Shown: positions 1 to 64,000 of the stretch, in pieces
How positions within the stretch are numbered: position 1 is the first letter of the stretch
Layout: each line of letters starts with the position of its first letter
DNA from: Oscillospiraceae bacterium
Lineage (GTDB): Bacteria; Bacillota; Clostridia; Oscillospirales; Ruminococcaceae
Assembly: GCA_016291435.1 (NCBI GenBank)
Contig: JAEEXH010000001.1
Span: 59,661-123,660, forward strand
Length of the DNA: 64,000 nucleotides
Direction of reading: 5' to 3'
Position numbers and translations under genes: made by a program
The notes under the pieces: generated by a model
Told to the model about the DNA's origin: nothing
Databases searched by the model: none
What the model saw: the letters and a program-made list of their open reading frames with translations, nothing else

Positions 1-2
1 AT

Positions 3-239
3 ACCAAATACGGCACCTTCAAATATAAGGTCTCGGAGCTCATCTCCTTTGATAAGAATGACAAAACCTATGTCAGCGTCACGGAGAACGAAGAGGAGCA
101 TCTGACGATCTACACCTGCCAGCCGCAGGTGCTCGGCTCCTCCGATCTGCGCATCGGCGTGCAGTGCGTGCCGGTCGAAAAGGACTACTATTTCCCGATT
201 GAGGATGACAAGACTGAGGAGGAGGGTGAGACAACATGA
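3..239 (+). CDS. sortase-family transpeptidase, C-terminal fragment (5' end lies outside the window)
   Basis: The frame is open from the window edge. The translation ...EEHLTIYTCQPQVLGSSDLRIGVQCVP... carries a TLxTC-type catalytic Cys motif. The TGA stop at 237-239 overlaps the next ATG (ATGA). Confidence 0.55.
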   Translation, partial: TKYGTFKYKVSELISFDKNDKTYVSVTENEEEHLTIYTCQPQVLGSSDLRIGVQCVPVEKDYYFPIEDDKTEEEGETT

Positions 240-1156
240 AAAAACCGCTGACCTATGCCATGAGTGTTGTCATCACGCTGCTGCTCATCTTCGGCTGTCT
301 CGGGCTCGCAGCGGGCGGGATCCTGAAATTCCGCGCCGTCAAGCCGCAGACTGCCCTGAAGCTCGTCGAATCCGAGCAGCTCGTGCAGAAGGTACACGAC
401 AATCTCGAAAGCTACTACAAAACACAGGAGAATGTCTCCGGCATCTCCGCAGATACCTACGCAGACGCGATCTCGACCGAAGCACTGACACCGATCATCC
501 GCGCTTATATCGAAAACGGCTTCGGCTATGTCAACCGCTCGCGCAATGAGATTTCCGTGCATGCGGATTTCACCGAGCTTGAGAATGATGTCACGGCGTT
601 TTTCGTGCGCTATGCCAACGAAAACGGCTACGAGCGCGACAGCACCTTCGACGCAAAGGTGAAGGAGACGATCGAGGCGGCAAAATCGAACATTCTTTCT
701 GCCTGCGATATTTACCGCTTCCGCACGCTCTCCGATGCAAATTACCTCAGCAAGCTGCGCACGGTCGCATCCTGGGCAGATTATCTGCTGATCGGCGCCG
801 TGCTGATTCTCGCGCTGCTGATGCTCGTGCTGAGCATCCTCTATCGGAAGGAGCCGGCAATGCTCTGCTACTGGGGCGGCACGGCGGTTCTGGTCAGCTC
901 CGTGCTGATGCTGATTCCCGCGCTGTATTTGCAGAGCACGCGCTGGTTTGACCGGTTCGCCGTCAAGGAAGATGCGGTCTTTGCGGCGGTCACCGGCTAT
1001 CTCTACTCGATGACGGGCACGGTCATTACGGCGGCGATCATCGGCATCGTGCTGGCTGCTGCGATCTATCTGCTCTACGGCATTGTCTCGCATGCATCCC
1101 CCGACCGCGCACGCCGCGAAGCCAAGCGCAATATGCGTGCTGCCGCGGAGGAATGA
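236..1156 (+). CDS. hypothetical membrane protein (one N-terminal TM and several C-terminal TM segments)
   Basis: ATG at 236 is preceded by GGAGGAGGG. The 306-aa product has hydrophobic segments VVITLLLIFGCLGLAAGGIL and LLIGAVLILALLMLVLSIL among others. I see no recognisable catalytic motif. Confidence 0.7.
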   Translation: MKKPLTYAMSVVITLLLIFGCLGLAAGGILKFRAVKPQTALKLVESEQLVQKVHDNLESYYKTQENVSGISADTYADAISTEALTPIIRAYIENGFGYVNRSRNEISVHADFTELENDVTAFFVRYANENGYERDSTFDAKVKETIEAAKSNILSACDIYRFRTLSDANYLSKLRTVASWADYLLIGAVLILALLMLVLSILYRKEPAMLCYWGGTAVLVSSVLMLIPALYLQSTRWFDRFAVKEDAVFAAVTGYLYSMTGTVITAAIIGIVLAAAIYLLYGIVSHASPDRARREAKRNMRAAAEE

Positions 1157-1235
1157 GGTATCGCTTCGCGATGATTTATAATGGGGACTCCGTCCCCAAA
1201 CCCCTGCCGGGGACAGCGGTCCCCGGGCCCCGTTT
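1153..1235. repeat. stop-codon-adjacent hairpin-chain repeat, copy 1 (close copy at 44960-45036)
   Basis: aatgaggtatcgcttcgcgatgatttataatggggactccgtccccaaacccctgccgggg... is almost the same string as the one following the GH5 stop codon at 44960. Confidence 0.85.
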
Positions 1236-1324
1236 TTTATTCCGTCAGGATTTCATTGCGCAGCAATTTCATTCGCAGAATTTCACTGCGGAGCAATTTC
1301 TTTCTCATTTCTGCTATTATGATG

Positions 1325-1353
1325 AAAACCTCCCCATCCCCGGGGAGGTTTTT
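1325..1353. terminator. intrinsic terminator hairpin (A-tract / T-tract flanked, potentially bidirectional)
   Basis: Stem cctcccc (1329-1335) pairs with ggggagg (1342-1348). It is flanked by aaaa and ttttt. Confidence 0.7.
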
Positions 1354-1502
1354 GCCTAACAGATATCTCCTGCGCGATGATTTATAATGGGGACTCCGTT
1401 ATGATTTGCGAAGCAATATCATTCGTCAGAATTTCATCGCGAAGCGATTTCATTGCGCAAGCTTTTTTCTTCTCATTTCTGCTCTTATGATGAAAGCCTC
1501 CC

Positions 1503-1532
1503 CATTCACGGGGAGGCTTTTGATTCATATGA
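1503..1532. terminator. intrinsic terminator hairpin (duplicate copy), placed just after the minus-strand permease stop
   Basis: 10-bp stem aagcctcccc (1504-1513) pairs with ggggaggctt (1520-1529), followed by a T-run. Confidence 0.7.
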
Positions 1533-1539
1533 AGGAAAC

Positions 1540-3624
1540 TTACGAGGATGCCGTGATGCTGAGCCAATGCACAAAATCGAGGAAATGCAGCTGCGTCACG
1601 CCGCTTTCCGCCAGCGCTGACGGCAGAAGGAAGACCGCCATCGCAATCAGGAGCGCCGTTTCCGGCGTGCGGGAGAAGCGGCTGATCTGCACCGTGCCGC
1701 CCGCGATGAGCAGCGCCGCACAGTATTGCAGCACAAGCTGTACGGTGATCACTGTTTTCAGCGAGACCGATACAGGAATCCATTGCAGCAGCTCCATGCT
1801 CTGTGCAGGTGCTTCGGGCATGGAGAACCCGACATCCTGCTGCAAACGGACAAGGTAAATGCCGTGGATGGCAGCCGCGGCGAGCGCCGTGAGGAGCATG
1901 ACCCAGAGCCATGCCGCCGTCCGGCGGTGCCCTCTGCCGCGCTTTGTCGCCCTGAGAAGCATCTCGGTGTCATACTGATTGTCATAGGCGTGCAGGCTGC
2001 GGAACATGAAGATCAGGAAGAGCAGCAAAATCATGCAGCCGCGGCGGATGGACGCATTCTCGCGGAAGAGAAGCTGATAGGAATTCTGCTGGATGAACCA
2101 CGCGGGCAGACCCGTGCGTGCGGTGTAATCCGCGAGCTTTTGCAGGGCATCCTGCAAGGCGGAGTAGAGGTTAAAATCAGATTGCAGCTTTTGCAGACGG
2201 TACTGCGCATTTGCAATCGCCTGCGGATCGCCGCCGCGTTCCATCAGCTTGTCGATGCGCGCCTGCTGCTGCTCGATCTGGTTTGCGAGTGTCTCCAGAC
2301 GGTTCGCGACATCCGTGCGCTTTTCCTCTGTCACCTCGCCTGCATACTGATCGTAGATCTGCTTGGATTCCTGCGAGACCCACACATAGAGATGCGTCTG
2401 CTGCCAGAGCGAGAAGCCGAGCAGCCCCGCAATCAGCAGCACGAGAAATCCGCGCTGTGCAATGAGGATCTTCCAGCCCTCGAAGCCAAAGAGCGTGCGC
2501 CGCCGCGTGAGCCTTGCGAATTTCTGCGCAAGGCGGTCGCCGAGCAGCTCCATCTTGCTGCCGAGCTTGCCCGGGCGGCAGTATCCGATCAGCACAAGGC
2601 AGAGCACCGTGAGAATCACGCAGAGCCCGCCGACTGTAATCAGCATATCCGTGCGGAAATTCGAGGGAAAGCCAAACCAGTTGAGATTGCTGTACTGCGT
2701 GAAGAACACATCTGCTTCGAGCGCCGCAAACACATTCAGGAACTTGAAATGCGAGAGCTTTGCCGTCGGGAGAATGAGCTTGTGCGTGAGGAAGCAGACT
2801 GCGATAACGGCAGCGGAAACCGACCATGCTGCCAGCGGATGGATCCGCGCCTGCATGAGCCACAGAAACAGCGCAAAGACTGTCACGGCAAGTGTTTTCA
2901 GCAGCGCCGCCGCAAGGAAATATCCTCCGACAGTGAGCCGCAGCGAGCAGAGCTGGAATTCCGGCACCGACTGCACTGCGCGTGTCATCACGGGGTCGCC
3001 GAGCACCGCACAGGCATAGGCGATATTCGTGCCGTAAAGCAGCAGCACCGAGAGCGCCGACATGATTACCACGGCGAGCGCCTGCCAGCCGCAGAGCGGG
3101 AGCCGTCCGCGCTTGGTCGTGCGGGTCAGCGCACCGACTGCCGTTTCCGTATCTGCCGCGAGCGAGAGCACCAGCAGAAGCGGCGCGATCAGCAGCAGAT
3201 AGTCGGTCACATCATAATCCTTGACGGCATTCACCGTGTCGTCGCATCCCGCACGGACCTTGATGCCCTCGAGCTTTGCGTAATCCTTTGCGGTTTTCTC
3301 AAGATTGCGCTGCACGAAGTCATCCTTCTTTGCGGCGAGCTTGCCGAGCACCGACTGTGTGCCCGACTGCGACTGCACATATTCGAGATACTGCGGATAG
3401 GTCTCATTGAGATATTTTTCTGTTGCGGCTTGTTTTTCGGCGGCGCGCTTTGCGTCATATTCGTCAAGGTCTGTGCCCCATGCCGCCATCTGCTGCCGCC
3501 ATCTTTCATCCTCCTGCCCGCGTGTGCGGCAGTAGCCCGCAAAGAGCGCGAGATTGCAGAGCGCGATCATCAGCAGGAGAAGAATGCGCTTGGGGTCACA
3601 GAGCAGGCGTCTCAGTTCATACAT
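1540..3624 (-). CDS. ABC-2-type transporter permease, internally duplicated (two halves, each with a TM, a coiled-coil loop and multiple TMs)
   Basis: 694 aa. The ATG at 3624 overlaps the ATPase stop by 8 nt. Two repeats of the pattern N-terminal TM, then a charged loop of about 120 aa, then a TKRGR motif, then about 5 TMs (LTRTTKRGRLPL and LLRATKRGRGHRR). Confidence 0.75.
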   Translation of the reverse strand: MYELRRLLCDPKRILLLLMIALCNLALFAGYCRTRGQEDERWRQQMAAWGTDLDEYDAKRAAEKQAATEKYLNETYPQYLEYVQSQSGTQSVLGKLAAKKDDFVQRNLEKTAKDYAKLEGIKVRAGCDDTVNAVKDYDVTDYLLLIAPLLLVLSLAADTETAVGALTRTTKRGRLPLCGWQALAVVIMSALSVLLLYGTNIAYACAVLGDPVMTRAVQSVPEFQLCSLRLTVGGYFLAAALLKTLAVTVFALFLWLMQARIHPLAAWSVSAAVIAVCFLTHKLILPTAKLSHFKFLNVFAALEADVFFTQYSNLNWFGFPSNFRTDMLITVGGLCVILTVLCLVLIGYCRPGKLGSKMELLGDRLAQKFARLTRRRTLFGFEGWKILIAQRGFLVLLIAGLLGFSLWQQTHLYVWVSQESKQIYDQYAGEVTEEKRTDVANRLETLANQIEQQQARIDKLMERGGDPQAIANAQYRLQKLQSDFNLYSALQDALQKLADYTARTGLPAWFIQQNSYQLLFRENASIRRGCMILLLFLIFMFRSLHAYDNQYDTEMLLRATKRGRGHRRTAAWLWVMLLTALAAAAIHGIYLVRLQQDVGFSMPEAPAQSMELLQWIPVSVSLKTVITVQLVLQYCAALLIAGGTVQISRFSRTPETALLIAMAVFLLPSALAESGVTQLHFLDFVHWLSITASS

Positions 3625-4501
3625 ACTGCCGGTTCCCCTTTAAGTAGAGATGACACACATCCTCAAGCGTGAGATTGTCTGTCACCGGGACGCAGCCCTC
3701 GGGCAGCGGGTCATCGGCAATGCGCAGGACAAAGCCGTCCCTGCGCTCCGCGATCTCGCCGGCGGGATATTCCGCCTGCTTTGCGCGGATCTCATCATAA
3801 GTACCGACAAACTCGCCGATCTTGCCCTCTGCGTTTTCGAGCAGCGCGTGCGGGGTATCGAAGGCAATGCGCTCGCCGCCGCGGATGAGCAGCACCTTCT
3901 TTGCGATGCAGGCAATGTCGCTGACAACATGCGTTGCGAGCAGGACAATGCGGTCACGCGCAAGCTCTGCGATGTCATTGCGGATGCGGATGCGCTCCTC
4001 GGGATCAAGGCCCGCAGTCGGCTCATCGAGAATGAGCACCTGCGGCTTGCCGAGCATCGAGGAAGCGAGCATGACGCGCTGCCGCATGCCGCCCGAGAAG
4101 GTGCCGATCTTCCTGTGTGCATGCTGCGAGAGGTTCACCGCCTCAAGCATCTCCTCGGTCTCCGTTTTGATGTCGCGGCGCTTCATGCCCTTCAGCGCGC
4201 CCATATAATAGAGGAAGCGGCGTGCGGTGAATTCGTCGTAGAGCCCCTGAAGCTGCGGCGTATAGCCGACCAGCTCCCGCCATTTTGCCCCCATCGTGAG
4301 GATCTCGGTGCCGTTCCAGAGGATCTCTCCCCCGGTGCGCTTCATGTGGTCGGTCATCAGCTTCATGAGCGTCGATTTGCCCGCGCCGTTTGCGCCGAGC
4401 AGACCCGTCACGCCCGGCTCAAGCGTAAAGCTCATGTCGCTGAGTGCCGTGAAGCTGCCGTATTTTTTCGTGAGATGTCTGATTTCCAGTTTGTTTGCCA
4501 T
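3617..4501 (-). CDS. ABC transporter ATP-binding protein
   Basis: Walker A GANGAGKST, signature FSGGMRQR and Walker B LILDEPTAGLD. I chose the ATG at 4501 (MANKLEIRHL) because it has the RBS AAGGAGAA upstream; the longer ORF extension back to 4648 lacks one. Confidence 0.92.
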   Translation of the reverse strand: MANKLEIRHLTKKYGSFTALSDMSFTLEPGVTGLLGANGAGKSTLMKLMTDHMKRTGGEILWNGTEILTMGAKWRELVGYTPQLQGLYDEFTARRFLYYMGALKGMKRRDIKTETEEMLEAVNLSQHAHRKIGTFSGGMRQRVMLASSMLGKPQVLILDEPTAGLDPEERIRIRNDIAELARDRIVLLATHVVSDIACIAKKVLLIRGGERIAFDTPHALLENAEGKIGEFVGTYDEIRAKQAEYPAGEIAERRDGFVLRIADDPLPEGCVPVTDNLTLEDVCHLYLKGNRQYV

Positions 4502-4539
4502 GTGTGTTCTCCTTGGTTTGTGTTCGGGCTGCGTTAGGT

Positions 4540-4582
4540 GCCCTCTGTATCTATATACAATCGGCGGGCAGGTTTTCGTGCA
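4540..4582 (-). promoter_or_regulatory. conserved upstream element of the ABC operon, near-identical to the element upstream of module 7 (22544-22586)
   Basis: Minus-strand reading: TGCACGAAAACCtGCCCgcCgaTTGTATATAgAtACAGAGGGC. At 22544-22586 it reads TGCACGAAAACCgCCCtcaCggTTGTATATAtAaCAGAGGGC. Both lie about 40 nt before an RBS and ATG. Confidence 0.5.
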
Positions 4583-4610
4583 GAGCTCCGGGAGAAATTT
4601 CCGCTTGCCG

Positions 4611-5900
4611 TTATTTGTATACCGGGAGCCATTCCGCTTTGCCTGCAAGCAGATCGGATACGCTGCATTTCAGGCCGTCACGGAGCGGGTCGATGCCCTC
4701 CATGGGGTCTGCCGTGCGCTCCAGGAGGATGACCGTGAGCGTTTCGTCGTCAGAGAACATGTGCAAGAGCTGCATGTCCTCCGGGATTGCGATGCTGCCG
4801 CAGATCTGCATATCGGTACTGAGCAGCAGCACGCTGTTTTCTGCGCTTTCTGTGTAGAGGTAGGTACCGTCAAAGAGCATATGCTCCCAGCTGACATCGC
4901 CCGCCGCCTGCATATCAAGCGCTGTGTCGGTATCGGTGCCGGGGTCGCGCAGAAGCATCCGGGGATTCCCTGCCGAGGCATCTATCCGGATGAAGCGCTC
5001 CGCAGAGGGTGCGATCGCGGGGATATTCCCGCCAAGATAGGTCTCTGCTTCGCCGGTCAGCAGGCTGACACGGTGAATGCCGTCGCCGCTGCGGGGCTGC
5101 TTTGGCTGCCAGAAGTAAAGATCATCGCCGCTGCCCCAGAGGGTAGTCGGTTCGGTGAGTTTGCCAGGTCTGCCGGCGGGCGGCATTTCCTCGCAAACGA
5201 CAAACTGCCGCTTTTCTCTCGGGTCATAGCCGATGACCGCATAGCCCCTGCGCGAACAGTCTGCCTGTGAACCGACGATTGTGTTGTCCTGAAAATCGGG
5301 ATCATCGAGGATGCTGATGAGTGCATACAGGCAGCCGCGGTGTACGCAGAAGTCGGTCACATCCGCGGCGGTATAGGGCATTTCCCAGTATGCCAGCTCC
5401 TCGATGCCGGTGCCGTCCGGCGCATAAGAAAGGAGTACGGGAAAAGAAAAGTCAAAGTTTCCGTTTTTCTTATCCGCAAAGGAATAGAGCGTGCCGTCCG
5501 CAGAGAGGAGCCATGTCCGGCGGTATGTGTCCGCTGAGGCTTCGCAGAATGCGCTGCCGTCGTGCAGACAGTTTGCACGGGCGCAGAGCGGAACCGCCGT
5601 GCCGCTTCTGTCGCAGAACTGATAAAGCGTCTGTCCGCTGCCGTCATATTCGTCGGTGCGGTAGTAAATGCCGTCTGCCGTCTCCGCGATGAGCGGCATC
5701 GGTTCATAGATGCTCCTGACGCGCGCAGAGGGATTATCCTTCTGCGCGGTCAGGGTCGGAGCGGCATAGCCTTCATCGGTGATGTGCTTTTCCGGCAAAG
5801 CGGCGCTGCTTTCTTTCAAGGGCTGCCCGTCCGAAGCCTCTGCGCAGGCAGTGAGCGTGCAGCAGAGCAGGAGGAGAGAAACACACACAGAGCGTTTCAT
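4611..5900 (-). CDS. lipoprotein paralog (P1) of the C-x4-C-x-H-x5-C ectodomain family; lacks the anti-sigma-like N-terminus
   Basis: 429 aa. The signal peptide has a lipobox (MKRSVCVSLLLLCCTLTAC). It contains PLCARANCLHDGSAFCEAS, LLSYAPDGTGIEELA, HRGCLY and a C-terminal SDLLAGKAEW, as in the other paralogs. RBS GAGGAGGG; only 12 nt separate it from the P2 stop. Confidence 0.85.
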   Translation of the reverse strand: MKRSVCVSLLLLCCTLTACAEASDGQPLKESSAALPEKHITDEGYAAPTLTAQKDNPSARVRSIYEPMPLIAETADGIYYRTDEYDGSGQTLYQFCDRSGTAVPLCARANCLHDGSAFCEASADTYRRTWLLSADGTLYSFADKKNGNFDFSFPVLLSYAPDGTGIEELAYWEMPYTAADVTDFCVHRGCLYALISILDDPDFQDNTIVGSQADCSRRGYAVIGYDPREKRQFVVCEEMPPAGRPGKLTEPTTLWGSGDDLYFWQPKQPRSGDGIHRVSLLTGEAETYLGGNIPAIAPSAERFIRIDASAGNPRMLLRDPGTDTDTALDMQAAGDVSWEHMLFDGTYLYTESAENSVLLLSTDMQICGSIAIPEDMQLLHMFSDDETLTVILLERTADPMEGIDPLRDGLKCSVSDLLAGKAEWLPVYK

Positions 5901-5912
5901 GCGGTGCCCTCC

Positions 5913-7553
5913 TCAGTGATAAATGATCTGCATATTATCGTCAATATGTGCTGCCTTGAGCGTAATATCGGAGACCTGAAGGAATTTCTCCCAGTCCTCC
6001 GAAGCGCTGCCCTTTCCGGCGAGCAGATCGCTGACACGGATGCGGTAAAGATAATCGTTCGGGTCCATCGTTTCGATGTCGCTTCTCCACTGCGCTTCAT
6101 ATTCTCCGTTTTCCAGCTGCGTGTGCGTCACCAGATGTTCGGAATTGCGCTGCATCACATACAGATAATCCCCGCGCAGAAAGCTGTCTGTCTGAGATTC
6201 CATGAAATCCGGCGCCGCGACCGTCTGCACAACACGGCAGTCATAATCACAGAGATACAGCACAAAGTTCGGATCTTCCCCCTCTGCCGGGGTCGAGACA
6301 AACAGCAGATAATCGTCATTCACCGAATAGTCATCCCAGTTCGGGTGTCCCTTGATCCCGGTTCTGTCCAGACGGGTCTCCTCGCCCGTGAACAGGTCAA
6401 GGCGCGTGAGCTTTGTGCCGTTTATGTCGCTGTCAAGCACGAAGCAGGCGTCCTTGCCGAACTGGATATTTGCGTCCATCGCCTGTTTGAGCGTCTTTAT
6501 CTCGAAGCTGTGCAGATCGAGCTGCTTGATGCTGCCGAGGATCAGGCTGTCGCCGTATCCCGCGATCATCCCGTAGGTGCCGCAGTCCCTCGATTCATCC
6601 GGCTCCGGCATGTTTATCGCAAGAATGCCGCCCTTGCCGGTCGCGAGCTCATAGCAGACGATCGCCGAGCCGCGGCAGCACGGCGAGCCTGCAACATCAC
6701 GGTTGGTCGCGTCCAGACCGACAGAGGCAAAGAGACAGCCGCGGTAAAGGATCACATCCACCACAGATGCGGCATATGTTTCATACGGGAATGAGAACCG
6801 CATGAGCTCCTCAATGCGGGTGCCGTCATTTGCATAGCGCAGAACCAGCGGCCCCCCGCCCCAGGAGCCGTCCTCATTGAGCGGCTGGGTGATCATATAG
6901 AGCTGATCGTCATAGCTGATGAAACGCCCCGGTGCATAGGCTTTCGTCGATGCCACGCAGTAGGGATTGCCGTCGTGCAGGCAGTTTGCCCGGGCGCAGA
7001 GCGGCACGCATTCGCCGGTCTCCTTGTCCTGATAATAATAGCAGCTGTGCTCGTTCTGCGCGCGCTGCGGAAAGCTCTCGGTGTTGTCCGGGTCATAGTT
7101 CAGCTCATACGTATCCTGCATGTAGTAAAGGCCGTCCGAGGTCTCTGCAAACCATGCCATCTCGTCATAGCGATAGCGCTGTCCGCCGAGATGATACGGC
7201 GCTGCCGTGCGCGTGTCATCCGTGAGACGGAGCGCCTCCGGCTGCTCCTGCACGCTGACAACTGCCGGTTCATTGCTGCTGCCGCGGTCAAAGATATTGC
7301 CGCCCTGCGAGCCGCGCATTGCGACGGCTGCCGCGATGCCGCCCGCGCCGAGCACTGCCGCCGTGATCGCGGCACCGATCGCGATTTTTCCGATTTTCCG
7401 TTTGTTTTCCCGCTTTTCCATTGTGCGTTTCCCTTTCCGGGATGCTGCTTCGGCACGCTGCTCCCGCACATAGTCCGCGATCATGTCATAATACCTGCGG
7501 TCTGCGTTCTTCACAGCGCGGCGGATCCGTTCCTCCGTGAGCTTCACAGCCAT
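5913..7553 (-). CDS. single-pass membrane sensor paralog P2 (putative anti-sigma of module 1)
   Basis: 546 aa. N-terminal ADRRYYDM motif, TM AAVLGAGGIAAAVAMRG and ectodomain PLCARANCLHDGNPYCVAS. The ATG at 7553 overlaps the sigma stop by 10 nt. Confidence 0.85.
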   Translation of the reverse strand: MAVKLTEERIRRAVKNADRRYYDMIADYVREQRAEAASRKGKRTMEKRENKRKIGKIAIGAAITAAVLGAGGIAAAVAMRGSQGGNIFDRGSSNEPAVVSVQEQPEALRLTDDTRTAAPYHLGGQRYRYDEMAWFAETSDGLYYMQDTYELNYDPDNTESFPQRAQNEHSCYYYQDKETGECVPLCARANCLHDGNPYCVASTKAYAPGRFISYDDQLYMITQPLNEDGSWGGGPLVLRYANDGTRIEELMRFSFPYETYAASVVDVILYRGCLFASVGLDATNRDVAGSPCCRGSAIVCYELATGKGGILAINMPEPDESRDCGTYGMIAGYGDSLILGSIKQLDLHSFEIKTLKQAMDANIQFGKDACFVLDSDINGTKLTRLDLFTGEETRLDRTGIKGHPNWDDYSVNDDYLLFVSTPAEGEDPNFVLYLCDYDCRVVQTVAAPDFMESQTDSFLRGDYLYVMQRNSEHLVTHTQLENGEYEAQWRSDIETMDPNDYLYRIRVSDLLAGKGSASEDWEKFLQVSDITLKAAHIDDNMQIIYH

Positions 7554-8104
7554 CCCTCCTCACTCAAGAATTTCCGCAGCTTTTTGCGGGTGCGCATCAG
7601 CGTGACGGTCACCCGGCTCTGCGAGATGCCGAAGGCTTCGGCGATCTCCCGCGTGCTGCGGTCGTTTCCGTAGTAATGCACAAAGATCATGACAGTCATC
7701 TTCGGGAGCGTCTTCAGAAACCGCCCGACTGCTTCATCCAGAAGCCGCTCCTCCATGAGCTGCTCGATGGAATCGCCTGCCGGCTCCCTGCCGCGGCTAA
7801 GATCGTGGAGCGGGATCTCCGCCTGTCCGCCGCCGCGCTTCTTTGCCTGCTTCTGCTCCGCACGGTTGAGCGAAAGCCGCTTCACCGTCGTGTGCAGATA
7901 GGCGCCGAAGCTCTTCGGGGCTGCGGGCGGGACTGCGCTCCAGACTTGCAGCAGCGCGTCGTTCCAGACCTCCTCTGCGTCCTGCTCGCTGTGCAGAATG
8001 CGCATCGCGAGCTTTTTGCAGGCGCCGCCGTACTGCGCCGTCAGCGCCCTGAGCGCCGATTCATCGCGCTTTTGCAGCAGCGTTAAGATCTGCCTGTCCG
8101 TCAT
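7544..8104 (-). CDS. ECF-type sigma-70 family factor (module 1)
   Basis: 186 aa. Region 2-like DAEEVWNDALLQVWSAVPP...YLHTTVKRLSLNR and a region 4 HTH REIAEAFGISQSRVTVTLMRTRKKLRKFL. Confidence 0.88.
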   Translation of the reverse strand: MTDRQILTLLQKRDESALRALTAQYGGACKKLAMRILHSEQDAEEVWNDALLQVWSAVPPAAPKSFGAYLHTTVKRLSLNRAEQKQAKKRGGGQAEIPLHDLSRGREPAGDSIEQLMEERLLDEAVGRFLKTLPKMTVMIFVHYYGNDRSTREIAEAFGISQSRVTVTLMRTRKKLRKFLSEEGWL

Positions 8105-8191
8105 TGTTCATCACTTCCCTGCGTGTTTGAGTGGGAAAGGCGTTCCGGAACCGTCATTCCCCCGTCATATGAGTGTCACTCTGTATTAGTA

Positions 8192-8219
8192 TGACAGGAA
8201 AAAATGCGGTTTCGCTACA
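8192..8219 (-). promoter_or_regulatory. ECF-type promoter-like motif TGTAGC-N16-CTGTCA (module 1)
   Basis: Minus-strand reading: TGTAGC gaaaccgcattttttc CTGTCA, followed by tactaatACAGAG. The position and motif are shared with modules 2-6. Confidence 0.5.
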
Positions 8220-8260
8220 CCTGCGGGGAAAATTTTTATTGCGGGCAATCCATTCCTCCT

Positions 8261-9949
8261 TTATTCGAGCGGCCCGTATTCATGATCCCAGCCGTTCTCA
8301 TAGAATGTGCCGTCATCGGGATTGTAACAGTAGTTGTGGATCAGCGTACACTGCGGCTCCCATTCCGGGCTGCCGCTCAGCAGTGAATCAATGCTGCACC
8401 GGCAGAGCACGCCGGGCGTCTCGCCGTCGCCGACATAGAGCACGCCTTCCGCATTCTTCTCGATCGCGTTGTAATCCAGCGCATAGAGGAAGCCGTCGCG
8501 CACCGACAGCTTGCGCAGCGCATGCCGGAAGCGATAGCTGACCGTTTGCAGAAGCTCACGGCTCGCAAGGTCGTAGACGCTGATGCGGTATTCCGCCTTC
8601 TGTACGCCGTCCTCCTTCATCACAACACGGCTCAGGCCGTAGAATCTGCTGCCGTCTGTCGTATAATCCTCAAATGCCGCATCCAAGAGCTTTTCGGATT
8701 CGCCGGTGTCAAGATTCATTTTCATGGTGTAGGATACATTCGGCGTGCGCACCTGATAAATCAAAGTGCTGCCGCACATCGTAAAGCCCGTCATGCCGTT
8801 ATTGGCACCCGAGACAACCTGCCTGTGCGCGCCTGTTTTCAGATCTATCGCAAAAATGCCGTTGCTGTTTTTCGCCTGCCAGTCGCCGCCGCCGATCTGA
8901 TAGCAGAGCCAGTCGCCGCCCGCACAGAGCATGACAGGCGTCGGATATATGATGTTCGACTCCGCATCCGGCATCGAGCGGTAAAGCTCCAGCGTCTTGC
9001 CGGTCGCGATCTCATAGCCGAAGATGGCGTAGCCTGTGTTGGATGTGTTCTCATCGCTCGGATTCTCGGGGTTGAAATCCGCCAGACGGTGATGCAGCTC
9101 TGCCATCCACCAGACATAGCCGCGGTGAATGACAGGCGTGCCGATGGGCATGGAGCATTCCGCCTTGATGCGGGCAAGCTCCGTGATGCCGGTGCCGTCG
9201 GGCGCATAGGAGAGCAGATAGGTGTATTCGCTGTTATACTGATCACGGTCTCCGGCTGCGGCATAGAGCACGCCGTCATAGGCAACAAGCCCGTGCTGCA
9301 CATATTTTTCCACAGACGCTTCGCAGAAATCATCGCCGTAATGCAGACAGTTCGGTCTTGCACAGAGCGGCACCTCCCCGCCGGATTCCGCATCGCTGTA
9401 TCCGATTATGCTTATGCCGCTTCGGTGGTCGGCATAAAACTTCGTGATCAGCTCATCCTGTTCGGTTTCGTCAAGCTGCGCGAGCGTATCATATGCGAAT
9501 GTGTTGACGATCGAGTGATACCAGCCGGTATCGGAGGCGGTGTACCAGAAACTGTAATTCTCAAGCGGACTGTGGAACCGCTGTGCCGAGTTGTCCCACT
9601 GCTGATCGGTGAGATGCAGCCCGAGTGTGTTCTGCTCTGTCTGCCCCGAAAGCTCCGCGGCACGGCTGCTGCCGTCAGACTGATTGTTTCCGCCGTTTGT
9701 GCCGCGCATTGCAACGATTGCCGCCATGCCGCCGCCGCCCAGCACTGCCGCCGCGAGCACCCCCGCGAACACATATTTCCCGATCCTCCGCCGCTTTTCT
9801 CTGCGCTGTTCTTTTTCCATATCAAATGCCTTTCCCTTCTGCCTCTGCGCGAACTCCGAAGGAGAGCAAAGTCTTGCGGAAAGCTCCGCAAAATACCGCT
9901 GATCGGCACGCGGCAAAGCATGCAGAAAGGCGCGTTCCTTTTTGTTCAC
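8261..9949 (-). CDS. single-pass membrane sensor paralog P3 (putative anti-sigma of module 2)
   Basis: 562 aa. The GTG start at 9949 overlaps the sigma stop (GTGA). TM AAAVLGGGGMAAIVAMRG and ectodomain PLCARPNCLHYGDDFCEAS. Confidence 0.85.
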   Translation of the reverse strand: MNKKERAFLHALPRADQRYFAELSARLCSPSEFAQRQKGKAFDMEKEQRREKRRRIGKYVFAGVLAAAVLGGGGMAAIVAMRGTNGGNNQSDGSSRAAELSGQTEQNTLGLHLTDQQWDNSAQRFHSPLENYSFWYTASDTGWYHSIVNTFAYDTLAQLDETEQDELITKFYADHRSGISIIGYSDAESGGEVPLCARPNCLHYGDDFCEASVEKYVQHGLVAYDGVLYAAAGDRDQYNSEYTYLLSYAPDGTGITELARIKAECSMPIGTPVIHRGYVWWMAELHHRLADFNPENPSDENTSNTGYAIFGYEIATGKTLELYRSMPDAESNIIYPTPVMLCAGGDWLCYQIGGGDWQAKNSNGIFAIDLKTGAHRQVVSGANNGMTGFTMCGSTLIYQVRTPNVSYTMKMNLDTGESEKLLDAAFEDYTTDGSRFYGLSRVVMKEDGVQKAEYRISVYDLASRELLQTVSYRFRHALRKLSVRDGFLYALDYNAIEKNAEGVLYVGDGETPGVLCRCSIDSLLSGSPEWEPQCTLIHNYCYNPDDGTFYENGWDHEYGPLE

Positions 9950-10515
9950 AATAAGCCCTCCCCGTTCAGAAATTTTCGCAGCTTAAGGCGTGTGCGCATC
10001 AGCGTGACAGCCGCCTTGCTGTAAGTGATCGCAAAGGCATCCGCGATCTCCCCGACCGACTTCCCGTTCACATAGCGGTGCAGGAAGATGGTGCGGGCTT
10101 CGGGTGTGAGCGTTGACAGAAAGCGGTTGACCGCCTCTGTCATCAGTGCTTCATCCATGATCTGCTCAACGGAGACCTTTGCGGGCTGCTGCCGCGCCGC
10201 TGCATCGTCGAGTGAAAGCTCCGGCAGACCGCCGCCGCGCTTTTTCGCGCGCTGTTTCTCGCGTTTCTGATATGCGTGCCGCCTGAGAACGGTGCAGAGA
10301 TAGGCAAAAAGATCCTCCGGCTCAGCGGGCGGAATCGCATTCCAGAGGCTCAGGAGCGTATCGTTCCAGACCTCTTTCGCGTCCTCCTCGGAGTGCAGGA
10401 TATTTGCCGCAATGTTTCTGCCGGCGCCGCCGTATTTTTTCGATACGGCTCGGAGCGCTTTTTCGTCCCGCGCTGCAAACAGAGCGAGAATCTGCTTGTC
10501 TTCCGTTGCAATCAC
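9946..10515 (-). CDS. ECF-type sigma-70 family factor (module 2)
   Basis: 189 aa paralog of 7544-8104 (EEDAKEVWNDTLLSLWNAIPP...; HTH GEIADAFAITYSKAAVTLMRTRLKLRKFL). The start is GTG at 10515 or the adjacent ATT; see findings. Confidence 0.85.
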   Translation of the reverse strand: MIATEDKQILALFAARDEKALRAVSKKYGGAGRNIAANILHSEEDAKEVWNDTLLSLWNAIPPAEPEDLFAYLCTVLRRHAYQKREKQRAKKRGGGLPELSLDDAAARQQPAKVSVEQIMDEALMTEAVNRFLSTLTPEARTIFLHRYVNGKSVGEIADAFAITYSKAAVTLMRTRLKLRKFLNGEGLL

Positions 10516-10552
10516 TTCCTTTCCATGAGATAGAGACCGTCTCTATTTCACC

Positions 10553-10580
10553 AGATCGGAACCGGGCTCTGTATATTACA
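10553..10580 (-). promoter_or_regulatory. ECF-type promoter-like motif TGTAAT-N16-CGATCT (module 2)
   Basis: Minus-strand reading: TGTAAT atacagagcccggttc CGATCT ggtgaaATAGAG. Confidence 0.5.
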
Positions 10581-10626
10581 CTTGATATGAAAAAAATTTC
10601 TGCGTGTACAATGCACCTGCCTTTCC

Positions 10627-12261
10627 TTATTTGAGCGACACCTCCGAGAGCGTCAGCACGGTCTCGCAGTCTGAAGCATCCGTATCTCCGCGCAGCACAT
10701 CCGCCGTCGGGATGCGGCAGAGACAGGCGTTTGCGTCCGCGTCCGGATTGAAGTCGCCTTCCCTGATCAGACCGTCCTCATAGATAGTGTCGTAGCGAAG
10801 ATCGAAGCCGTCCGTCACAAACCAGAGATACCCGTCACGGACAAAATACCGCAGGATTTTGCCGCGCGATGTAAGGTCGATGCGTGCAAGCGTTCTGCCC
10901 GCCGCATCCCCGACCGCGATCCCGTGCGCATGCGTATCTTCCCCGTAATCTGACCACTGCCAGAAGGTATACTCCCCCTGCTTCAGCACAAACGGGAACG
11001 CCTCGCCCGCATCGCCGAGCTTCTGCCGCATCCCCTTCGTGATCTCGCCGGTTTCGTAATCGCAGAACTTATACGCCGGTTCAATGCCTGCGTCATCCCT
11101 GTAATAAATGCCGTCTGTACCCGCAAAGAAGTCCCCCGCGTACAGACGCACATTTTCCTCGAGCCGTTCGCAGGCAAATGTGCCGAGATCCATGCGGTAA
11201 ATACCGCTGTGTGTGCCTGTTTCGAGCGCATAGAGCGCACTGCCTTTGCACCAGATCTGCTCCGGGCTGCCGTATACCGTATGCTCGCCTTCCGGCGGGA
11301 GATTCAGATACAGCGTATACGCCTGCTTTTCCGCAAAGTCATAGCAGACAACTGCCCAGCCGCCGCGCACGGCTTTGGTGACGGTGCCGACATCCGGCTG
11401 CTCCGTGACCGCCTGCTCTGCAACAGAGAGCGCCGCAAAGAGATACCCTTTGTGGATGCAGAAATCCTGCACCGCGATCTGTGCATTCGGCAGGTCGCTT
11501 GTGAACTGCACAAGCTCCTCGATTCCGGTACCGTCAGGCGCATAGGAGAGCAGGAAGCAGCCCTTGCTGTCTGCGCCTCTGCCCTTTTCCGCAACGGTAT
11601 AAAGCCCGCCGTCCCAGCTCAGCAGATGATGTGTCTCATAGGCTTTTGTCGATGCCTCGCAGTATTCATTGCCGTCGTGCAGACAGTTTGCCCTTGCACA
11701 GAGCGGCACGGTCTCGCCGGTCGCCTTGTCCTTGTAGCAGAAATAATCTGCCGTGATCTCCGTCTGTTCTTCCGGCGGGGCATATTTGTCCCTCCTGCGG
11801 AAGAACCAGCCGTTCTCTGTTTCCGTGACATACGGATTCACGCTGATGCCGCGCAGACTGTCTGCAATGTAATAATCCTGCTCCGGCATGAGCCGCGCGG
11901 TGAAATCGTCATCGCCGCCCTCCGTGAGACGGAGCGCCGGGGTATCGACCCCTTCCGTGATATTTTTCAGTTTGACACCGACGGTGTTCCGCTGAAAGAT
12001 GCTGCCGCCCTGCGTGCCGCGCATTGCAACGATTGCCGCCATGCCGCCCGCGCCGAGCACTGCCGCCGCGATCAAACCCGCGGCCGCGATTTTTCCGATT
12101 CTGCCGATTTTCCCTCTGGTTTCCCGCTGCTTCATAAGACGCTGTCCTTTCCGGGCAGCCGTTTCACTGCGGTGCCGTTCGATGCGGCGCGTCACCATAT
12201 CAAAATAGCGGCGGTCTGCACGCTCGACAGCTTGCAGAAAATCCTTTTCCGTGATCTTCAC
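10627..12261 (-). CDS. single-pass membrane sensor paralog P4 (putative anti-sigma of module 3)
   Basis: 544 aa. ADRRYFDM, TM AAAVLGAGGMAAIVAMRG and PLCARANCLHDGNEYCEAS (codons 11659-11700). 4-nt overlap with the sigma stop. Confidence 0.85.
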   Translation of the reverse strand: MKITEKDFLQAVERADRRYFDMVTRRIERHRSETAARKGQRLMKQRETRGKIGRIGKIAAAGLIAAAVLGAGGMAAIVAMRGTQGGSIFQRNTVGVKLKNITEGVDTPALRLTEGGDDDFTARLMPEQDYYIADSLRGISVNPYVTETENGWFFRRRDKYAPPEEQTEITADYFCYKDKATGETVPLCARANCLHDGNEYCEASTKAYETHHLLSWDGGLYTVAEKGRGADSKGCFLLSYAPDGTGIEELVQFTSDLPNAQIAVQDFCIHKGYLFAALSVAEQAVTEQPDVGTVTKAVRGGWAVVCYDFAEKQAYTLYLNLPPEGEHTVYGSPEQIWCKGSALYALETGTHSGIYRMDLGTFACERLEENVRLYAGDFFAGTDGIYYRDDAGIEPAYKFCDYETGEITKGMRQKLGDAGEAFPFVLKQGEYTFWQWSDYGEDTHAHGIAVGDAAGRTLARIDLTSRGKILRYFVRDGYLWFVTDGFDLRYDTIYEDGLIREGDFNPDADANACLCRIPTADVLRGDTDASDCETVLTLSEVSLK

Positions 12262-12824
12262 AGCCAGCCCTCCTCATTCAGATATTGCCGCAGTTTTTTT
12301 CGGACGCGCATGAGCGTCACGGCGACCTTGCTGCGCGAGATGCCGAACGCCTTTGCGATTTCCGTAAAGCTGCGGTGGTTTCCGTAATGATGCACAAAGA
12401 TCGTCAGGGTCTCCTCAGGGAGCGTTGAGAGAAAGCGGTTGACCGCCTCCTCCAGCATCCGCGCCTCCATCAGCTCCTCGACCGTTTTGCCGCCCGATGC
12501 GGGATGACGGTGTTCGGGGAGTGCGTCAAGCGAGGTCTCCGCTCTGCCGCCGCCGCGCTTTATCGCCTGCCGCTTTTCGAGACGCTTCAGCGCAAGATGC
12601 CGGACGGCCGTGTGCAGATAGGCGCCGAGATCATCGGGCTCTGCGGGCGGGACAGCGTTCCAGAGATTCAGCAGGGCGTCGTTCCAGACCTCCTCTGCAT
12701 CCTCATCCGATTGCAGGATATTCCGTGCAATGCGCAGCCCCATCGGGCGATATGCCGCGGTGAGTGCCGCGAGCGCTGATTCATCGCGCCTTTGCAGCAG
12801 GGCGAGGATCTGCCTGTCGTTCAT
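12258..12824 (-). CDS. ECF-type sigma-70 family factor (module 3)
   Basis: I chose the ATG at 12824 (MNDRQILALLQ) because it has GGAAG 8 nt upstream. The track ORF extension to 12962 runs through the promoter motif and is rejected. Confidence 0.85.
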   Translation of the reverse strand: MNDRQILALLQRRDESALAALTAAYRPMGLRIARNILQSDEDAEEVWNDALLNLWNAVPPAEPDDLGAYLHTAVRHLALKRLEKRQAIKRGGGRAETSLDALPEHRHPASGGKTVEELMEARMLEEAVNRFLSTLPEETLTIFVHHYGNHRSFTEIAKAFGISRSKVAVTLMRVRKKLRQYLNEEGWL

Positions 12825-12899
12825 TGTGATCACTTCCATTCCGTTTGTGTGCGCGGTTCCGGAGCCGCAGCACTGTGCAGAGAATTCTCTGTACTGGTA

Positions 12900-12927
12900 T
12901 GACCGGAAACAGATCTGAATGGTTACA
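12900..12927 (-). promoter_or_regulatory. ECF-type promoter-like motif TGTAAC-N16-CGGTCA (module 3)
   Basis: Minus-strand reading: TGTAAC cattcagatctgtttc CGGTCA taccagtACAGAG. Confidence 0.5.
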
Positions 12928-12984
12928 CATGCGGGAAAAAAATTTTTGTTTGGAAAGATCATCTCCTTTCAGATGATGCTGTAT

Positions 12985-14613
12985 TCAGTTCAGCAGTGCG
13001 CTGAGCCGCTGAATCTTCTCGATCGTGCAGACCGTTTCCCAGTCGGCGCTGCCCGCTTTGAGATCAGCCGTTTTGCAGCGAACAAGACAGGTGTCCGGGT
13101 CGTCCGCCGAGATCATGCCGCCGCTGCGGTAAGAAGGTCCCATCAGCGCACAGATGTCGCCGCCGATGAGCCGCAGCGTGAGGAAATCGCGGTCTGCGGG
13201 GCCTTCCAGCGTCCCCTGAAGCTGCATATCCATGTCGTAGAGATAAACCGTGCAGTGATCGTCAGCGGTGCCTGCCTGCTTGCAGATCGCGACATGCTTT
13301 CCGTCCGAAACCGTGATGCCGCTCGGGATATCGCTGTATATTTTGCTTTCGCCGGTCTCGGTGTCCAGAATGCAGAACTGATACTGATTCACCTTGACCT
13401 GCTTGCGGCAGAGGATATATTTGCCTGCCGTACCCTCACGGGCATAGCTTGCTGTGCCGCTCAGCAGCGTCTTCACCTCGCCGCTGCGCAGATCGAGCCC
13501 GTAGAGACCGACGGTGTAGGTCGCAGGCCAGCCGGATTCGCTTGAGAAATAGAGCATATCGCCGCCTGCCGAAAGAAACCGCGGCGGCTCCTCATAGCCC
13601 TTGGAGTTGTTCTCCTTCGGCATGACACTGAGCACCTCTGTCGTTTTGCCAGTCGCGATCTCGTAGGCATAGACCGCATAGCCTGTGCCCTTATGGGGAT
13701 TGTTGAAATCAAATTCGCTCTCGCTTGGCGAGGCGCCGTTCCGCACACGGTACAGGCAAAACACATAGCCGCGGTGGATGATCATATCCAGCGGGTCTGC
13801 CTCGCCCTTGCTGAACACCGCAAGCTCCGTGATGCCCGTGCCGTCAAGCGCATAGGAGAGCAGGCAGCGGCGGTAATTCTCGGGGTCGTCCTCATCGGTC
13901 GAGCGCGCCGCACAATAGAGCACGCCGTCATAATAAAGCGGTTTCCCGCGGTAATACTTTGCTGTTGTCGCCTCGCAGTATTCATTGCCGTCATGCAGGC
14001 AGTTCGGGTGCGCACAGAGCGGCACATCCTCGCCGGTCTCGCTGTCATAATACCAGATGATGTCATTGCGCGGCTTGGAAGTGTTATATGCGCTTTCCGC
14101 CGCATCCATCCTTTCATTCTCCGCGTCGGTATAGGAATTCTCCCCGCCTCCGCGCAGATCGTCGATCAGTTCAAAATTGATCTCATGATACCAGCCTGTA
14201 TCCGATGCCGTGAACCACATCTGGTCTGCGATATAGGAGTCGCCGGTATTGATCTCGCACCACTCCCCGCCGTCGGTGAGATTGAGATGCAGCGCTGCGG
14301 TGCCGTCTGTCTGCGAGGATGTGACCTCTGCGGCACGGCTGCTGCCGTCAGACTGATTGTTTCCGCCCTGCGTGCCGCGCATTGCGACGATTGCCGCCAT
14401 GCCGCCCGCGCCGAGCACTGCCGCCGCGATCACACCCGCGGCCGCGATTTTTCCGATTTTTCCAAGATGCTTTCCCACTTTGGATGCCTTCCCTTTCCGG
14501 GATGCCGCAAACGCATCCGGGTCGGCGCGGCGCCTTGCGATCTCCGCATAGAAGCGCCGGTCTGCATCCTTCATGAGCCGCAGAAATTCCTGCTCCCTGT
14601 GTTTCACAGCCAT
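12985..14613 (-). CDS. single-pass membrane sensor paralog P5 (putative anti-sigma of module 4)
   Basis: 542 aa. ADRRFYAE, TM AAAVLGAGGMAAIVAMRG and PLCAHPNCLHDGNEYCEAT. 10-nt overlap with the sigma stop. Confidence 0.85.
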   Translation of the reverse strand: MAVKHREQEFLRLMKDADRRFYAEIARRRADPDAFAASRKGKASKVGKHLGKIGKIAAAGVIAAAVLGAGGMAAIVAMRGTQGGNNQSDGSSRAAEVTSSQTDGTAALHLNLTDGGEWCEINTGDSYIADQMWFTASDTGWYHEINFELIDDLRGGGENSYTDAENERMDAAESAYNTSKPRNDIIWYYDSETGEDVPLCAHPNCLHDGNEYCEATTAKYYRGKPLYYDGVLYCAARSTDEDDPENYRRCLLSYALDGTGITELAVFSKGEADPLDMIIHRGYVFCLYRVRNGASPSESEFDFNNPHKGTGYAVYAYEIATGKTTEVLSVMPKENNSKGYEEPPRFLSAGGDMLYFSSESGWPATYTVGLYGLDLRSGEVKTLLSGTASYAREGTAGKYILCRKQVKVNQYQFCILDTETGESKIYSDIPSGITVSDGKHVAICKQAGTADDHCTVYLYDMDMQLQGTLEGPADRDFLTLRLIGGDICALMGPSYRSGGMISADDPDTCLVRCKTADLKAGSADWETVCTIEKIQRLSALLN

Positions 14614-15173
14614 CCCTCCTCGTGCATTGCCTTCCGAAGCCTGATGCGCGTCCGCATCAGGGTGACAGCAACCTTGCTCCGCGAAATGTGAAATTCCGCC
14701 GCGATCTCTGAGACGGTCTTTCCCGTGCCGTAATGCTCCAGAAAAATCGTTCTGGCATCGGGTGAGAGCGCCGTGAGAAAGCGGTTGACGGAATCGAGCA
14801 TCATGGCGCGCTCCATGAGCTCCTCCACATCATTGCTCTGCGGGTGGTGCTTTTCGGAGATTGCTTCCAGTGAGAGCTCCGGCTGACCGCCGCCGCGCTT
14901 CTGCGTGTTTTTCTTCTCGAGCCTTTGCAGCGAGAGCCGCCGCACGGCGGTGCAGAGATAGGCAAAGAGATCGTCGGGCTTTGCGGGCGGGATCGCATTC
15001 CAGAGATGCAGCAGGGCATCGTTCCAGATTTCCTCTGCGTCCGCCTCTGAGTGCAGTATATCCCTTGCGATTTTGCGCCCGGCTCTGCCGTACTGCTTTG
15101 TCAGCAGATGCAGCACCTGTTCGTCGCGCTGCTCGAGCATTCTGATCAAGCGGCTGTCTTCCGTTGTCATCAC
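14604..15173 (-). CDS. ECF-type sigma-70 family factor (module 4)
   Basis: 189 aa paralog. GTG at 15173 is followed directly by ATG at 15170; the ATG is the more likely start given GAAAGG 5 nt upstream. Confidence 0.85.
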   Translation of the reverse strand: MMTTEDSRLIRMLEQRDEQVLHLLTKQYGRAGRKIARDILHSEADAEEIWNDALLHLWNAIPPAKPDDLFAYLCTAVRRLSLQRLEKKNTQKRGGGQPELSLEAISEKHHPQSNDVEELMERAMMLDSVNRFLTALSPDARTIFLEHYGTGKTVSEIAAEFHISRSKVAVTLMRTRIRLRKAMHEEGWL

Positions 15174-15200
15174 TTCCTTTCGAGGTCCCTCTGTTTACTG

Positions 15201-15228
15201 GGATCGGAAAAGCAGGGATTTGTTTACA
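15201..15228 (-). promoter_or_regulatory. ECF-type promoter-like motif TGTAAA-N16-CGATCC (module 4)
   Basis: Minus-strand reading: TGTAAA caaatccctgcttttc CGATCC cagtaaACAGAGGG. Confidence 0.5.
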
Positions 15229-15267
15229 CCTCCGGATATATTTTTATATTTTATCTTTTTCAGATAT

Positions 15268-15451
15268 GAATTCGCAATGCGCAATTCGCAGTGCGCAATG
15301 AAGGTGTCGGCTTGCGCCGACGAATTTGGATTGAGCTCTGCCCAACCCTGACAAACAGATTACTTACGCCAAGGGGCTTGGGCGTCAGCCCCATTCATAA
15401 TCATCGCGAAGCGATACCGCCATTGCGCATTTCGCATTGCAAATTGCGCAC
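15268..15451. repeat. MITE-like element with GCGCAATG-type terminal inverted repeats and internal mini-hairpins
   Basis: Left end gaattcgcaatgcgcaattcgcagtgcgcaatg; right end cattgcgcatttcgcattgcaaattgcgc. The core (gtcggcttgcgccgac ... gcccc attcataatcatcgcgaagcgatac) is the reverse complement of the core at 60791-60963. Confidence 0.8.
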
Positions 15452-15459
15452 TGATTCTG

Positions 15460-17097
15460 TCAGTTTTCGGGTTCAGGGTGCTCCGCACGCCATGCCTCCA
15501 TGTCGATCTCGTGCATCTTCACCAGCGTACACGCCTGCTTCCATTCCGCATTGCCCGCAAGCAGCGCCTCCCGGCTGCATGACAGCACGGCGGCATCCTT
15601 TGCGATGATGCCGGATGTCTCCTGGATTTGCCCCTGATACTCCGTAATGACGCCGTCCGTGATGACTGTGACCGTGTCGCCGAACACCATGATTCTCCGC
15701 ACGCACTGATGATCGGGCACGCGCAGGGAGGCGACCTCCTTGCCCGTCATATCCAGCACGCGCACAGCATAGCTCATAACCTCCCTGCTTTTATCCGCCT
15801 CAGCCGAGTAGATATAGCTTCCGTCCGTCACAGAGTACGAGAGCGAGCCGTTATACAGCGTTTCCGTTTCGCCGGTCGCCGCATCGGTTGATTTTACCTT
15901 GTCCGGCGTGGCATCAAAATCCGTGTAATAGACTTTGCTGCCGGATACGGCAAAAACAGCCTCCTTATCCACGAGCTGTTTATGGCTGCCGTCTGTGAGA
16001 TTCAGCGCATAGATGCCTTGTTTGTTGGTATTCTGCCATGTGCCGTTTCCTATGGAATAGAACAGATAATCGCCGCCTGCCGAAAAAGTCCACGGTGCAT
16101 CTTGCCTGATACCGGAGCCTGCCTTCGGCATACAGCTATAGATCTCCGTCGCCTTGCCCGTGGCAATCTCATAGCCGAGAATCGCATAGCCGCTGTCGCT
16201 TTTTGTCACAAAGCCCGCCGCATCATATTCCAGCGGATTGATTTTCATGAAAATGCAGAACACATAGCCGCGGTGAACAACCGGTGTGCAGATCACATCG
16301 GTATACTGCTCGCCGAATGTGCAGAGCTCGGTGATGCCCGTGCCGTCCGGCGCATAGGAAAGCAGCACGGCGGTTGTCTTTTTCGGTACTGTTCCATCCG
16401 ATTTCAGTTCATCGAAATTCAGCGTTTTCAGCGCGGAAGCGTAGATCACGCCGTCCACACAGACCGGATCCGAGCGGCGGTAGGTATTCGAGGTCGCTTC
16501 GCAGTATATGCTGCCGTCATGCAGGCAGTTCGGTCTTGCGCAGAGCGGCACATCCTCGCCGGTTTCGCCGTCGCAGAACATGAGCGGCAGGTTTTCCAGA
16601 TAAAGCTTCGTCGGATACAACTCCTGCTGTGCTTCAAAGAACTCCTCGCCGAGCTCGCCGTCTGAGGGCGCTGCCGTCTCATCATAGCTGTGATACCAGC
16701 CGTTTTCGGTCGGGAACGCACAGCCGTAACCCGTGCTGCCATAGGAATCCGACTGCATGGCATTCCACTGCTGATCGGTGAGATTGAGACTGAGCGCTTC
16801 CGCGTGCTGCTCCTCGACCATACTGCGCATGTCGCGGGATTCCTCGCTGACGATGCCGAAGCCGCCGCGCATCGCGACCGCTGCCGCAATGCCGCCTCCG
16901 CCGACGAGTGCCGCTGCGAGCACCACGCCCCACGCAAGCTTCTTGTGATGTTTTTTCTCCGCAGATTTCATTTTGCGTGTTCCTCCTGCTCCGTATTTCG
17001 CTGCGAAAGCCTGAGGATCCGCTGCCCGGTCTGCGGCCATTTTGAAGAAACGGCGGTCTGCGCCTTTGACCGCACGCAAAAATTCCTTTTCCGTCAT
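15460..17097 (-). CDS. single-pass membrane sensor paralog P6 (putative anti-sigma of module 5)
   Basis: 545 aa. ADRRFFKM, TM LAAALVGGGGIAAAVAMRG and PLCARPNCLHDGSIYCEAT. ATGA overlap with the sigma stop. Confidence 0.85.
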   Translation of the reverse strand: MTEKEFLRAVKGADRRFFKMAADRAADPQAFAAKYGAGGTRKMKSAEKKHHKKLAWGVVLAAALVGGGGIAAAVAMRGGFGIVSEESRDMRSMVEEQHAEALSLNLTDQQWNAMQSDSYGSTGYGCAFPTENGWYHSYDETAAPSDGELGEEFFEAQQELYPTKLYLENLPLMFCDGETGEDVPLCARPNCLHDGSIYCEATSNTYRRSDPVCVDGVIYASALKTLNFDELKSDGTVPKKTTAVLLSYAPDGTGITELCTFGEQYTDVICTPVVHRGYVFCIFMKINPLEYDAAGFVTKSDSGYAILGYEIATGKATEIYSCMPKAGSGIRQDAPWTFSAGGDYLFYSIGNGTWQNTNKQGIYALNLTDGSHKQLVDKEAVFAVSGSKVYYTDFDATPDKVKSTDAATGETETLYNGSLSYSVTDGSYIYSAEADKSREVMSYAVRVLDMTGKEVASLRVPDHQCVRRIMVFGDTVTVITDGVITEYQGQIQETSGIIAKDAAVLSCSREALLAGNAEWKQACTLVKMHEIDMEAWRAEHPEPEN

Positions 17098-17663
17098 AGC
17101 CAGCCCTCCTCATTCAGATACTTTTTCAGCTTGATGCGGGTGCGCATCAGACTGAGCGCAGCCTTGTTCCGTGAAATTTGGTACATGTCTGCGATCTCCG
17201 CGATGCTTTTGCCGTTGCCGTAGCGCTGCACAAAGATCGTGCAGGCATCGGGCGAAAGCGACTGCAAAAAGCGGTTGACCGCATCGTTCAGGAAAATCGC
17301 GCCGACCGTTTCCTCGACCGCATTGCGTGCGGGCTGGGCGTGCTCGGGGAGATTTTCGAGCGACAGTGCCGCCTGTCCGCCGCCGCGCTTCTGCGCGTTC
17401 CTCTGATCGAGCCGTTTATAGCAAAGATTGCGCACAACGGTCGTGAGATAGGCGTAGAAATTATCGGGGCGTGCGGGCGGGATTGCATTCCAGACCTGCA
17501 TCAGTGCATCGTTTAAGACCTCCTCCGCGTCCTGCTCGGAATGGAGCAGATGCGCGGCGAGATTTCTGCATGCCCTGCCGTATTGCTTCGAGACCGCAGC
17601 GAGGGCAGCTTCATCGCGTGCAAAGAACAGATCGAGGATCTGCCTGTCGTTCAATGTGATCAC
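17094..17663 (-). CDS. ECF-type sigma-70 family factor (module 5)
   Basis: 189 aa paralog. The track start is GTG at 17663. By alignment with module 3 (ATG AAC GAC AGG CAG), the TTG at 17654 (TTG AAC GAC AGG CAG) is an alternative start. Confidence 0.82.
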   Translation of the reverse strand: MITLNDRQILDLFFARDEAALAAVSKQYGRACRNLAAHLLHSEQDAEEVLNDALMQVWNAIPPARPDNFYAYLTTVVRNLCYKRLDQRNAQKRGGGQAALSLENLPEHAQPARNAVEETVGAIFLNDAVNRFLQSLSPDACTIFVQRYGNGKSIAEIADMYQISRNKAALSLMRTRIKLKKYLNEEGWL

Positions 17664-17696
17664 ATCCTTTCGGTATGAGGTACCTCTATTTCACAA

Positions 17697-17724
17697 GAAC
17701 GGTTTTGGAGGGAGGATATTTCAT
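17697..17724 (-). promoter_or_regulatory. ECF-type promoter-like motif TGAAAT-N16-CGTTCT (module 5)
   Basis: Minus-strand reading: TGAAAT atcctccctccaaaac CGTTCT tgtgaaATAGAGG. Confidence 0.45.
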
Positions 17725-17862
17725 GCCTGCGAAAATTTTTCAAAAGTGTCTCCGACGGATTTATCATGGGGGGCTTCCCGCCGGAACCTGTTCGGCAAGC
17801 TGTGTTTATTATACCATATTTTTCCCTGTTTCCATAGACCGCCTTCTTTCTTTTTTCCGCTG

Positions 17863-19485
17863 TCAGCCGTAGGCCGCTTCAGCAGTGACAAATTCAAACA
17901 CCGTCTCCCAGTGCGGATCATCTGCGATCAGATCAGATAGATCACAGCAGAGGAGCTTCGCCGATTCGCTCTTCTGCCGCTTCTGCACCGAAATCTCCGG
18001 GTCCTGCGTGTAATAATACAGCTGATACAGCTTTCCGTCATGCACCTTCATGTTGCCGAAGACCGCATTCTCAGGGCGCTGCACGCTTGCGATCTGATTC
18101 CATTCGCTGTCAAAAATCACGGTCACATCACGCGAGCTGCCCGATGTGTTTTCGTAATCGGTGCGCTCGGCAATCACATAATCGCCTGCCTGCACAAGCC
18201 GATGGTAATTGTCCCTCATATCGAACGGGAGCTCCGTATTCTCGCCGGTTTCAAGGTCATAGCTGTAATTCAGATAGATCGGTGTGCCACTGCCGTGTTC
18301 CTTTGCGGCATCCGTCTTATAATAGATTTTCTGCTTTGCCGCAAACAGAAGATTCTGCGATATTTCATAGCCCGCAAGCGGGAGCTTTTCGCAGGCGCCG
18401 GTCACAAGATTGATCGCATAGATTCCCTTCGGCTCGGGCGACGGCCATTTCGCAAACTGATAGCTGAAATAGATTCTGTCGCCTGCCGCCAAAAGAGATC
18501 CGTTCGGCACATCGTATTCCTTGCCCTCGTCCGCGCCCGGCATCGAGCGGAAGATCTCCGCTGTTTTGCCGCTTGCCAGCTCATAGCCCCGGATAACAAA
18601 GCCGCTCGAAACCTGCCGCTTTGTTTCGCCTGTGAATTCATCCCCGGTTTCCTCGCCGTAATAGCTGTAATCTTTGTAGACCGCAAAGATGCAGCCGCGA
18701 TGCAGGATCGGGTCGCCGATCAGCTCCGCCTTCGGGTGCACATCAAAGTGTGCAAGCTCCGTGATGCCGCTGCCGTCCGGCGCATAGGCGAGCACATAGC
18801 CCGCGTCATATCCGCCCTTGTCGTTTCGCTTCGAGGCAAGCGCATAGAGCGCATCGCCGTAAGGGATCAGCGCCGAGCGGTCGGCATAGCCCTTTGTGGA
18901 GGCTTCGCAGAAATCGCTGCCGTCGTGGAGACAGTTTGCGCGCGCGCAGAGCGGCAGCGTTTCGCCGGTCTCGCTGTCTGTGAAGACAACGCCGTGATTC
19001 ATCGGCAGATTTTCATACCAGTCAAGATAGCCGAGACCGTCATAATTGCCGTCTGCATCCGTTTTGATCTCGGTGCGATAGATCTGCTCGTGATAAAAGC
19101 CCTTGTCTGTCGCAGCAAACCAGAGATGCTCCTGCGGGGATACAGACTGCCCGTAGCTTTTGCAGAAGAGATCGTTCCATTCCTGATTTGTGAGCGTCAG
19201 CCCGCTTTGCGCGGTGACAGTCTGCTCCGTGTGATTGTTTCCGCCGTGTGCACCGCGCAGCGCGACCGTTGCCGCTATGCCGCCCGCACCGAGCACTGCC
19301 GCGGCGATCACCGCAGTGAGCGCATATTTTGTGATGCGCCGGATCTTTTGCTTTTGCATGAGATGCCTTCCCTTCCGGGCGGCTGCCCCAGCTTTTGTCT
19401 CCGCAATGCGGCGCTTCACCATGTCATAATATCTGCTGTCCGCCTCCCGCACGGCGGCGCGCAGTATCTGATCATCCAGCTTCAC
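17863..19485 (-). CDS. single-pass membrane sensor paralog P7 (putative anti-sigma of module 6)
   Basis: 540 aa. ADSRYYDM, TM AAAVLGAGGIAATVALRG and PLCARANCLHDGSDFCEAS. 4-nt overlap with the sigma stop. Confidence 0.85.
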   Translation of the reverse strand: MKLDDQILRAAVREADSRYYDMVKRRIAETKAGAAARKGRHLMQKQKIRRITKYALTAVIAAAVLGAGGIAATVALRGAHGGNNHTEQTVTAQSGLTLTNQEWNDLFCKSYGQSVSPQEHLWFAATDKGFYHEQIYRTEIKTDADGNYDGLGYLDWYENLPMNHGVVFTDSETGETLPLCARANCLHDGSDFCEASTKGYADRSALIPYGDALYALASKRNDKGGYDAGYVLAYAPDGSGITELAHFDVHPKAELIGDPILHRGCIFAVYKDYSYYGEETGDEFTGETKRQVSSGFVIRGYELASGKTAEIFRSMPGADEGKEYDVPNGSLLAAGDRIYFSYQFAKWPSPEPKGIYAINLVTGACEKLPLAGYEISQNLLFAAKQKIYYKTDAAKEHGSGTPIYLNYSYDLETGENTELPFDMRDNYHRLVQAGDYVIAERTDYENTSGSSRDVTVIFDSEWNQIASVQRPENAVFGNMKVHDGKLYQLYYYTQDPEISVQKRQKSESAKLLCCDLSDLIADDPHWETVFEFVTAEAAYG

Positions 19486-20048
19486 AGCCTGCCCTCCTTA
19501 TCGAGCCATTTCCACAGCTTCCTGCGGGTGCGCATCAGCGTCACGGCAACCTTGCTCTGCGTGATGCCGAACGCCTCAGCGATCTCGCGGATGCTGCGGC
19601 CGTTTCCGTAGTAATGCACAAAGATCGTGACAGTCTCCTCCGGCTGCGTGCCGAGAAAGCGGTTCACAGACGCATAGAGCGCACGGGCATCCATAAGCTC
19701 CTCCACGCTTTTCCCGGCGGGGTGCAGGCTTTCCGGCAGCGCATCGAGCGAAACCGGGCTTCTGCCGCCGCCGCGCTTCTGCGCGTTTCTCTGCTCCAGA
19801 CGGTTGAGCGAAAGCCGCTTCACCACCGTATGCAGATAGGCGCCGAGACTGCGCGGCTGCTCCGGCGGAATGCTGCTCCAGATTTGCAGCAGCGCATCGT
19901 TCCAGACCTCTGCCGCGTCCTCCTCGCTTCCGAGCAGGCGGCAGGCGAGCTTTCTGCACTGTGTCCCGTACTGCGCCGTCAGCTCCCGCAGTGCCGTTTC
20001 ATCGCGGCTTTGCAGGAGACGGAGAATCTGTCTGTCGGTCAATGTCAT
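19482..20048 (-). CDS. ECF-type sigma-70 family factor (module 6)
   Basis: ATG at 20048 (MTLTDRQILRLLQ) follows GAAAGGAAG. The track extension to 20261 runs through the promoter motif and a repeat element and is rejected. Confidence 0.85.
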   Translation of the reverse strand: MTLTDRQILRLLQSRDETALRELTAQYGTQCRKLACRLLGSEEDAAEVWNDALLQIWSSIPPEQPRSLGAYLHTVVKRLSLNRLEQRNAQKRGGGRSPVSLDALPESLHPAGKSVEELMDARALYASVNRFLGTQPEETVTIFVHYYGNGRSIREIAEAFGITQSKVAVTLMRTRRKLWKWLDKEGRL

Positions 20049-20122
20049 CACTTCCTTTCGGGCGGTAAAGCTGCGCTCCGGAGCACATCTCCGCCTTTCC
20101 AGAGGCGTCCCTCTACAATACA

Positions 20123-20150
20123 TGACAGGAAACAGGGAAAGTTTCTTACA
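20123..20150 (-). promoter_or_regulatory. ECF-type promoter-like motif TGTAAG-N16-CTGTCA (module 6)
   Basis: Minus-strand reading: TGTAAG aaactttccctgtttc CTGTCA tgtattGTAGAGGG. Confidence 0.5.
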
Positions 20151-20262
20151 ATGCGGAATGCGCAATGGCAGTATCGCTCCGCGATGATGGATCATGGGCG
20201 AAGCCCATTCTGAATCATCGGCGAAAGCCGACACTTTCATTGCGCATTGCAAATTGCACATT
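20150..20262. repeat. short member of the GCGCAATG-TIR MITE-like family
   Basis: gcggaatgcgcaatggcagtatcgctccgcgatgat...gggcgaagccc...ggcgaaagccgacactttcattgcgcattgcaaattgc. Confidence 0.75.
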
Positions 20263-20274
20263 GAGCATTCAATT

Positions 20275-20748
20275 TTATTCGGGTTCCAGCTCCATGCGGA
20301 GACGCTGATGCCCGCGCCGGAGCCATGCGCTCACGGTGTTCGGCCTGGCATCGAGCATTTCTGCGATCTCGCGGATCTTGTAGCCCGCGCAGTCGTGGAG
20401 ATAGACCGCCGCGGAATAGGGCTGCGGCAGTGCGGCGATCAGTGCAAGGATCTCCGCGGAATTGTCGGGCTCCGCGGGCAGGTCTGCGATGTCCTCCACA
20501 TCCGTCCGCATGCGGCTCCAGAGGCTTTTCCGCAGATTCTTTGCGCGGTTCATCACGGCGCGCAGGATATACGCTTTCAGGTGCGCGTCGCTTTCAAACT
20601 GCACGGGCTTTCTGTGCAGCGCAAAGAACACCTCCTGTGCGATGTCCTCCGCGTCCTCGCGGCTGCCCGTTGCACAGTAAGCCGCCTGCAATGCCGTGTC
20701 GCCGAATTTCCGGAAGGCATAGAGCGCGATGTTTTCCTGATTCAGCAT
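20275..20748 (-). CDS. ECF sigma factor of a different lineage (157 aa; module 7, located downstream of its membrane partner)
   Basis: Region 2 DAEDIAQEVFFALHRKP...YILRAVMNRAKNLRK and region 4 YKIREIAEMLDARPNTVSAWLRRGHQRL. The ATG at 20748 lies 9 nt after the P8 stop, with GGAGTGAGG upstream. Confidence 0.88.
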   Translation of the reverse strand: MLNQENIALYAFRKFGDTALQAAYCATGSREDAEDIAQEVFFALHRKPVQFESDAHLKAYILRAVMNRAKNLRKSLWSRMRTDVEDIADLPAEPDNSAEILALIAALPQPYSAAVYLHDCAGYKIREIAEMLDARPNTVSAWLRRGHQRLRMELEPE

Positions 20749-20757
20749 CGCCGCACC

Positions 20758-22512
20758 TCACTCCGCATTGCGGAACGCCGGCTTCCACTCCGCTTTGCCG
20801 CTCAGAATGTCCTCCATGCTGCAAGCGTAGTCAAAAAGCGCATAGCGCAGGAAGACCTCGCCGCTTCTGCCGATGTGTACGCGGGCCATCAGTGTGTTCG
20901 CTTCCTCTGTTGCCTCCGGCCAGACCGCGTGCAGCTCCTCGCCGTGCGTTTTCCATTCCAGATACGGGTCAAGCGGCGCGCGCTTCAGAAGCGTGCCGTC
21001 CCAGTCATAGAGCCAGAGCTCGACGGCGTCATAGCCGTTGGCGAATTCGTTGGGATCAGACATCAGGAAGCAGATCGCATCCCTGCCCGCGGCAACAACA
21101 CCGCCGATGCCGAGTCCGTGACCTGTCGGGGTCACGAAGCTGCCGGTATCGTCCGTGTGGCGCATAATGCAGGTCTCAGTGCGGGTCTCCGTGTCATAGA
21201 TCATGTAGTCGTCATAAATCTCCGCGTCCATGCCGCTGCGCACCTCGACCTGCTTCGGGTAAAAGATCTTCCCGCCGTTCACGGTGAACCGATCGGGCGG
21301 CGTGTCGTTTGTTTCCGTGAGCCGCGTCAGCCCGCCGTCTGTGCAGGAGAGCTGCCAGAGCCCGGTGCGCAGCTTGTTCGGCTCATCCCATCTGCCCTTT
21401 GCATCGAAGCTGAAATAGATATAATCGCCCTCGCCTGCCAGTGCGCGGAAGCCGCTCCTGCCTCCGAAGCCGTATTCCTGACCGTCGGCAGAAAGGAGTG
21501 TGCTGCCCTGCCCGGTCTCCGGGTCATAGAATCCCATGCGGTACCCGCAGAGCGCTCTGCCGTCGCTCGGGAGCTCCTGCACGCCTGCCGCATACCAGAG
21601 CTTGCCGCGGTGCGCGATGAGCTTCGCTTCGTCTGCTTCAAGCCCGAACCGCATCCTGCCGCTCTGCGACGCGGAATCCGCCGGCGAATCCATGATCTCG
21701 GCGGCCTCCGTGATGCCCGTGCCGTCCGGCTCATATCGGAGCAGCACGATCTTTCCCTCGCCGTAACCGTCCACATCCCCGCGGTCATCGGGCTTTTTCG
21801 CAACAGCATAGACATAGCCGTCCAGCCAAACAGGGCCTGTTTTCAGGCGGTAGGTGAGCGTGGTCGCCGTGCAGAATTCGCTGCCGTCGTGGAGACAGTT
21901 CGGGCGGTTGCAGAGCGGCACGAGGGCATCGCTCTCCTTGTCGGCAAACATCATCGTATAGGTGCGCTCGCTTGCCCGCGATCCGACATCCCAGTCACGT
22001 TTTTTGAGATAATAATAGCCCTGCTCCGATTCCGTCAGACACTCCTCCGGGTAATAGCCGCGCATGCCCTGTTCGTCCTGCTGATCGGTGAGATGCAGAC
22101 TGAAGCCCTCCCCGACAACGCGGTCTGCGGTGTGCGTCTGCTCTGCGGCGGAGCGCTCTGCTTGGCTTTCTGCACTGCGGCTATCCTCTGCGCCGCTGCT
22201 TGTCTGATCGACCTGCACGCTGCCGCGCCGCTGCATCGCGACTGCCGCCGTGATGCCCCCTGCACCGAGCACCGCCGCTGTCAGAACCGCGATCAGCACA
22301 TTTCTGCGAATCCGTTTCCGTTCCATTCTCATATCCTCCTCTGTCATCACATCGTCCATCGACAGCAGATCGGTCTCGATGAAGGCTTCATCGGGGTCGT
22401 CAATCGGCTCCGGCACTTTCACATTCTGCCGGAGCGCCGCTTCGATGGAAAGCCGCTTTTCCGCATCCCAGCGGACGGTCGAGACCGCATATCGGTATGC
22501 TGCCTTTTTCAT
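20758..22512 (-). CDS. single-pass membrane sensor paralog P8 (module 7; divergent N-terminus)
   Basis: 584 aa. TM VLIAVLTAAVLGAGGITAAVAM, ectodomain PLCNRPNCLHDGSEFCTAT, LLRYEPDGTGITEAA, HRGKLW and a C-terminal EDILSGKAEW. RBS AAAGGAGGA. Confidence 0.85.
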   Translation of the reverse strand: MKKAAYRYAVSTVRWDAEKRLSIEAALRQNVKVPEPIDDPDEAFIETDLLSMDDVMTEEDMRMERKRIRRNVLIAVLTAAVLGAGGITAAVAMQRRGSVQVDQTSSGAEDSRSAESQAERSAAEQTHTADRVVGEGFSLHLTDQQDEQGMRGYYPEECLTESEQGYYYLKKRDWDVGSRASERTYTMMFADKESDALVPLCNRPNCLHDGSEFCTATTLTYRLKTGPVWLDGYVYAVAKKPDDRGDVDGYGEGKIVLLRYEPDGTGITEAAEIMDSPADSASQSGRMRFGLEADEAKLIAHRGKLWYAAGVQELPSDGRALCGYRMGFYDPETGQGSTLLSADGQEYGFGGRSGFRALAGEGDYIYFSFDAKGRWDEPNKLRTGLWQLSCTDGGLTRLTETNDTPPDRFTVNGGKIFYPKQVEVRSGMDAEIYDDYMIYDTETRTETCIMRHTDDTGSFVTPTGHGLGIGGVVAAGRDAICFLMSDPNEFANGYDAVELWLYDWDGTLLKRAPLDPYLEWKTHGEELHAVWPEATEEANTLMARVHIGRSGEVFLRYALFDYACSMEDILSGKAEWKPAFRNAE

Positions 22513-22543
22513 GGCTTGTCCTCCTTTTCAGAGAGATTGAGGT

Positions 22544-22586
22544 CGCCCTCTGTTATATATACAACCGTGAGGGCGGTTTTCGTGCA
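22544..22586 (-). promoter_or_regulatory. conserved upstream element of module 7, near-identical to 4540-4582
   Basis: See feature 4540-4582. Contains GAAAAC-N16-TATATA followed by ACAGAGGGC. Confidence 0.5.
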
Positions 22587-22669
22587 TGGAGCAATCAAAA
22601 AACAGGGAACGGATATAAATTCAGCTTATCAAAAAGCTCCGTAAAGTCACTGAACCTATGATTAAAGTT

Positions 22670-22920
22670 TCGGTCAAGCCTTTTCAAAGGCTTGCAGGGT
22701 CGAGGGGCAGCGCCCCCGCCGCCCGTCGCAACGGGCGGAATCTCCAGACTTTAGGAGCTCCGCAAGGGTGAATCTCAAAAAGCATCCAGCGGATGTTTTT
22801 TGAGAGAGGGACGCATGTTTGCTTCGCAAACTGCGCAGTTCCACAAAGTGGAACATGCGCCTGCGATAGAGGGCGCCCCTAGGCGAATCGCTTTGCGATT
22901 CGCGATCTCTGGACTTTATT
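22670..22920. repeat. intergenic chain of short stem-loops (hairpin-chain mosaic repeat)
   Basis: Successive small palindromes: aagcctttt/caaaggctt, cgcccgtcgcaacgggcg, catccagcggatg followed by a T-run, gttccacaaagtggaac and cgaatcgctttgcgattcg. Confidence 0.7.
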
Positions 22921-22982
22921 GACAGACCGGGATATAGATTATCATACAACAATTTCACAGAATATGCAAGTCTTGTCCGATA

Positions 22983-23011
22983 TTGACAAAAGGCGCGAAA
23001 AACGATATAAT
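22983..23011 (+). promoter_or_regulatory. consensus sigma-A promoter of the leu/ilv operon
   Basis: TTGACA (22983-22988), a 17-nt spacer and TATAAT (23006-23011). Confidence 0.8.
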
Positions 23012-23023
23012 AAGTGTAAACTC

Positions 23024-23060
23024 ACAGTCTCCATCCGGGATCCGCAGCGGAGACTGTTTT
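23024..23060 (+). promoter_or_regulatory. 5' leader hairpin with a short U-tract (attenuator or 5' stabiliser)
   Basis: 9-bp stem acagtctcc (23024-23032) pairs with ggagactgt (23049-23057), followed by ttt. It starts about 6 nt after the predicted transcription start site (TSS). Confidence 0.45.
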
Positions 23061-23083
23061 CATATCACGAAAGGACATTCATC

Positions 23084-24754
23084 ATGCAGCATCCAGAGAA
23101 ATACACAAGACAGTTTTTCCCGCCGCCCGCACCCGCGCACCGCTGGGCACAGAAAACCTATGTCGATCACGCACCGCAGTGGTGCAGCGTCGATCTCCGG
23201 GACGGCAATCAGGCGCTTATCATCCCGATGAGCCTCGGCGAAAAGCTGGAATTCTTTGCAAAGCTCGTGGAGATCGGCTTCAAGGAAATCGAGATCGGCT
23301 TCCCTGCCGCCTCCGAGACGGAATATAATTTCTGCCGCACGCTCATCGAGCAGGATCTCATCCCCGACGATGTGACGATCCAGGTGCTCACGCAGTCCCG
23401 CGAGCATATCATCAAAAAAACCTTTGAAGCCCTCCGCGGATGCAAAAACGCGATCGTGCATCTCTATAACTCCACCTCTCTCGCGCAGCGCGAGCAGGTC
23501 TTCCGCATGGAGAAAAACGAAATCAAGGCAATCGCCGTGCAGGGCGCGCTCATGTGCCGCGATTACCGCGCAAAGCATGAAGGCAATATCCGCTTTGAAT
23601 ATTCCCCCGAGAGCTTCACGGGCACAGAGCCGGAGTTTGCGCTTGAGGTCTGCAATGCGGTGCTGGATGTCTGGAAGCCGGATGCAGAAACACAGGTCAT
23701 CATCAATCTGCCGGTGACGGTGCAGCTCTCGATGCCGCATGTCTACGCCGACCAGATCGAATATATGAGCGACAATCTGAAATACCGCGAGCATGTCATC
23801 CTCTCGCTGCACCCGCACAACGACCGCGGCTGTGCGGTTGCAGACACAGAGATGGGTCTGCTGGCAGGTGCGGAGCGCGTCGAGGGCACACTCTTCGGCA
23901 ACGGCGAACGCACCGGCAATGTCGATATCGTGACGCTTGCAATGAATCTCTATTCGCAGGGCGTGGAGCCCGGACTCGATTTCTCCGACCTGCCGGAGAT
24001 CTCCGAGCTCTTCACCCGCGTGACCAGAATGCCGGTCTACGAACGCCAGCCTTACAGCGGAAAGCTCGTCTTTGCGGCGTTCTCCGGCTCCCATCAGGAT
24101 GCAATCGCAAAGGGCATGCACTGGCGGCAGGCGCATCCCGCAGACCCCTGGGCTGTCCCCTATCTCCCGCTCGACCCCAAAGACATCGGCCGCGAATATG
24201 AAGCAGACGTCATCCGCATCAACAGCCAGTCCGGCAAGGGCGGCATCGGCTATATCCTTGAGACGCGCTTCGGCTACAATCTCCCGAAGCGCATGCGCGA
24301 GCGCCTCAGCTACGAGATCAAGGCAGCCTCCGATCATCTGCACAAGGAGCTGCTCCCCGACGAAATCCTTGCAATCTTTACAGAACACTATGTCGATATC
24401 ACCGCACCGATGAACATTACCGCCGCGCACTTTGAGCAGCGCACGGACGGCATCGGCGCCAAGATCGACATTATCCTGAACGGCAGAGTGACCGGCGCCT
24501 CCGACAGCGGCAACGGCCGTCTCGACGCCGTCAGCAATGCGCTCCGCTCCGGGCTCGATCTGGAGTTCATCATCAATGAATACACCGAGCACGCGATGGA
24601 GGTCGGCTCGACCTCGAAGGCGGTCTCCTATGTCGAAATCCGCGGCGGAAAGGGCGAGAGCTTCTGGGGCACGGGCATCGACACGGATATCATGAAATCC
24701 TCGATCAAGGCGCTGGTCAGCGCAGTGAACAATATGCTGCTTGCCGCAGAGTGA
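23084..24754 (+). CDS. leuA: 2-isopropylmalate synthase (long form)
   Basis: MQHPEKYTRQFFPPPAPAHRWAQKTYVDHAPQWCSVDLRDGNQALIIPMS... and HPHNDRGCAVADTE. I chose the ATG at 23084 because the upstream extension would cross the promoter and hairpin. Confidence 0.9.
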   Translation: MQHPEKYTRQFFPPPAPAHRWAQKTYVDHAPQWCSVDLRDGNQALIIPMSLGEKLEFFAKLVEIGFKEIEIGFPAASETEYNFCRTLIEQDLIPDDVTIQVLTQSREHIIKKTFEALRGCKNAIVHLYNSTSLAQREQVFRMEKNEIKAIAVQGALMCRDYRAKHEGNIRFEYSPESFTGTEPEFALEVCNAVLDVWKPDAETQVIINLPVTVQLSMPHVYADQIEYMSDNLKYREHVILSLHPHNDRGCAVADTEMGLLAGAERVEGTLFGNGERTGNVDIVTLAMNLYSQGVEPGLDFSDLPEISELFTRVTRMPVYERQPYSGKLVFAAFSGSHQDAIAKGMHWRQAHPADPWAVPYLPLDPKDIGREYEADVIRINSQSGKGGIGYILETRFGYNLPKRMRERLSYEIKAASDHLHKELLPDEILAIFTEHYVDITAPMNITAAHFEQRTDGIGAKIDIILNGRVTGASDSGNGRLDAVSNALRSGLDLEFIINEYTEHAMEVGSTSKAVSYVEIRGGKGESFWGTGIDTDIMKSSIKALVSAVNNMLLAAE

Positions 24755-24788
24755 ACGCATGCGGCAGGCGAAAAGTTGGTGAGATGCT

Positions 24789-26564
24789 ATGAATATAACC
24801 GGCGCACAGATCGTCACGGAGGTGCTCTGCGAGCAGGGCTGCGACACCGTGTTCGGCTATCCCGGCGGACAGGTCATCGACCTCTATGACGCACTCTGGC
24901 TCGCGAAGGACCGCATCCGGCATGTGCTCACGGCACACGAGCAGGGCGCGGCGCACGCAGCAGACGGCTACGCACGCGCCTCGGGCAAAGTCGGCGTGGT
25001 AATCGCGACCTCGGGTCCCGGCGCGACGAATCTGGTCACGGGGCTCGCAACGGCACATCTCGATTCGGTACCGCTGGTCGCCGTGACGGGCAATGTCCCG
25101 AGCGGACTGATCGGCCGCGACGCCTTTCAGGAGGTCGATATCGTCGGCGTCAGCATGCCGGTGACAAAGCACAATTTCATCGTCAAGGATGTGACGCGCC
25201 TCGCAGAAACCCTGCGCCTTGCATTCAAAATCGCAAAATCCGGGCGGCCGGGGCCTGTGCTGGTCGATATTCCGAAGGATGTGCAGACCGCATCCTGTGA
25301 ATTTGAACCGGCGGCAGCGCCGATCGAGGCAGAGCCGAAGAAGACCTCCTCGAATCACCGGCTGCGCTGGGCAAAGGAAATGATCGAGAAAAGCCGCAGA
25401 CCCTATATCTATTTCGGCGGCGGCATCATTTCAGGCGATGCCTCCGCGGAGCTGCTTGCCTTTGCGGAGCGCTGCGATGCGCCGATGGGCTGCTCGCTGA
25501 TGGGGCTTTCCGCCGTGCCGACTGATCACCCGCGCTTTCTCGGAATGCAGGGCATGCACGGACACTTTGCCGCCTCTGCCGCGGAGCAGGAAGCCGATCT
25601 GGTCATCGCGCTCGGGGTGCGGTTCTCTGACCGTGCAACCGGCGACGGCGACAGCTTTGCAGAGCGGTTCCGCGTGCTGCACATCGACATTGACGCTGCG
25701 GAGCTCAACAAAAATATCCACGCGCAGCTCAGCGTGCAGGGCGACGTCAAGGATGCCCTCTCGCGCCTGACGGAGATTCTCCCGCAGCAGCATCACCCGA
25801 CATGGATGAAGCGGATCCGGACACTCCGCCGCGAGGAAGCAGAACGCACGGCGCATTCCCACGAGATGCGCGATGCCCGCAGCGGCTTGCAGAAAGGCAT
25901 GGGCACTGTCACCGAGACGGAAGCAGACCGGCATTTTCTGCTGCCGCCCGGTCAGAGCTATGACACTTCCCCCTGTCTCACGCATGAGCAGATCATCGAC
26001 GGGATCGAAGCGGCAAAAGCAGGAAGCTGCATTGCCGTCACTGACGTCGGACAGCATCAGATGTGGGCGGCACAGCGCTGTCATCTTACAGTCCCGCGCT
26101 GCTTCCTCACAAGCGGCGGGCTCGGCACAATGGGCTTCGGGCTCGGCGCCGCGGTCGGGGCATATATTGCAACGGGCAGGCGCCCGGTGCTCTTCACGGG
26201 AGACGGCTGCTTCCGCATGAACCTCACGGAGCTTGCAACTGCAGTTGCCGAGAAGGTGCCGGTCGTCATCGTGATTTTCAACAACGGCGTGCTCGGCATG
26301 GTGCGGCAGTGGCAGACACTGTTCTTTGACGGGCATCATTCCGCGACCACGCTCCCGCGCACTGCCGATTTCGTGAAGATCGCGGAGGGCTTCGGCGCAG
26401 GCGCAATGCGGGCGCATACCCCGGAGGAGCTGAAGGCTGCCGCGGAGACTGCATTCGCGCAGGAGATGCCGTTCGTGATCGACTGCATCACGGATCCCGA
26501 TGAGACTGTGCTGCCGATGCTGCCGCCGGGCGGGTCGTTTGCGGATCTCATCACGGAAATCTGA
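24789..26564 (+). CDS. ilvB: acetolactate synthase large subunit
   Basis: GYPGGQVIDLYDAL, ATSGPGATNLVTG, DVGQHQMWAAQ and GGLGTMGFGLGAAVGA (ThDP motif). Confidence 0.9.
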   Translation: MNITGAQIVTEVLCEQGCDTVFGYPGGQVIDLYDALWLAKDRIRHVLTAHEQGAAHAADGYARASGKVGVVIATSGPGATNLVTGLATAHLDSVPLVAVTGNVPSGLIGRDAFQEVDIVGVSMPVTKHNFIVKDVTRLAETLRLAFKIAKSGRPGPVLVDIPKDVQTASCEFEPAAAPIEAEPKKTSSNHRLRWAKEMIEKSRRPYIYFGGGIISGDASAELLAFAERCDAPMGCSLMGLSAVPTDHPRFLGMQGMHGHFAASAAEQEADLVIALGVRFSDRATGDGDSFAERFRVLHIDIDAAELNKNIHAQLSVQGDVKDALSRLTEILPQQHHPTWMKRIRTLRREEAERTAHSHEMRDARSGLQKGMGTVTETEADRHFLLPPGQSYDTSPCLTHEQIIDGIEAAKAGSCIAVTDVGQHQMWAAQRCHLTVPRCFLTSGGLGTMGFGLGAAVGAYIATGRRPVLFTGDGCFRMNLTELATAVAEKVPVVIVIFNNGVLGMVRQWQTLFFDGHHSATTLPRTADFVKIAEGFGAGAMRAHTPEELKAAAETAFAQEMPFVIDCITDPDETVLPMLPPGGSFADLITEI

Positions 26565-26646
26565 ATGCGCTCAGCCGCTTCCGCCGGATCTGTACGGGGG
26601 GGCAGGGCGATGAGATATGTGATTATTCTGAAACAGGAGAACAACT

Positions 26647-27174
26647 ATGGAACAGCAGGAATATGTGCTCGGCGTGATGGTCGCCAACATCTCGGGCGTG
26701 CTCTCGCGAGTGTCGGGCATGTTCACACGGCGCGGCTTCAATATCGACAGCCTTACCGTGGGCGAGACGGAATCACGCGGTTATTCGCGCATCACGATCT
26801 CCTTCCACGGCGACGAGGACATGAAGGAGCGCATCTTAAAGCAGCTTGAGAAGCTGCACGATGTCAAGGAGGTCGAGGTGCTCGCGAAGGATGATACGGT
26901 CATCCGCGAGCTGCTGCTCCTCAAGGTGCGCAATTCCGTGGAGACACGTCAGGACATTATGGCGGCGGTGGAGATCTTCCGCTCGAAGATCGTGGACTAT
27001 TCCTCCGCGGCGCTGATCTGTGAGCTCACGGGCGAGACCTCGAAGATCGACGCCTTCATCTCGCTGATGCGCGAATACGGCATCATGGAGATGTGCCGCA
27101 CGGGGCTTGTCGCGCTCGAACGCGGCGAGAACTGTCTCCGCACGGAACGCGAGGCCGATCTGGATCCGATCTGA
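26647..27174 (+). CDS. ilvN: acetolactate synthase small (regulatory) subunit
   Basis: ACT-domain start LGVMVANISGVLSRVSGMFTRRGFNIDSLTVGETE. RBS AGGAG. Confidence 0.9.
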   Translation: MEQQEYVLGVMVANISGVLSRVSGMFTRRGFNIDSLTVGETESRGYSRITISFHGDEDMKERILKQLEKLHDVKEVEVLAKDDTVIRELLLLKVRNSVETRQDIMAAVEIFRSKIVDYSSAALICELTGETSKIDAFISLMREYGIMEMCRTGLVALERGENCLRTEREADLDPI

Positions 27175-27210
27175 AAACCTACATTCTGCATGATGGAGGG
27201 GATGAGTACA

Positions 27211-28479
27211 ATGGCTATGACGCAGACACAGAAGATTCTCGCGGCACACGCGGGGAAAACCGAAGTCAAGGCGGGCGAGCTGATCCTTGCCTCGCTCGAC
27301 AGAGTGCTCGGCAATGACATTACCTCGCCGGTCGCGATTCGGGCGTTTCAGGCGCTCGGCGCGGAGACGGTCTATGACAAAGACCGCATCGTCATGGTGA
27401 TGGATCACTTTGCGCCGAACAAGGATATCAAGGCGGCGGAGCAGTGCTGCTGCTGCCGTGATTTCTGCGGCGCACAGGGCATTTCGCATTTCTATGATGT
27501 CGGCAAGGCGGGCATCGAGCACGCGCTGCTGCCGGAGCAGGGGCTCGTCACGGCGGGCGACTGCGTGATCGGTGCGGATTCGCACACCTGCACCTACGGC
27601 GCACTCGGCGCCTTCTCGACCGGCGTTGGCTCGACGGATATGGCATGCGCAATGGCGACGGGAAAGGCGTGGTTCAAAGTGCCCTCCGCGATCCGTGTCG
27701 TGCTGAGAGGGAGCCTGCAAAAATATGTTTCCGGCAAGGATGTGATTCTGCATCTGATCGGGAAGATCGGCGTGGACGGTGCGCGTTACCGCTCGCTGGA
27801 ATTCACCGGCGAGGGCGTCAGCGCACTCAGCATCAGCGACCGTCTCTGCATCGCGAATATGGCGATCGAGGCAGGTGCAAAAAACGGCATCTTCGAGGTC
27901 GATGACGAAACGCTGATCTATCTCCGCGCGCAAGGCGCCGCAAAGCCCGCCGTATACGCGGCGGACCCCGATGCGGAATACGATGAAACAATCGAAATTG
28001 ACCTCTCCGCGATCCGCCCGACCGTTGCATTTCCGCATCTGCCGGAGAACACAAAGACCTTTGACGAGATCGGCGAGATCCCGGTTCAGCAGGTCGTGAT
28101 CGGCTCCTGCACCAACGGCAGGATCGAGGATCTTCGCGCGGCGGCGGAAATTCTCAAGGGGCGCAAATGCGCAGAGCATGTGCGCGTCATCATCATCCCC
28201 GCGACACAGCAGGTCTATCTGGACGCAATGGACGAGGGGCTGCTCCGCATCTTCATCGAGAGCGGCGCGGCAGTCTCTGTGCCGACCTGCGGCCCCTGCC
28301 TCGGCGGGCATATGGGCGTGCTGGCAGCGGGCGAAAGAGCCGTTGCGACGACCAACCGCAATTTCGTCGGCAGAATGGGACATCCCGATTCTGAGGTCTA
28401 TCTCGCAAGCCCGGCAGTCGCGGCGGCCAGTGCCGTTGCGGGACGGCTTGCAAGTCCGGAGGAGGTCATGGGGCTATGA
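27211..28479 (+). CDS. leuC: 3-isopropylmalate dehydratase large subunit
   Basis: [15 protein letters not shown]..., [15 protein letters not shown] and CTNGRIEDL...CGPCLG. Several in-frame ATGs lie between 27190 and 27217; 27211 is best spaced from GGAGGGG (27195-27201). Confidence 0.88.
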
Positions 28480-28970
28480 AATATCAGGGCACTGTCATCA
28501 GATACGGCGACAATGTAGACACGGATGTCATCATTCCCGCGCGCTATCTCAACACCGGCGACCCCGCCGCGCTTGCCGCACACTGCATGGAGGATCTTGA
28601 CAGCAGCTTTGTGACGCGCGTGAAGCCCGGTGACATTATGGTCGCGGGGCAGAATTTCGGCTGCGGCTCCTCGCGTGAGCATGCGCCCATTGCGATCAAG
28701 GCGAGCGGCATCTCCGTTGTGATCGCAGAAAGCTTCGCCCGCATTTTCTACCGCAATGCCATCAACATCGGGCTTCCGATCGTCGAATGCCCGGCGGCGG
28801 CAAAGGCAATCTCTGCGGGCGACACCGTCGAAGCCGACCTCGGCGCGGGCGTGATCCGCAATCTCACGACCGGCGCAGAATTTGGGACCGCGCCCTTCCC
28901 GCCGTTCATCCAGCAGATCATCGAAGCCGGCGGGCTTGTGGAAGCGATCAAATCCGGCAAAATCGGGTGA
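28476..28970 (+). CDS. leuD: 3-isopropylmalate dehydratase small subunit
   Basis: ATGA overlap with leu[16 protein letters not shown] and [14 protein letters not shown]. Confidence 0.9.
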
Positions 28971-29054
28971 GATTCCATGCGAAATACGCAATGCGTAATT
29001 TGTAATTTATAATTTGCAATACAGATTTCTCACGGAAGAAACGGAGGTGTTTCC

Positions 29055-30050
29055 TTGACCACGCAGCAGCTCACATATGTCATCGCAGTCGCGGAGTGCC
29101 AGAGCATCTCCAAGGCTGCCGCAAAGCTCTATGTCACGCAGCCCTCGCTCAGCCAGTATATCCACAGCATCGAAAAGCAGCTCGGCGTGCAGCTCTTTGA
29201 CCGCTCCATGAACCCCATCCGGCTGACAGACGCCGGCGAGCTCTATGTATCCTGGGCGCGCAGGCTGCTTGCGATGGAGAGCCAGATGCAGACTGCCATC
29301 GCGGATCTCATGGATCTGCATACAGGTACCGTGCGGCTCGGGGCATCGCCCTTCCGCATGCGCTGTCTGCTCGCAAGGAGCATCGCCGCATTTCACGCGG
29401 AGTATCCGCAGATTCATCTTGATTTCACTGAGGCGGATATGCGTGCGCTCCGCGACCGCATCAGCGCCGGAGAAATTGAATTTGCCATCGGCACGGGCAG
29501 CTTCGACGAAAAGCTCTTTCATGTCGAATCGCTGGCACCCGAGCGGCTCTATCTCGCGGTCTCCCCGCTGAACCCGCTGACGGAGCGCCTGCCGGATCCG
29601 CTCACCGCTGAGGATATCTGCAATGCAACACCGAAATTCCTGCGGACAAAGCCCCTGCCGCTCGAGCAGCTCCGCGACGAACGCTTTGTCGCGGCAACGG
29701 CGGGCGAATATGACTGCGAGGATCTGAACGCGGTCTGTCAGGCATGCGGCTTCACACCGCAGATCGAATACAGCGTGCAGACAATCGAGACCGTATTTGC
29801 CTTTGTCTGCGCGAATATGGGCATCGCGCTGCTGCCCGATTCCCTCATTTATTACGGCAATATCCAGTCGCATCCGAATTATTATCTGCTGCCGGACAAT
29901 ATCTCCGAGAGCAGCATCCTGCTCATCTCGAAGCGCGGCGGCTACCTTTCCAAGGCGGCATCGGCATATGCACTGCTCCTAAAGCAGCTCATCGACGTCG
30001 GCACATGGCGCATGGGCGGCATGTCATTCGGAGAGGGGGTGCCGGTGTGA
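29055..30050 (+). CDS. LysR-family transcriptional regulator
   Basis: TTG start 6 nt after GGAGG. The N-terminal HTH LTYVIAVAECQSISKAAAKLYVTQPSLSQYIHSIEKQLGVQLFDR is followed by a substrate-binding domain. Confidence 0.88.
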   Translation: MTTQQLTYVIAVAECQSISKAAAKLYVTQPSLSQYIHSIEKQLGVQLFDRSMNPIRLTDAGELYVSWARRLLAMESQMQTAIADLMDLHTGTVRLGASPFRMRCLLARSIAAFHAEYPQIHLDFTEADMRALRDRISAGEIEFAIGTGSFDEKLFHVESLAPERLYLAVSPLNPLTERLPDPLTAEDICNATPKFLRTKPLPLEQLRDERFVAATAGEYDCEDLNAVCQACGFTPQIEYSVQTIETVFAFVCANMGIALLPDSLIYYGNIQSHPNYYLLPDNISESSILLISKRGGYLSKAASAYALLLKQLIDVGTWRMGGMSFGEGVPV

Positions 30051-31114
30051 ACGAAGCACTGCGCAAAGAGATCGCCGCAGAAGCGCTCGTCTCCTGCGGC
30101 GAAGGAATCGGCTGGCAGGCATTGCTGCAAAAGAAGCCGCTCCGCATCGCGTATCTCGGCGGCTCGGTGACACAGGGCTACGCAGACGGCGAGATCCGCT
30201 TTGCAACGGCATTTCCCGCGGTCGTCGAGCGCGACCTCCGGGCACGCGGCGCAGCGATCCGCACGACCGTTGTCGCGGAGCCCGGCATGGACAGCCTCAT
30301 CTGCGGGCTGCTCGCCGAAACGGAGATCATTCCGCATGAGCCCGATCTTGTGTTCCTCGAATTCGCGATCAATGACACCACGCTCAGGCACAATGTCCAC
30401 TCGTTTGAAAGCCTGCTGCGGCGCATGCTGGAGCTGCCGTCCCATCCGGCAGTCTGCCTGCTCATCATGCGCTCGGCATCGGATTACAGCTGCGAGAGCT
30501 TCATGCTGCCGATGGCGGAGCATTACGCGCTCCCCTGCATCGACCTGCGGCGCGGTCTCGCAAAGCCGCTTTCCGAAGGCAGGATGGTCTGGACGGATTT
30601 CGCCGACAGCGAGAGCCACCCGCATGAGGCGGGACACCGTCTGCTCGCCGACTGCGTGCTGCATCTGCTCGGCACCGCCGCCGCGCAGCCGCAGACTGCG
30701 CAGAAGCCGCTGCCGGAGCCGTGGCTCGATGTGCCCTTCCTGCACATGCACCGCCTGACGCCCGGAGATTATCCTGAAATTGAGACGCAGGCACCGGTCG
30801 TCGGCACGGGCGAATGGTTCTTCGCTGAGGCATGGGAGCTCTCCGAGCGCCCGGGCTGCGGCATGACAATCCGCATGAACTGCCGCGCAGCCGTGATCTG
30901 CTTTGAGACGCATCATCTGGAGCATTACGGCAGCTGCCGCGTGACTGTGGACGGCAAGCCGGCACGCGAGCCGCTCCGCAGCAATTCAATCTACGGCTGG
31001 GGCAATCCGCGGCATATGATCGTTTTGCAGGCGGAGGAGCCGGGTGAGCATGTGATTGAGCTCATGCCGTTTGACGGCATCTTCCGCGTGCTTTCGATCG
31101 GCGTGACGGACTGA
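30047..31114 (+). CDS. SGNH/GDSL-like hydrolase with an extra C-terminal domain
   Basis: GTG at 30047 (GTGA overlap with the LysR stop; GGAGAGGGGG upstream). Block I-like IAYLGGSVTQGY, block III LEFAINDT and block V DSESHPHEAGH. Confidence 0.65.
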   Translation: MNEALRKEIAAEALVSCGEGIGWQALLQKKPLRIAYLGGSVTQGYADGEIRFATAFPAVVERDLRARGAAIRTTVVAEPGMDSLICGLLAETEIIPHEPDLVFLEFAINDTTLRHNVHSFESLLRRMLELPSHPAVCLLIMRSASDYSCESFMLPMAEHYALPCIDLRRGLAKPLSEGRMVWTDFADSESHPHEAGHRLLADCVLHLLGTAAAQPQTAQKPLPEPWLDVPFLHMHRLTPGDYPEIETQAPVVGTGEWFFAEAWELSERPGCGMTIRMNCRAAVICFETHHLEHYGSCRVTVDGKPAREPLRSNSIYGWGNPRHMIVLQAEEPGEHVIELMPFDGIFRVLSIGVTD

Positions 31115-31495
31115 TCAGCTTCTGAGCGCACTGCCGCGCCGGGGTCTCGGCACCAGACCGAAGCTGATCTGCAATGCCTGATCGACCTCGTGCAGCACCT
31201 CGGGCGGAATCTCGCCCATACAGCTTTTCAGGCGCTGCTTGTCGATCGTGCGGATCTGCTCCAGCAGAATGATGCTGTCCTTCGTGAGACCGCAGCGCGC
31301 CGCACTGAGCGCGATATGCGTCGGGAGCTTGGCTTTGCCGCAGCGGCTGGTGATCGCCGCCGCAATGACCGTCGGGCTGTATCGGTTGCCGACGTCATTC
31401 TGGATAATGAGTACGGGGCGGATCCCGCCCTGCTCTGAGCCCACGACCGGGCTCAGGTCGGCGTAATAGATCTCTCCGCGTCTGACTGTTTGCAT
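31115..31495 (-). CDS. mazF: MazF/PemK-family endoribonuclease toxin, with no adjacent antitoxin ORF
   Basis: [50 protein letters not shown]...[13 protein letters not shown] is a typical MazF/EndoA sequence. Its stop codon abuts the convergent SGNH stop with a 0-nt gap. Confidence 0.88.
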
Positions 31496-31656
31496 GGCAT
31501 TCGGATTCCTTTCTGTTTGCGCTGATGTATCCGGCGCTGATTACAGTTTGCCCCGCAGCGCGCCGGATAATCAGAGTGCCGGAAATTCTCTTTTATAATA
31601 TGTCGAAACAGGCGTTTTTGTGATACATGGATACCATAAGAAAGGGTGTGCTGAAT

Positions 31657-32724
31657 ATGACCTATCAGATTGCTGTCCTGAAGGGTGACGGCATCGGGCC
31701 GGAGATCACGGAGAGCGCTGTCGCCGTGATGCAGAAGGCTGTGCCGCAGGATGTGACGCTCTGCTGCACCGACTACCTAATCGGCGGCATTGCCATTGAC
31801 AGGACGGGCGAGCCGCTCCCGCAGGAGACCGTAAACGGCTGTCTCCGAAGCGATGCCGTGCTGCTCGGCGCCGTCGGCGGTCCGAAATGGGACGGCTGCG
31901 AGAAGCATCCGGAGCAGGCGCTCCTCGGCATCCGTGCGGCGCTCGGGCTCTATGCGAATCTCCGCCCCGCACAGCTCTGGTCACCGCTCAGGGGGGCATC
32001 TCCGCTGCGCACAGAGCTCACGGAGCAGGGCTTTGACCTTCTGATCGTGCGCGAGCTCACCGGCGGCATCTATTTCGGCGACCGCGGATACCGCAGCGGA
32101 AAATTCGGCGAGGAAGCCTTTGACACCGAAGCGTACAGCGTCACGGAGATCGAGCGCATCGGCAGAGTCGCCTTTGAAGCTGCCATGCAGAGAAACCGCC
32201 GTCTTACATCGGTCGATAAGGCAAATGTGCTTGAGACCTCCCGCCTCTGGCGCAAAACGATGCACCGCCTCGCGGAGGAATACCCGGACGTTGCTTACAA
32301 TGATCTCTATGTGGACAATGCTGCGATGCAGCTTGTGCGCGACCCGCGGCAGTTCGATGTGATTGTCACCTCCAATATGTTCGGCGACATTCTCTCGGAT
32401 GAAGCCTCGCAGCTCACGGGCTCCATCGGCATGCTGCCCTCTGCGTCGCTCGGCGAAGGCACACGCGGCATGTTTGAGCCGATCCACGGCTCCGCCCCCG
32501 ACATTGCGGGCACAGGCAAGGCAAATCCGATCGCGGCGATCCTCTCTGCGGCGATGCTGCTCCGCTATTCGCTCGGGCTCTCCGGGGCGGCAGACAGAAT
32601 CGAGCGCGCCGTCGGGCAGGTGCTCGAAGCGGGATACCGCACCGCCGATCTCGCGGGCAGCTCCGATGCGCCGACACTTTCCTGCGCGGAAATGACAGAC
32701 AGAATCCTCATCGCGCTGGAATAA
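31657..32724 (+). CDS. leuB: 3-isopropylmalate dehydrogenase
   Basis: [28 protein letters not shown] and [12 protein letters not shown]...GSAPDIAG. Confidence 0.9.
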
Positions 32725-33024
32725 ATCAAAGTTTGCACGGATTCCAACACGCCCAGCCAGCAGAAAGGAATACTTAAAGTTCCTGTCCCCACGAAACGGG
32801 GGTGACAACCCAAGGAGAAAGGGGGAGATTCGCTCCGCTCACATCCCCCTTCCCCCTTAGGTTTTCGCCCCCGAGCCCCCGCTTTCCTGATCCCCCATTC
32901 CCCTTTATGTTCCGACATCAACCGAACAGAGAGAGGCGAGATAAGGAAGGGGAGCACATGTCTGGAATAAAGGCAGAGTTTGGGTCTCGACGTTCGCGCC
33001 TGCTGCAGCAAGTGTTCTGTTAGC

Positions 33025-33178
33025 GGTGACGGTACGTTCAAAAGCTGCGGGCAGCAGCGTCATACCTGGCTGCTGAGCACTCTCTGTCAGTCGCCCGGAC
33101 GGCAAAACGCCTGCACGGGCTCCGTGCAAAAACTGATTTATCTTCGGAACACTTTTGGAATAAAGGATTTCTGAAACA
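33025..33178. repeat. ~150-nt repeat, left copy (inverted relative to 36032-36185)
   Basis: Its reverse complement, tttcagaaatcctttattcc...gataaatcagtttttgcacggagcccgtgcaggcgttttgcc...cagcagccaggtatgacgctgctgcccgcagctttt, aligns along its full length with 36032-36185. Confidence 0.8.
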
Positions 33179-33237
33179 AACGCATGCGAAAGATTACGAA
33201 ACAGCATGATTGATCGAAAAAAGGAGGAACCCATACC

Positions 33238-34431
33238 ATGATGCGCAACAAAAAATTGCAGGAGCTCGATCTCTCGCTCAATTCCCTGATCGTCTTCCGG
33301 CACATTCTCACCGACCCCGTCATCGTGCCGCTGCGCCCGCTGCTCGACATCGAAACGACCGATCCGATCATTCAGCTCCGGCAATATGCGGAATTCACCT
33401 CGCGGCTCTTCCCGCAGAACATGAACCTCACAGAGTATCTGCTGGGGCTCGTGCTGCACGATGACAATTTCTTCGTGCGGATGCTCGCAAGGGGCGACAA
33501 GCCCGACGACATCCTCTATGCCTGCGTGCGCAATGAGCTCGGCATCATTGAGCGGCTTGCGCATCTGAAGCCCGTGGAGCTCATGAAGGAGATCTCCTAT
33601 TACGGCCCGCTGCCGGAATGGAAAATCTCAGATATTGACTTCGCGGAGACCTATTTTACACGGCTCGATGAGCTCACGAAATTCGGCTACGGGCACTATG
33701 CGCAGAGCACGGTCTTCACCGTCGAGCACGGCAGAACGATTCCCGCGCAGCATCCCGATCCCGTGCGCCTCAGTCAGCTCTTCGGCTATGAGGAGGAGCG
33801 CGGCGCCGTCATCCGCAACACAATCGCACTGCTGGAGGGCAAGCCCGCACAGAATGTCCTGCTCTGCGGCGACACCGGAACCGGCAAGTCCTCGACTGTA
33901 AAGGCCATCGTCAACGAATACGCCGGCGACGGTCTGCGGCTCATCCAGATCACGAAGGAACAGCTCCGCGGTCTGCCCGCTGTCTGGGACAGCATCTACG
34001 GCAATCCGCTGAAATTCATCCTCTTTATCGACGACCTCTCCTTCCATCCGGGCGACGGCAGCTTCAGCGAGCTGAAGGCGATTCTCGAAGGCTCTGTGAC
34101 GGCAATGCCCTCGAATGCGGTCATCTATGCAACGAGCAACCTGACGCAGCTTGTCCCGATGCCGGGCAGAGGTGAGATCATCGGCGACGATGAGGTGCAG
34201 GAGCGCATCTCGCTCGCGGCACGCTTCGGACTGCGCGTGCAGTTCAAAGCGCCGGAAAAGGAGGAGTATCTCAGCATCGTGCAGGCAATCGCTGACCTCT
34301 CGGAGCTCCCGCTTGATACCGATACCCTCTGCGAGGAAGCGGAGAAATTTGCGGTGCGTGCCGGCGGCAGATCGCCCCGCGCCGCAAAGCAGGCTGTTCA
34401 GCAGGCAATGGCGGAGATCGCTGACGCATAA
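33238..34431 (+). CDS. DUF815/COG2607-type AAA+ ATPase
   Basis: [33 protein letters not shown]...[10 protein letters not shown]...VIYATSN matches the pattern I recall for this family. RBS AAAGGAGGA. Confidence 0.75.
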
Positions 34432-34466
34432 TACCCCTCTGCCGTGCGGCTGATCGCGCCGCATGC

Positions 34467-34495
34467 TTGACAAATCATGCAATCTACGCTATAAT
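34467..34495 (+). promoter_or_regulatory. consensus sigma-A promoter of glyQS
   Basis: TTGACA (34467-34472), a 17-nt spacer and TATAAT (34490-34495). Confidence 0.75.
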
Positions 34496-34535
34496 AAGGG
34501 GTAGAATTCAAAACGGAAAGGCGGTTTCTTACCGA

Positions 34536-35930
34536 ATGAAAAACACGGATAAATCTATGGACACGCTCGTCGCCCTCTGTCAGGGACGCGGCTTTGTGTA
34601 TGCAGGCTCCGAGATCTACGGCGGTCTGGCAAATACATGGGACTACGGTCCGCTCGGCGTGGAGCTCAAGAACAACATCAAAAAGGCATGGTGGCATTTC
34701 TTTGTGCAGGCAAATCCGCACAATGTCGGCCTGGACAGCGCCATCCTCATGAATCCGCAGACATGGGTCGCGTCGGGTCACCTCGGCGGCTTCTCCGATC
34801 CGCTCATGGACTGCAAGGCGTGCAAGACCCGCCACAGAGCCGACAACCTCATCGAGGATTTCGACGGCACGAATGTCGCAGGCTGGAGCAATGAGCAGAT
34901 GGTCGATTACATCCGCGAGAAGGGCATCGTCTGCCCGAACTGCGGCAAGGCGGATTTCACCGACATCCGTCAGTTCAACCTGATGTTCAAGACCTTCCAG
35001 GGCGTCACCGAGGGCTCTGAGTCTACGCTCTATCTCCGCCCCGAGACCGCACAGGGCATCTTTGTCAACTTCCAGAACATCCAGCGCTCGACCCGCCGCA
35101 AGGTGCCGTTCGGCGTGGCACAGATCGGTAAGTCCTTCCGCAACGAGATCACGCCCGGCAAGTTCATCTTCCGCGTGCGTGAGTTTGAGCAGATGGAGCT
35201 CGAATTCTTCTGCAAGCCGGGCACTGACCTTGAGTGGTTCCAGTATTGGCGCAGCTACTGCAAGGACTTCCTCACCCGCATCGGTCTCAAGGAGGAGAAT
35301 CTCCGCCTGCGCGACCATGACCCGGAGGAGCTCTGCTTCTATTCCAAGGCAACCACCGACTTTGAGTATCTCTTCCCGTTCGGCTGGGGCGAGCTCTGGG
35401 GCGTTGCCGACAGAACCGACTATGACCTCACGCAGCACAGCAAGGTTTCCGGCAAGCAGCAGGATTATTTCGATCCTGAGACAAACGAGCGCTATATCCC
35501 CTATGTCATCGAGCCGTCGCTGGGCGTGGAAAGACTGTTCCTCTCCGTGCTGACGGAAGCCTATGACGAGGAAGTGCTCGGCACCGACGACAAGGGCAAG
35601 CAGGATGTCCGCACCGTGCTGCATCTGCACCCGATGCTCGCACCGTTCAAGTGCGCAGTGCTGCCGCTCTCGAAGAAGCTCTCCGAGAAGGCACGCGGCA
35701 TCTATGACATGCTCTCGCAGCACTTCATGGTCGATTTCGACGACACCGGCTCGATCGGCAAGCGCTATCGCCGTGAGGATGAGATCGGCACGCCGTTCTG
35801 CATCACCTATGATTTCGACACCGATGAGAAGGATCAGTGCGTCACTGTCCGCGACCGCGACACGATGGAGCAGGTTCGCATCCCGATCAGCGAGCTGCTC
35901 GCATATCTCTGCGAAAAGCTGGTCTATTGA
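34536..35930 (+). CDS. glyQS: glycine--tRNA ligase (homodimeric class II type)
   Basis: [43 protein letters not shown] and [25 protein letters not shown]. The start is ATG 34536 or ATG 34557; the track start at 34467 lies inside the promoter. Confidence 0.9.
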
Positions 35931-36031
35931 TCCGCTGTCCGATCAGACAACCAAACGGGCTTCCGCATTTGCCGTGGAAGCCCGTTTGTTATCAATGCGC
36001 AATATCGGCACATGCACGGATCAAAATATGA

Positions 36032-36185
36032 TTTTGAAAATCCCTTTTAGAAATTGTGTTGCTAAGATAAATCGGAATTTGCACGGAGCCCGTGCAGGCA
36101 TTTTGCCTCCGGGAGGCGGGAAAGAGAATGTGCAGCAGCTATGTATGACGCTGCTGTTCGCAGCTTTTGGACGCACCGGCGCAGC
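36032..36185. repeat. ~150-nt repeat, right copy (inverted relative to 33025-33178)
   Basis: ttttgaaaatcccttttagaaattgtgttgctaagataaatcggaatttgcacggagcccgtgcaggcattttgcc...cagcagctatgtatgacgctgctgttcgcagcttttgg. Confidence 0.8.
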
Positions 36186-36418
36186 TGAATAAATCCTGCC
36201 GATTATCAAGGCATTTACCGAAACAGGCGCGAACAGCGCCGTCGCCGGTGCATTGTCAAGCACGGGATATTTGGACGACTTGAGAATAACGCCCGCGGGT
36301 GGCTCCCCACTGGGTGGGGAGATGTCCGAAGGACAGAGGGGACGGGCGGTTCCGCGCCCCGCTAAATTCTGATTTATCGCAGGAACATTTTTCTTAATTG
36401 GGAGTTTTTGAAAAAAAC

Positions 36419-36446
36419 TGTAAGATTCCGCCGTCATCTGCGTCTT
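36419..36446 (+). promoter_or_regulatory. ECF-type promoter TGTAAG-N16-CGTCTT
   Basis: TGTAAG (36419-36424), a 16-nt spacer and CGTCTT (36441-36446), followed by atagACAGAAGG. It lies about 25 nt upstream of the sigma ATG. Confidence 0.55.
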
Positions 36447-36471
36447 ATAGACAGAAGGGAGGAAACCGCCC

Positions 36472-36954
36472 ATGATTGAAGCGCTTTACAATCAATATTT
36501 TCACGATGTGTTTCTCTATCTCAAAGCCGTCACCCGCAGCGAAGACCTCGCGGAGGAGCTCACGCAGGAGACCTTCTTCAAGGCGATGCAGGCACTCGAT
36601 ACATTCAAAGGCGGCTGCGATGTGCGCGTGTGGCTCTGTCAGATCGCGAAAAACTGCTACCTCACCTACTGCCGCAAGCAAAAGCATTTCACGGGAGAAG
36701 AACTCCCCGAGGCCGTCCCCGACCGCGCTGCACCGCCTCAGCTCGCGCTTGAGGAGCAGGAGACCGTGCAGGAGATTCACAGGATCCTGCATGAGATGAA
36801 AGAGCCCTACAAGGAGGTCTTCATGCTCCGGGTGTTCGGTGAGCTGTCCTTCAAACAGATCGCCGCCCTCTTTCACAAGACAGACAACTGGGCTGCTGTC
36901 ACCTTTCACCGCGCAAAGCTCAGAATTATGGATGAACTGGAGGAATCAAAATGA
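36472..36954 (+). CDS. ECF sigma factor
   Basis: 160 aa. DLAEELTQETFFKAMQALDTF...WLCQIAKNCYLTYCRK and region 4 FKQIAALFHKTDNWAAVTFHRAKLRI. Confidence 0.88.
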   Translation: MIEALYNQYFHDVFLYLKAVTRSEDLAEELTQETFFKAMQALDTFKGGCDVRVWLCQIAKNCYLTYCRKQKHFTGEELPEAVPDRAAPPQLALEEQETVQEIHRILHEMKEPYKEVFMLRVFGELSFKQIAALFHKTDNWAAVTFHRAKLRIMDELEESK

Positions 36955-37607
36955 GCAAACAGACATGCGGAATGATCCGCGACCTGCTGCCGATCTATGC
37001 AGAGAATATGTGCAGCGAAGAAAGCCGGCAGGCTGTTGCAGCGCACCTCGCTGAATGCAAAGCGTGCAGCGAGGCGCTCCGCAAAATGAATACCGAAGTC
37101 CGTGTCAAGGCGGACGATGACATTGCTGTGATGAAGCGCATCAAGCGCCGCATCCGCATCGAGAAGATCGTGATCGGCGCCGCGGTGACAGCCGTGCTGC
37201 TGCTGGCACTCTGGCTGATCGGCTTCACGCTGCTGAATTCCGACACGGAAATGGACTACAACCGCTATAACCTCGATACGTATGTGACCGTTGAGCTGGA
37301 TGAGAACGGCGACCTCTGGCTCGTGCGCGACGGGCTCGCGATGACTGCGGATATGATCTGTCCGACGCTCTCTGACAAAAACGGCAATCACTTCGGCTAT
37401 GATCAGGGCTTCGACAAGGAGACAAAATGCGGCATGGGCTACACCCTCCGTCAGCGCAAAATCGACGCATTTGCGTACACTGACCTTTCGCTCGGCGGCC
37501 CCGTGCGCTCGCTGATCTGCAATATCAACGAGAAGCCCGAGATCACCTATGTTTTCTACTATGAAGCGGAAACGAACACAGAGCATGTGCTCTGGGAAAG
37601 GAGCTGA
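36951..37607 (+). CDS. zinc-finger (ZAS, HxxxCxxC) anti-sigma factor, single-pass
   Basis: ATGA overlap with the sigma stop. HLAECKAC motif and one TM (IVIGAAVTAVLLLALWLIGF). Confidence 0.8.
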   Translation: MSKQTCGMIRDLLPIYAENMCSEESRQAVAAHLAECKACSEALRKMNTEVRVKADDDIAVMKRIKRRIRIEKIVIGAAVTAVLLLALWLIGFTLLNSDTEMDYNRYNLDTYVTVELDENGDLWLVRDGLAMTADMICPTLSDKNGNHFGYDQGFDKETKCGMGYTLRQRKIDAFAYTDLSLGGPVRSLICNINEKPEITYVFYYEAETNTEHVLWERS

Positions 37608-37610
37608 GCC

Positions 37611-37886
37611 ATGCAGGAGAAGAAATTTTTTATCCCGGCGACCGTGCTTGCAGCGGTCGGATGCGTGTGCGCATTCCTGATGCTGCCGGTCGAGGCGATT
37701 GCAGCGGGCTGCATCGGGCTGCTGCTCTCTGTGATGAAGCGGCGCACGCACAGGACGAAGCTCCCGCTGGTGCTGAGCATCATCGCGCTGATCGCGGGGG
37801 CAGGCGTGCTCTTCTGGTTCTTCTATTCCGGCGCAAAGGGCATTGCAGGCACCGAATACTGGTTCTATAAGCTCTTCCATTCGTGA
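37611..37886 (+). CDS. small membrane protein (3 TM)
   Basis: 91 aa. It starts 4 nt after the anti-sigma stop, and the sequence is hydrophobic throughout. Confidence 0.6.
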   Translation: MQEKKFFIPATVLAAVGCVCAFLMLPVEAIAAGCIGLLLSVMKRRTHRTKLPLVLSIIALIAGAGVLFWFFYSGAKGIAGTEYWFYKLFHS

Positions 37887-37887
37887 C

Positions 37888-38060
37888 GCTGTGACGATCT
37901 CCCGCCGGGGGCAGCGGCCCCCGGACCCCATTGCAAAATGCCCCCTGCCCGAACACGGGCAGGGGGCATTTTGAGATAGGGGAGTCTGAGGGGATCGCTA
38001 TCCCCTCAGCAGGGGCGTGGGGACGGAGTCCCCACATAGAATCCGCGGGGAAAGCAGCCG
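37888..38060. repeat. hairpin-chain mosaic repeat containing a strong terminator
   Basis: ccgccgggggcagcggcccccggacccca (related to 1205-1232 and 45010-45036), gaggggatcgctatcccctc and ggggacggagtcccc. Confidence 0.7.
37935..37972. terminator. bidirectional intrinsic terminator
   Basis: 16-bp stem aaaatgccccctgccc (37935-37950) pairs with gggcagggggcatttt (37957-37972). Confidence 0.85.
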
Positions 38061-38069
38061 CCGGCGGGA

Positions 38070-38822
38070 TCAGGGCGTGCAGAGATCCTTGATGACCTCG
38101 CCGGCGAGGATCAGCCCCGCGACGGACGGCACAAACGCCGTCGAGCCGGGAATATCCCGCCGCACCGTGCATTTTCTTGTGCCGGGCGGGCAAACGCAGT
38201 GCGACGCGCAGGGTGCCGCCGGATCCGTCAGCGGGCGGCGCGGCACCTCCTCCGAGTAGACCGTCTTCAGCTTCTTCACACCGCGCTTTCTGAGCTCATA
38301 GCGCATGACCCTTGCGAGCGGGCAGACCTTCGTCTTGTAGATATCCGCGACACGGAATGCCGTCGGGTCGAGCTTGTTGCCCGCGCCCATGCAGGAGATC
38401 ACCGGCGTGCCCGCTGCCTGTGCCTGCATGATAATCTCAATCTTGCCCTTCACGGTGTCGATCGCGTCAATCACATAATCATAGGCGGAACAATCAAACT
38501 GATCCGCAGTCTCCGGCATGAAAAAACAGCGGTGCACATTTACAGTGATCTTCGGATTGATGTCGCGCACACGCTCTGCGGCGACCTCAACCTTATACTT
38601 CCCGACGGTGCTGTGCAGCGCGATGATCTGCCGGTTGATGTTCGTGACGCAGACCTTGTCATCGTCCACAAGATCGAGCGTGCCGACGCCGCTGCGGGCA
38701 AGCGCCTCGACCGCATAGCCGCCGACGCCGCCGATGCCGAACACCGCGACGCGGGCGTTTTTCAGGCGCTCCATTGCCTCTGCACCGAAGAGCAGCTCTG
38801 TGCGGGTAAACTGATTCGTCAT
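38070..38822 (-). CDS. tcdA: tRNA threonylcarbamoyladenosine dehydratase (ThiF/HesA family)
   Basis: ATG at 38822 (MTNQFTRTELLFG). VAVFGIGGVGGYAVEALARSGVGTLDLVDDDKVCVTNINRQ. Confidence 0.8.
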   Translation of the reverse strand: MTNQFTRTELLFGAEAMERLKNARVAVFGIGGVGGYAVEALARSGVGTLDLVDDDKVCVTNINRQIIALHSTVGKYKVEVAAERVRDINPKITVNVHRCFFMPETADQFDCSAYDYVIDAIDTVKGKIEIIMQAQAAGTPVISCMGAGNKLDPTAFRVADIYKTKVCPLARVMRYELRKRGVKKLKTVYSEEVPRRPLTDPAAPCASHCVCPPGTRKCTVRRDIPGSTAFVPSVAGLILAGEVIKDLCTP

Positions 38823-38823
38823 G

Positions 38824-39714
38824 TTATGCCTCCTCCTGTGTGCCGCCGCGCCCCTGCCCCGAGACCGTGCCGTGATTTGTGATGCCGGCATCGTAGGTAT
38901 CGAGGAAGTGATGATACTCCTCGCCGCGGTGATAGGAAATGATCGTGTTCAGGTTGACATTTTCGACGCTGCGAAAGATGTTCATGTCAATCGCCGGGCT
39001 CTTTTTGCGGAGCTCCCGGAGCAGGAGCTTGACCTCCTGCCGCTTGGAGCCGCCTGTTTCGCAGGTGACATTCTGCTGCGTGACGCTGCATGCACAGCGG
39101 ATGAAATGCAGGCCGTTATGCTCTGCCCATTTGATAATATCCGCCTCCCGCACCAGATACATCGGGCGGATGAGCTCCATCCCGGCGAAGTTCTCGCTGT
39201 GGATCTTCGGCATCATCGTCTGCACCTGCGAGCCGTAGAGCATACCCATGAGGATCGTCTCGATCACATCGTCGAAATGATGCCCGAGCGCGATCTTGTT
39301 GCAGCCGAGCGACTGCGCGTGCTGATAAAGATGACCGCGGCGCATTCTTGCGCAGAGATAGCAGGGGTTCTGCTCGATCTTATCGACCGCGTGAAAGATG
39401 CGCGTATCGAAGATCTGAACGGGCACGCCGAGCCGCTCCGCATTGTCGATGATCTGCTGCCGGTTCTCGGGGGCGTAGCCGGGATCCATGACGATGTATG
39501 CCGTCTCAAACGGGATCTTGCTGTATCGCTGAAGGCGCTGCATACATTTTGCCATGAGCATGGAATCCTTGCCGCCGGAGATACAGACGGCGATCCTGTC
39601 GCCCGGCTGAATGAGGTCATAGGTACGGATGCCCTTCAGAAATTTTGTCCAGATGCTGCGCCGGAATTTGCCGACAATGGTCTCCTCGATGGCATTCGGA
39701 ATTTCGCGTGCCAT
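38824..39714 (-). CDS. ttcA: PP-loop ATPase, TtcA-like tRNA 2-thiocytidine synthase
   Basis: ATG at 39714 follows AGAGGAGA. SGGKDS PP-loop (VCISGGKDSMLM) and Cys motifs PCYLCARMRRG and CACSV. Confidence 0.8.
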   Translation of the reverse strand: MAREIPNAIEETIVGKFRRSIWTKFLKGIRTYDLIQPGDRIAVCISGGKDSMLMAKCMQRLQRYSKIPFETAYIVMDPGYAPENRQQIIDNAERLGVPVQIFDTRIFHAVDKIEQNPCYLCARMRRGHLYQHAQSLGCNKIALGHHFDDVIETILMGMLYGSQVQTMMPKIHSENFAGMELIRPMYLVREADIIKWAEHNGLHFIRCACSVTQQNVTCETGGSKRQEVKLLLRELRKKSPAIDMNIFRSVENVNLNTIISYHRGEEYHHFLDTYDAGITNHGTVSGQGRGGTQEEA

Positions 39715-39858
39715 AACGTCTCCTCTTTTCACATTGATTTGATAGGTTATAGATACTATTATACACAAAAACCGTTTCTTTGTCAAGGCAGCGCGAGAGA
39801 AAGCGCCCCCGATACACGCAGTACCGGGGGCGCTTGTTCAGTTTGCATGATATGCCGT

Positions 39859-39975
39859 GGTATGCAAAATACCGGGGTATGCACAATACCGGGGTATGCA
39901 CAATACCGGGGTATGCACAATACCGGGGTATGCACAATACCGGGGTATGCACAATACCGTGGTATGCACCATACC
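39859..39975. repeat. tandem repeat: 7 copies of a 17-bp unit, each containing the palindrome GGTAT-N5-ATACC
   Basis: GGTATGCA(A/C)(A/C)ATACC occurs at 39859, 39876, 39893, 39910, 39927, 39944 and 39961, an exact 17-nt period. The five central copies are identical. Confidence 0.95.
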
Positions 39976-39976
39976 G

Positions 39977-42900
39977 TCACCAGCGCCAGTCCTCCCAGAG
40001 CCGTCCGGCTTTTTCCTTCAGCGATTCGCCGCGCTTCTTGAGCATTTCATTCGTTCCGGCAATGCTGATCAGCAGCAGACCCGCGATCAGCAGGAAGCCC
40101 CACCATTGCAGATCCATCTTCGTATGCAGATAGACTGCGAGCACAACCAGGGATACGCCGCCCAGCAGGAACCACTTTTTCTGCTTCACATAGAACGACA
40201 CGATGAAAACTGCCAGCGCACAGATCAGCACGGTCAGGAAGTCTGCCAGCGACTCGGAGAAGATCGCCGACCCGCCGAGCCGCAGCATGCTGTATGCACC
40301 CGCAGCAAAGAGCAGGAAGCCGCCGGTCTCTTGGCCGTAGAGCAGCCGGAGCACGACCGCAAAGCCGAGCAGCGGCAGCAGATGCAGCTTGCCCTCCCAG
40401 TAGGTATCCGTGACATGCAGGAAGGGCTGCATCCAGAAGGCAAGCGTCAGGCAGGCGGCGCAGGCGGTCACAAGCCCCTTGCGCACCGCATCCGTCTTTG
40501 CTTCCCGGATAAAATGTGCGAGGAAGCCCGCCGCGAGCACCGGCACGAAGAAATAGATCCAGCTTTGCTCATCCGCGTGATAGTGTACGGTGTCGGATCC
40601 CACGAGGCGCGCCCAGACCGGGATGAACCCGCCGGTCACCGTCAGCGCATAGGAACGGTATTTCTGCCGCTCGGGCTGCTCCTCCTCGCGCAGCACCCTG
40701 CCGAGATAGGGCAGCAGCAGCGTGAGACCTGCAAAGCAGCAGAGCATAAAGATCACGGCGCCGTGTCTGCCGGCATCGGAATAGCCGCTCCACGGCACAT
40801 GCCCGCGCACCGCCTCCAGCGTCACGATGAGCGCTGTGCAGGAGAGCATCGGGAGCACAAACTGTGTGCGCTTTGTCGTCAGCCACGCAAGCACGCTCAT
40901 GCCGACCGTGAACACCGCAAACAGCGCCGCCCATTCGGCTGCGTTGAGCGTCAGCAGGACGACCGACAGCAGCACTGCGGTCACAGGCGCCACGGCCTGC
41001 ATGACCGCGGGGACCGCATCGCCGCCGACAAAGCTGAGGAGCCCTGCGCGGATCACGATTGCCAGAATGCTGAGTGCAATGATCCAGAGCGCCGTCAGCA
41101 TCCAGACAGTGAAGCTGAAGCGGTGTGCGTCATAGCTGCCGAACATCGCCGCATTGACACAGTACCATGTCGCCTCAAGCACAAACCAGATCGACACGAC
41201 AAAGGACGCGGTGCTGAGCGCTTTGAAGCCGCGGTTTGCAAAGAGCCGCCAGAGCAGCAGCGCCATCGCAGCGGCAAAGAGCAGCAGCGGGAGATACCAG
41301 CCCTCATCGGCAAACAGCTCCGCGAGGAAGGCGGGCACCATCGGCGGGAGCGCCGTCAGACCGAAGAACAGCCTGCGGACGCCGTGAAAGCGCTTTTTCG
41401 TGGTGAAATAGCAGAGCAGTGCAAGCCCGTAGGAAACAAGCGACCAGATCAGCACTGCCTGCGAACTGTAATCGGTGCGGTCCATGATGTTCCATGCGCC
41501 CGCAAAGAGGACTGCGGGGAGCATCACGGCATAGCCGTACTGCGGGATGCCCTTTTGGTCGCGGGCAAAGGCGAGGAACCAGCAGACCGCGGCGATCAGC
41601 AGCAGAATGCCGAGTCCCGCTGCGCAGAAGCCGGGCTGCACCTTCTCAGAGTCAAAGAGCGGGAGCGCCTTCTGCATAACGGCAAAGGCAGCACAGGCGG
41701 CTGCAATCAGGAAGCCGAAATCGGAGAGATGCGTGCGGAATTTCTTTGCGGCGCAGAAAAGCAGGAAGCAGCTAAGATACAGCCCTGCAAGGAGCAGCAC
41801 TTTTCCGGCGTCCAGGAGCCACGGCTGTGCGTGCGCGAAGTCATTGCAGAGCAAGAGCACCTCTGCCGCACAGAGGCATTTGAGGAAGATGTCATCGGTG
41901 CGCAGCGTGAGCCATACGGTCACGGCGATCAGCACGAGCATCACGAAGACGAGCGGGAAATTCGCATTGCAGTCAAACTGTGACAGCAGCGAGACCGCAA
42001 TCAGTGCGCAGCTTCCGATGTGAAAGCCCTTTCTGCACTGCTCCGGCAGGCTGTTCGTCAGCAGCATGACCATAAAGAGCATCGCGCAGGCGGCGAATAC
42101 AAGCCCGCTGCATGCGCCGATCCCCCAGAACTGCCATGCCTTTTCGCCGGCATCGGCAGCATAGAGCGGATCAAACAGACGCCAGAAGCCGAGCAGCGCC
42201 GTCAGCCCGACAGGGATCGCGGTGAAATCCCGGATACGGTCGGTGATGACCGGCGAGAAGAAGGCTGCCGCTGCCAGCAGCGCCGCAATGCCGCAGAGCA
42301 TATAGCTGTCATCCGCAGCAAACAGAAACAGCATGGCGGAGGCATTCACGAAGGCATAGCCGATGCTGAAGGGCTCCAGTGCGCGTGCGATCGGCAGCGG
42401 ACACCAGTCCTTAACCGTGCGCGAGAGATACGAGAGCAGCAGCGCCCAGAAGGAGGAGAGCAGCAGGAGCATTGCATACTGGAAATCGTCCTCGAACACA
42501 TCCTTTGCGAGCAGTGCACGGGCGAAATAGAGGTAGCTGCCCGTGAGTCCGAGCAGGAAGGCAACGCCCCACCCAAGCTGCATATAAATGTGCACGGCAA
42601 TCAGGGCGACGACCGTAAACGACAAAAATGCGAATGCGATCAGCAGATTGTTTGAGGGCCCGCTGAGCCCCTCGCCGAGCAGGTCAAAGCAGCCTGCGCC
42701 CCAGACGGAGATCGGCAGGAAGGCGGCACCGATGACGAAGAACGCCATGCCGGTGCGCTCCAGGCTGAATACCTTTTGTGCCAGCGCAGACGCGCCGAAG
42801 AAGAGCACGCTGCCCGCGGCAAGCGTCGCGAGCTTGCCGGAATTGCTGAAGGATGCCCAGTTCGAGAGGACAAAGAGCAGCCCCGCCACAACGATCAGCA

Positions 42901-43549
42901 CGACGCCGACCGAGAGCATGACCGTGATTGCAGAAATCTGCATCTCCTCGCGGCGCACGGGCGCTGCACCGTCAGGCGGCTGCGGGCGTGTGACCGGCGG
43001 CTGCACAGGCGGTACGGGTGCTGCGGGCGGCACGGGCGGTTCTGTGACCTTTGTCTCTGTATCTGCGGCTGCCGGCTCCGGCACGGGTGCATCCGCCGCA
43101 GGAGACTCCGCTGCCGGGAGTTCTGTCTCCGGAGCTGCCGGTTCTGCGGCAGGCACAGCAGATTCCGTCAGCGGCTGCACCGCAGGCTGAAGCGGCGCTG
43201 CGGGCATGACCTGTTCAGGCGGCACGGCCGGCTCTGCGGGCAGGGCGCCGATCGGGGGCAGCGTACCGATATAGGTCGGCGGCACAAACTGCACGGGTGC
43301 GGCGGGCGCGGTCGGCAGAGTGCCGGGCGTCGGGAGCGCATTCTGCAGCATCCCCTGCGGCGGCATCCCCTGCGGTGTGTTCAGCGGTGCATTCTGCGGC
43401 GGAACAGGGGCTCTCCGCGCGCCGGTGAGGAAATCGCGGAGCGCTGCCTGCGTCTGACGGCGGGCACTGCGCTCCCGCAGCCAGAGAATCAGCAGCACGA
43501 TCGGCGAAACGAGCCACAGAATCCCGATCAGAATGAGGATTGCTTCCAT
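39977..43549 (-). CDS. large polytopic membrane protein with an N-terminal TM and a proline-rich linker of about 190 aa (possibly DUF2339-like)
   Basis: 1190 aa. RBS AAAGGAGG. N-terminus MEAILILIGILWLVSPIVLLILWL, then a P/A/V/Q-rich low-complexity region, then more than 25 hydrophobic segments. Confidence 0.8.
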   Translation of the reverse strand: MEAILILIGILWLVSPIVLLILWLRERSARRQTQAALRDFLTGARRAPVPPQNAPLNTPQGMPPQGMLQNALPTPGTLPTAPAAPVQFVPPTYIGTLPPIGALPAEPAVPPEQVMPAAPLQPAVQPLTESAVPAAEPAAPETELPAAESPAADAPVPEPAAADTETKVTEPPVPPAAPVPPVQPPVTRPQPPDGAAPVRREEMQISAITVMLSVGVVLIVVAGLLFVLSNWASFSNSGKLATLAAGSVLFFGASALAQKVFSLERTGMAFFVIGAAFLPISVWGAGCFDLLGEGLSGPSNNLLIAFAFLSFTVVALIAVHIYMQLGWGVAFLLGLTGSYLYFARALLAKDVFEDDFQYAMLLLLSSFWALLLSYLSRTVKDWCPLPIARALEPFSIGYAFVNASAMLFLFAADDSYMLCGIAALLAAAAFFSPVITDRIRDFTAIPVGLTALLGFWRLFDPLYAADAGEKAWQFWGIGACSGLVFAACAMLFMVMLLTNSLPEQCRKGFHIGSCALIAVSLLSQFDCNANFPLVFVMLVLIAVTVWLTLRTDDIFLKCLCAAEVLLLCNDFAHAQPWLLDAGKVLLLAGLYLSCFLLFCAAKKFRTHLSDFGFLIAAACAAFAVMQKALPLFDSEKVQPGFCAAGLGILLLIAAVCWFLAFARDQKGIPQYGYAVMLPAVLFAGAWNIMDRTDYSSQAVLIWSLVSYGLALLCYFTTKKRFHGVRRLFFGLTALPPMVPAFLAELFADEGWYLPLLLFAAAMALLLWRLFANRGFKALSTASFVVSIWFVLEATWYCVNAAMFGSYDAHRFSFTVWMLTALWIIALSILAIVIRAGLLSFVGGDAVPAVMQAVAPVTAVLLSVVLLTLNAAEWAALFAVFTVGMSVLAWLTTKRTQFVLPMLSCTALIVTLEAVRGHVPWSGYSDAGRHGAVIFMLCCFAGLTLLLPYLGRVLREEEQPERQKYRSYALTVTGGFIPVWARLVGSDTVHYHADEQSWIYFFVPVLAAGFLAHFIREAKTDAVRKGLVTACAACLTLAFWMQPFLHVTDTYWEGKLHLLPLLGFAVVLRLLYGQETGGFLLFAAGAYSMLRLGGSAIFSESLADFLTVLICALAVFIVSFYVKQKKWFLLGGVSLVVLAVYLHTKMDLQWWGFLLIAGLLLISIAGTNEMLKKRGESLKEKAGRLWEDWRW

Positions 43550-43699
43550 GTATGCAGACCTCCTTTGCTGTCAGATGGTATATCAAGTGTATTATAGCAT
43601 GATTTGATTAAAAATGCAAGCGTCTGCGGCAAAATACGGGCGTCATGCACAAAAGCAAAGTGAAATCGCGTCTGCCGCTGTCAGAAATACAGAACCTGC

Positions 43700-43729
43700 T
43701 TGACAATCCGGCGATATATATGCTATACT
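43700..43729 (+). promoter_or_regulatory. sigma-A-type promoter upstream of the GH5 gene
   Basis: TTGACA (43700-43705), an 18-nt spacer and TATACT (43724-43729). Confidence 0.6.
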
Positions 43730-43799
43730 GCATGCAGGAATTGCGCCTTCGGGCGGCACTGCAATTCACAGAAATAAACAAGGAAAAAAAGGTACACAC

Positions 43800-44951
43800 A
43801 TGAAACAGAATCTGCTCACACGGCTCACTGCCGCAATCTCCGCTGCCGTCACCGGGCTTGCCGCGTTTTCCGCGTGCAGCAATGACACCGTCCGCGACCG
43901 CTCCACGCAGGAGGTCGTCCGCGAGATGGGGCTCGGCATCAATCTCGGCAACACCTTTGAATCCTGCGGCGACTGGATCGGCAAGGACAGCGTCACAAAC
44001 TATGAGACCGGCTGGGGCAGCCCCGTCGTCACAGAGGAGATGATCCGCGGCTATGCAGACAGCGGCTTCGGTGCACTCCGCGTGCCCGTTGCATGGTCGA
44101 ATATGATGCAGGAAAATTACACGATTCACCCCGATTATCTTGCGCGTGTGCAGGAGGTCGTCGGCTGGGCGATGGACGCGGGGCTCTATGTCATCCTCAA
44201 CATTCACTGGGACGGCGGCTGGTGGACAGATTTCGCCGTTGCCGACAAGAAGGACGCGTGCATGAAAAAATACACCCGCATCTGGGAACAGCTCTGCGAT
44301 GCCTTCGGGACGCGCGGCAATCATCTGATTTTTGAGTCGCTCAACGAGGAGGGCTGCTGGGATTCCCTCTGGAACCGCTGGGGCGGCAAGGACGGCAAGG
44401 AGGAAGCCTTCGGGCTGCTGAATGAGATCAACCAGACCTTTGTCGATCTCGTGCGCAAGTCGGGCGGAAATAACACAAAGCGCCATCTGCTCATCGCCGG
44501 CTATGCGACCGATGTCGAGCTCACCTGCGATGCCGCGTTCAGAATGCCGGAGGATCCCGCAAAGCACTGCGCAGTTTCGGTGCATTACTACACCCCCGCG
44601 ACCTTCTGCATTCTCGAGGAGGATGCCGACTGGGGCAAGGCAAGATCCACATGGGGCACCGAGAAGGATCAGAAGGAGCTCACAAAATACATGGACATGC
44701 TGAAAACGACCTTTGTGGACAAGGGCGTGCCGGTCATCATCGGCGAATACGGCTGCCCGACAAAGAACAAGGATCCTGAGTCTGTGAAGCTGTTTCTCAC
44801 AAGCGTCGCAAGGGAGGCATATGCGCGGGAGATGTGCCCGGTGCTCTGGGCAACGACCGGCAATTTCTATGACCGCGAAAACGCAAAGATGTATGATGAT
44901 GCGCTGAAGCAGAGCTTCGCCGAGATCGTGCAGCAGCCCGCCGCGGCGTAA
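43800..44951 (+). CDS. glycoside hydrolase family 5 lipoprotein (endoglucanase/mannanase type)
   Basis: Lipobox LAAFSAC. GINLGNTFE, the acid/base motif FESLNEEG and the nucleophile motif VIIGEYG. Confidence 0.8.
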   Translation: MKQNLLTRLTAAISAAVTGLAAFSACSNDTVRDRSTQEVVREMGLGINLGNTFESCGDWIGKDSVTNYETGWGSPVVTEEMIRGYADSGFGALRVPVAWSNMMQENYTIHPDYLARVQEVVGWAMDAGLYVILNIHWDGGWWTDFAVADKKDACMKKYTRIWEQLCDAFGTRGNHLIFESLNEEGCWDSLWNRWGGKDGKEEAFGLLNEINQTFVDLVRKSGGNNTKRHLLIAGYATDVELTCDAAFRMPEDPAKHCAVSVHYYTPATFCILEEDADWGKARSTWGTEKDQKELTKYMDMLKTTFVDKGVPVIIGEYGCPTKNKDPESVKLFLTSVAREAYAREMCPVLWATTGNFYDRENAKMYDDALKQSFAEIVQQPAAA

Positions 44952-44959
44952 AGATGAAT

Positions 44960-45036
44960 GAGGTATCGCTTCGCGATGATTTAGAATGGGGACTCTGTCC
45001 CCAAACCCCTGCCGGGGTCAGCGGACCCCGGACCCC
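44960..45036. repeat. stop-codon-adjacent hairpin-chain repeat, copy 2
   Basis: aatgaggtatcgcttcgcgatgatttagaatggggactctgtccccaaacccctgccggggtcagcggaccccggacccca; compare 1153-1235. Confidence 0.85.
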
Positions 45037-45190
45037 ATCTTTATAAAGAAAGTAGTGCAGGTGCAGGCAAAAGCTGCGAACAGCAGCGTCATGGCAAAGC
45101 AGACGAGCACGGAAAAGTCAGACGACTTGAGAAAAACGCCGGCGCGGGCTCCGCGCACTTGAGAAAAATGCCAGCGGGGGCTCCCCGCGA

Positions 45191-45232
45191 AAAAGAACCC
45201 CCGGTACAGTGAATTGTACCGGGGGCTCTTTC
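45191..45232. terminator. bidirectional intrinsic terminator between convergent GH genes
   Basis: Stem gaacccccggtaca pairs with tgtaccgggggctc, flanked by aaaaa and ttt. Confidence 0.8.
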
Positions 45233-45261
45233 TGTACTGACCGCGAAAGGGGCGGGGGTAC

Positions 45262-48200
45262 TTACTTGGTCAGAAGCATCCGCTTCAGGGTCGTGAGGTC
45301 GCGGGCATCTGCCTTGAAGTCAGTGCAGACATCTGCTGCATAGCCCTGCTCCCATGTAAACTCAGTTTCGCCGAGGAGCGCATCCATCAGTGCTGCGGCA
45401 TCCTTGCCGTCCACAGTGCCGTTCAGATCGACGTCGCCGCGCATGCCGCGCTGTGTGAAGGGCGTGCCGTCTGCGAAACGGATGATGATGTAATCCAGGT
45501 TGATCGCCTTGTCCGCAGAACGGAAGTTCAGCTCCAGATAGCCGCCCGTGACGGTCACGGTGCCCTTGACTGCGCTGCCGTCGGTTGCACAGTTCGAGGC
45601 GATCAGCTTCTCATTGCTCTTGCCGAGATTTGCATAGACACTCGGATTCTTCGAGCAGCCCCACGGATCGCGGAAGCTCATCTCAACGGTGTATTCGCCG
45701 TCCGGGAGTGTGAAGCCGTAGTCCAGATGGCGGTCAATGTTGTTCTCATACTGGTTCTTCGTGTAGCGGAAGGAGACATTCTTTGCAGCGCCGTCTCCGG
45801 GCGATGCCTCATTCGGCCATGTGTTCGAGGTGTAGATGCCGCCGCTCTTGGAAGCGCCGCCGTACTGATCGTAGGCGTTGTCGATGAGACCCCAGCGCAT
45901 GCCGGAGACCTCGTCATTGCCCATGAGCTGCTCCGTGACGGAGTTGTACCAGCCGAGCTTGTCGCTGCCCGTGAGCGTGGTCACATCCTGGTCGCCGCAA
46001 TCTACGAAATATGCAATCTCCGTGTCAAATTCGTAGTAGGGCTTCACGGCGTTCATGTAGACGAAATCGCAGATCTTTGCAGATTCTTCGTCATCGTTTG
46101 CGGAGAAGGTCACATCGAGCACCGGCACATCTCTGCCGTCTGCTGCGACGGTGTGCAGGCAGCGCGTGAGCACTGCGGGCGGAATCGGGATGCGCACATC
46201 ATAGGTCGCGGAGGTGCCGGTGTGGTTCAGTGTCTCTGCGAACAGCACGGTATCGCCGACACGCACGCGGATCGACTTGCCGTTGTCGGAATGACGGAAG
46301 CGCACAGAGAGCATCGAGAAGACAGCCTCGGGATCGACTTCCATCTGATAGGTGAAATAGCCGCCTGCCTTTGCGTAGCGGTAGGTGGAATCGTCGGTGA
46401 TGCCGACGGTGTTCAGCGCGCGCATATCGTGCTGCTCGTCATTCTCATACTGGCCGTAGCCCGGCTGCACGGTATCGGTGACGGTGATCTTCGCACGCGG
46501 CGGCTTCTCGTCGATGACGGTGCCGTTCGAGAGGAACTTCCAGTAGATGCCGTAGCGCTGCTGATACTGCTGATAATGCGGGGTGAAGGTGAGCTTCTGG
46601 CTGGTGTCGTTCAGCGTAAAGGTCAGCGAATTCGGATCCTTCGAGAAGTGGTCGTTGATCTCTGCCATGAACGCGGCAACAGACTGCCCCTGCTTCGAGA
46701 GCGTGATATTCTGCGAGGAGACGATCTGCTCCTTCGGGATCGTGACCCACATGCCGGTGGAGCCGGTTGTCATGTTCTGCTTGCCGAGCTCTGCACTCAG
46801 CACGATGGGACCGTATTTGAAGCCGTAGACTGCCTTGTTGTCGGGGAGCGGATAGGCTGTAATCTCCATCGGGATCTTGACGGTGACCTTGTCGCCGCCC
46901 TTGACGCCGTCGATCTCTGCATAGCCGTCCGCGGTCTTGTAGCTCACGCCGGAGCCGTTCACGGAGACGGTCATCGTGCCCGCCTTCCACTGCGGGATGC
47001 GGAGCTTCAGGTCGATCGTGCCGCTGCCCGAGACAGTGAACACGGAGGTATCGGAATCCGGGATGCTGCTCTCCTGCTTCACGGTGACATTTTTCTCTGC
47101 CCACGCGATCTCGGAGCTCTGATACATATTGACATAGAGCGCATCGCCGCTGTGCATATAGATGGTGTCGCCGAGCTTTGTGAAGCTCTCCATGCCGCTG
47201 CCCGTGCAGCACCAGAAGCTGTCATAGGGCGAGGAATAGACCTTGAAATAGCCGGTTGCCATCGGCTGGAAATAGGTGGTCATGCCGGATTCCGGATTCT
47301 GCGAGGAAAGAATGGAGTTATAGTAGGTGCCCTCATAGAAATCCATGTATTTCTTGTCGCCGGTGATCTTATAGAGCTCACGGCTGAGCTTTAACATGTT
47401 GTAGGAATTACAGGTCTCGCAGTTGCAGTTGGTGCGCTCGGCATCGAGGATGTCGTCCTTGCCGAAATGCTCCCACTCGCTGTTGCCGCCGGTGATATAG
47501 GTATGATGCGTCACGACCATATCCCAGAAGGCCTCTGCGTATTGCAGATAGCGCGAGGCGTCGATCTTCTCGCCGTTCACGGTCCTGCCGTCCATCACCT
47601 GATAGCGGCGGAGCGCACCGATGAACTTCGGGATCGTCGTGTTCGCGTGGCGGTTGTTGAGCACATCCGCGCCGCCCGAGAGCACGCGCTCATGCAGCGC
47701 CGTCTCATCGAAATAATGTGCAGCGGCAGCGTGGGTATCCTTGCCGGTGATCGCATAGAGCTGATAGAGGCAGTCATTCATGCCGCCGTATTCGATCGAA
47801 AGCACGGTGTTGTGCGTCTGCTGATTCCATGTGGAGCAGCGGTTATAGGTCCAGTCGCCGAGCGCGGATGCAATATCCTTCGCCGTGGACTTGCCGGTCA
47901 TGTTGTAGACATCGACAAGACCCTGCACGAGCTTGTGCATCGTATACCACGGCACCCACGACTCGTCAATGATATTCGTCTTGCCCTGCTGCACGAGGTC
48001 AAACTGCTTCTCGACATTGTTGGAATCCTTGATCTGACCTGCCCAGAGGAAGCCGGGGCGTCCCTTGGAATTCTGCTGGCAGGTGCGCATCCCGGAGAGG
48101 AGCTTGTCGAGGATGTCATCGAGCTTTGCACGCTGCGCAGCGGTCAGCGCGGGATTCTGATACGCCTGTGCGCACGCGGAGAGATAGTGACCGACGGTAT

Positions 48201-48540
48201 GACCCGCGATCAGGGTGTTCTCCCAGCCTGCATAACGGCGTGCGCCGTTGGTCGAGAGCTTTGCATTCTCGCGGAAGCCGCAGAGCAGGCGCTCCGTATC
48301 GAAGGAGAGCAGATAGTCCATCTCCTTCGAGAATGCGTTGGTGCAGTAAGGGTCGGTCATCGTGAGATCACGGAGCGTGAAATCCTCGATGTGCATGTCG
48401 GCTGCCTCTGCAATCGGTATATTCCCCTGCTTCGGCAGATAAAGCCCTGTGCCGAGCGCCATCACGGACGCTGCTGCAATCGCTGCGGTTCTCCGCAGGA
48501 TCTGCTTTGCGGCACGGTTTCCCCCTGAAACCTGTTTCAT
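45262..48540 (-). CDS. secreted multidomain glycoside hydrolase: GH127/DUF1680-like catalytic region, carbohydrate-binding-like region and C-terminal dockerin
   Basis: ATG at 48540 follows AAGGAGGA, with a signal peptide. GHTVGHYLSA, CETCNSYNML and FWCCTGSGMESF (the Glu/Cys cluster typical of GH127). The C-terminal GDVDLNGTVDGKDAAALMDALL...DARDLTTLKRMLL is dockerin-like. Confidence 0.8.
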   Translation of the reverse strand: MKQVSGGNRAAKQILRRTAAIAAASVMALGTGLYLPKQGNIPIAEAADMHIEDFTLRDLTMTDPYCTNAFSKEMDYLLSFDTERLLCGFRENAKLSTNGARRYAGWENTLIAGHTVGHYLSACAQAYQNPALTAAQRAKLDDILDKLLSGMRTCQQNSKGRPGFLWAGQIKDSNNVEKQFDLVQQGKTNIIDESWVPWYTMHKLVQGLVDVYNMTGKSTAKDIASALGDWTYNRCSTWNQQTHNTVLSIEYGGMNDCLYQLYAITGKDTHAAAAHYFDETALHERVLSGGADVLNNRHANTTIPKFIGALRRYQVMDGRTVNGEKIDASRYLQYAEAFWDMVVTHHTYITGGNSEWEHFGKDDILDAERTNCNCETCNSYNMLKLSRELYKITGDKKYMDFYEGTYYNSILSSQNPESGMTTYFQPMATGYFKVYSSPYDSFWCCTGSGMESFTKLGDTIYMHSGDALYVNMYQSSEIAWAEKNVTVKQESSIPDSDTSVFTVSGSGTIDLKLRIPQWKAGTMTVSVNGSGVSYKTADGYAEIDGVKGGDKVTVKIPMEITAYPLPDNKAVYGFKYGPIVLSAELGKQNMTTGSTGMWVTIPKEQIVSSQNITLSKQGQSVAAFMAEINDHFSKDPNSLTFTLNDTSQKLTFTPHYQQYQQRYGIYWKFLSNGTVIDEKPPRAKITVTDTVQPGYGQYENDEQHDMRALNTVGITDDSTYRYAKAGGYFTYQMEVDPEAVFSMLSVRFRHSDNGKSIRVRVGDTVLFAETLNHTGTSATYDVRIPIPPAVLTRCLHTVAADGRDVPVLDVTFSANDDEESAKICDFVYMNAVKPYYEFDTEIAYFVDCGDQDVTTLTGSDKLGWYNSVTEQLMGNDEVSGMRWGLIDNAYDQYGGASKSGGIYTSNTWPNEASPGDGAAKNVSFRYTKNQYENNIDRHLDYGFTLPDGEYTVEMSFRDPWGCSKNPSVYANLGKSNEKLIASNCATDGSAVKGTVTVTGGYLELNFRSADKAINLDYIIIRFADGTPFTQRGMRGDVDLNGTVDGKDAAALMDALLGETEFTWEQGYAADVCTDFKADARDLTTLKRMLLTK

Positions 48541-48973
48541 TTCAAATCCTCCTTGGTTCTGTATTGATTTTTTCTTTTTATCGGCACGGTGCCGGCTTTC
48601 TGCGTACAGTACCGCAGTTTCATCATATAGGATTCTGCCGGGAATTGCAATGACCTTTTCTGCCATTCTCATGCAGGATACTCCCAAACGCTGCCCGCAG
48701 GACTGAATCGCCAAAAACTTGTGCACACTGCGCCGATTTTACATTCATTATAGCGCAGCCGGCATACACTGGCAATTCAAAAAATACAGAAATGCTAGAG
48801 AATGTGCAGTTCTTGCAATAAAAAGCCGCAGGATCCGTCATGAAGACCCTGCGGCTGCTGTTTGTAATGTATCGCTGATGCGATAATCTGTAATGGGGAC
48901 AGCGTTCCCCGGTGCACAGGCTGGCCCAGAACAGTCAGTTGACTTGAGAATACTGCCTGCGCCGGCTCCGCGC

Positions 48974-49330
48974 TCACTGCCAGATCTCAGCGTCCTCTGC
49001 GGTATAGGCTTCCAGCGAATTCGCCTTGACCTGCGTACAGGCATAGCTGATGCCGGAATCCTCTGCGGCGAAGAACTGCCGCTTGGCTGCCGGTGCGATG
49101 CGCACCCAGTCGCCGGCGTGCAGCGTGACGGTCTCGCCGTCGATGACCGCCTTGCCCTTGCCCGCGAGAATCACATAGATCTCCTCATTCTGCTTATGCG
49201 AATGCACAAACGGCACAGATGCGCCTGCGGGCAGATTGTTGACGCTGATCTCCGCTCCTGTCAGACCGAGCTGATCGTGCAGCTCCGTTCTGGCATCCTG
49301 ACCGACACTGACCTTACTGAAATTACACAT
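48974..49330 (-). CDS. cupin-domain protein
   Basis: ATG at 49330 (MCNFSKV) follows GGAGG. PFVHSHKQNEEIYVILAGKG...GDWVRI is a cupin motif. Confidence 0.75.
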   Translation of the reverse strand: MCNFSKVSVGQDARTELHDQLGLTGAEISVNNLPAGASVPFVHSHKQNEEIYVILAGKGKAVIDGETVTLHAGDWVRIAPAAKRQFFAAEDSGISYACTQVKANSLEAYTAEDAEIWQ

Positions 49331-49354
49331 AATAAAAACCTCCGTTTGCATTGT

Positions 49355-49478
49355 GTTGTAACCGTTTCGATTACAACGACAGTATAGCATAATTTCGCTG
49401 TAATGCCAACGGTTACAACGAAATTTCAGCAGCCTGCACAAACCGGCAGAGCGTTTATTGTAACGATTGACATTACAA
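49355..49478. promoter_or_regulatory. three TTGTAA-N9-TTACAA operator-like palindromes in the cupin/Rrf2 divergent region
   Basis: gTTGTAA-N9-TTACAAc (49355-49377), cTGTAA-N9-TTACAA (49398-49418) and TTGTAA-N9-TTACAA (49458-49478). Confidence 0.6.
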
Positions 49479-49495
49479 CCAAATTGTGATACAAT
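49467..49495 (+). promoter_or_regulatory. sigma-A-type promoter of the Rrf2 gene, overlapped by the third palindrome
   Basis: TTGACA (49467-49472), a 17-nt spacer and TACAAT (49490-49495). Confidence 0.65.
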
Positions 49496-49519
49496 AGAAG
49501 CGCAAAGGAGGAACCGCAT

Positions 49520-49942
49520 ATGCAGTTTTCATCGAGATTTACCATCGCCGTGCACATTCTTGTGTGTACCGCGATGTTTCAGGAGCGCGAAAAGGTCACA
49601 TCCGCATTTCTGGCAGGCAGCATCGGCGTGAATCCCGTGATCGTGCGGAATGTGCTGGGGCAGCTCTCCGCCGCCGGTCTGGTCGGGATCCGGGCAGGCG
49701 TCGGCGGTGCGCATCTCGCAAGACCCGCCGAAGAAACCACGCTGCTGGATGTTTTCCGGGCAGTGGAAAAGGACGAGGCGCTGTTTCATTTTCACGAGAA
49801 CCCGAACCCGCTCTGCCCTGTCGGAAGAAATATCCACACCGTCATGGACAGCCGCCTGACGGACATTCAGTCGGCAATGGAGCGGCAGATGGCTGAGACA
49901 ACGCTCCGGCAGCTTGTCGATGAGACACAGGAGAAGGCATAA
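49520..49942 (+). CDS. Rrf2-family transcriptional regulator
   Basis: MQFSSRFTIAVHILVCTAMFQEREKVTSAFLAGSIGVNPVIVRNVLGQLSAAGLV is a typical Rrf2 winged-helix N-terminus. 140 aa. Confidence 0.85.
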   Translation: MQFSSRFTIAVHILVCTAMFQEREKVTSAFLAGSIGVNPVIVRNVLGQLSAAGLVGIRAGVGGAHLARPAEETTLLDVFRAVEKDEALFHFHENPNPLCPVGRNIHTVMDSRLTDIQSAMERQMAETTLRQLVDETQEKA

Positions 49943-49959
49943 TATACGGAGAGGATGAT

Positions 49960-50002
49960 CCCCTCATCGCCGTAACAGAGACGGCGGTGAGGGTTTTTTT
50001 TG
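49960..50002 (+). terminator. intrinsic terminator after the Rrf2 gene
   Basis: Stem ccctcatcgccgt pairs with acggcggtgaggg, followed by T8. Confidence 0.85.
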
Positions 50003-50199
50003 TATATGTGAAAACGCATAACCAGAGCCGGATTTCTCTCCGCTGCATAGTGCAGATCGCCGAAATTGTTTTGTTAGATGAAAAAAGTTGTACGCTGACG
50101 TACAACTTTTCGCGAAAAACCCGCTGCTTATGGAGGCGCATCTGTGCAGCGCACACACATTCAGCCGCCTCACATCGGATACGGAAAGGCGATGATCCT

Positions 50200-50706
50200 A
50201 TGCAGCAGTCCCCTTCCCCGGACCGCCGTGCGTTCTGCCGGTGGTTCATGGCACTCGGCAATCCCGCCGAAGCCGCAAGGAGAGCGGGCTTCCCCGCTGA
50301 GACCGCCGAGCAGGAGGCACTCCGGCTTTTGCAGACACCCGCATGCAGAAGCTACCTCAGCCAGCTCGCGGCACAGCCCCCGCTCCCGCTGCAAAGCCTC
50401 TGCATCGCAGGGCTTGCGCGGCTTGCCTTCGGCGCCGCCAATGACGCAGCAAAGCTCGTATTTGCAGACGAAATGCCGTCGGACAGCACGCTCTCTGCGC
50501 TCGATCTGTTCCATGTTTCCGAGCTGAAACGCGACAAAGGCGGCGGCGTTGAGGTAAAGCTCTTTGACCGGCAGAAGGCGATGGAGCGCCTGCTCGAATG
50601 TGCGGCATCCGCAGATTCCGCGGCGGCTGCCTCCGCGCTGCTCGCGGCGCTCAGCGGTGCGGAAAATGCAGCAGATTCCGACGCCCGTGAGGAGGATGCC
50701 GGATGA
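50200..50706 (+). CDS. terminase small subunit-like protein
   Basis: 168 aa directly upstream of terL with an ATGA overlap. The N-terminal HTH-like FCRWFMALGNPAEAARRAGF and the KLFDRQKAMERL motif are typical of TerS proteins. Confidence 0.65.
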   Translation: MQQSPSPDRRAFCRWFMALGNPAEAARRAGFPAETAEQEALRLLQTPACRSYLSQLAAQPPLPLQSLCIAGLARLAFGAANDAAKLVFADEMPSDSTLSALDLFHVSELKRDKGGGVEVKLFDRQKAMERLLECAASADSAAAASALLAALSGAENAADSDAREEDAG

Positions 50707-51950
50707 CGCCCGTGCCCTTCTCGAAAAAGCAGCTGCTCGCCGTCAACTGGTGGCATATGCCGCAGTACCGCAAATATGACGCGGTCATCTGCGACGGCGC
50801 CGTGCGCTCCGGCAAGACGACCGCACTCTCCATCGGCTTTGTCATCTGGGCAAGCACCTGCTTTCAGGGACAGAGCTTCGCGGTCTGCGGCAGAACCGTC
50901 ACCGCACTGCGCCGCAATGTCATCACGCCGCTCGCCGCGCAGCTCCGCACGCTCGGCTTCGAGGTCACAGAGCGGGTCAGCCGCTCCTTCCTCGATATCC
51001 GGCTCGGCAGCCATGTCAACCGCTTCTATTGCTTCGGCGGAAAGGATGAAGCCTCTGCGTCGCTCATTCAGGGCATCACACTTGCCGGTGTGCTGCTCGA
51101 TGAGGTCGCGCTGATGCCGAGATCATTCGTCGAGCAGGCGCTGGCACGCTGCTCCGTGCCCGGTTCCCGGCTCTGGTTTTCCTGCAATCCCGACCGCCCC
51201 GACCACTGGTTCTACCGCGAGTGGATCTGCAAAACGGAGGAGAAGCATGCGCTCTATCTGCACTTCACGATGCGCGACAACGCCTCTCTGACGCCCGCGA
51301 TCCGAAAGCGCTATGAACGGCTCTATACCGGCGCCTTCTACGACCGCTATGTGCGCGGCGTCTGGACGGCGGCGCAGGGGCTTGTCTATCCGATGTTCCG
51401 CGCATCGCTCCACACGGGCGAGCCGGACGCGGAGCCTGAGCGCTATGCGGTCTCCTGCGACTACGGCACGATGAACCCCGCCTCCTTCGGGCTCTGGGCG
51501 CTCTGCCGCGGCTGCTGGTACCGCATCGCCGAAAGCTACTACGACGGCAGGAAGACCGGCCTCCCGCGCACCGATGAGGAGCATTACGCCGCGCTCTGTG
51601 CACTCATCGGCGGCAGACCCGTCGATCCGATCGTGGTCGATCCTTCCGCGGCGAGCTTCATTGCCTGCATCCGGAAGCACGGGCAATACCGTGTCATCCC
51701 CGCAAAAAACGATGTGCTCTCCGGCATCCGCAGAGTCGCCGATGCCGTTCGGAGCGGGGAGATCCGCATTTCGCCCGGCTGCACAGACACTTTGCGTGAA
51801 TTCACGCTCTATGCCTGGGATGACAAGGCAGGGAAGGACGCGCCGCTGAAGGAGAACGATCACGCGATGGATGACATCCGCTATTTCGTCAGCACGGTCA
51901 TCGACAAAGAGCCGGAAGCACCGTTCTTTGTTGCCTCCGTGCGGCGATAG
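50703..51950 (+). CDS. terminase large subunit (PBSX-like)
   Basis: 415 aa. Walker A CDGAVRSGKTT, Walker B-like AGVLLDEVA and a C-terminal nuclease-like region with HAMDDIRY. Confidence 0.8.
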   Translation: MTPVPFSKKQLLAVNWWHMPQYRKYDAVICDGAVRSGKTTALSIGFVIWASTCFQGQSFAVCGRTVTALRRNVITPLAAQLRTLGFEVTERVSRSFLDIRLGSHVNRFYCFGGKDEASASLIQGITLAGVLLDEVALMPRSFVEQALARCSVPGSRLWFSCNPDRPDHWFYREWICKTEEKHALYLHFTMRDNASLTPAIRKRYERLYTGAFYDRYVRGVWTAAQGLVYPMFRASLHTGEPDAEPERYAVSCDYGTMNPASFGLWALCRGCWYRIAESYYDGRKTGLPRTDEEHYAALCALIGGRPVDPIVVDPSAASFIACIRKHGQYRVIPAKNDVLSGIRRVADAVRSGEIRISPGCTDTLREFTLYAWDDKAGKDAPLKENDHAMDDIRYFVSTVIDKEPEAPFFVASVRR

Positions 51951-52001
51951 CACAAGGCGCCTTTCCGCAGACACATTTTATCTGAAAGGAGGAATCAGCG
52001 C

Positions 52002-53183
52002 ATGGCATTTTCATTTTTGCAGCGCAGACGGAAGCCGCATCCTGTGCGGTCGGCAGCGTTTCCCGCGGCAGTCACAGCCGGTGCAAAGCCGCCGCAGCAC
52101 ACGCATCTGCCGCTCTGCGCGCCGCCCCCACCCGCTCCGCAGGAATGGCAGCTCTATGACGCACTGCGGTATTCCGTGCCGGTGATCGACGCGGCGATCC
52201 GCAAGATCGTGCGGCTGACAGGCGGCTTCCGGCTCAGGGCGGAATCGGCGGAGGGGCAGGCACTGCTCGACCGCTTTGCCGCAGAGGTGCCGGTCAATGC
52301 GGGCGGTATCTCGCTCGGGCTCTTTGCCGATCAGATGCTCGACAGCCTGCTGACCTACGGCAATGCCGCGGGCGAATGGCTCCCCGATGCGGACGGCAGA
52401 CCCGCCGCGCTCCTGACAGCGCATCCGTCGCTGCTGCATGTGCAGGCGGAAAGCCCCGGGCAGTGCAGCTTCTCGGTCATGCCGCCCGGCGCAAAGAAGC
52501 CGCAGCCGCTCCCACACCCCGAGCGCATTCTCTTTGCGGCGCTTGACCCGCCCGCAGGCAGCATCTACGGCGTGTCCGTCCTGCGCGGACTGCCTGCTGT
52601 CTCGCAGATCCTTCTGCGCATCTACGAATGCATCGGGCAGAATTACGAGCGCGCCGGCAATGTCCGCTATGCCGTGACCTATCACCCCTCGGGCGATGCC
52701 GCCGCCTATGCCTCGGAGCATGCCAAAGCCATCGCAGATGCGTGGTCGGACGGCATCCGGGCAGCGCGGTACGGCGAGGTGCAGGATTTCGTCGCAGTCG
52801 GTGATGTCGATATCAAGGTCATCGGCGCAGAGAACCGGCTCTTTGACACGAATGTTCCCGTGCGTCAGCTTCTGGAGCAGATCGTCTCAAAGCTCTCCAT
52901 CCCGCCCTTCCTGCTCGGATTTTCGTGGTCAACGACCGAGCGCATGTCCGCGCAGCAGGCAGATATCCTCACCTCTGAGCTGGAATATTTCCGGCGCATC
53001 CTCACACCGCAGCTCACAAAAATCGCAGCCGCCGTTCTCCGCGGCGCAGGCCTCCCCGACACGCCTTCTGTCGAATGGGATACCATCAATCTACAGGATG
53101 AGACCGAGCTTGCAGAAGCCCGTCTTAAGAATGCACAGGCGCGTGAGATCGAGCAGAGACTCGATGCTGCGCAGCCGGACTGA
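52002..53183 (+). CDS. phage portal protein
   Basis: 393 aa immediately after terL. RBS GAAAGGAGGA. The size, position and sequence character fit a portal protein. Confidence 0.65.
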   Translation: MAFSFLQRRRKPHPVRSAAFPAAVTAGAKPPQHTHLPLCAPPPPAPQEWQLYDALRYSVPVIDAAIRKIVRLTGGFRLRAESAEGQALLDRFAAEVPVNAGGISLGLFADQMLDSLLTYGNAAGEWLPDADGRPAALLTAHPSLLHVQAESPGQCSFSVMPPGAKKPQPLPHPERILFAALDPPAGSIYGVSVLRGLPAVSQILLRIYECIGQNYERAGNVRYAVTYHPSGDAAAYASEHAKAIADAWSDGIRAARYGEVQDFVAVGDVDIKVIGAENRLFDTNVPVRQLLEQIVSKLSIPPFLLGFSWSTTERMSAQQADILTSELEYFRRILTPQLTKIAAAVLRGAGLPDTPSVEWDTINLQDETELAEARLKNAQAREIEQRLDAAQPD

Positions 53184-53196
53184 AAGGAGCATATAT

Positions 53197-54165
53197 ATGT
53201 ATAACGAAGTGAAACTCGAAAAGGGCATGTATCATCTCGCAAACCGCAGCTTCTCCGAGGCACTCGAGGCTGCCGATCCCTCTGCGCAGTATGCAGGCAC
53301 GGAGCTTGCCGCACTGGACGCCTTCGAGCGTCAGCTCAAGCGCTTTGACATCCATGTTTCCGGCGAAAACTGCGACACGGTCGAAAAGTTCTTCACCACG
53401 ACCGAAAGCGCCGTGCTCTTCCCGGAGTTCGTGCGCAGAGCCGTGAAGCGCGGCATGGAGGAATCCATCCTGCCGGAGCTCACCGCTGCCGTGACTGCTG
53501 TGAACGGCACGAGCTGCAAGGGCTTCTCGATCGACGAGACCGACGGCGCCTATTCCGCGACAACCGCAGAGGGCGCTGTGCTCAAGAAGACCGCGATCAA
53601 AGAGGCGGCAAATGCCGTTTCGCTTGACAAGTACGGCAGACTGATCACCGCTTCCTATGAGACCGTGCGTCAGCAGCGCATCGACGTCTTTGCCGTGATG
53701 CTCCGCGCAGTCGGCCACAAGCTCGCCGGTGCAATCGCAGGCACGGCGCTCACCGTGCTGAAGAACTCCGTCACGAGCTTCGGTCTGATCGGCAATTCTC
53801 TCGCCTATGCGGATCTCGCCGCGCTCTACGGCAAGTTTGCAGACTACGATCTCACGACTGTGATCGCCTCGCCGAAGAATGTGGCTGCGATTCTCGCGAT
53901 GACCGAGATGCGCGACCGCACCCTCGGCAGCGACGGCTCGATCCGCCTGCCGTTCGGCGCAAAGCTGATTCGCTCCGCTGCGCTGAATGACAAGACGGTC
54001 ATCGGCATCTCGAAGGGCTTTGCGCTTGAGTGCATGACCGGCTCTGATGTGCTGCTGGAATCCGACCGTCTGATCGACTGCCAGCTTGACCGCATCGCAG
54101 TGTCGGTGCGCATCGGCTTCCAGCCGCTCATGTCCGGCGCGACCGCTGTGCTTGCGTGGACGTAA
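53197..54165 (+). CDS. HK97-fold major capsid protein-like
   Basis: ATG at 53197 follows AAAGGAG; 322 aa. It has the ...KYGRLITASYETVRQQRIDVFAVMLRAVGHKLA... pattern typical of this capsid family. Confidence 0.6.
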   Translation: MYNEVKLEKGMYHLANRSFSEALEAADPSAQYAGTELAALDAFERQLKRFDIHVSGENCDTVEKFFTTTESAVLFPEFVRRAVKRGMEESILPELTAAVTAVNGTSCKGFSIDETDGAYSATTAEGAVLKKTAIKEAANAVSLDKYGRLITASYETVRQQRIDVFAVMLRAVGHKLAGAIAGTALTVLKNSVTSFGLIGNSLAYADLAALYGKFADYDLTTVIASPKNVAAILAMTEMRDRTLGSDGSIRLPFGAKLIRSAALNDKTVIGISKGFALECMTGSDVLLESDRLIDCQLDRIAVSVRIGFQPLMSGATAVLAWT

Positions 54166-54340
54166 AAGAGATGTCGCTTCGCGACAATTCTATCATGGGG
54201 CGCTGCCCCATGCGAAAGCAGTCGAGTTTGCTTCGCAAACATCGACAAACCCCGCCGGGGGCTCCCCGCAGCAACTTCATTCTCTGCACGGGCGCTGTGA
54301 ACAAACGCGCGGCGCCCGCGCGCTTTCTGCGCCGAAAGGA
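54166..54340. repeat. host-type hairpin-chain repeat inserted between the capsid and protease-like genes
   Basis: gtcgcttcgcgac, atggggcgctgccccat, gtttgcttcgcaaac, ccgccgggggctcccc and gcgcggcgcccgcgcgc use the same building blocks as the chromosomal intergenic repeats. Confidence 0.7.
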
Positions 54341-54346
54341 GGACAA

Positions 54347-55237
54347 ATGGACAACAATCTCAGCGAACAGATGCTCGATCAGCTCAATCAGTTCACCCGC
54401 CGCAAGCATACCGCAGATGAGGTCTATCTCTTCGACCTCATCCTCTGCGACAATGAGATCGACCGCGACGGCGACTGCTTCACGGAGGATGCCCTTGCCG
54501 AAATGCAGAAGCGGTTTGTCGGCGTCACGGGCATCTTTGATCATGACCCGCATGCCGGCAACCAGACCGCACGCATCTTCCGCACTGCGCTCTGCACCGA
54601 CAGCACCCGCACCACAAAGGCAGGCAAGCCCTACCAGTATCTGAAAGCCAATGCCTATATGGTGCGCACAGAGCGGAATGCCGATCTCATCCGCGAGATC
54701 GAAGCAGGCATCAAGAAGGAAGTCTCTGTCTCGGTCGCCGTGACGCGGCAGATCTGCTCTGTCTGCGGCGCAAACCGCATCGAGCAGCCGTGCAGCCATC
54801 TGAAGGGCAAGCAGTACGGCGGCAAGCGCTGCTATGCACTGCTGGACGGCATCTCCGATGTCTATGAATGGAGCTTTGTCGCCGTGCCCGCACAGCGCGG
54901 TGCAGGCGTCACAAAGACACTCGGCGGCTCCGGCGACAGCGAGAAGCAGACACTCCGCCGCCTGCTCGAACAGACCGCCGCGCAGCTCGACGAGGTGACG
55001 GAGGTCATCCGGCGCGATGTGGTGCGGCTCTGCTGGCAGCAGGAGAGCGAGACAAGCGCCAAGCTCCTCGCCGAAACTGCCGTGCATCTCAATTTGCAGG
55101 AGCTGCTCGCGCTGCAAAAGTCGCTGCAAATGCGGCTCAGCCCGAGCGCGGCACCCGCTCAGCTCTCCGGCACAGCCCCCGCAACCGCTGCGCCGCAGTA
55201 CAGCGCCTACCGCATGAACGCCGCAGAAAAGGAGTGA
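54347..55237 (+). CDS. prohead protease / scaffold-like protein (S78/XkdF-like N-terminal domain, Cys-rich insert, coiled-coil tail)
   Basis: ATG at 54347 follows AAAGGAGGA. DNEIDRDGDCFTEDAL...GIFDHDPH...EVSVSVAV...EWSFVAVPAQRGAGV, the insert CSVCGANRIEQPCSH, and a Q/L/A-rich C-terminus. Confidence 0.5.
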   Translation: MDNNLSEQMLDQLNQFTRRKHTADEVYLFDLILCDNEIDRDGDCFTEDALAEMQKRFVGVTGIFDHDPHAGNQTARIFRTALCTDSTRTTKAGKPYQYLKANAYMVRTERNADLIREIEAGIKKEVSVSVAVTRQICSVCGANRIEQPCSHLKGKQYGGKRCYALLDGISDVYEWSFVAVPAQRGAGVTKTLGGSGDSEKQTLRRLLEQTAAQLDEVTEVIRRDVVRLCWQQESETSAKLLAETAVHLNLQELLALQKSLQMRLSPSAAPAQLSGTAPATAAPQYSAYRMNAAEKE

Positions 55238-55242
55238 CTGTC

Positions 55243-55620
55243 ATGGCAGAATCCGCGATCTGTGAGGCAAAGGTGATGCAGCTCTTTGCGCTCTTTGCCT
55301 GTCTCGAAACCGCCGACCCCTGGCGCGGCATTGCAGAGGCTGCCGTCGCGCAGACCGAACGCGAGCTGCGCGACGGCGCAGACTGCACCGATGTCCGGCT
55401 CTGCTATTACGCCGCAGCGCTCGCAAATCTGCAATACCGCCGCCTGATCGCCGCACAGGGTGCCCTCTCCCCGACCTATGCGGGCAGCGTCAGCGCAAAG
55501 CGCGATGACACTGTCCCCTGCACGCTCGCCGAGCGCCTGTGTCTTGCATACCGCGAGGCGGCGTCCGACCTGCTGCGCGAGGCGCCGTCCGGCAGCTTTG
55601 TCTTCCGCGGCATCCGCTGA
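55243..55620 (+). CDS. head-tail connector (gp6-like) protein
   Basis: 125 aa; RBS AAAAGGAG. The call rests on its position after the capsid and protease genes and on its small helical character. Confidence 0.45.
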   Translation: MAESAICEAKVMQLFALFACLETADPWRGIAEAAVAQTERELRDGADCTDVRLCYYAAALANLQYRRLIAAQGALSPTYAGSVSAKRDDTVPCTLAERLCLAYREAASDLLREAPSGSFVFRGIR

Positions 55621-55634
55621 AAGGAGGCTTCTGC

Positions 55635-56057
55635 ATGGCATATCTTGAGACCTTCGCCGGAGAAATCGCCGATGCACTCACGGATGCGGGCGTCACGGCT
55701 TTCACGGAGTTTGCACGCGAGGGTGCACCGCTCCCGCGTGCACCGATATTTGTCACGCTGGCAGTCTCGGCGATGCAGACAGAGCCGCCGCTTGCCTATC
55801 CGGGCGGCACCGCCTCCCCCGCAGAGCTGACGCTCCGCTTCCGTCTGCACGGCATGCCGCGGAGCGACCCGGATGATCTCGCAATTCTCTGGGAGCTCTA
55901 TGTTCTCCCGGTGATGCTCCGCGGCGGATACCCGATCACGCACGCAAAGCTCGGCGAGACGCGCTGCGACAAAACGCTCGACCGGCTTGTCCGCGAGGGC
56001 ACTGTCAGCCTGCGTGCCCTGCTTCTGCGCGTCAGCAGAGAGGAGGCGGTCACATAA
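55635..56057 (+). CDS. phage neck / tail-completion-like protein
   Basis: 140 aa; RBS AAAGGAGG. The call is positional only. Confidence 0.4.
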   Translation: MAYLETFAGEIADALTDAGVTAFTEFAREGAPLPRAPIFVTLAVSAMQTEPPLAYPGGTASPAELTLRFRLHGMPRSDPDDLAILWELYVLPVMLRGGYPITHAKLGETRCDKTLDRLVREGTVSLRALLLRVSREEAVT

Positions 56058-56449
56058 TGGCAGCGATCAATACCCTCCGCACAGACAGCACCGCTGCGGC
56101 GGTCACGCTCGGCGGCGTCACGCTTTACGCAGAGCAGTTTTCCGTGCAGGTGCAGCGCAAAACCGTGCAGCAGACACTCTGCGACGGCACACAGCGCGTC
56201 ACGCTGCTCGGCGAGCTCCCCTGCACGCTCACGCTCTCCGGGCGCGCTGTCCCCGATGACGGCACATCGCTCCCCGGCAGCCTGCGGGCGCTCCTCTCCG
56301 GCGATGCGGCATTTGCCTTCGCATTCCGCGGCATGGAGTTTCAGGATATGCGCATTACGGCGCTCTCCTGCTCCGCCGAGCCGCAGCATCACGAAGCCGC
56401 CGTGTCGCTCACGCTGCTCGGTACGCTGAAAGGGGCGGACAGCGCATGA
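56057..56449 (+). CDS. hypothetical phage protein
   Basis: 130 aa, with overlapping start/stop coupling on both sides (ATAATG at 56055-56060; ATGA at 56446-56449). Confidence 0.45.
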   Translation: MAAINTLRTDSTAAAVTLGGVTLYAEQFSVQVQRKTVQQTLCDGTQRVTLLGELPCTLTLSGRAVPDDGTSLPGSLRALLSGDAAFAFAFRGMEFQDMRITALSCSAEPQHHEAAVSLTLLGTLKGADSA

Positions 56450-57366
56450 ATACCGTCTGCAAATGCTTCACGGCTTCCGGCTATTTCGAGCTGCGGGAAT
56501 GCCTGCGCTTTGTGCTTGTCCGCGACCGCTATCAGCCGGATTCCTCGCTGGATATCACAATGCCCGCACAGGAATATTTCGACAGCATCCCGCTCAGAGT
56601 GCAGTTCACGCTCGACGGCAGGCTGCTCCATGACGGCATTGTCCGCGAGGCGCAGTATACGTAGGAGAACAATCGGCGCGTCCTGCGCATCCGTGCCCGC
56701 AGCTTCACCTCTGTGCTCACGCAGAATCAGCTTGTGCCGGGGCTGTATTTCAATGTGACGCTTGCCTCCCTGATGACAACCTATCAGCTCCCGCATATCA
56801 CCTATCAGGAGGGCGAGAGCACCGTGCGCTATGTCTATGTGAAGGAAAACGCCGGCATGTGGGATACGCTCACCGCATTCAGCTATAAGCTCTGCGGCTG
56901 CTATCCGTATGTGCGCGTGCCGAATCTGCTCTGCGTCTCCCCGCAGACAGGCACCGCGGCGATCACGCTCCCCGCAGATTCCCTGCTCATGCGCGGCACG
57001 GGTACTTATGCAGGCGATATGCTGAGCCGCATCGACATGGCGGATCTCGACGGCAGCTACGGCATTTACACCGCCTCGAACCCGGAGGCACAGCGGCGCG
57101 GCATCACACGCGTCCGGCAGATTCTCATGGATAAGCAGTTCCTCTATGACCCGAACGACGGCCTGCGCTGGCGGATTCAGTGCAGCAACCGCAGAATGCG
57201 GAGCACCGTGCTGCGCTACATCGGCTACTGCGGCGAGGACTGCGAGGATCTTGTCACCTGCGGCGATCTCACAGCGCGTGTCAGCCGCATCACGGTCTCC
57301 TGCGAAAACGGAAAGCTCACCACCGAGGATGTTTTCTATTACGACGATTTCTGCAATGCAGAGTAA
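56446..57366 (+). pseudogene. phage late (baseplate/hub-like?) gene interrupted by one in-frame TAG at 56662-56664
   Basis: ORFs 56446-56664 and 56713-57366 are in the same frame, separated only by TAG plus 16 sense codons (ENNRRVLRIRARSFTS). No RBS precedes the internal GTG. Confidence 0.55.
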
Positions 57367-57472
57367 TGCCGCGCAGCCGCTCCCGAGACGTTCACAGCAT
57401 CGGGGGCGGCTGTCTTTTGTATGCGTATTCTGCCGCCTCCTGCCGAACCGCCGCGATTAACCGAACTGTAAC

Positions 57473-57501
57473 TTGACAGCCGCGCCGAAACATGTTATAA
57501 T
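57473..57501 (+). promoter_or_regulatory. consensus extended -10 sigma-A promoter of smpB
   Basis: TTGACA (57473-57478), a 17-nt spacer and TGtTATAAT (57493-57501). Confidence 0.75.
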
Positions 57502-57532
57502 GAGATACTGCAAATGAAAGGAGGGGCTTCCC

Positions 57533-57997
57533 ATCAGGCAGACAGGCACAAAACAGATCGCAGAGAACCGCAAGGCGCGGCATGACTATTTCGTGCTGGA
57601 GACCTATGAAGCAGGAATCGAGCTGATCGGCACAGAGGTCAAATCCATCCGGAACGGCAATGTGAATCTGAAGGACAGCTGGTGTACGATCGAAGCAGGT
57701 GAGCTCTTCCTCCGCGATATGCATGTATCGCCCTATGAAAAGGGCAATGTCTTCAACCGCGAGCCGCGGCGTCCGCGCAGACTGCTCATGCACAAGCGCG
57801 AGATTCTCAAACTGTTCGGCACGCTCAAGACACAGGGGCTTACGCTCATCCCGCTCTCGCTCTATTTCAAGGACGGCAGAGTCAAGGTGCAGCTCGGTCT
57901 CTGCAAGGGCAAAAAGCTCTATGACAAGCGCGAGGATGCGGCAATCCGCTCGGCAAACCGCGACATCGACCGCGCAGTGAAATCACGGAATCAGTAA
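57533..57997 (+). CDS. smpB: SsrA-binding protein SmpB (non-canonical start; see findings)
   Basis: ...[35 protein letters not shown]... The conserved N-terminal motif lies upstream of the first canonical start (GTG 57593). ATC at 57533 sits 8 nt after GGAGG (57520-57524). Confidence 0.85.
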
Positions 57998-58056
57998 GCA
58001 ACTGACAAAATGCCGCAGATGCGGTATAGTCAGAAGGACAATCGGTTCTCCGTCAC

Positions 58057-58402
58057 GGGGGCGTAAAGGTTTCGACGGGGGCTGTGAAATCGGATCGGCG
58101 AGTCGGGTGCATTCCCGTAAAACATGCAACCTTATAAATTTAAACGAGAACAACGATTCCGTTCTGATGGCCGCTTAAGGCCGTCCGTCGGCCTGAGCAT
58201 ACCGCGGGCTCAGGTACCGGCGTCATGACGCGGTGAACGACTGCTGCCGATGCGCATAAGCCGCAGTTGTATGATGCGCTGCCCTGCCGTATAGCCTGTT
58301 TGCCGGCGCTGCGTCAGGAAAGCTCAATAGACAAACTACACTCGTAGATGATCGGAGGGAGCGGTTTTCGGACACGGGTTCAATTCCCGTCGCCTCCATC
58401 CA
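58057..58402 (+). ncRNA. ssrA: tmRNA (SsrA)
   Basis: The 5' end GGGGGCGTAAAGGTTTCGACGGGGG pairs with the 3' end ...GGACACGGGTTCAATTCCCGTCGCCTCCA. The tag frame ...NENNDSVLMAA ends at TAA 58176-58178. It lies immediately downstream of smpB. Confidence 0.92.
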
Positions 58403-58406
58403 AGCA

Positions 58407-58450
58407 AAACGCCGTATCTGCATGCTTTTGTCGCAGATCCGGCGTTTTTT
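58407..58450 (+). terminator. intrinsic terminator of ssrA
   Basis: Stem aaacgccg(t)atctgc pairs with gcagat(c)cggcgttt, followed by a T-run. Confidence 0.75.
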
Positions 58451-58460
58451 CATATATACC

Positions 58461-58490
58461 AAAAGGCTGATGCAGAGGCACCAGCCTTTT
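58461..58490 (-). terminator. intrinsic terminator after nfnB (minus strand)
   Basis: Stem aaaaggctg pairs with cagcctttt, 7 nt beyond the stop at 58497. Confidence 0.65.
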
Positions 58491-58496
58491 CTCATA

Positions 58497-59909
58497 TTAT
58501 CCCTTTTGCAGCAGCGCTGCCGCGATCGCCTTTGCCGCAGTCTTGCCGGCGCCCATCGCGGAAATGACCGTAGCGGCGCCGGTGACGGCATCGCCGCCCG
58601 CATAGACGCCCGCACGGGAGGTAAGCCCCTCCTCCGTGACAACAATGCCGCCGCGCCGGTTGACCTCCAGCCCTTCTGTCGTCGATTTAATCAGCGGATT
58701 CGGTGAGGTGCCGATCGCGATGACGACCGTATCGACCGGCAGATCAAACTCCGAGCCCGCGACCGGCACAGGACGGCGTCTGCCCTTTTCGTCGGGCTCG
58801 CCGAGCTCCATGCGGATGCAGCGCAGCCCCGTGACAAAGCCGTTGCGCTCATCGCGCGGGACATCCGGGTTGCGGTAGCCGAGCACCTCCGTCGGATTCG
58901 TCAGCAGCATGAACTCGATGCCCTCCTCCTGCGCGTGCTCCACTTCCTCGCGGCGGGCGGGCAGCTCGTCCATCGAGCGGCGGTAGACGATATACACATG
59001 CTCCGCGCCGAGCCGCAGTGCCGTGCGGGCTGCATCCATCGCAACATTGCCGCCGCCGACCACCGCGACCTTGCCGTGCTTCATGATCGGCGTCACCGGA
59101 TCATCGAGATAGGCGCGCATGAGATTGCTGCGCGTGAGATATTCATTCGCGGAATAGACACCCTTGTAGCTCTCGCCGGGGATGCCCATGAAATTCGGCA
59201 GACCCGCGCCCGAGCCGATGAACACCGCCTCATAGCCCATTTCAAAAAGCTCATCGACGGTGAGCGTTTTGCCGATGATGATATTCGTCTCGATCTGCAC
59301 GCCGAGGCTTATCAGCGTTTCGACCTCGTGCGCGACAATCGTTTTCGGCAGGCGGAATTCCGGGATGCCGTAGACCAGCACGCCGCCTGCGGTATGCAGC
59401 GCCTCATAGACGGTGACGGCAAAGCCCTGCTTTGCAAGGTCGCCCGCGCAGGTGAGACCCGAAGGTCCCGAGCCGATGACAGCGACGCGGTGCCCGTTCG
59501 GGGCGGGCTTTGCGGGCGGTTCCGTGACAGTGCTGTTGTGACGGTCGGCGACAAAGCGCTCAAGCCTGCCGATCGCGACCGGCTCAAACCTGATGCCGAG
59601 CGTGCATTTGCTCTCGCACTGGCTCTCCTGCGGGCACACTCTGCCGCAGACTGCCGGCAGCGATGAGGACTGCGTGATCACCTGATAGGCACCCTCATAG
59701 TTGTGCTCCGTGATGAGCCTGATAAAATCGGGGATCGCGATATTGACAGGACATCCGCTGACGCAGGGCTGATTTTTGCAGTGCAGGCAGCGCTCTGCTT
59801 CAGCGACCGCCGTCTCCTCGTCATAGCCGAGCGCGACCTCACGGAAATTCCGTGCGCGCACGACCGGCGGCTGCGCCGGCATCTCATGCTTCTTCGGTAT
59901 GATCGCCAT
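58497..59909 (-). CDS. nfnB: NADPH-dependent glutamate synthase small-chain-like oxidoreductase (NfnB / SudA type)
   Basis: 470 aa. An N-terminal 2x[4Fe-4S]-type Cys pattern (CLHCKNQPCVSGCP; CGRVCPQESQCESKC) and two Rossmann motifs (VAVIGSGPSGL; VAVVGGGNVAMD). Confidence 0.8.
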   Translation of the reverse strand: MAIIPKKHEMPAQPPVVRARNFREVALGYDEETAVAEAERCLHCKNQPCVSGCPVNIAIPDFIRLITEHNYEGAYQVITQSSSLPAVCGRVCPQESQCESKCTLGIRFEPVAIGRLERFVADRHNSTVTEPPAKPAPNGHRVAVIGSGPSGLTCAGDLAKQGFAVTVYEALHTAGGVLVYGIPEFRLPKTIVAHEVETLISLGVQIETNIIIGKTLTVDELFEMGYEAVFIGSGAGLPNFMGIPGESYKGVYSANEYLTRSNLMRAYLDDPVTPIMKHGKVAVVGGGNVAMDAARTALRLGAEHVYIVYRRSMDELPARREEVEHAQEEGIEFMLLTNPTEVLGYRNPDVPRDERNGFVTGLRCIRMELGEPDEKGRRRPVPVAGSEFDLPVDTVVIAIGTSPNPLIKSTTEGLEVNRRGGIVVTEEGLTSRAGVYAGGDAVTGAATVISAMGAGKTAAKAIAAALLQKG

Positions 59910-59914
59910 GCTGT

Positions 59915-60772
59915 TTACCTCTCTTCCCGTGCCCGCAGCAGATTGCAGGTATTCTCATATGCGCGGCGTTCAAAATCGACATACATGCGGTTGCGGGAGA
60001 TTGCCTCATCAAAGTCGATCTCGTAGCCGTTGAAATCCGGGCCGTCCACGCAGGCAAATTTCGTGATGCGCTCGCCGTTTCGGTTGAGCGTTACGCGGCA
60101 GCCGCCGCACATGCCCGTGCCGTCGATCATGATGGGATTCATCGAGACCGTGACCGGCGTGCCGTAGGGTCTTGCCGCTTCGACGACAAACTTCATCATC
60201 ATCATCGGACCGATGGCGATGATCTCGTCAAACTGCTCCCCGGCGCCGAGCATCTGCACGAGCGGCATGCAGACATTTCCGTGCTCGCCGAAGGAGCCGT
60301 CATCGGTCATGAGGTGCATGCGGTCGGAGACCGCACGGAACTCCTGCTCCAGAATGATGAGCTCGCGTGTGCGGAAGCCGATGATGCTTGTGACATCGGT
60401 ACCGTTTTCCTTGAAGGCGCGTGCGATCGGGAGTGCAATCGCGCAGCCGACGCCGCCGCCGACCACGCAGACGCGCTGCTTGCCTGTGGTCTCCGTCGCG
60501 ATGCCGAGCGGACCCGCAAAGTCGCAGAGATACTCCCCTTCCCGCTTGGCATCGAGCTTTTTGGTGGTCGCGCCGAGCACCTGAAAGATGATCGAGACCG
60601 TGCCGCGTTCCTTGTCGGTGTCATAGACCGTGAACGGCACGCGCTCGCCGTCCTCATCGACGCGCAGGATGATGAACTGCCCCGCCTTTGCCTTTTTCGC
60701 GACAAGCGGTGCTTCGATCTCAAGCATGGTGACGGTGCGGTTCAGTGCCTTCCGGCTGATGATCTGATACAT
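59915..60772 (-). CDS. nfnA: ferredoxin-NADP+ reductase-like FAD/[2Fe-2S] subunit (NfnA / SudB type)
   Basis: ATG at 60772 (MYQIISRKALN). GQFIILRVDEDGERVPFTV, VCVVGGGVGCA and the C-terminal CGGCRV...CVDGP cluster. Confidence 0.8.
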   Translation of the reverse strand: MYQIISRKALNRTVTMLEIEAPLVAKKAKAGQFIILRVDEDGERVPFTVYDTDKERGTVSIIFQVLGATTKKLDAKREGEYLCDFAGPLGIATETTGKQRVCVVGGGVGCAIALPIARAFKENGTDVTSIIGFRTRELIILEQEFRAVSDRMHLMTDDGSFGEHGNVCMPLVQMLGAGEQFDEIIAIGPMMMMKFVVEAARPYGTPVTVSMNPIMIDGTGMCGGCRVTLNRNGERITKFACVDGPDFNGYEIDFDEAISRNRMYVDFERRAYENTCNLLRAREER

Positions 60773-60790
60773 GATATATAACCGCCTTTC

Positions 60791-60963
60791 AAATTCGCAA
60801 TCCGCAATTCGCAATTCGCAATTGCGGTATCGCTTCGCGATGATTCTGAATGGGGCTGACGCCCCAAACCCTTCCTTGCAGGAAAACTCTCATCGGGTTT
60901 GGGCAAAGCCCGTTCTGAATCCGTCGGCGCAAGCCGACACCTTCATTGCGAATTGCGCATTTC
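60791..60963. repeat. MITE-like element of the GCGCAATG-TIR family, inverted orientation relative to 15268-15451
   Basis: aaattcgcaatccgcaattcgcaattcgcaattgcggtatcgcttcgcgatgattctgaatggggctgacgcccc...gtcggcgcaagccgacaccttcattgcgaattgcgcat. Confidence 0.8.
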
Positions 60964-61049
60964 ATTTTACAGTAATCCTATTATAGCATTCTCTGCCGTT
61001 TCTGTCAATCAAAAAAGCGCTCCGGCACAATCTGCCGGAACGCTTTTGC

Positions 61050-61883
61050 TCAGCGATAGGTCGCGACGATCTCTTCCCTGCGCGTGCCGACTCTGTCGCT
61101 GCACTCATATTCCTCATGGAAGAGCACAGTCGACTGATTCAGCGGCACCACATGGCTGCCGCCCGCATGCGTGTAGCGCGTGATGCGGAAGGCAATGCGC
61201 TTGTCGTCAATGTCGTCGATCTGGATGGACATATCGCCCTCCGTCTGCTCGACGCCGATCATGCGCGTCGCTGCCGTGAACTGGAAGATCTCCGGCAGGC
61301 CGTAGGAGAAATTGTGAATGACCGTCAGCACCGGCTTGCGGACGGAAAGGATCCGCTCAAGCTGCGGCGTATCCGTGAAAGCGTCAATCGCAATGAGCTC
61401 GGGCGTCACGGAAAAATTCAGCGTTTTCAGTCTCGCGCAGCCTGCAAAGGCGCCGCTGCGGATCGCACGCACACTGCGCGGCAGCGTCACGGTCTCCAGC
61501 GCGGCACAGTTGTGGAAGCAGTTTGCGTTGATGACGGAAATGCCGCTCGGAATCGTGATCTCTCTGAGCAGCCCGCAGCCTTCAAACGCACCGATGCCGA
61601 TCATGCCGTTTGAGCCGTCGGGATAGTGCATTTCGCCGGGCATGACAATATTCTCCAGCATATCGCAGTCGCGGAAGGCATAGGCGCCGATCTCGCAGAG
61701 CTGATCGGACAGCGATGCCATGCGGAGCTTCCGGCTCTCGCGGAAGCCGCTCTCCGCAACGATGCGCACCGTATCGGGCATTACAAGCTCCTCGATCTCG
61801 CTCCCGCGGAATTCTCCGCGCTCCACGCGGTCCTTGAACTTATAGCGGATCTTGTCGCCCTGTCTCTTTTTGAACAATCCCAT
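61050..61883 (-). CDS. BspA-type leucine-rich-repeat protein (no signal peptide seen)
   Basis: Repeats of the type IGAFEGCGLLREITIPSGISVINANCFHNCAALETVTLPRSVRAIRSGAFAGCARLKTLNF. 277 aa. Confidence 0.75.
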   Translation of the reverse strand: MGLFKKRQGDKIRYKFKDRVERGEFRGSEIEELVMPDTVRIVAESGFRESRKLRMASLSDQLCEIGAYAFRDCDMLENIVMPGEMHYPDGSNGMIGIGAFEGCGLLREITIPSGISVINANCFHNCAALETVTLPRSVRAIRSGAFAGCARLKTLNFSVTPELIAIDAFTDTPQLERILSVRKPVLTVIHNFSYGLPEIFQFTAATRMIGVEQTEGDMSIQIDDIDDKRIAFRITRYTHAGGSHVVPLNQSTVLFHEEYECSDRVGTRREEIVATYR

Positions 61884-61906
61884 GGTAACCCAACCCCTTT
61901 TGTTTC

Positions 61907-62839
61907 TCAGAAATATTTATATTTTCCGGTGAGCCGCAGCAGCAGATCGAGGCGGATCTCATTCTGCATCTCGGGCTTCACCAGATAATATACATAGGTC
62001 TCGAGCACGTCAATATCCGGCAGGGAACGCCCCTCCAGCTTGAAATTTCGGAATCCGGCGGGCACATATTTCTCTTCGATGTCCTGCGGCGTCACATGCG
62101 TGCGGAAGCCGGTCGTCTGATAGAGCGGCAGCTCCATATACTTGCAGCGGAAGCTCTGCACCTCAAGCTGCGGCGGACGCTCGCCCGGCTTTGCATGCTT
62201 TGCCCATTTTGCGTATCTGATCTGCGATCTGCCGATGCTTTCATAGTGCGCTCTGCGGCGCGGGCAGTCCGGGTCGCAGCAGGCATCGACAAGGATCTCG
62301 CACTTCTCAGGCTTTGAGATCTGCGAGAGCACATCCCAGTTGTTGTTGTGGCGGTAATCGAGCACCACCAGCGCGTAATCCTTCTGAAGCTCCTCTTCGA
62401 GCGCGGCAGGGTCGGTGATCGCCTTGCAGGTCGAGGAAACGAGCGGGAAGCGCGGATACTTCTCACGGATATAGCTTTCGAGCAGCGGCGAGGCGACGAT
62501 CACCTCATTGAGCCCGTTGTCCGCAAGCTGCATCAGGCGGTTGCAGAATTTATCGGACAGATGCTCCTCTGTGAGCAGCGGGTTTGTAAAGGTATAGCGG
62601 CAGGGGATCCCGAGCGCATTGAACTGCTTTAAGACTTCCTTTATGACACGCTCGTCGCAGTTTCCATGAAAATACCGTCCGCCGTTCCAGACGGCAGTCG
62701 GGAAGACGCCGTACACCGAGCCGATCACGGCACCCTCGCGGAACGCCTCCGGGCGCTGCTGCATCATCCTGATCAGATGCATATTGAGCGAAAAATGCTT
62801 CAGAAAATCGGGGATATGATACCGCACGGTCTCAGCCAT
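61907..62839 (-). CDS. conserved hypothetical protein
   Basis: 310-aa ORF with coding-like composition. I do not recognise a motif. Confidence 0.6.
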   Translation of the reverse strand: MAETVRYHIPDFLKHFSLNMHLIRMMQQRPEAFREGAVIGSVYGVFPTAVWNGGRYFHGNCDERVIKEVLKQFNALGIPCRYTFTNPLLTEEHLSDKFCNRLMQLADNGLNEVIVASPLLESYIREKYPRFPLVSSTCKAITDPAALEEELQKDYALVVLDYRHNNNWDVLSQISKPEKCEILVDACCDPDCPRRRAHYESIGRSQIRYAKWAKHAKPGERPPQLEVQSFRCKYMELPLYQTTGFRTHVTPQDIEEKYVPAGFRNFKLEGRSLPDIDVLETYVYYLVKPEMQNEIRLDLLLRLTGKYKYF

Positions 62840-62857
62840 GTCGCAATGCTCCTTCGG

Positions 62858-63607
62858 TTATTCGATCACAGTGTAGGTGAGATCATAGGTAATGCCGTTG
62901 CCGTTTTCGTCGGTCGCGGTCATTGAAATCGGGTAGACGCCGGGCTCGGCGGTGTTGACATCGGCGGAGAGCACAAAGGTGACCTCATTGCAGATGTCCT
63001 CCCAGGAATCGACGAAATGCTTTTCCAGCACCATATCGCCGACATGGAACACGAGCGGATCGACGAACTTCACAGCAGGCGGGGTCGTATCCTGCGCATG
63101 CAGAATAAACGGGATCACCTCGCCGCCGATCTTCACATTGACAAAATAATCACCGGGCAGCACACGCGGCGGGAGCGTATCGAGCAGCTCCGCATCGGCG
63201 TATGCCTCCCCCAGCATCTCATGGATATCGACCTCCGTGCCGATCTCCCAGGTCATCTCCGGGCTCTCGATCGTGAGCTCTGAAGTCTCGATGCGGGTGG
63301 TGCCGTCCTCAAGCTGCATTTCGAGCGCGACGGTCTGCGTGCCGTCCTGATCCTTCGGGGCACGCTGATAGCGCACGGAGGAGACCATATAATCTGCGCT
63401 GTCCGCCAGGAACTCCTCCGGCTTCGGGAATACGCCGGTGTTCCAGACATGCAGGCTTTCGCGGAGATAGACGGTGCCGGTCGGCTGCTTGTCATTTCCT
63501 GCAAAGCTCGCGATCAGGAGGCAGATGCCGCAGAGCACGAGCACTGCGAGCAGCACACTGAAGGCGCCGCCGGCAAAGCTCACAGGTTTCTTCTCATTCT
63601 GATCCAT
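62858..63607 (-). CDS. membrane-anchored hypothetical protein
   Basis: ATG at 63607 (MDQNEKKP) lies 8 nt after AGGAAGG. One TM (FSVLLAVLVLCGICLLIASF) is followed by a beta-rich ectodomain. Confidence 0.65.
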   Translation of the reverse strand: MDQNEKKPVSFAGGAFSVLLAVLVLCGICLLIASFAGNDKQPTGTVYLRESLHVWNTGVFPKPEEFLADSADYMVSSVRYQRAPKDQDGTQTVALEMQLEDGTTRIETSELTIESPEMTWEIGTEVDIHEMLGEAYADAELLDTLPPRVLPGDYFVNVKIGGEVIPFILHAQDTTPPAVKFVDPLVFHVGDMVLEKHFVDSWEDICNEVTFVLSADVNTAEPGVYPISMTATDENGNGITYDLTYTVIE

Positions 63608-63784
63608 ATGTTTAACCTTCCTGTATGTTCGCTGTGAATGATCCACAGATTCTCAACTTATATTATACAGTGTTTTTGCGGCGTTGTCAAGCATTTTGCG
63701 GGGGTGCATTTTTTGAATCTGCACGAAAAACGGTTTGCGGTTTCCGCGTTTTTCTGCCACAATATGAGAATGCACCGCACGGTC

Positions 63785-63813
63785 TTGCAATTTTCGCGGT
63801 TTTGTGGTATACT
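63785..63813 (+). promoter_or_regulatory. extended -10 sigma-A-type promoter
   Basis: TTGCAA (63785-63790), a 17-nt spacer and TGgTATACT (63805-63813). Confidence 0.6.
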
Positions 63814-63832
63814 GCTAGAGATAAAGTATAGG

Positions 63833-64000
63833 CAACACCGCACAGAGCTGGTGGTGCAGATGCGCAGTCAGATTTTTCGTCAGATTGTATAGAAATGACG
63901 CCGCTGGGCTGGCGCCCAGCAAGGAATTTCTGTGCAAGATGGCGGAAAAGATGCAAGCAGATGCGCTGCCAAGCCGTCAGGCGGGCTTTGTGCGGTGTTG
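63833..64000 (+). ncRNA. candidate structured 5' leader or riboswitch-like RNA, truncated by the window end
   Basis: 12-nt perfect long-range complement: caacaccgcaca (63833-63844) with tgtgcggtgttg (63989-64000). It encloses about 144 nt with internal hairpins (gctggg ctggcg cccagc). No ORF start lies in between. Confidence 0.35.

Follow-up and report, generated by a model that had tools for sequence, protein, structure and literature searches.

A Cys3His motif as the probable signature of a large family of exported beta-propellers in anaerobic Clostridia

Eight paralogous proteins encoded in a 64,000-nucleotide stretch of Oscillospiraceae DNA (the window, by which we mean the whole of the analysed stretch) share the arrangement C-x4-C-x-H-x5-C in their ectodomains. 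The question raised by this locus is what these three cysteines and one histidine do: whether they receive the signal in a set of putative ECF anti-sigma factors, as the initial annotation considered likely beside a structural-core role, or whether they have a role that is common to a wider group of proteins.

The motif and its gene cluster

When the open reading frames of the window are translated, the exact pattern is found in 8/8 minus-strand paralogs. The main site is CARANCLHDGNEYC, residues 188-201 of paralog A3 (11659..11700); the other copies, likewise read on the minus strand from ORF translations, are CARANCLHDGSAFC in the lipoprotein paralog (5544..5585), CARANCLHDGNPYC (6957..6998), CARPNCLHYGDDFC (9323..9364), CAHPNCLHDGNEYC (13975..14016), CARPNCLHDGSIYC (16501..16542), CARANCLHDGSDFC (18907..18948) and CNRPNCLHDGSEFC in the type-B paralog (21871..21912). 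These are the same eight peptides that had been reported before; seven of the approximate ranges originally given do contain the motif, but the first begins 1 nt late. A six-frame scan of the whole window returned the eight paralog matches and a single unrelated match on the plus strand (35620-35661), as against a mean of 0.08 chance matches in 50 shuffles of the window.

The underlying DNA had also been described as similar, and over the 60 nt around the motif the paralogs do average 77% identity. The Cys and His codons vary synonymously between paralogs (TGC/TGT, CAC/CAT), which rules out recent gene conversion as the source of this similarity and points to selection on the protein as the reason for the motif's conservation. 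Identity between paralogs is 72% in the motif block (residues 184-205) versus 28% over the whole ectodomain, with ectodomains 23-35% identical outside the identical motif, and the two most conserved ectodomain blocks are the motif loop and LLSYAPDGTGIEEL (residues 237-251).

All eight genes belong to one 21-kb cluster, read here entirely on the minus strand, which also holds genes for seven ECF sigma factors, an ABC ATPase and a putative permease; of the eight paralogs, seven are membrane-anchored and one is a lipoprotein. Six type-A sigma genes are co-oriented with an anti-sigma-type propeller paralog and overlap its start by 4 or 10 nt: A1 (sigma 7544..8104, paralog 5913..7553), A2 (9946..10515, 8261..9949), A3 (12258..12839 in an ORF reaching to 12962, 10627..12261), A4 (14604..15173, 12985..14613), A5 (17094..17663, 15460..17097) and A6 (19482..20048 with the likely start MTLTDRQIL in an ORF reaching to 20261, and 17863..19485, the overlap being 4 nt). 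An element of the form GTGTAA-N16-CGGTC is conserved upstream of the type-A sigma/anti-sigma pair. The sigma genes were assigned by TIGR02937, Sigma70_r2, Sigma70_r4_2 and Sigma70_ECF; A3 matches TIGR02937 with 81 bits, A2 has a Pfam/NCBIfam family match, A5 and A6 are placed through the paralogous sigma genes 12258-12962 and 9946-10515, and A1 and A4 are read from their ORF translations. The seventh sigma gene, of ECF type B (20275..20748; Sigma70_r2 and Sigma70_r4_2; its counterpart in L005 matches at E 6.5e-71), lies 9 nt downstream of the type-B paralog (20758..22512) and not upstream of it, as had been thought. That paralog, a membrane-anchored propeller protein and putative anti-sigma of sigB, differs from the others in its N-terminal domain (YRxAVxxVRW...) by translation and alignment.

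The remaining paralog (4611..5900), identified by translation and alignment as a lipoprotein with an LTAC lipobox signal peptide, has neither an anti-sigma part nor a sigma gene of its own. Beside it are encoded the ATPase of an ABC-2-type (DrrA/GldA-like) ABC transporter (3617..4501; PF00005, with TIGR03522 and TIGR01188 below their cut-offs and the lantibiotic-protection model TIGR03740 likewise under its cut-off at E 5e-37) and a 694-aa polytopic membrane protein (1540..3624), by position its putative permease partner, which matches no Pfam or NCBIfam family and has a full-length homolog (E 1e-36) at the same position in L026. The ATPase is 60% identical to that of L026, which there follows seven lipoprotein paralogs. 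In Oscillospiraceae as in Lachnospiraceae, genes of the family go together with one conserved ABC-2 exporter, and this applies to its lipoprotein and anti-sigma kinds alike.

The membrane-anchored paralogs are predicted to have a single TM helix with the N-terminus inside. Their TM segment is a conserved hydrophobic block (AAVLGAGGxAAxVAM) after a K/R-rich segment, and the AlphaFold2 model of A3 opens with a long helix (residues 17-67) followed by a second one (74-82). The extracytoplasmic location claimed for the motif agrees with its position after this positive-inside helix, or after the lipobox in lipoprotein members. That it follows a TM helix in every paralog is correct for the membrane-anchored ones, where it lies about 100-120 residues after the helix, but not for the lipoprotein 4611-5900, which has no TM helix and in which the motif stands 87 residues after the lipobox Cys. 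The cytoplasmic N-terminus of A3 (residues 1-57) contains no Cys, the first in the protein being C175. The putative anti-sigma domain (residues 1-80) has no Pfam match, and with the anti-sigma model NF052375 of NCBIfam it reaches only 13.9 bits where the cut-off is 100; in the A3 model its helices continue into the TM helix.

Likened by layout alone, the type-A pairs resemble Tt-RpoE1/Tt-TolB (TTE0323/TTE0322) of Thermoanaerobacter tengcongensis, also in Clostridia, an ECF sigma factor and a single-pass anti-sigma factor with a TolB-like extracytoplasmic domain, whose genes are 2 bp apart where those of the window overlap by 4 or 10 nt, and whose anti-sigma binds sigma through cytoplasmic residues 1-39 and has one TM helix (PMC3397946). 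It is a single pair, however, and no paralog array, Cys motif or ABC exporter link is reported for it (PMC3397946). Reports on Clostridium thermocellum SigI/RsgI describe nine single-pass RsgI proteins with carbohydrate-binding modules outside the cell, and signalling by proteolysis (PMC12203970, PMC10328401, PMC6056542); the likeness lies in many sigma/anti-sigma pairs in one Clostridia genome and in an ectodomain kind that the cell uses elsewhere. In contrast, the sigma factors of the window are canonical ECF proteins (region 2 and region 4_2) and not SigI, the predicted ectodomain is a beta-propeller and not a CBM, the pairs stand in tandem in one cluster which an ABC-2 exporter adjoins, and no RsgI-type autoproteolysis domain was found in the window paralogs. 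In lantibiotic self-protection by LanI and LanFEG, finally, an extracytoplasmic lipoprotein is also encoded beside an ABC-2-class exporter. LanI has no sequence or fold relation to the window lipoprotein, but the analogy suggests that a binding or immunity role may be involved.

Breadth of the family and conservation of the four residues

A profile search with the ectodomain recovered at least 2,772 cluster representatives (clusters at 50% identity). C188, C193, H195 and C201 are invariant in an alignment of 30 close homologs, and in the best 135 of the 2,772 representatives all four residues are present in 132-133 of 133-134 informative rows, which are otherwise only ~20% identical to the query. 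The family consensus reads L-C-x-[KR]-P-[NE]-C-x-H-D-G-x-x-[FY]-C-x-A-[TS]. Among 131 matched representatives the last spacer is x5 in 119, x4 in 11 and x6 in one, and P0144 keeps C-C-H-C with this spacer lengthened to x8. The only motif-less member with full coverage among the best rows, P0108, has all four residues replaced (R, G, E, W), and its full-length relative P0289 has also lost the same four together; because both have replaced them jointly, the four residues appear to act as one unit.

No other universally conserved Cys or His was found in the ectodomain alignments (30 close homologs; best 135 of 2,772). A semi-conserved C-terminal Cys was considered as an obligatory fourth partner and rejected, since it is absent from paralog 5913-7553 and from many homologs; within the Lachnospiraceae lipoprotein subfamily, 32 of 35 members do carry a fourth Cys close to the C-terminus. 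H270 and D243/G244 were likewise rejected as additional ligands, given that H270 varies (Tyr or Phe in ~9% of members) and that in the inferred topology these residues belong to A-B and C-D turns, on the opposite face from the motif loop. Ectodomains contain between 4 and 20 Cys, and even and odd counts stand at 68:64; as there is no even-number bias, we see no sign of disulfide-based folding. Of 20 anaerobic Firmicutes in a published proteome analysis, only 2 showed an even-Cys bias among exported proteins, the mark of disulfide formation (PMC2823432).

Every named member is a "hypothetical protein" from an Oscillospiraceae or Lachnospiraceae MAG. The family takes the form of lipoproteins and of fusions to anti-sigma N-termini, and the idea that the motif marks anti-sigma factors only was rejected since the majority of the distant members are lipoproteins. 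Lipoprotein members without a signalling part (92 sequences examined) keep the motif just as invariantly. A Tat consensus was found in 0/92 lipoprotein-type members, from which it would follow that members cross the membrane unfolded; for a protein exported in that state, a simple ion is a likelier partner than a cofactor assembled beforehand.

When the eight paralogs and ten distant members were scanned with Pfam and NCBIfam, nothing matched over the motif region, and PDB sequence searches, whether started from one sequence, from two family profiles or from a motif-only profile of 30 columns, gave no significant match over the motif. Our literature search found no relevant DUF5050 paper and none on Oscillospiraceae anti-sigma factors, and the paper that reclassified the ECF sigma factors is silent on anti-sigma domains of propeller, TolB, WD40 or DUF5050 type. 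The concern that the motif might simply be common in an already described family is therefore half justified: common it is, in a family of the breadth given above, but that family is undescribed in Pfam, NCBIfam and the PDB. On sequence grounds, the motif appears to identify a large and as yet undescribed family of Sec-exported, TolB/DUF5050-like beta-propellers in strictly anaerobic Clostridia.

Fold of the ectodomain and position of the motif loop

AlphaFold2 was run twice on paralog A3 (10627-12261), with alignments of 30 and of 135 sequences. In the 135-sequence model (pLDDT 80.9, pTM 0.77) the ectodomain is all-beta, and residues 181-210 have pLDDT values of 97/93/93, versus 47 with 30 sequences. 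Residues 187-207 are modelled without helix or strand, as a loop of about 20 residues that joins strand 184-186 (blade 1, outer) to strand 208-210 (blade 2, inner); the high pLDDT indicates a defined loop and says nothing of metal.

Foldseek searches of the PDB with both models returned generic propellers only, namely 3s25, BtuG, TolB and peptidase propellers (E about 6e-8 to 1e-6, TM up to 0.59), with 3s25 at E 6e-8 and a TM of 0.56 normalised to target. Profile matches to the PDB fall over later blades (tricorn 6e-13, TolB 1e-5, 3s25 weakly), with the motif outside all of them, and between the Cys3His loop and any PDB or profile match downstream of it there are more than 100 residues. At the DUF5050 (PF16472) gathering threshold of 27 bits, one of the eight paralogs passes (A5, 31.6 bits, residues 330-445), while another reaches 17.3 bits and six have no match; 0/10 distant family members match this model. 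As modelled, the domain is a TolB/DUF5050-like beta-propeller. Its likeness to DUF5050/EUBREC_1955 (3s25), TolB and BtuG is one of fold class, to which BtuG, a B12-binding surface lipoprotein, adds that many family members are surface lipoproteins too. It differs from DUF5050 and TolB in its Cys3His loop, which no solved structure or profile covers. As a point against a structural need for the loop, the rare motif-less clade shows that such a propeller can also occur where the motif is missing.

Candidate roles for the Cys3His loop

On balance, we favour reading the motif as a structural Cys3His zinc knuckle common to the whole family and not as a ligand-specific sensing site. The three thiolates and the imidazole would bind one structural metal ion, by default Zn(II) acquired outside the cell, and so staple the loop. 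Within the window, this putative knuckle would serve the seven membrane-anchored paralogs paired with the seven ECF sigma factors, and also the lipoprotein paralog beside the ABC-2-type exporter. Each paralog's ligand specificity would come from its variable propeller faces and not from the knuckle, and ligand binding would lead to the usual proteolytic release of the sigma factor.

A metal site or structural core was among the options offered by the initial annotation, and it is the reading best matched by the joint loss of the four residues, the lack of a conserved fourth Cys, the absence of an even-Cys bias and the confidently modelled irregular loop. Its further proposal, that this is the most likely signal-receiving element, fares worse: the propellers of the eight paralogs are otherwise only 23-35% identical and yet have the same motif, which is as invariant in lipoproteins that have no signalling part. 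Since one would expect variation in a ligand-specific sensing site, a signal-receiving role is disfavoured, and identity across divergent paralogs and non-signalling lipoproteins argues for a common structural role and not for specificity.

We know of no standard zinc-finger spacing that the motif fits. The family spacing of x4, x1 and x5 departs from the classical CCHC knuckle, C-x2-C-x4-H-x4-C. With the motif-only profile, the PDB yielded a non-significant match (E 0.76) to FCARQNCSHD of the RIG-I C-terminal domain, where F-C-A-R-Q-N-C-S-H-D nearly matches the family's L-C-A-R-x-N-C-L-H-D. The zinc ligands of RIG-I are C810, C813, C864 and C869, and C864/C869 form the C-x4-C pair. RIG-I, however, is a cytosolic protein with an unrelated fold, a CxxC pair far from this one supplies its other two ligands, and the four ligands listed do not include the His; the match is only a local precedent, not homology. 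The ZAS anti-sigma factors (RsrA, RslA, ChrR; H-x3-C-x2-C) also combine an anti-sigma function with a Cys/His zinc site, redox-sensitive in some of them, but theirs has another spacing and lies in the cytoplasmic sigma-binding domain, whereas the family site belongs to the extracellular sensor domain and is found in other proteins besides anti-sigma factors.

In propellers, the loop from strand D of one blade to strand A of the next is usually on the ligand-binding "top" face, and the motif loop, linking the blade 1 strand 184-186 to the blade 2 strand 208-210, would be such a loop. As a counterpoint to the structural reading, a direct functional role can thus be conceived: a functional metal centre, or a ligand or cofactor site shared by the family, on the top face and acting in every member, for example by binding a moiety common to the ligands, by sensing metal or by catalysis, and so doing more than stabilise the fold. 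The loop's place, with LLSYAPDGTGIEEL, among the two most conserved ectodomain blocks is in keeping with this, and one conserved ABC-2 exporter in both bacterial families could mean that members share a ligand class. We nevertheless judge it unlikely, as tetrahedral Cys3His sites have no open coordination position and are typical of structural, not catalytic, sites, the 7-8 diverged paralogs per locus suggest that specificity is carried elsewhere in the domain, and neither PDB profile nor Foldseek searches found any similarity to an enzyme active site.

The loop might alternatively be a switch sensitive to redox state or oxygen, its thiols reduced or metal-bound in the anoxic gut until oxidants form a disulfide or eject the metal, upon which the loop would unfold, expose a cleavage site and release sigma. 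Zinc-thiolate redox switches are well established in the cytoplasmic ZAS anti-sigma factors, RsrA among them, which provide a precedent, and exposed thiol-rich ectodomains in strict anaerobes would suit such a role. We find this very doubtful, however: the motif is just as invariant in the 92 lipoprotein members without a signalling part, eight parallel sensors of one oxidant in one operon would be redundant, and the neighbouring gene product is an ABC-2 exporter and not an oxidative-stress protein.

A purely structural disulfide, with two Cys bonded and the third Cys and the His kept for packing, seems more improbable again. C188 and C201 do flank a 12-residue loop that a disulfide could close, and the C-terminal Cys of 32/35 Lachnospiraceae lipoproteins would also suit it. 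Yet the exported-disulfide signature occurs in few anaerobic Firmicutes (PMC2823432), and family Cys counts lack an even bias (68:64). The number of invariant Cys is odd, so that all three cannot sit in intramolecular disulfides, the fourth Cys is missing from many members including paralog 5913-7553, and the co-invariant His is left unexplained. We give almost no credence to an iron-sulfur cluster or heme-type cofactor, for although three Cys and one His ligate [2Fe-2S] in mitoNEET-type CDGSH proteins and the string H-D-G-S loosely recalls C-D-G-S-H, ligand order and spacing differ from the CDGSH pattern (C-x-C-x2-[ST]-x3-P-x-C-D-G-[SAT]-H), CxxCH is lacking (in C-x4-C-x-H one residue stands between the second Cys and the His, which bears out the initial view that this is not a heme-c motif), the lack of a Tat signal (0/92 lipoprotein-type members) makes folded, cofactor-loaded export impossible, and no Pfam or NCBIfam family covers the motif region.

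Were the structural zinc knuckle that we prefer instead an exposed functional metal or thiol centre, strict anaerobes would have in this family a new class of propellers whose binding or sensing outside the cell depends on metal, a prospect we regard as rather improbable. The anti-sigma paralogs could then read redox, oxygen or metal status at the cell surface; a thiol-reactive or metal-chelating antimicrobial would be a possible signal, with the ABC-2 exporter switched on in response, and the lipoprotein paralogs would be possible decoys or immunity proteins.

With at least 2,772 clusters at 50% identity, this is a large family of exported beta-propellers of gut and rumen Clostridia, which the motif allows one to recognise by a single line of sequence and in which Pfam, NCBIfam and the PDB leave the motif uncovered. 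A locus can hold an array of as many as seven or eight members, and they occur both as ECF anti-sigma sensor domains and as exporter-adjacent lipoproteins. Exported proteins of aerobic Firmicutes are mostly kept free of cysteine, so that an invariant extracellular Cys3His site in Firmicutes is unusual, and it would offer an easily testable case of extracytoplasmic thiolate-metal chemistry. To our knowledge, ECF regulation in uncultured Oscillospiraceae and Lachnospiraceae is almost unstudied, and multi-paralog surface sensing comparable to that of SigI/RsgI, acting in all likelihood on a conserved exporter, would give a concrete entry point.

The Cys3His motif in the window and in its family

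Between 4611 and 22512 the window carries eight paralogous minus-strand ORFs, and every translation matches C-x4-C-x-H-x5-C (5544-5585, 6957-6998, 9323-9364, 11659-11700, 13975-14016, 16501-16542, 18907-18948 and 21871-21912); translating these ORFs reproduced exactly the eight peptides listed in the initial annotation. A six-frame scan of the window (58.8% G+C) returned the eight copies and one further match, at 35620-35661 on the plus strand, against a mean of 0.08 in 50 shuffles of the window. The plus-strand match shows no sequence relation to the family motif and probably arose by chance. Paralog copies are 77% identical over the 60 nt around the motif, and their Cys and His codons differ synonymously (TGC/TGT, CAC/CAT); motif conservation therefore reflects selection on the protein. 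Recent gene conversion as its source is ruled out by the same codon differences. The motif block (residues 184-205 in the product of 10627-12261) is 72% identical between paralogs, as against 28% over the whole ectodomain. Among ectodomain blocks, it and LLSYAPDGTGIEEL (residues 237-251) are the most conserved. This second block (about 11509-11553, minus strand) would form the C-D hairpin of blade 2, and its conservation equals that of the motif. The TM helix that had been assigned to every paralog is absent from the product of 4611-5900, which is a lipoprotein, and the N-terminal domain of the 20758-22512 product (YRxAVxxVRWxxxxRxxIE), the type-B paralog, also has to be distinguished from those of the other paralogs.

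A word-index search recovered only 23 relatives, all unnamed and all with the motif. An ectodomain profile, run exhaustively in HMMER, retrieved 2,772 cluster representatives with E-values up to 1e-3 (531 with E-values up to 1e-10). Taking a census over 135 of the best matches among these 2,772, we found C-x4-C-x-H-x(3-6)-C in 131 (x5 in 119, x4 in 11, x6 in one). The four exceptions are two fragments beginning past the site, the protein P0144 with an x8 spacer, and P0108, the sole true motif-less member of the 135, in which all four residues are replaced (C188R, C193G, H195E, C201W). P0289, a full-length relative 87% identical to P0108, is without the same four residues. These two proteins, from Oscillospiraceae MAGs, represent a small type-B clade that has lost the motif and kept the full-length propeller, a natural motif-less control. 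No further Cys or His is universally conserved in the 135-member set; H270, in an HRG turn, is 91% conserved across the family.

Named members are all annotated "hypothetical protein" and come from Oscillospiraceae or Lachnospiraceae MAGs, and 25 loci in species-representative genomes all belong to uncultured gut or rumen Oscillospiraceae, "Ruminococcus sp." or other Clostridia, one of them (L001) being 97% identical to the window. Scans of ten distant members against Pfam and NCBIfam gave no family match. Lipoproteins of 400-460 aa make up most of the distant members, and the propeller domain is therefore not specific to anti-sigma factors.

Predicted fold around the motif

AlphaFold2 models of the 10627-12261 product had a pLDDT of 74.9 overall and 47 over residues 191-200 with a 30-sequence alignment, and of 80.9 (pTM 0.77) with 135 diverse family members, residues 181-210 then scoring 97/93/93. 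In the deep-alignment model, helices at the N-terminus and the TM helix are followed by a linker, disordered as far as about residue 140, and by an ectodomain built wholly of beta structure (145-543). The motif falls within 20 residues (187-207) that form neither helix nor strand in this model, flanked by strands 184-186 (VPL) and 208-210, and by strand order this loop would lead from blade 1 (outer strand) into blade 2 (inner strand). Foldseek matches are beta-propellers only (3s25, the DUF5050 structure EUBREC_1955; BtuG lipoproteins; TolB; peptidase and tricorn propellers), with E-values near 1e-7 and TM scores no higher than 0.59. Sequence-profile matches to tricorn (6e-13), 3s25 (2e-6) and TolB (1e-5) are all confined to later blades, and Pfam gave the eight paralogs a single marginal DUF5050 match, over residues 330-445 of one. 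Profile, sequence and Foldseek searches found no Pfam, NCBIfam or PDB entry covering the motif.

Role of the Cys3His site

On balance, we infer that the motif probably binds a structural metal through tetrahedral Cys3His coordination; the metal, by default taken to be zinc, would be acquired outside the cell. The evidence points to the four residues acting as one cooperative unit, as opposed to a group of disulfides or a specificity determinant: three Cys and one His are invariant without a conserved fourth Cys, the four go missing jointly or never, and the loop is modelled confidently despite its absent regular secondary structure. The predicted export route, Sec (the Tat consensus occurs in 0/92 lipoprotein-type members), also favours such a unit. 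The motif is identical in paralogs otherwise 23-35% identical and in non-signalling lipoproteins, which argues against a specificity determinant and leaves the proposal of a signal-receiving element as the part of the initial annotation that fares worst. The sole PDB sequence resembling the motif profile, FCARQNCSHD of the RIG-I C-terminal domain (E 0.76, not significant), has both Cys as zinc ligands and is a local precedent only.

A functional site on the propeller's top face, for a metal or for a shared ligand, is conceivable, if unlikely; the D-to-A position of the loop and an exporter common to the family would suit it. A redox switch is decidedly unlikely given that lipoprotein members carry the motif too and given the eight-fold redundancy. 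That the Cys form disulfides only is very improbable: ectodomains are rich in Cys (4-20) and show no even-number bias (even:odd 68:64), and such a bias, the mark of exported disulfide formation, appeared in only 2/20 anaerobic Firmicutes in a proteome analysis (PMC2823432). Residue spacing and export via Sec make an Fe-S cluster or heme hardly credible.

Gene cluster, conserved exporter and proposed signalling

Every gene from 22512 down to 1540 lies on the minus strand. The membrane-anchored type-B paralog (20758-22512) comes first, and 9 nt downstream lies sigB (20275-20748; Sigma70_r2 and r4_2), a seventh ECF sigma gene differing in type from the other six (MLSKENIALYAF... in homologs); this order recurs in family loci L005, L008-L010, L013 and L015. 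Six pairs of an ECF sigma gene and an anti-sigma-type (type-A) paralog, with coding regions overlapping by 4 or 10 nt, separate sigB from the lipoprotein paralog (4611-5900), which begins 12 nt past the last anti-sigma-type gene. An ABC-2-class, DrrA/GldA-like ATPase (3617-4501) and a 694-aa polytopic membrane protein without family match (1540-3624) follow. The flanking plus-strand ORFs 22919-24754 and 24789-26564 we take, by eye, to resemble 2-isopropylmalate synthase and the acetolactate synthase large subunit.

A promoter-like element is conserved on the minus strand upstream of all type-A sigma genes, with a weaker version upstream of the type-B paralog (8105-8225, 10516-10600, 12840-12960, 15174-15290, 17664-17780, 20052-20160 and 22513-22640). 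The approximate consensus reads AAAAATTTTT..GTGTAA-N16-(C)CGGTC-N8-ACAGAG-GACCTC (A/T tract first, CGATC as a variant of (C)CGGTC, spacers of about 16 and 8 nt), and the element could be an ECF promoter under autoregulation, with a conserved leader.

Family genes usually stand in tandem arrays. In L026, from a Lachnospiraceae MAG, seven consecutive lipoprotein paralogs, each with CNKPEC[KR]H...C, precede an ABC ATPase 60% identical to that of the window and a 661-aa full-length homolog of the 694-aa membrane protein (E 1e-36); in the Oscillospiraceae loci L013 and L015 (L011 is similar), a type-B paralog is followed by a type-B sigma gene and the same ATPase and permease. Because these loci keep the same ATPase and permease, the ABC-2-type exporter is a conserved partner of the propeller family and likely the output of the system. 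The module common to Oscillospiraceae and Lachnospiraceae (window 1540-5900, minus strand; L026 1635-14109; L013 2437-7208; L015 1843-6101) consists of at least one Cys3His propeller gene, of lipoprotein or anti-sigma type, the DrrA/GldA-like ATPase and a 660-690-aa polytopic protein that matched no Pfam or NCBIfam family. The window looks like this core, as in L013 and L015, plus six inserted pairs of sigma and anti-sigma-type genes and a lipoprotein. In L026 a HATPase_c_5 kinase lies upstream of the array, and 15902-20814, downstream of array and transporter, encodes a 314-aa protein rich in Cys (MENSYCGKDCDDCLDREAVGCPGCKSGPG...), a PALP enzyme, a protein with a weak Condensation-domain match and a methyltransferase, and may be a small natural-product cluster.

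By analogy with Tt-TolB/Tt-RpoE1 and RsgI/SigI, a ligand would bind a variable propeller face and set off anti-sigma proteolysis, and the freed sigma factor would induce its own operon and the exporter. Pairs of ECF sigma and single-pass anti-sigma factors are well known. One such pair from Clostridia, Tt-TolB/Tt-RpoE1, in which the anti-sigma factor bears a TolB-like ectodomain, has been characterised (PMC3397946), and C. thermocellum has in SigI/RsgI a multi-paralog system of sigma/anti-sigma sensing (PMC12203970, PMC10328401 and PMC6056542). What is new is the Cys3His signature itself, which fits none of the standard zinc-finger, ZAS, CDGSH or heme patterns; the large family that it defines outside Pfam, NCBIfam and PDB coverage; and the dual use of that family, as lipoprotein and as putative anti-sigma sensor, beside a conserved ABC-2 exporter.

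Follow-up and report, generated by a model that had tools for sequence, protein, structure and literature searches.

Near-identity of the DNA encoding the transmembrane (TM) helix in a tandem array of ECF sigma/anti-sigma genes very probably reflects protein constraint on the helix together with ectopic gene conversion among paralogs, with module reassortment behind the helix. The array belongs to an uncultured Oscillospiraceae bacterium and lies in the window, i.e. the whole stretch of 64,000 nucleotides that was analyzed. The observations comprise locally homogenized paralogs, mosaic breakpoints, a conversion tract that could be dated, incongruent trees and structural variants among strains. 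An earlier note on this DNA had proposed gene conversion or constraint as alternatives; each was found to operate, but the two are not alternatives, since homogenized codons, a mosaic paralog, the tract in P5 and polymorphisms shared among paralogs occur alongside a helix motif that has been recoded elsewhere.

Organization of the sigma/anti-sigma array

Six ECF sigma/anti-sigma pairs and two odd paralogs are adjacent to one another on the minus strand. The layout of each putative anti-sigma factor is a short cytoplasmic head, followed by one Gly/Ala-rich TM helix and a predicted beta-propeller ectodomain. The genes are as follows.

4611..5900, minus strand: P1, 429 aa, the ectodomain in lipoprotein form (signal peptide present, TM patch absent)
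5913..7553, minus strand: P2, 546-aa paralog
7544-8104, minus strand: S2, ECF sigma, placed relative to P2 as S4 is to P4
8261..9949, minus strand: P3, 562-aa paralog
9946-10515, minus strand: S3, ECF sigma, likewise placed relative to P3
10627..12261, minus strand: P4, 544-aa single-pass anti-sigma-like protein with a predicted beta-propeller ectodomain
12258..12827, minus strand: S4, ECF sigma factor, stop codon overlapping the P4 start
12985..14613, minus strand: P5, 542-aa paralog
14604-15173, minus strand: S5, ECF sigma, likewise placed relative to P5
15460..17097, minus strand: P6, 545-aa paralog
17094-17663, minus strand: S6, ECF sigma, likewise placed relative to P6
17863..19485, minus strand: P7, 540-aa paralog
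19482-about 20051, minus strand: S7, ECF sigma, likewise placed relative to P7
20758..22512, minus strand: P8, 584-aa divergent paralog, then a 157-aa sigma gene (20275-20748)

S4 and S5 match the Pfam families Sigma70_r2, Sigma70_r4_2 and Sigma70_ECF, with sigma-2 and sigma-4 domains only, and the same Pfam families were precomputed for all sigma genes of the strain contigs. Sigma and anti-sigma genes overlap, the anti-sigma proteins carry a single hydrophobic helix, and sigma and head co-segregate in trees. A Pfam scan of the anti-sigma-like proteins returned no family at E<=0.01, including no known anti-sigma domain and no RsgI_N, and a PDB sequence search with P4 returned nothing at E<=1. 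The AlphaFold2 model of P4 (pLDDT 70.6, pTM 0.70; pLDDT mostly 80-90 over residues about 210-480) has an all-beta ectodomain. A Foldseek search with this model retrieved TolB, DPP-IV, S9 peptidase and other propellers with E values of 1e-7 to 1e-5 at low TM-scores of 0.2-0.5, and the repeated blades of the model predict a TolB / DPP-IV-like beta-propeller. The gene order of the P8 region is the same as in strain contig L013. Long antisense open reading frames on the plus strand (e.g. 8522-10024 and 11209-12387) were judged to be by-products of G+C-rich codon usage.

Near-identity of the helix-encoding DNA

The segments compared between paralogs are listed below.

12005..12100, minus strand: P4 TM-helix patch, encoding IGKIAAAGLIAAAVLGAGGMAAIVAMRGTQGG, 94/96 identical to the P5 copy
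14363..14458, minus strand: P5 TM-helix patch, with the same codon as P4 at 27/29 identical residues
9656..9766, minus strand: P3 TM and juxtamembrane patch matching P5
14329..14362, minus strand: P5 juxtamembrane tract, NNQSDGSSRAAE, common to P3 and not P4; second half of the P5 mosaic
7311..7388, minus strand: P2 TM-helix segment, a member of the homogenized group
16864..16941, minus strand: P6 TM-helix segment, with weaker homogenization within the window array
19252..19329, minus strand: P7 TM-helix segment
22228..22305, minus strand: P8 TM-helix segment, with the same protein motif in different synonymous codons; a non-homogenized internal control

The identity of 94 of 96 bases between 12005-12100 and 14363-14458, first counted by hand, was reproduced, with mismatches at 12028 and 12075 that leave exact runs of 23, 46 and 25 nt. 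The second match reported, 102/111 bases between P3 and P5, holds as a strong match (101/111 at 9656-9766 versus 14329-14439), but its coordinates were one base off and as written give 26/111. P3 and P5 both carry NNQSDGSSRAAE, and the proteins do diverge shortly past the helix (SIFQRNT in P4 versus NNQSDGSS in P5), as had been described. The helix had been attributed to all eight paralogs; seven keep it, the P6 and P8 helices being variants of the motif, and P1, a lipoprotein with a signal peptide, has no such TM helix.

Outside the patch the paralogs share 24-37% protein and 42-52% DNA identity, the overall values for P4 and P5 being 49% (DNA) and 31% (protein). Sliding-window identity bore out the view that the paralogs are otherwise diverged: only the TM and juxtamembrane columns form a peak, which reaches 92-98% in P4/P5 and 93% in P3/P5. 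A Sawyer-type permutation test on polymorphic sites of the paralog alignment likewise placed the best fragments at the TM region, as expected of conversion, with global P<0.0005 for P4-P5, P3-P5, P2-P4 and P2-P5. Furthermore, P5 is P4-like through the helix and then P3-like over 12 further codons, a stretch without conservation in the family; P5 is a mosaic with discrete breakpoints and different donors.

Synonymous codons and constraint on the helix

The synonymous sites of the patch differ from those of its flanks, as conversion had been said to require. In P2, P4 and P5, identical patch residues use the same codon at 27/29 (P4-P5), 22/23 (P2-P4) and 23/24 (P2-P5) positions, above the share of 0.60-0.63 in the remainder of these genes (Fisher P 3e-4 to 7e-4). 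The codon-sharing excess of P6 and P7 is not individually significant.

Purifying selection on the helix combined with codon bias, an invariant Gly/Ala-rich peptide being written in preferred GCG, GCA and GGC codons, could in principle produce such identity with no conversion. Conservation of the helix motif extends over the genus, 71% of Gly codons in the array genes are GGC, and other conserved protein motifs share codons at 0.69-0.74 versus a background of 0.58, even with P8. Since those motifs also exceed the background, the array-wide identity of the TM segment is partly residue conservation and codon bias. As the whole explanation, however, selection is very unlikely: the codon usage of these genes predicts sharing of about 0.45, compared with the observed 0.93-0.96 in P2/P4/P5; P8 encodes the same residues with a same-codon fraction against P2-P7 of 31/86 = 0.36 in the patch, versus 0.74 in other conserved motifs; and the identity reaches into flanks that are variable across the family. 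The strain comparison described below already contradicts it, as a tract with nine differences, all matching a paralog, is limited to one strain.

P8 and congeneric species encode the helix motif with different codons, indicating that the helix is constrained as a protein sequence. Its center reads G(A/G)GG, residues expected to destabilize a helix, and AAA, MAA and IAA (XAA) motifs of the kind that can turn into a Clp degron are present, a sequence resemblance only, the XAA criterion being that of PMC12203970. The earlier note had suggested a site-2-protease substrate or a helix-helix oligomerization interface; the former would be plausible. The genome has three matches to Peptidase_M50 (PF02163), the best at 201 bits, which is non-discriminating as 14/14 control genomes also match.

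The patch could also be conserved as a nucleotide-level element, such as an mRNA structure, an internal promoter, an sRNA site or the site of a dedicated recombinase. Synonymous sites are indeed conserved among P2-P5 and every copy lies at the same place in its gene. This reading retains the least probability of those weighed, as folds were no more stable than shuffled controls (z -1.06, -1.29, -0.29), P8 and the arrays of other species encode the same helix with other codons, and the limits of the homogenized tracts vary by pair and lineage. RNA structure was rejected after folding of the P4, P5, P3 and P8 copies (z between -0.3 and -1.3). An inversion switch is impossible because all copies are direct repeats, and a diversity-generating retroelement (DGR) or shufflon-type mechanism was set aside, the copies all being direct repeats and the allele differences not being adenine-specific.

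A strain-specific P4-type tract in P5

Among GTDB species representatives no close ortholog was found, the best match outside the genome being 37% identical, and strains were therefore compared through members of the protein clusters and the contigs that carry them. Every sequence comes from a metagenome assembly or a metagenome-assembled genome (MAG); W denotes the window strain. The comparison with related strains that had been called for revealed the following feature.

14427..14449, minus strand: strain-specific P4-to-P5 micro-conversion tract of 23 nt, inside the P5 patch

Over this interval W P5 has nine differences from the P5 of conspecific L009, and 9/9 are the P4 base; such clustering has a Poisson P of 1.3e-13 against the local background. 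The P4-type tract is absent from eight other conspecific P5 alleles (L009 and seven more), and the L009 state resembles the species-level ortholog L10_b. At 14427-14449, W P5 is consequently closer to its paralog P4 than to the P5 alleles of other genomes. W P4 has TTG where the converted W P5 has GTG; the tract is thus either patchy or derived from a P4 allele with GTG, such as that of L016-18. The only other record with the converted P5 protein, GCA_016648615.1, may represent the same strain or sample as W.

Reads from paralogs that share a repeat can be mixed during assembly or polishing, and both the patch identity and the strain variants might then be artefacts. The genome is a MAG of 155 contigs with 3.6% contamination, and the comparison sequences are all metagenomic contigs. 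There is nevertheless little probability that such mixing accounts for the data. The 5' flank of the W P5 tract shares only about 11-14 nt with P4, less than assembler k-mers, and the tract is one base different from W's own P4. Furthermore, the joint in the chimeric gene of L012 described below is a microhomology of 6-7 nt that lies outside the repeat, and the same allele classes were recovered from independent samples (L013-15; L016-18, among which is an NCBI MAG).

Variation among strains and lineages

Exchange among paralogs was also evident in other strains. P4 of L012 and L019 carries the P3-type GGGGTGCTC, P3 of L009 carries the P4/P5-type CTCGGCGCG, and P3 of L020 carries the P4/P5-type ACGCAG. 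GCA/GCG and GTT/GTC polymorphisms are common to P3, P4 and P5, and the copies in a given strain tend to carry the same variant. In the related species L010, three paralogs share 111-115 nt at 89-92% identity over the TM and juxtamembrane region, and in G016 GGCGGCATCACGGCAGCGGTTGCGATG is present in 4/5 paralogs with codons that differ from those of the window; codon choices in the patch are lineage-specific in both G016 and L010. The motif filter recovered no intact ORFs from the G008 array (L002).

Larger rearrangements were also present. The S4-P4 unit is lost in some other strains, and L012, from sample ERZ28612978, carries a chimera joining the P4 head and TM helix to the P3 ectodomain, with its junction 21 nt behind the patch.

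P4 side 11984..11993, P3 side 9627-9636, minus strand: P4::P3 chimera junction in L012, with microhomology GAACAC

In P5 of L016-18 and P6 of L013, the sigma, head and TM helix are retained (87-100% across the P5 and P6 cases) with ectodomains only 37% and 63% identical, respectively. The breakpoint in P5 lies at about 14350, and the P6 allele swap relative to L013 starts about 90 nt past the TM segment, at about 16770. These ectodomain replacements and the chimera junction fall 13-90 nt behind the patch and not inside it, and the patch may therefore anchor the events rather than be the crossover point.

Comparison with L010 gave trees that are well supported and in conflict. The sigma and head tree pairs W5 with L010_5 (99/96), W7 with L010_2 (100/98) and W2 with L010_3 (95/93), while the ectodomain tree pairs W_P2 with L010_5, W_P5 with L010_2 and W_P6 with L010_4, all at 100/99-100.

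Proposed mechanism

Constraint and ectopic conversion very probably combine as follows. The helix, AAxxLGxGGxxAxVAM-R, is under strong purifying selection family-wide, likely because every paralog has to work with one membrane and one set of cytoplasmic partners. The patch, which is G+C-rich, is the longest near-identical DNA between diverged neighbors (exact runs up to 46 nt) and would therefore be where non-allelic copies undergo homologous recombination. P2, P3, P4 and P5 repeatedly exchange tracts some tens of bases long, and this repeated copying wipes out synonymous differences and sustains the homology. Recombination starting or ending just 3' of the helix swaps the ectodomain, so that the sigma, head and TM module and the propeller sensor module have separate histories. 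We infer RecA-type homologous recombination as the mechanism, and likewise the identity of the partner shared by the helices. It is also conceivable, though on balance doubtful, that the patch is a maintained recombination hinge, one short DNA segment preserved unchanged across all units, that re-pairs a few sigma/anti-sigma outputs with a large, fast-turning pool of propeller sensors, both within the array and between strains.

Comparison with known systems

In TLR1/TLR6, also tandem receptor genes, interlocus gene conversion is recurrent and independent in several lineages and affects the TM and signaling part (Kruithof et al. 2007, PMC2077338), co-evolution with shared partners being the proposed cause (PMC2077338). 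As in TLR1/TLR6, the window encodes tandem single-pass receptors in which the TM part of paralogs is more alike than that of orthologs and the ligand-binding part diverges. The TLR1/TLR6 tract, however, extends over about 300 residues, with the TIR domain among them, whereas tracts in the window span 20-115 nt centered on the TM helix, the heads are not homogenized and presumably stay specific to their own sigma factor, and the events, in a bacterium, are visible as polymorphism within one species.

The architecture of P2-P7 (head, TM, propeller) is that of Tt-TolB of Thermoanaerobacter tengcongensis. There, the gene for the ECF sigma factor Tt-RpoE1 is followed by that for the anti-sigma, whose short N-terminal domain (residues 1-39) binds sigma and whose large C-terminal part is annotated as TolB-like (PMC3397946); it is a single pair with no recombination described, in contrast to the tandem array of the window. 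Clostridium thermocellum has many paralogous SigI/RsgI pairs, in which the site-2 protease RseP cuts the TM helix and ClpXP then recognizes XAA motifs within it (PMC12203970, PMC10328401). The window shares with that system the multiple sigma/anti-sigma pairs, the variable extracellular sensors and a helix with XAA sites (AAA, MAA, IAA). In contrast, SigI is not an ECF sigma factor, RsgI genes are dispersed, RsgI sensors are carbohydrate-binding modules rather than propellers, and the cited paper describes little conservation of the RsgI TM helices, whereas those of the window are nearly identical.

In prokaryotic concerted evolution, recurrent gene conversion keeps paralogs alike, sometimes over part of the gene, and the reported cases are of long-lasting conversion in conserved genes, e.g. 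duplicated mtrA of methanogens (PMC6053082, PMC4632066). Unlike those cases, the window has a six- to seven-member regulatory array in which one short segment is homogenized and module reassortment is added. The process is familiar, and a literature search found no earlier report of gene conversion affecting genes for ECF sigma or anti-sigma factors.

Implications

Among bacterial transmembrane signaling devices, only one- and two-component systems are commoner than ECF sigma/anti-sigma pairs, which also serve as orthogonal parts in synthetic biology. The array is a natural example of how such a sensor divides into a shared part, the helix, and parts that can diverge. In wild populations, sigma modules exchange sensor domains at breakpoints shortly past the helix, and these natural breakpoints suggest a practical fusion point for chimeric sensors. 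The common helix also raises the question of whether one processing machinery serves all paralogs. For tandem paralog arrays in MAGs, strain-level structural variation is masked by a single assembly. Should the patch prove to be a recombination hinge, it would allow cassette-like rewiring of signal to regulon, with a logic comparable to that of immune receptor families.

Organization of the array and its proteins

The array runs head-to-tail on the minus strand (window 4.6-22.5 kb) and contains six ECF sigma genes (S2-S7, ~186-189 aa each), each of which shares a few bases with the start of a gene for an anti-sigma-like protein of 540-562 aa (P2-P7). Unlike P2-P7, the flanking paralog P8 has no sigma gene before it and is followed by a 157-aa sigma gene (20275-20748).

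Genes of the array
4611-5900, minus: P1, array flank, lipoprotein form of the ectodomain without TM helix
5913-7553, minus: P2, overlaps S2
7544-8104, minus: S2, ECF sigma gene
8261-9949, minus: P3, overlaps S3
9946-10515, minus: S3, ECF sigma gene
10627-12261, minus: P4, overlaps S4
12258-12827, minus: S4, ECF sigma gene (Pfam Sigma70_r2, Sigma70_r4_2, Sigma70_ECF)
12985-14613, minus: P5, overlaps S5
14604-15173, minus: S5, ECF sigma gene (Pfam Sigma70_r2, Sigma70_r4_2, Sigma70_ECF)
15460-17097, minus: P6, overlaps S6
17094-17663, minus: S6, ECF sigma gene
17863-19485, minus: P7, overlaps S7
19482 to about 20051, minus: S7, ECF sigma gene
20758-22512, minus: P8, array flank, another type of cytoplasmic head

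The P proteins matched no family in a Pfam search and no entry in a PDB sequence search. An AlphaFold2 model of P4 (mean pLDDT 70.6, pTM 0.70, 27 homologs as input) placed an N-terminal helical head that continues into the TM helix ahead of an all-beta ectodomain, for which Foldseek returned TolB, DPP-IV, S9-peptidase and other beta-propellers (E 1e-7 to 1e-5, low TM-scores). The P2-P7 layout of ECF sigma, short head, single TM helix and propeller resembles that of Tt-RpoE1 and Tt-TolB, an experimentally studied pair whose anti-sigma factor, Tt-TolB, binds the sigma factor through residues 1-39 (PMC3397946). The helix protein sequence is conserved family-wide (A66 and A67 invariant, G72, A76, V78 and A79 near-invariant in alignment A1). 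An L-x-L-T-(D/E)-(Q/G) element ~25-45 residues past the helix (window ~9590-9620, 11930-11950, 14270-14300 and equivalents), invariant in 27 homologs (L110, L112, T113, P4 numbering), may serve in docking or site-1 cleavage.

A different contig of the same genome carries a ninth, remoter paralog (G000:C27:55231-55875, L007) that has a CANPACLH motif, with a sigma-like ORF ahead of it and a TM helix lacking the GAGG/AAVAM motif. Plus-strand frames of 330-520 aa antisense to the anti-sigma genes (8522-10024, 11209-12387, 13693-14691 and 18040-19611) are most likely a side effect of G+C-rich codon usage.

A near-identical segment in diverged paralogs

The earlier note had proposed that the DNA for the TM helix is nearly identical between otherwise diverged paralogs. 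For P4 (12005-12100) and P5 (14363-14458) its count of 94/96 was reproduced; the two mismatched bases, 12028 and 12075, divide the segment into exact runs of 23, 46 and 25 nt. Near-identity of P3 and P5 also held; the P5 coordinates had been one base off, and 9656-9766 against 14329-14439 gives 101/111 rather than 102/111. The helix, attributed to all eight paralogs, is present in seven, P1 being the exception. These seven share 24-37% protein and 42-52% DNA identity overall, and in 20-codon windows identity proved uneven along the genes, as the note had anticipated, reaching 92-98% for P4/P5 and 93% for P3/P5 only at TM/juxtamembrane columns. The next-highest peaks were the CCHC motif (at most ~87%) and the LLSYAPDGTGI motif (at most ~80%). 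In a Sawyer-type test, in which polymorphic sites were permuted and the maximal matching fragment scored, the best fragments of P4-P5, P3-P5, P2-P4 and P2-P5 fell at the TM region (global P<0.0005). Furthermore, P5 is a mosaic in the codon alignment, equal to P4 from IGKIA through the helix up to GTQGG and then equal to P3 over NNQSDGSSRAAE, a stretch with no conservation across the family; past GTQGG, P4 continues P2-like (SIF/NIF).

A P3 codon near 9670 (SSR-A-AEL) is GCC (Ala) in the window, as in P5, and Ser (TCC), or Phe in two, among 12 other conspecific variants, with the exception of P0044, probably the same strain. Either a point mutation or another conversion from P5 to P3, at a single site, may lie behind it.

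Constraint and conversion

Codons were compared only at positions where both paralogs carry an identical residue. Within the patch (helix DNA plus flanks) the same codon was used at 27/29 positions in P4-P5, 22/23 in P2-P4 and 23/24 in P2-P5, compared with 0.60-0.63 outside it (Fisher P 3e-4 to 7e-4) and ~0.45 predicted by codon usage in these genes. P8 encodes essentially the same helix and shares only 31/86 (0.36) of patch codons with P2-P7, so protein conservation alone is insufficient to account for DNA identity; at other conserved motifs P8 shares 0.74. Since codon sharing among P2-P7 is 0.69-0.73 at two other conserved motifs, against 0.79 in the patch, the array-wide excess is modest and the signal is clear only in P2, P3, P4 and P5.

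The same hotspot was found in other species. A related species has a syntenic array (L010) in which three paralogs, with overall identities of 29-40%, match at 89-92% over 111-115 nt; this tract takes in the helix's C-terminal half plus 20 juxtamembrane codons (GGYAAMVALRNNQGIFGEESRDISSM). G016, another species of the genus, has GGC GGC ATC ACG GCA GCG GTT GCG ATG in four of five paralogs, two of which share 72 nt with 2 mismatches. The synonymous codons in the G016 helix are unlike those of the window, and homogenisation is therefore lineage-specific, which concerted evolution predicts and a preserved universal nucleotide element does not. A constraint from RNA structure is likewise argued against, as predicted folds of the patch were no better than those of shuffled sequences. 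The earlier alternative of conversion or strong constraint thus fails as an either/or: the helix is conserved as protein, and its DNA is in addition homogenised by short non-allelic conversion tracts.

Micro-conversion among conspecific strains

No close ortholog was present among GTDB species representatives. Protein clusters supplied 9-13 conspecific variants per paralog, and ten of their contigs were compared. Strain contig L009 is ~98% identical to the window across 5.6 kb. Of its differences within the 1.2 kb surrounding the patch, 8 are scattered and 9 clustered in 14427-14449 (Poisson P 1.3e-13), and each of the nine is a site where P5 of the window has the P4 base (5e-5 by chance). In the comparison of related strains suggested in the note, the L009 state (KIAVGAVLT) occurs in 8/8 other full-length conspecific P5 alleles, unlike the window, and resembles the P5-type ortholog of the related species, while the window tract is identical in every letter to the P4 allele of strains L016-18. 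On this evidence 14427-14449 is a recent micro-conversion from P4 to P5. Within the same 150-nt region, L012 and L019 carry P3-type GGG GTG CTC in P4, L009 carries P4/P5-type CTC GGC GCG in P3, and L020 carries P4/P5-type ACG CAG in P3. GCA/GCG and GTT/GTC polymorphisms are common to P3, P4 and P5, tending to agree within a strain.

Exchange of sensor modules

Breakpoints of several strain variants lie just 3' of the patch. Behind S4, L012:1518-3161 encodes a chimeric protein with the head and TM helix of P4 and the ectodomain of P3 (window 12261-11984 joined to 9636-8261). The junction, from P4 11984 to P3 9636, has GAACAC microhomology 21 nt past the patch, and the in-frame deletion of one unit length (2348 nt) removed S3 and the remainder of P4 and P3. 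In this chimera a sigma module has been naturally re-paired with a different sensor. In L016-18, P5 keeps its own sigma, head and helix, and its ectodomain (window 12985-about 14350) shares no more than 37% identity with any of those in the window, with divergence beginning at ~14350. When L013 is compared with the window, DNA identity stays at 98-100% in all 100-nt segments of S6 and at 96-100% over the P6 head and helix, and drops to 55-80% for the ectodomain from ~16770 to ~15650 (protein 63%). P7 allele classes are ~76% identical, with a ~300-nt block at 46-51% nt identity (18130-18500). Within the species, sigma genes adjoining these strongly diverged ectodomain allele classes are 98-100% identical in DNA.

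Trees of window (W) and L010 sequences extend this pattern across species. Sigma plus head paired W5-L010_5 (99/96), W7-L010_2 (100/98) and W2-L010_3 (95/93), while ectodomains paired W_P2-L010_5, W_P5-L010_2 and W_P6-L010_4 (100/99-100); given this conflict, sigma/head and sensor modules have been re-paired in evolution. As judged from breakpoints and trees, the border between them is the TM/juxtamembrane region, and the strain variants show ectodomain exchanges beginning just behind the helix.

Every sequence is metagenome-derived, which leaves room for assembly artefacts among these variants; against this, homology flanking the conversion tract is short, the chimera is joined at microhomology outside the repeat, and allele classes recur in independent samples.

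Copy number of the array also varies within the species, as L013, L014 and L015 lack the whole S4-P4 unit (window 10595-12951) and have S3 directly after P5, with junctions in intergenic spacers ~33 nt past the stop codons of P5 and P4. In the P6-S5 spacer, ~130 nt (window 15295-15423) are missing at the same site of L015, and L009 is unalignable there; the segment appears to be an insertion polymorphism.

Proposed mechanism

RecA-type recombination requires roughly 20-30 identical bases or more, and the patch offers exact runs of 23-46 nt. The G+C-rich conserved helix DNA would be the one segment with the length and similarity that homologous pairing of diverged units demands; conversion would preserve homology and permit further conversion in a self-reinforcing loop, and longer events anchored there would swap the ectodomain. 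The L012 junction, with its microhomology beside the patch, resembles homology-facilitated illegitimate recombination.

Regulated intramembrane proteolysis, one of the note's suggestions, may be the constraint on the helix, and three features accord with it: a helix-breaking GAGG at mid-helix, several XAA motifs within the helix, and Peptidase_M50 genes in the genome, although such genes are nearly universal. In C. thermocellum RsgI helices, XAA motifs are recognised by ClpXP once RseP has cut (PMC12203970).

Relation to known systems

Conversion confined to part of tandem receptor genes is like that of TLR1/TLR6, where segmental conversion keeps the membrane/signalling part alike and ligand-binding parts diverge (PMC2077338). 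Concerted evolution in prokaryotes is also documented (PMC6053082, PMC4632066). A literature search found no report of segmental conversion in ECF sigma/anti-sigma arrays. To this known kind of process the strains add evidence for sensor swapping at the population level.

Follow-up and report, generated by a model that had tools for sequence, protein, structure and literature searches.

The 17-bp repeats that lie between a large membrane-protein gene and ttcA are probably an ordinary, young intergenic VNTR (minisatellite) that belongs to only part of one species, is dispensable there and is likely to be near-neutral. Within the window (the whole 64,000-nt stretch of DNA that was analysed), TRF reported a period-17 tandem array at positions 39855–39976 with 7.2 copies, 96% matches, no indels and a score of 216, and the pattern GGTATNNNNNATACC gave exactly seven matches (39859, 39876, 39893, 39910, 39927, 39944 and 39961), all 17 nt apart. 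These results agree with the original prediction, made from the letters of the window, of seven palindromic 17-bp repeats at strict spacing with five identical copies, as the inner five all read GGTATGCACAATACC. The two outer copies had been described as degenerate, which holds to the extent that each has one changed base in the 5-nt centre that forms the loop, but the palindrome arms are intact in both. The proximal unit, with the loop GGTGC, permits a 6-bp stem, and the distal unit has the loop TTTGC. The seven GGTAT-N5-ATACC palindromes found in the window compare with 0.01 expected by chance, and none of 100 dinucleotide shuffles reached seven.

When the whole assembly (3.16 Mb, 155 contigs, 56% G+C) was ranked by tandem-repeat score, the array came first among repeats with a period that is not a multiple of three; the remaining high-scoring repeats of the genome have periods that are multiples of three, like coding repeats. 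The second rank by score among the non-multiple-of-three periods is held by GAGGGAG repeated 18.4 times (7-bp period, 90% match) at positions 126–254 of genome contig C80, near the contig end.

Genomic setting of the array

Both genes that flank the array are on the minus strand, and along the direction of transcription the order is the membrane-protein gene, its TGA, the array, a GC hairpin with a U-rich tail, a promoter and ttcA. In window coordinates, the features are:

39977–43549, minus strand: gene for a 1190-aa polytopic membrane protein, from the ORF list and translation, with its TGA stop codon at 39979–39977
39855–39976, minus strand: 17-bp tandem array, unit on the transcribed strand CGGTATTGTGCATACCC, from TRF, the pattern search and a minus-strand read
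39841–39857, minus strand: degenerate proto-unit CGGCATATCATGCAAAC directly beyond the array, containing the small palindrome GCAT-ATC-ATGC
39793–39835, minus strand: terminator-like hairpin with the tail UUUCUCUC, stem GCGCCCCCGGUAC / GUAUCGGGGGCGC extended by A-U pairs, loop UGCGU
39758–39786, minus strand: sigma-70-type promoter of ttcA, TTGACA and TATAAT with a 17-nt spacer, 12 of 12 matches in a promoter scan
38824–39714, minus strand: ttcA-like gene for a 296-aa PP-loop ATPase (Pfam PF01171, 2.4e-19), with a GAGGAG ribosome-binding site before it

The membrane protein ends in AGRLWEDWRW directly before the stop codon, a C-terminal tail that is conserved genus-wide (AGR[LF]WEDW.W before the stop in congener homologues), and a domain search of the protein gave only a weak, sub-threshold match to DUF2157. 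A single base (39976) separates the TGA from the first palindrome, instead of the 2 nt first described, and with the unit phased as CGGTAT... the array abuts the stop codon. At the opposite end, the ttcA start codon (ATG, 39714–39712) lies 144 nt beyond the last palindrome of the array, as expected from the earlier estimate of about 145 nt. Records from Ruminococcus/Oscillospiraceae give homologues of the ttcA product the name TtcA.

Between the array and ttcA stand a hairpin and a promoter that were absent from the original description. The terminator-like hairpin (39801–39835) has a GC-rich stem of 13–15 bp and folds at -30.2 kcal/mol (z -7.9); a simple terminator scan did not call it, as its tail has only 4 U in 8. 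Because the array lies between the stop codon and this hairpin, it should be part of the 3' untranslated region of the mRNA for the membrane protein. From the end of the array to the ttcA -35 box there are 72 nt, with the -30 kcal/mol hairpin in between, and by this arrangement the putative ttcA promoter is insulated from the array by the terminator-like hairpin.

Copy-number alleles within the species

As the window's exact TtcA was not on record when looked up, we reached related contigs from other samples through members of its cluster with 98–99% identical TtcA. Eighteen other conspecific contigs span the intergenic region, all with the order membrane-protein gene, ttcA, thiF. A comparison of copy number among strains had been proposed with the original prediction, and among these conspecific contigs the number does vary. 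The alleles are listed here with copy numbers that all derive from metagenomes assembled from short reads, a method by which identical repeats can be collapsed:

7 copies: the window; intergenic length 262 nt
3 copies, in three sequence variants: L043, L044, L045, L047 and L048; L046; L050–L052; intergenic length 194 nt
1 copy, the proximal unit GGTATGGTGCATACC only: L057; intergenic length 160 nt
0 copies, with the 24-nt filler CGGCATATACATATCATAACGCCG replacing the units: L041, L042, L054–L056 and L058–L060; intergenic length 166–167 nt

The differences in intergenic length between the alleles that carry units are exact multiples of 17 (262-194 = 4 x 17 and 194-160 = 2 x 17), and the array is missing in 9 of the 18 other conspecific contigs. 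In every allele the hairpin and promoter stand at a constant distance from ttcA, the -35 and -10 hexamers of ttcA are identical, and the ribosome-binding site is unchanged. Thus, of the earlier suggestion of a slippage-prone locus that changes the spacing between the upstream gene and the ttcA promoter, the variable copy number (0, 1, 3 and 7 units in conspecifics) was borne out, but the changed spacing to the promoter was not, with the hairpin and a complete promoter intervening at constant distance. The original view that the array is non-coding also stands: 17 is not a multiple of three, and ORFs crossing the array on either strand would be frame-shifted among the 1-, 3- and 7-copy alleles, so we rejected a coding reading.

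Distances and a tree were built on 1100 nt counted from the start of ttcA, which take in the complete ttcA gene and the beginning of thiF. The clade that contains the window (flanks 98–99% identical) has alleles of 0, 1, 3 and 7 copies, and its sister clade (about 93–96% identical) has the 0-copy allele only. Since the 0-copy filler is common to both clades, it is most parsimoniously the ancestral state. Change at the array is far faster than in the flanks, given that only 4 of 2370 positions distinguish L043 from L046, 2 of them in the 51-nt array and 2 in the other 2319 nt.

To account for these alleles, we propose that a single palindromic unit would have arisen in one clade, replacing the 24-nt filler, and that slippage during replication, or unequal recombination, may then have raised and lowered its copy number. 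Misalignment would be favoured by a hairpin-forming unit and a self-complementary array; as DNA, the self-complementarity of the array puts many out-of-register pairings on offer, and such pairing is the classical substrate of slipped-strand mispairing. Five identical inner units flanked by variant outer ones are the usual signature of recent amplification. Among intergenic VNTRs with hairpin-containing periods, VNTR-105 and VNTR-141 of Wolbachia have been attributed to slipped-strand mispairing (PMC3287509). For the present locus we infer a probable direction of change from 0 copies to 1 to many, slippage as the likely mechanism and an array that is close to neutral.

The origin of the founder unit is a separate matter, as several changes would have to coincide to turn the filler into the first unit, a step that slippage alone does not explain. 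We took the idea of a template switch from earlier work (PMC8794818), and by eye there was no reverse-complement donor nearby. The proto-unit CGGCATATCATGCAAAC that adjoins the array is found with point differences in all alleles, the 0-copy ones included, and from its sequence it may be related to the 17-bp repeat unit. We also tried the inner terminator CCGGTACTGCGTGTATCGG as a relative of the unit; it is alike at 12 of 19 positions, and because both palindromes begin with CCGGTA this was not counted as evidence.

Two further observations concern the locus itself. The 24-nt filler of the 0-copy alleles resembles an expanded, imperfect duplicate of the adjoining proto-unit CGGCATATCATGC, so that local duplication after this stop codon seems to be older. 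In addition, it is a peculiarity of this species that the membrane-protein gene and ttcA lie side by side; elsewhere in the genus (G004, G005, G007, G011 and others) the two are on different contigs with different neighbours, and in L053, whose TtcA is a relative grouped in the same protein cluster at 90% identity, the gene before ttcA is a divergent one of 228 aa.

Unit variation, folding and possible effects on expression

We found seven distinct unit sequences, in which the variable positions are 7 and 8 (in the loop, or centre), 17 (the inter-unit base) and, in one variant, 12 (in an arm); the palindrome arms are therefore intact in all unit variants but one. By our calculation, the difference between 3 of 7 variable non-arm positions and 1 of 10 variable arm positions is not significant (one-sided hypergeometric p ~0.16), which leaves no demonstrable constraint on the palindrome, and because the arms barely vary the units give no covariation. 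As RNA, single units form weak hairpins of -3.4 to -3.8 kcal/mol (z -1.3 at -3.4), with -6.1 kcal/mol for the proximal unit and its 6-bp stem. Taken as a whole, the self-complementary array gives a single long but imperfect hairpin (-48.7 kcal/mol, z -2.2), and array and terminator region together fold at -91 kcal/mol (z -3.6).

The terminator-like hairpin is a different case from the array. In the comparison of the two clades (the window against the contigs L042 and L054–L060), its stem base shows paired changes (GCGC...GCGC versus ATGC...GCAT), and a U-to-C change turns a G-U pair into a G-C pair; the sister-clade version folds at -28.2 kcal/mol. By continuing to fold through paired changes, the terminator looks like a selected, functional structure, unlike the array.

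These data bear on the possibility that the array is a functional RNA element of the 3' untranslated region, whose copy number would tune either the 3'-to-5' degradation of the upstream mRNA or how much transcription stops at the terminator instead of running on into ttcA. Tandem hairpins in the 3' untranslated region had been among the original suggestions, and the position between stop codon and terminator, on the transcribed strand, is as that suggestion needs it. The fold of the array with and without the terminator and the mostly preserved arms among unit variants also speak for such an element, and with a U-tract as weak as UUUCUCUC a modulation of read-through by upstream structure is conceivable. 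Against it, the hairpins of single units are weak, and the terminator hairpin already gives a very stable 3' end. The element is moreover dispensable within the species, missing from half of the other conspecific contigs and from all congeners searched, and this absence argues against an important function. An Rfam scan of positions 39000–41000 (E up to 10) gave no credible family, the best overlap being sodF sRNA with 22.8 bits against a gathering score of 46 (E 0.95). We consider a functional element of this kind unlikely. A more elaborate form, in which each unit lengthens a self-complementary RNA or DNA structure so that copy number sets read-through into ttcA or survival of the upstream mRNA in a strain-tunable manner, is in our judgement less likely still. 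Most likely, the array adds at most some extra secondary structure upstream of the terminator, with little or no function.

Copy number that differs between closely related strains, in an array that changes faster than its flanks, might also be expected of a contingency (phase-variation) switch, in which cells of one population would often gain or lose units by slippage and so alter the expression of ttcA or of the membrane protein. The known contingency repeats are found in reading frames, in core promoters or beside them. Here the array is outside both coding regions, 72 nt separate it from the downstream -35 box, a strong hairpin intervenes, and promoter, spacing and ribosome-binding site are the same in every allele, which makes a switch of this type very improbable.

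Search for the motif elsewhere

An array of sites for a dimeric DNA-binding protein, resembling an operator or iteron array with 17-bp phasing, was the other function originally suggested, and a palindrome of 5 + 5 bp around a 5-bp centre does have the typical geometry of a dimeric site. The proposed search of the genome for further sites near regulator, plasmid or partition genes turned up no other non-coding site of the motif in the 3.16 Mb. With up to two mismatches, only five isolated singletons were found outside the array, and the closest of these (one mismatch) is within a coding region, its translation in a methyltransferase-like frame being GGMHYTS. With any centre, GGTAT-N5-ATACC occurs once outside the array, again in coding sequence; about 2 such matches are expected from the half-site frequencies, and other spacings of the half-sites gave 0–6. 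Given no other intergenic site in the genome, there is no regulon.

Beyond the genome itself, the motif was found in 44 genomes of other species of the genus as isolated matches with 0 or 1 mismatch only, and never as an array. Homologues of the membrane protein across the genus are about 60% identical over the C-terminal 160 aa, with a conserved tail; at 16 congener loci of the homologous gene no array follows downstream, the DNA there being unrelated and usually containing a plain terminator, and ttcA is on other contigs. A general two-unit pattern with 20 specified bases had one match among 185,579 species genomes, in a Bdellovibrionales MAG, and no match in viral contigs; a specific two-unit pattern had no match in JGI metagenome contigs.

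At the single matching locus (L040, OZ241865.1, positions 7520–7600), three to four 17-bp tandem units of GGTATT-N3-AATACC-TT lie in an intergenic region, about 10 nt after the stop codon (7587) of a minus-strand EamA-like membrane-protein gene and about 350 nt upstream of a PhaR-like regulator gene (start 7169). These units share half-sites and period with the window array. The sharing of half-sites is probably a coincidence, because the search pattern required those half-sites.

That an unrelated genome has an intergenic 17-bp tandem of this form could be taken to favour protein binding, but by our calculation about one chance match to the 20-specified-base pattern is expected in 596 Gb, which is what was found. 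The single further match in the window's own genome is coding and within chance expectation, and the motif is a recent arrival in one clade that many conspecific strains are missing, as are all 44 congeners as far as arrays are concerned. Around the array are ttcA, thiF and the membrane-protein gene, and no gene for replication, partition or an adjacent regulator is among them. A protein-binding array, as first proposed, is therefore not supported, and we regard it as highly improbable. Last, although five identical units over 85 bp in a 155-contig MAG may be mis-counted by de Bruijn assemblers, which makes the exact count of seven uncertain, the array itself is not in doubt and an assembly artefact ranks as the remotest of the explanations, because no fewer than 10 independent contigs, which come from different samples and assemblers (Logan, ENA megahit/SPAdes and NCBI MAGs), have the unit tandemly repeated at this position.

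During these searches we also noted short tandem motifs of other kinds dispersed over many loci of the genome, with either a period of about 16 bp (ATTTCATTGCGCAGCA) or a 7-bp unit (AATTCGC / CATTGCG). Within the window they occur at 1246–1304, 1431–1462, 15269–15300, 15421–15450, 20149–20263 and 60792–60823, including the ECF sigma gene array, and elsewhere in the genome on contigs C4, C16, C17, C61, C87, C37, C52, C93 and C149. They look like a family of regulatory or promoter-associated repeats.

Significance

For biology at large the array is of little importance, being one more intergenic VNTR. Its use would be as a strain-typing marker for an uncultured gut or rumen Ruminococcus-like species, based on alleles of 0, 1, 3 and 7 copies together with the unit variants. 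The alleles also form a natural series in which a palindromic unit is born (0 to 1) and amplified (3 and 7) within about 1–2% flank divergence, and this series could serve studies of hairpin-promoted slippage. If it were true that copy number tunes termination or mRNA decay, for which the present results give no support, the array would be a more unusual source of expression diversity; a strain-tunable untranslated region would mean heritable, reversible expression levels set by a repeat outside promoters and reading frames.

Comparison with known systems

Plasmid and phage iteron or operator arrays resemble the array in being direct repeats of about 17–22 bp. Iterons are conserved and are found at replication origins beside rep or par genes, unlike the present array, which is chromosomal, in a housekeeping context, dispensable and without a cognate gene nearby; its neighbours are a membrane-protein gene, ttcA (PP-loop) and a ThiF-family gene, in the same order across conspecifics. 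CRISPR arrays had already been set aside in the original prediction, and correctly so, as there are no spacers: the units abut, with only one variable base between the CGG...ACC cores of successive palindromes.

The contingency loci of Neisseria, Haemophilus and Burkholderia mallei are likewise slippage-prone tandem repeats with strain-variable copy number (PMC1574311, PMC3898611). Their repeats are mostly of 1–8 nt and are found in reading frames or core promoters, where length switches expression (PMC1574311, PMC3898611). The array here is in neither position; it follows a stop codon upstream of a terminator, and its length has no obvious switch effect.

A resemblance in position is offered by the REP and BIME elements of Proteobacteria, which are small palindromes just after stop codons, present in transcripts and sometimes clustered, and which have been proposed to stabilise mRNA 3' ends (PMC3733652, PMC3116915). 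REP sequences, 20–40 bp long and tagged with GTAG or CGTC, are scattered over each genome at tens to hundreds of sites, and their orientation alternates inside a cluster. Unlike these, the array unit has a 15-bp palindrome, is repeated in direct tandem and is confined to one locus rather than dispersed over many intergenic ones, and the unit CGGTATTGTGCATACCC has no GTAG or CGTC tag on either strand.

The features of intergenic VNTRs are all present at this locus: head-to-tail, non-coding units of the class of about 10–100 bp, copy number that varies among strains and an array that changes faster than its flanks. Intergenic VNTRs (minisatellites) of bacteria serve in MLVA typing (PMC3287509). 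Examples are VNTR-105 and VNTR-141 of Wolbachia, which are also non-coding head-to-tail repeats at a single locus, with near-identical units and strain-variable copy number, and whose units hold palindromes thought to promote slipped-strand mispairing (PMC3287509). Compared with these, the unit here is much shorter, 17 bp instead of 105 or 141 bp, and is made up almost wholly of a single small palindrome; the array has an exact place, after a stop codon and before an intrinsic terminator, and is polymorphic for presence and absence within one species.
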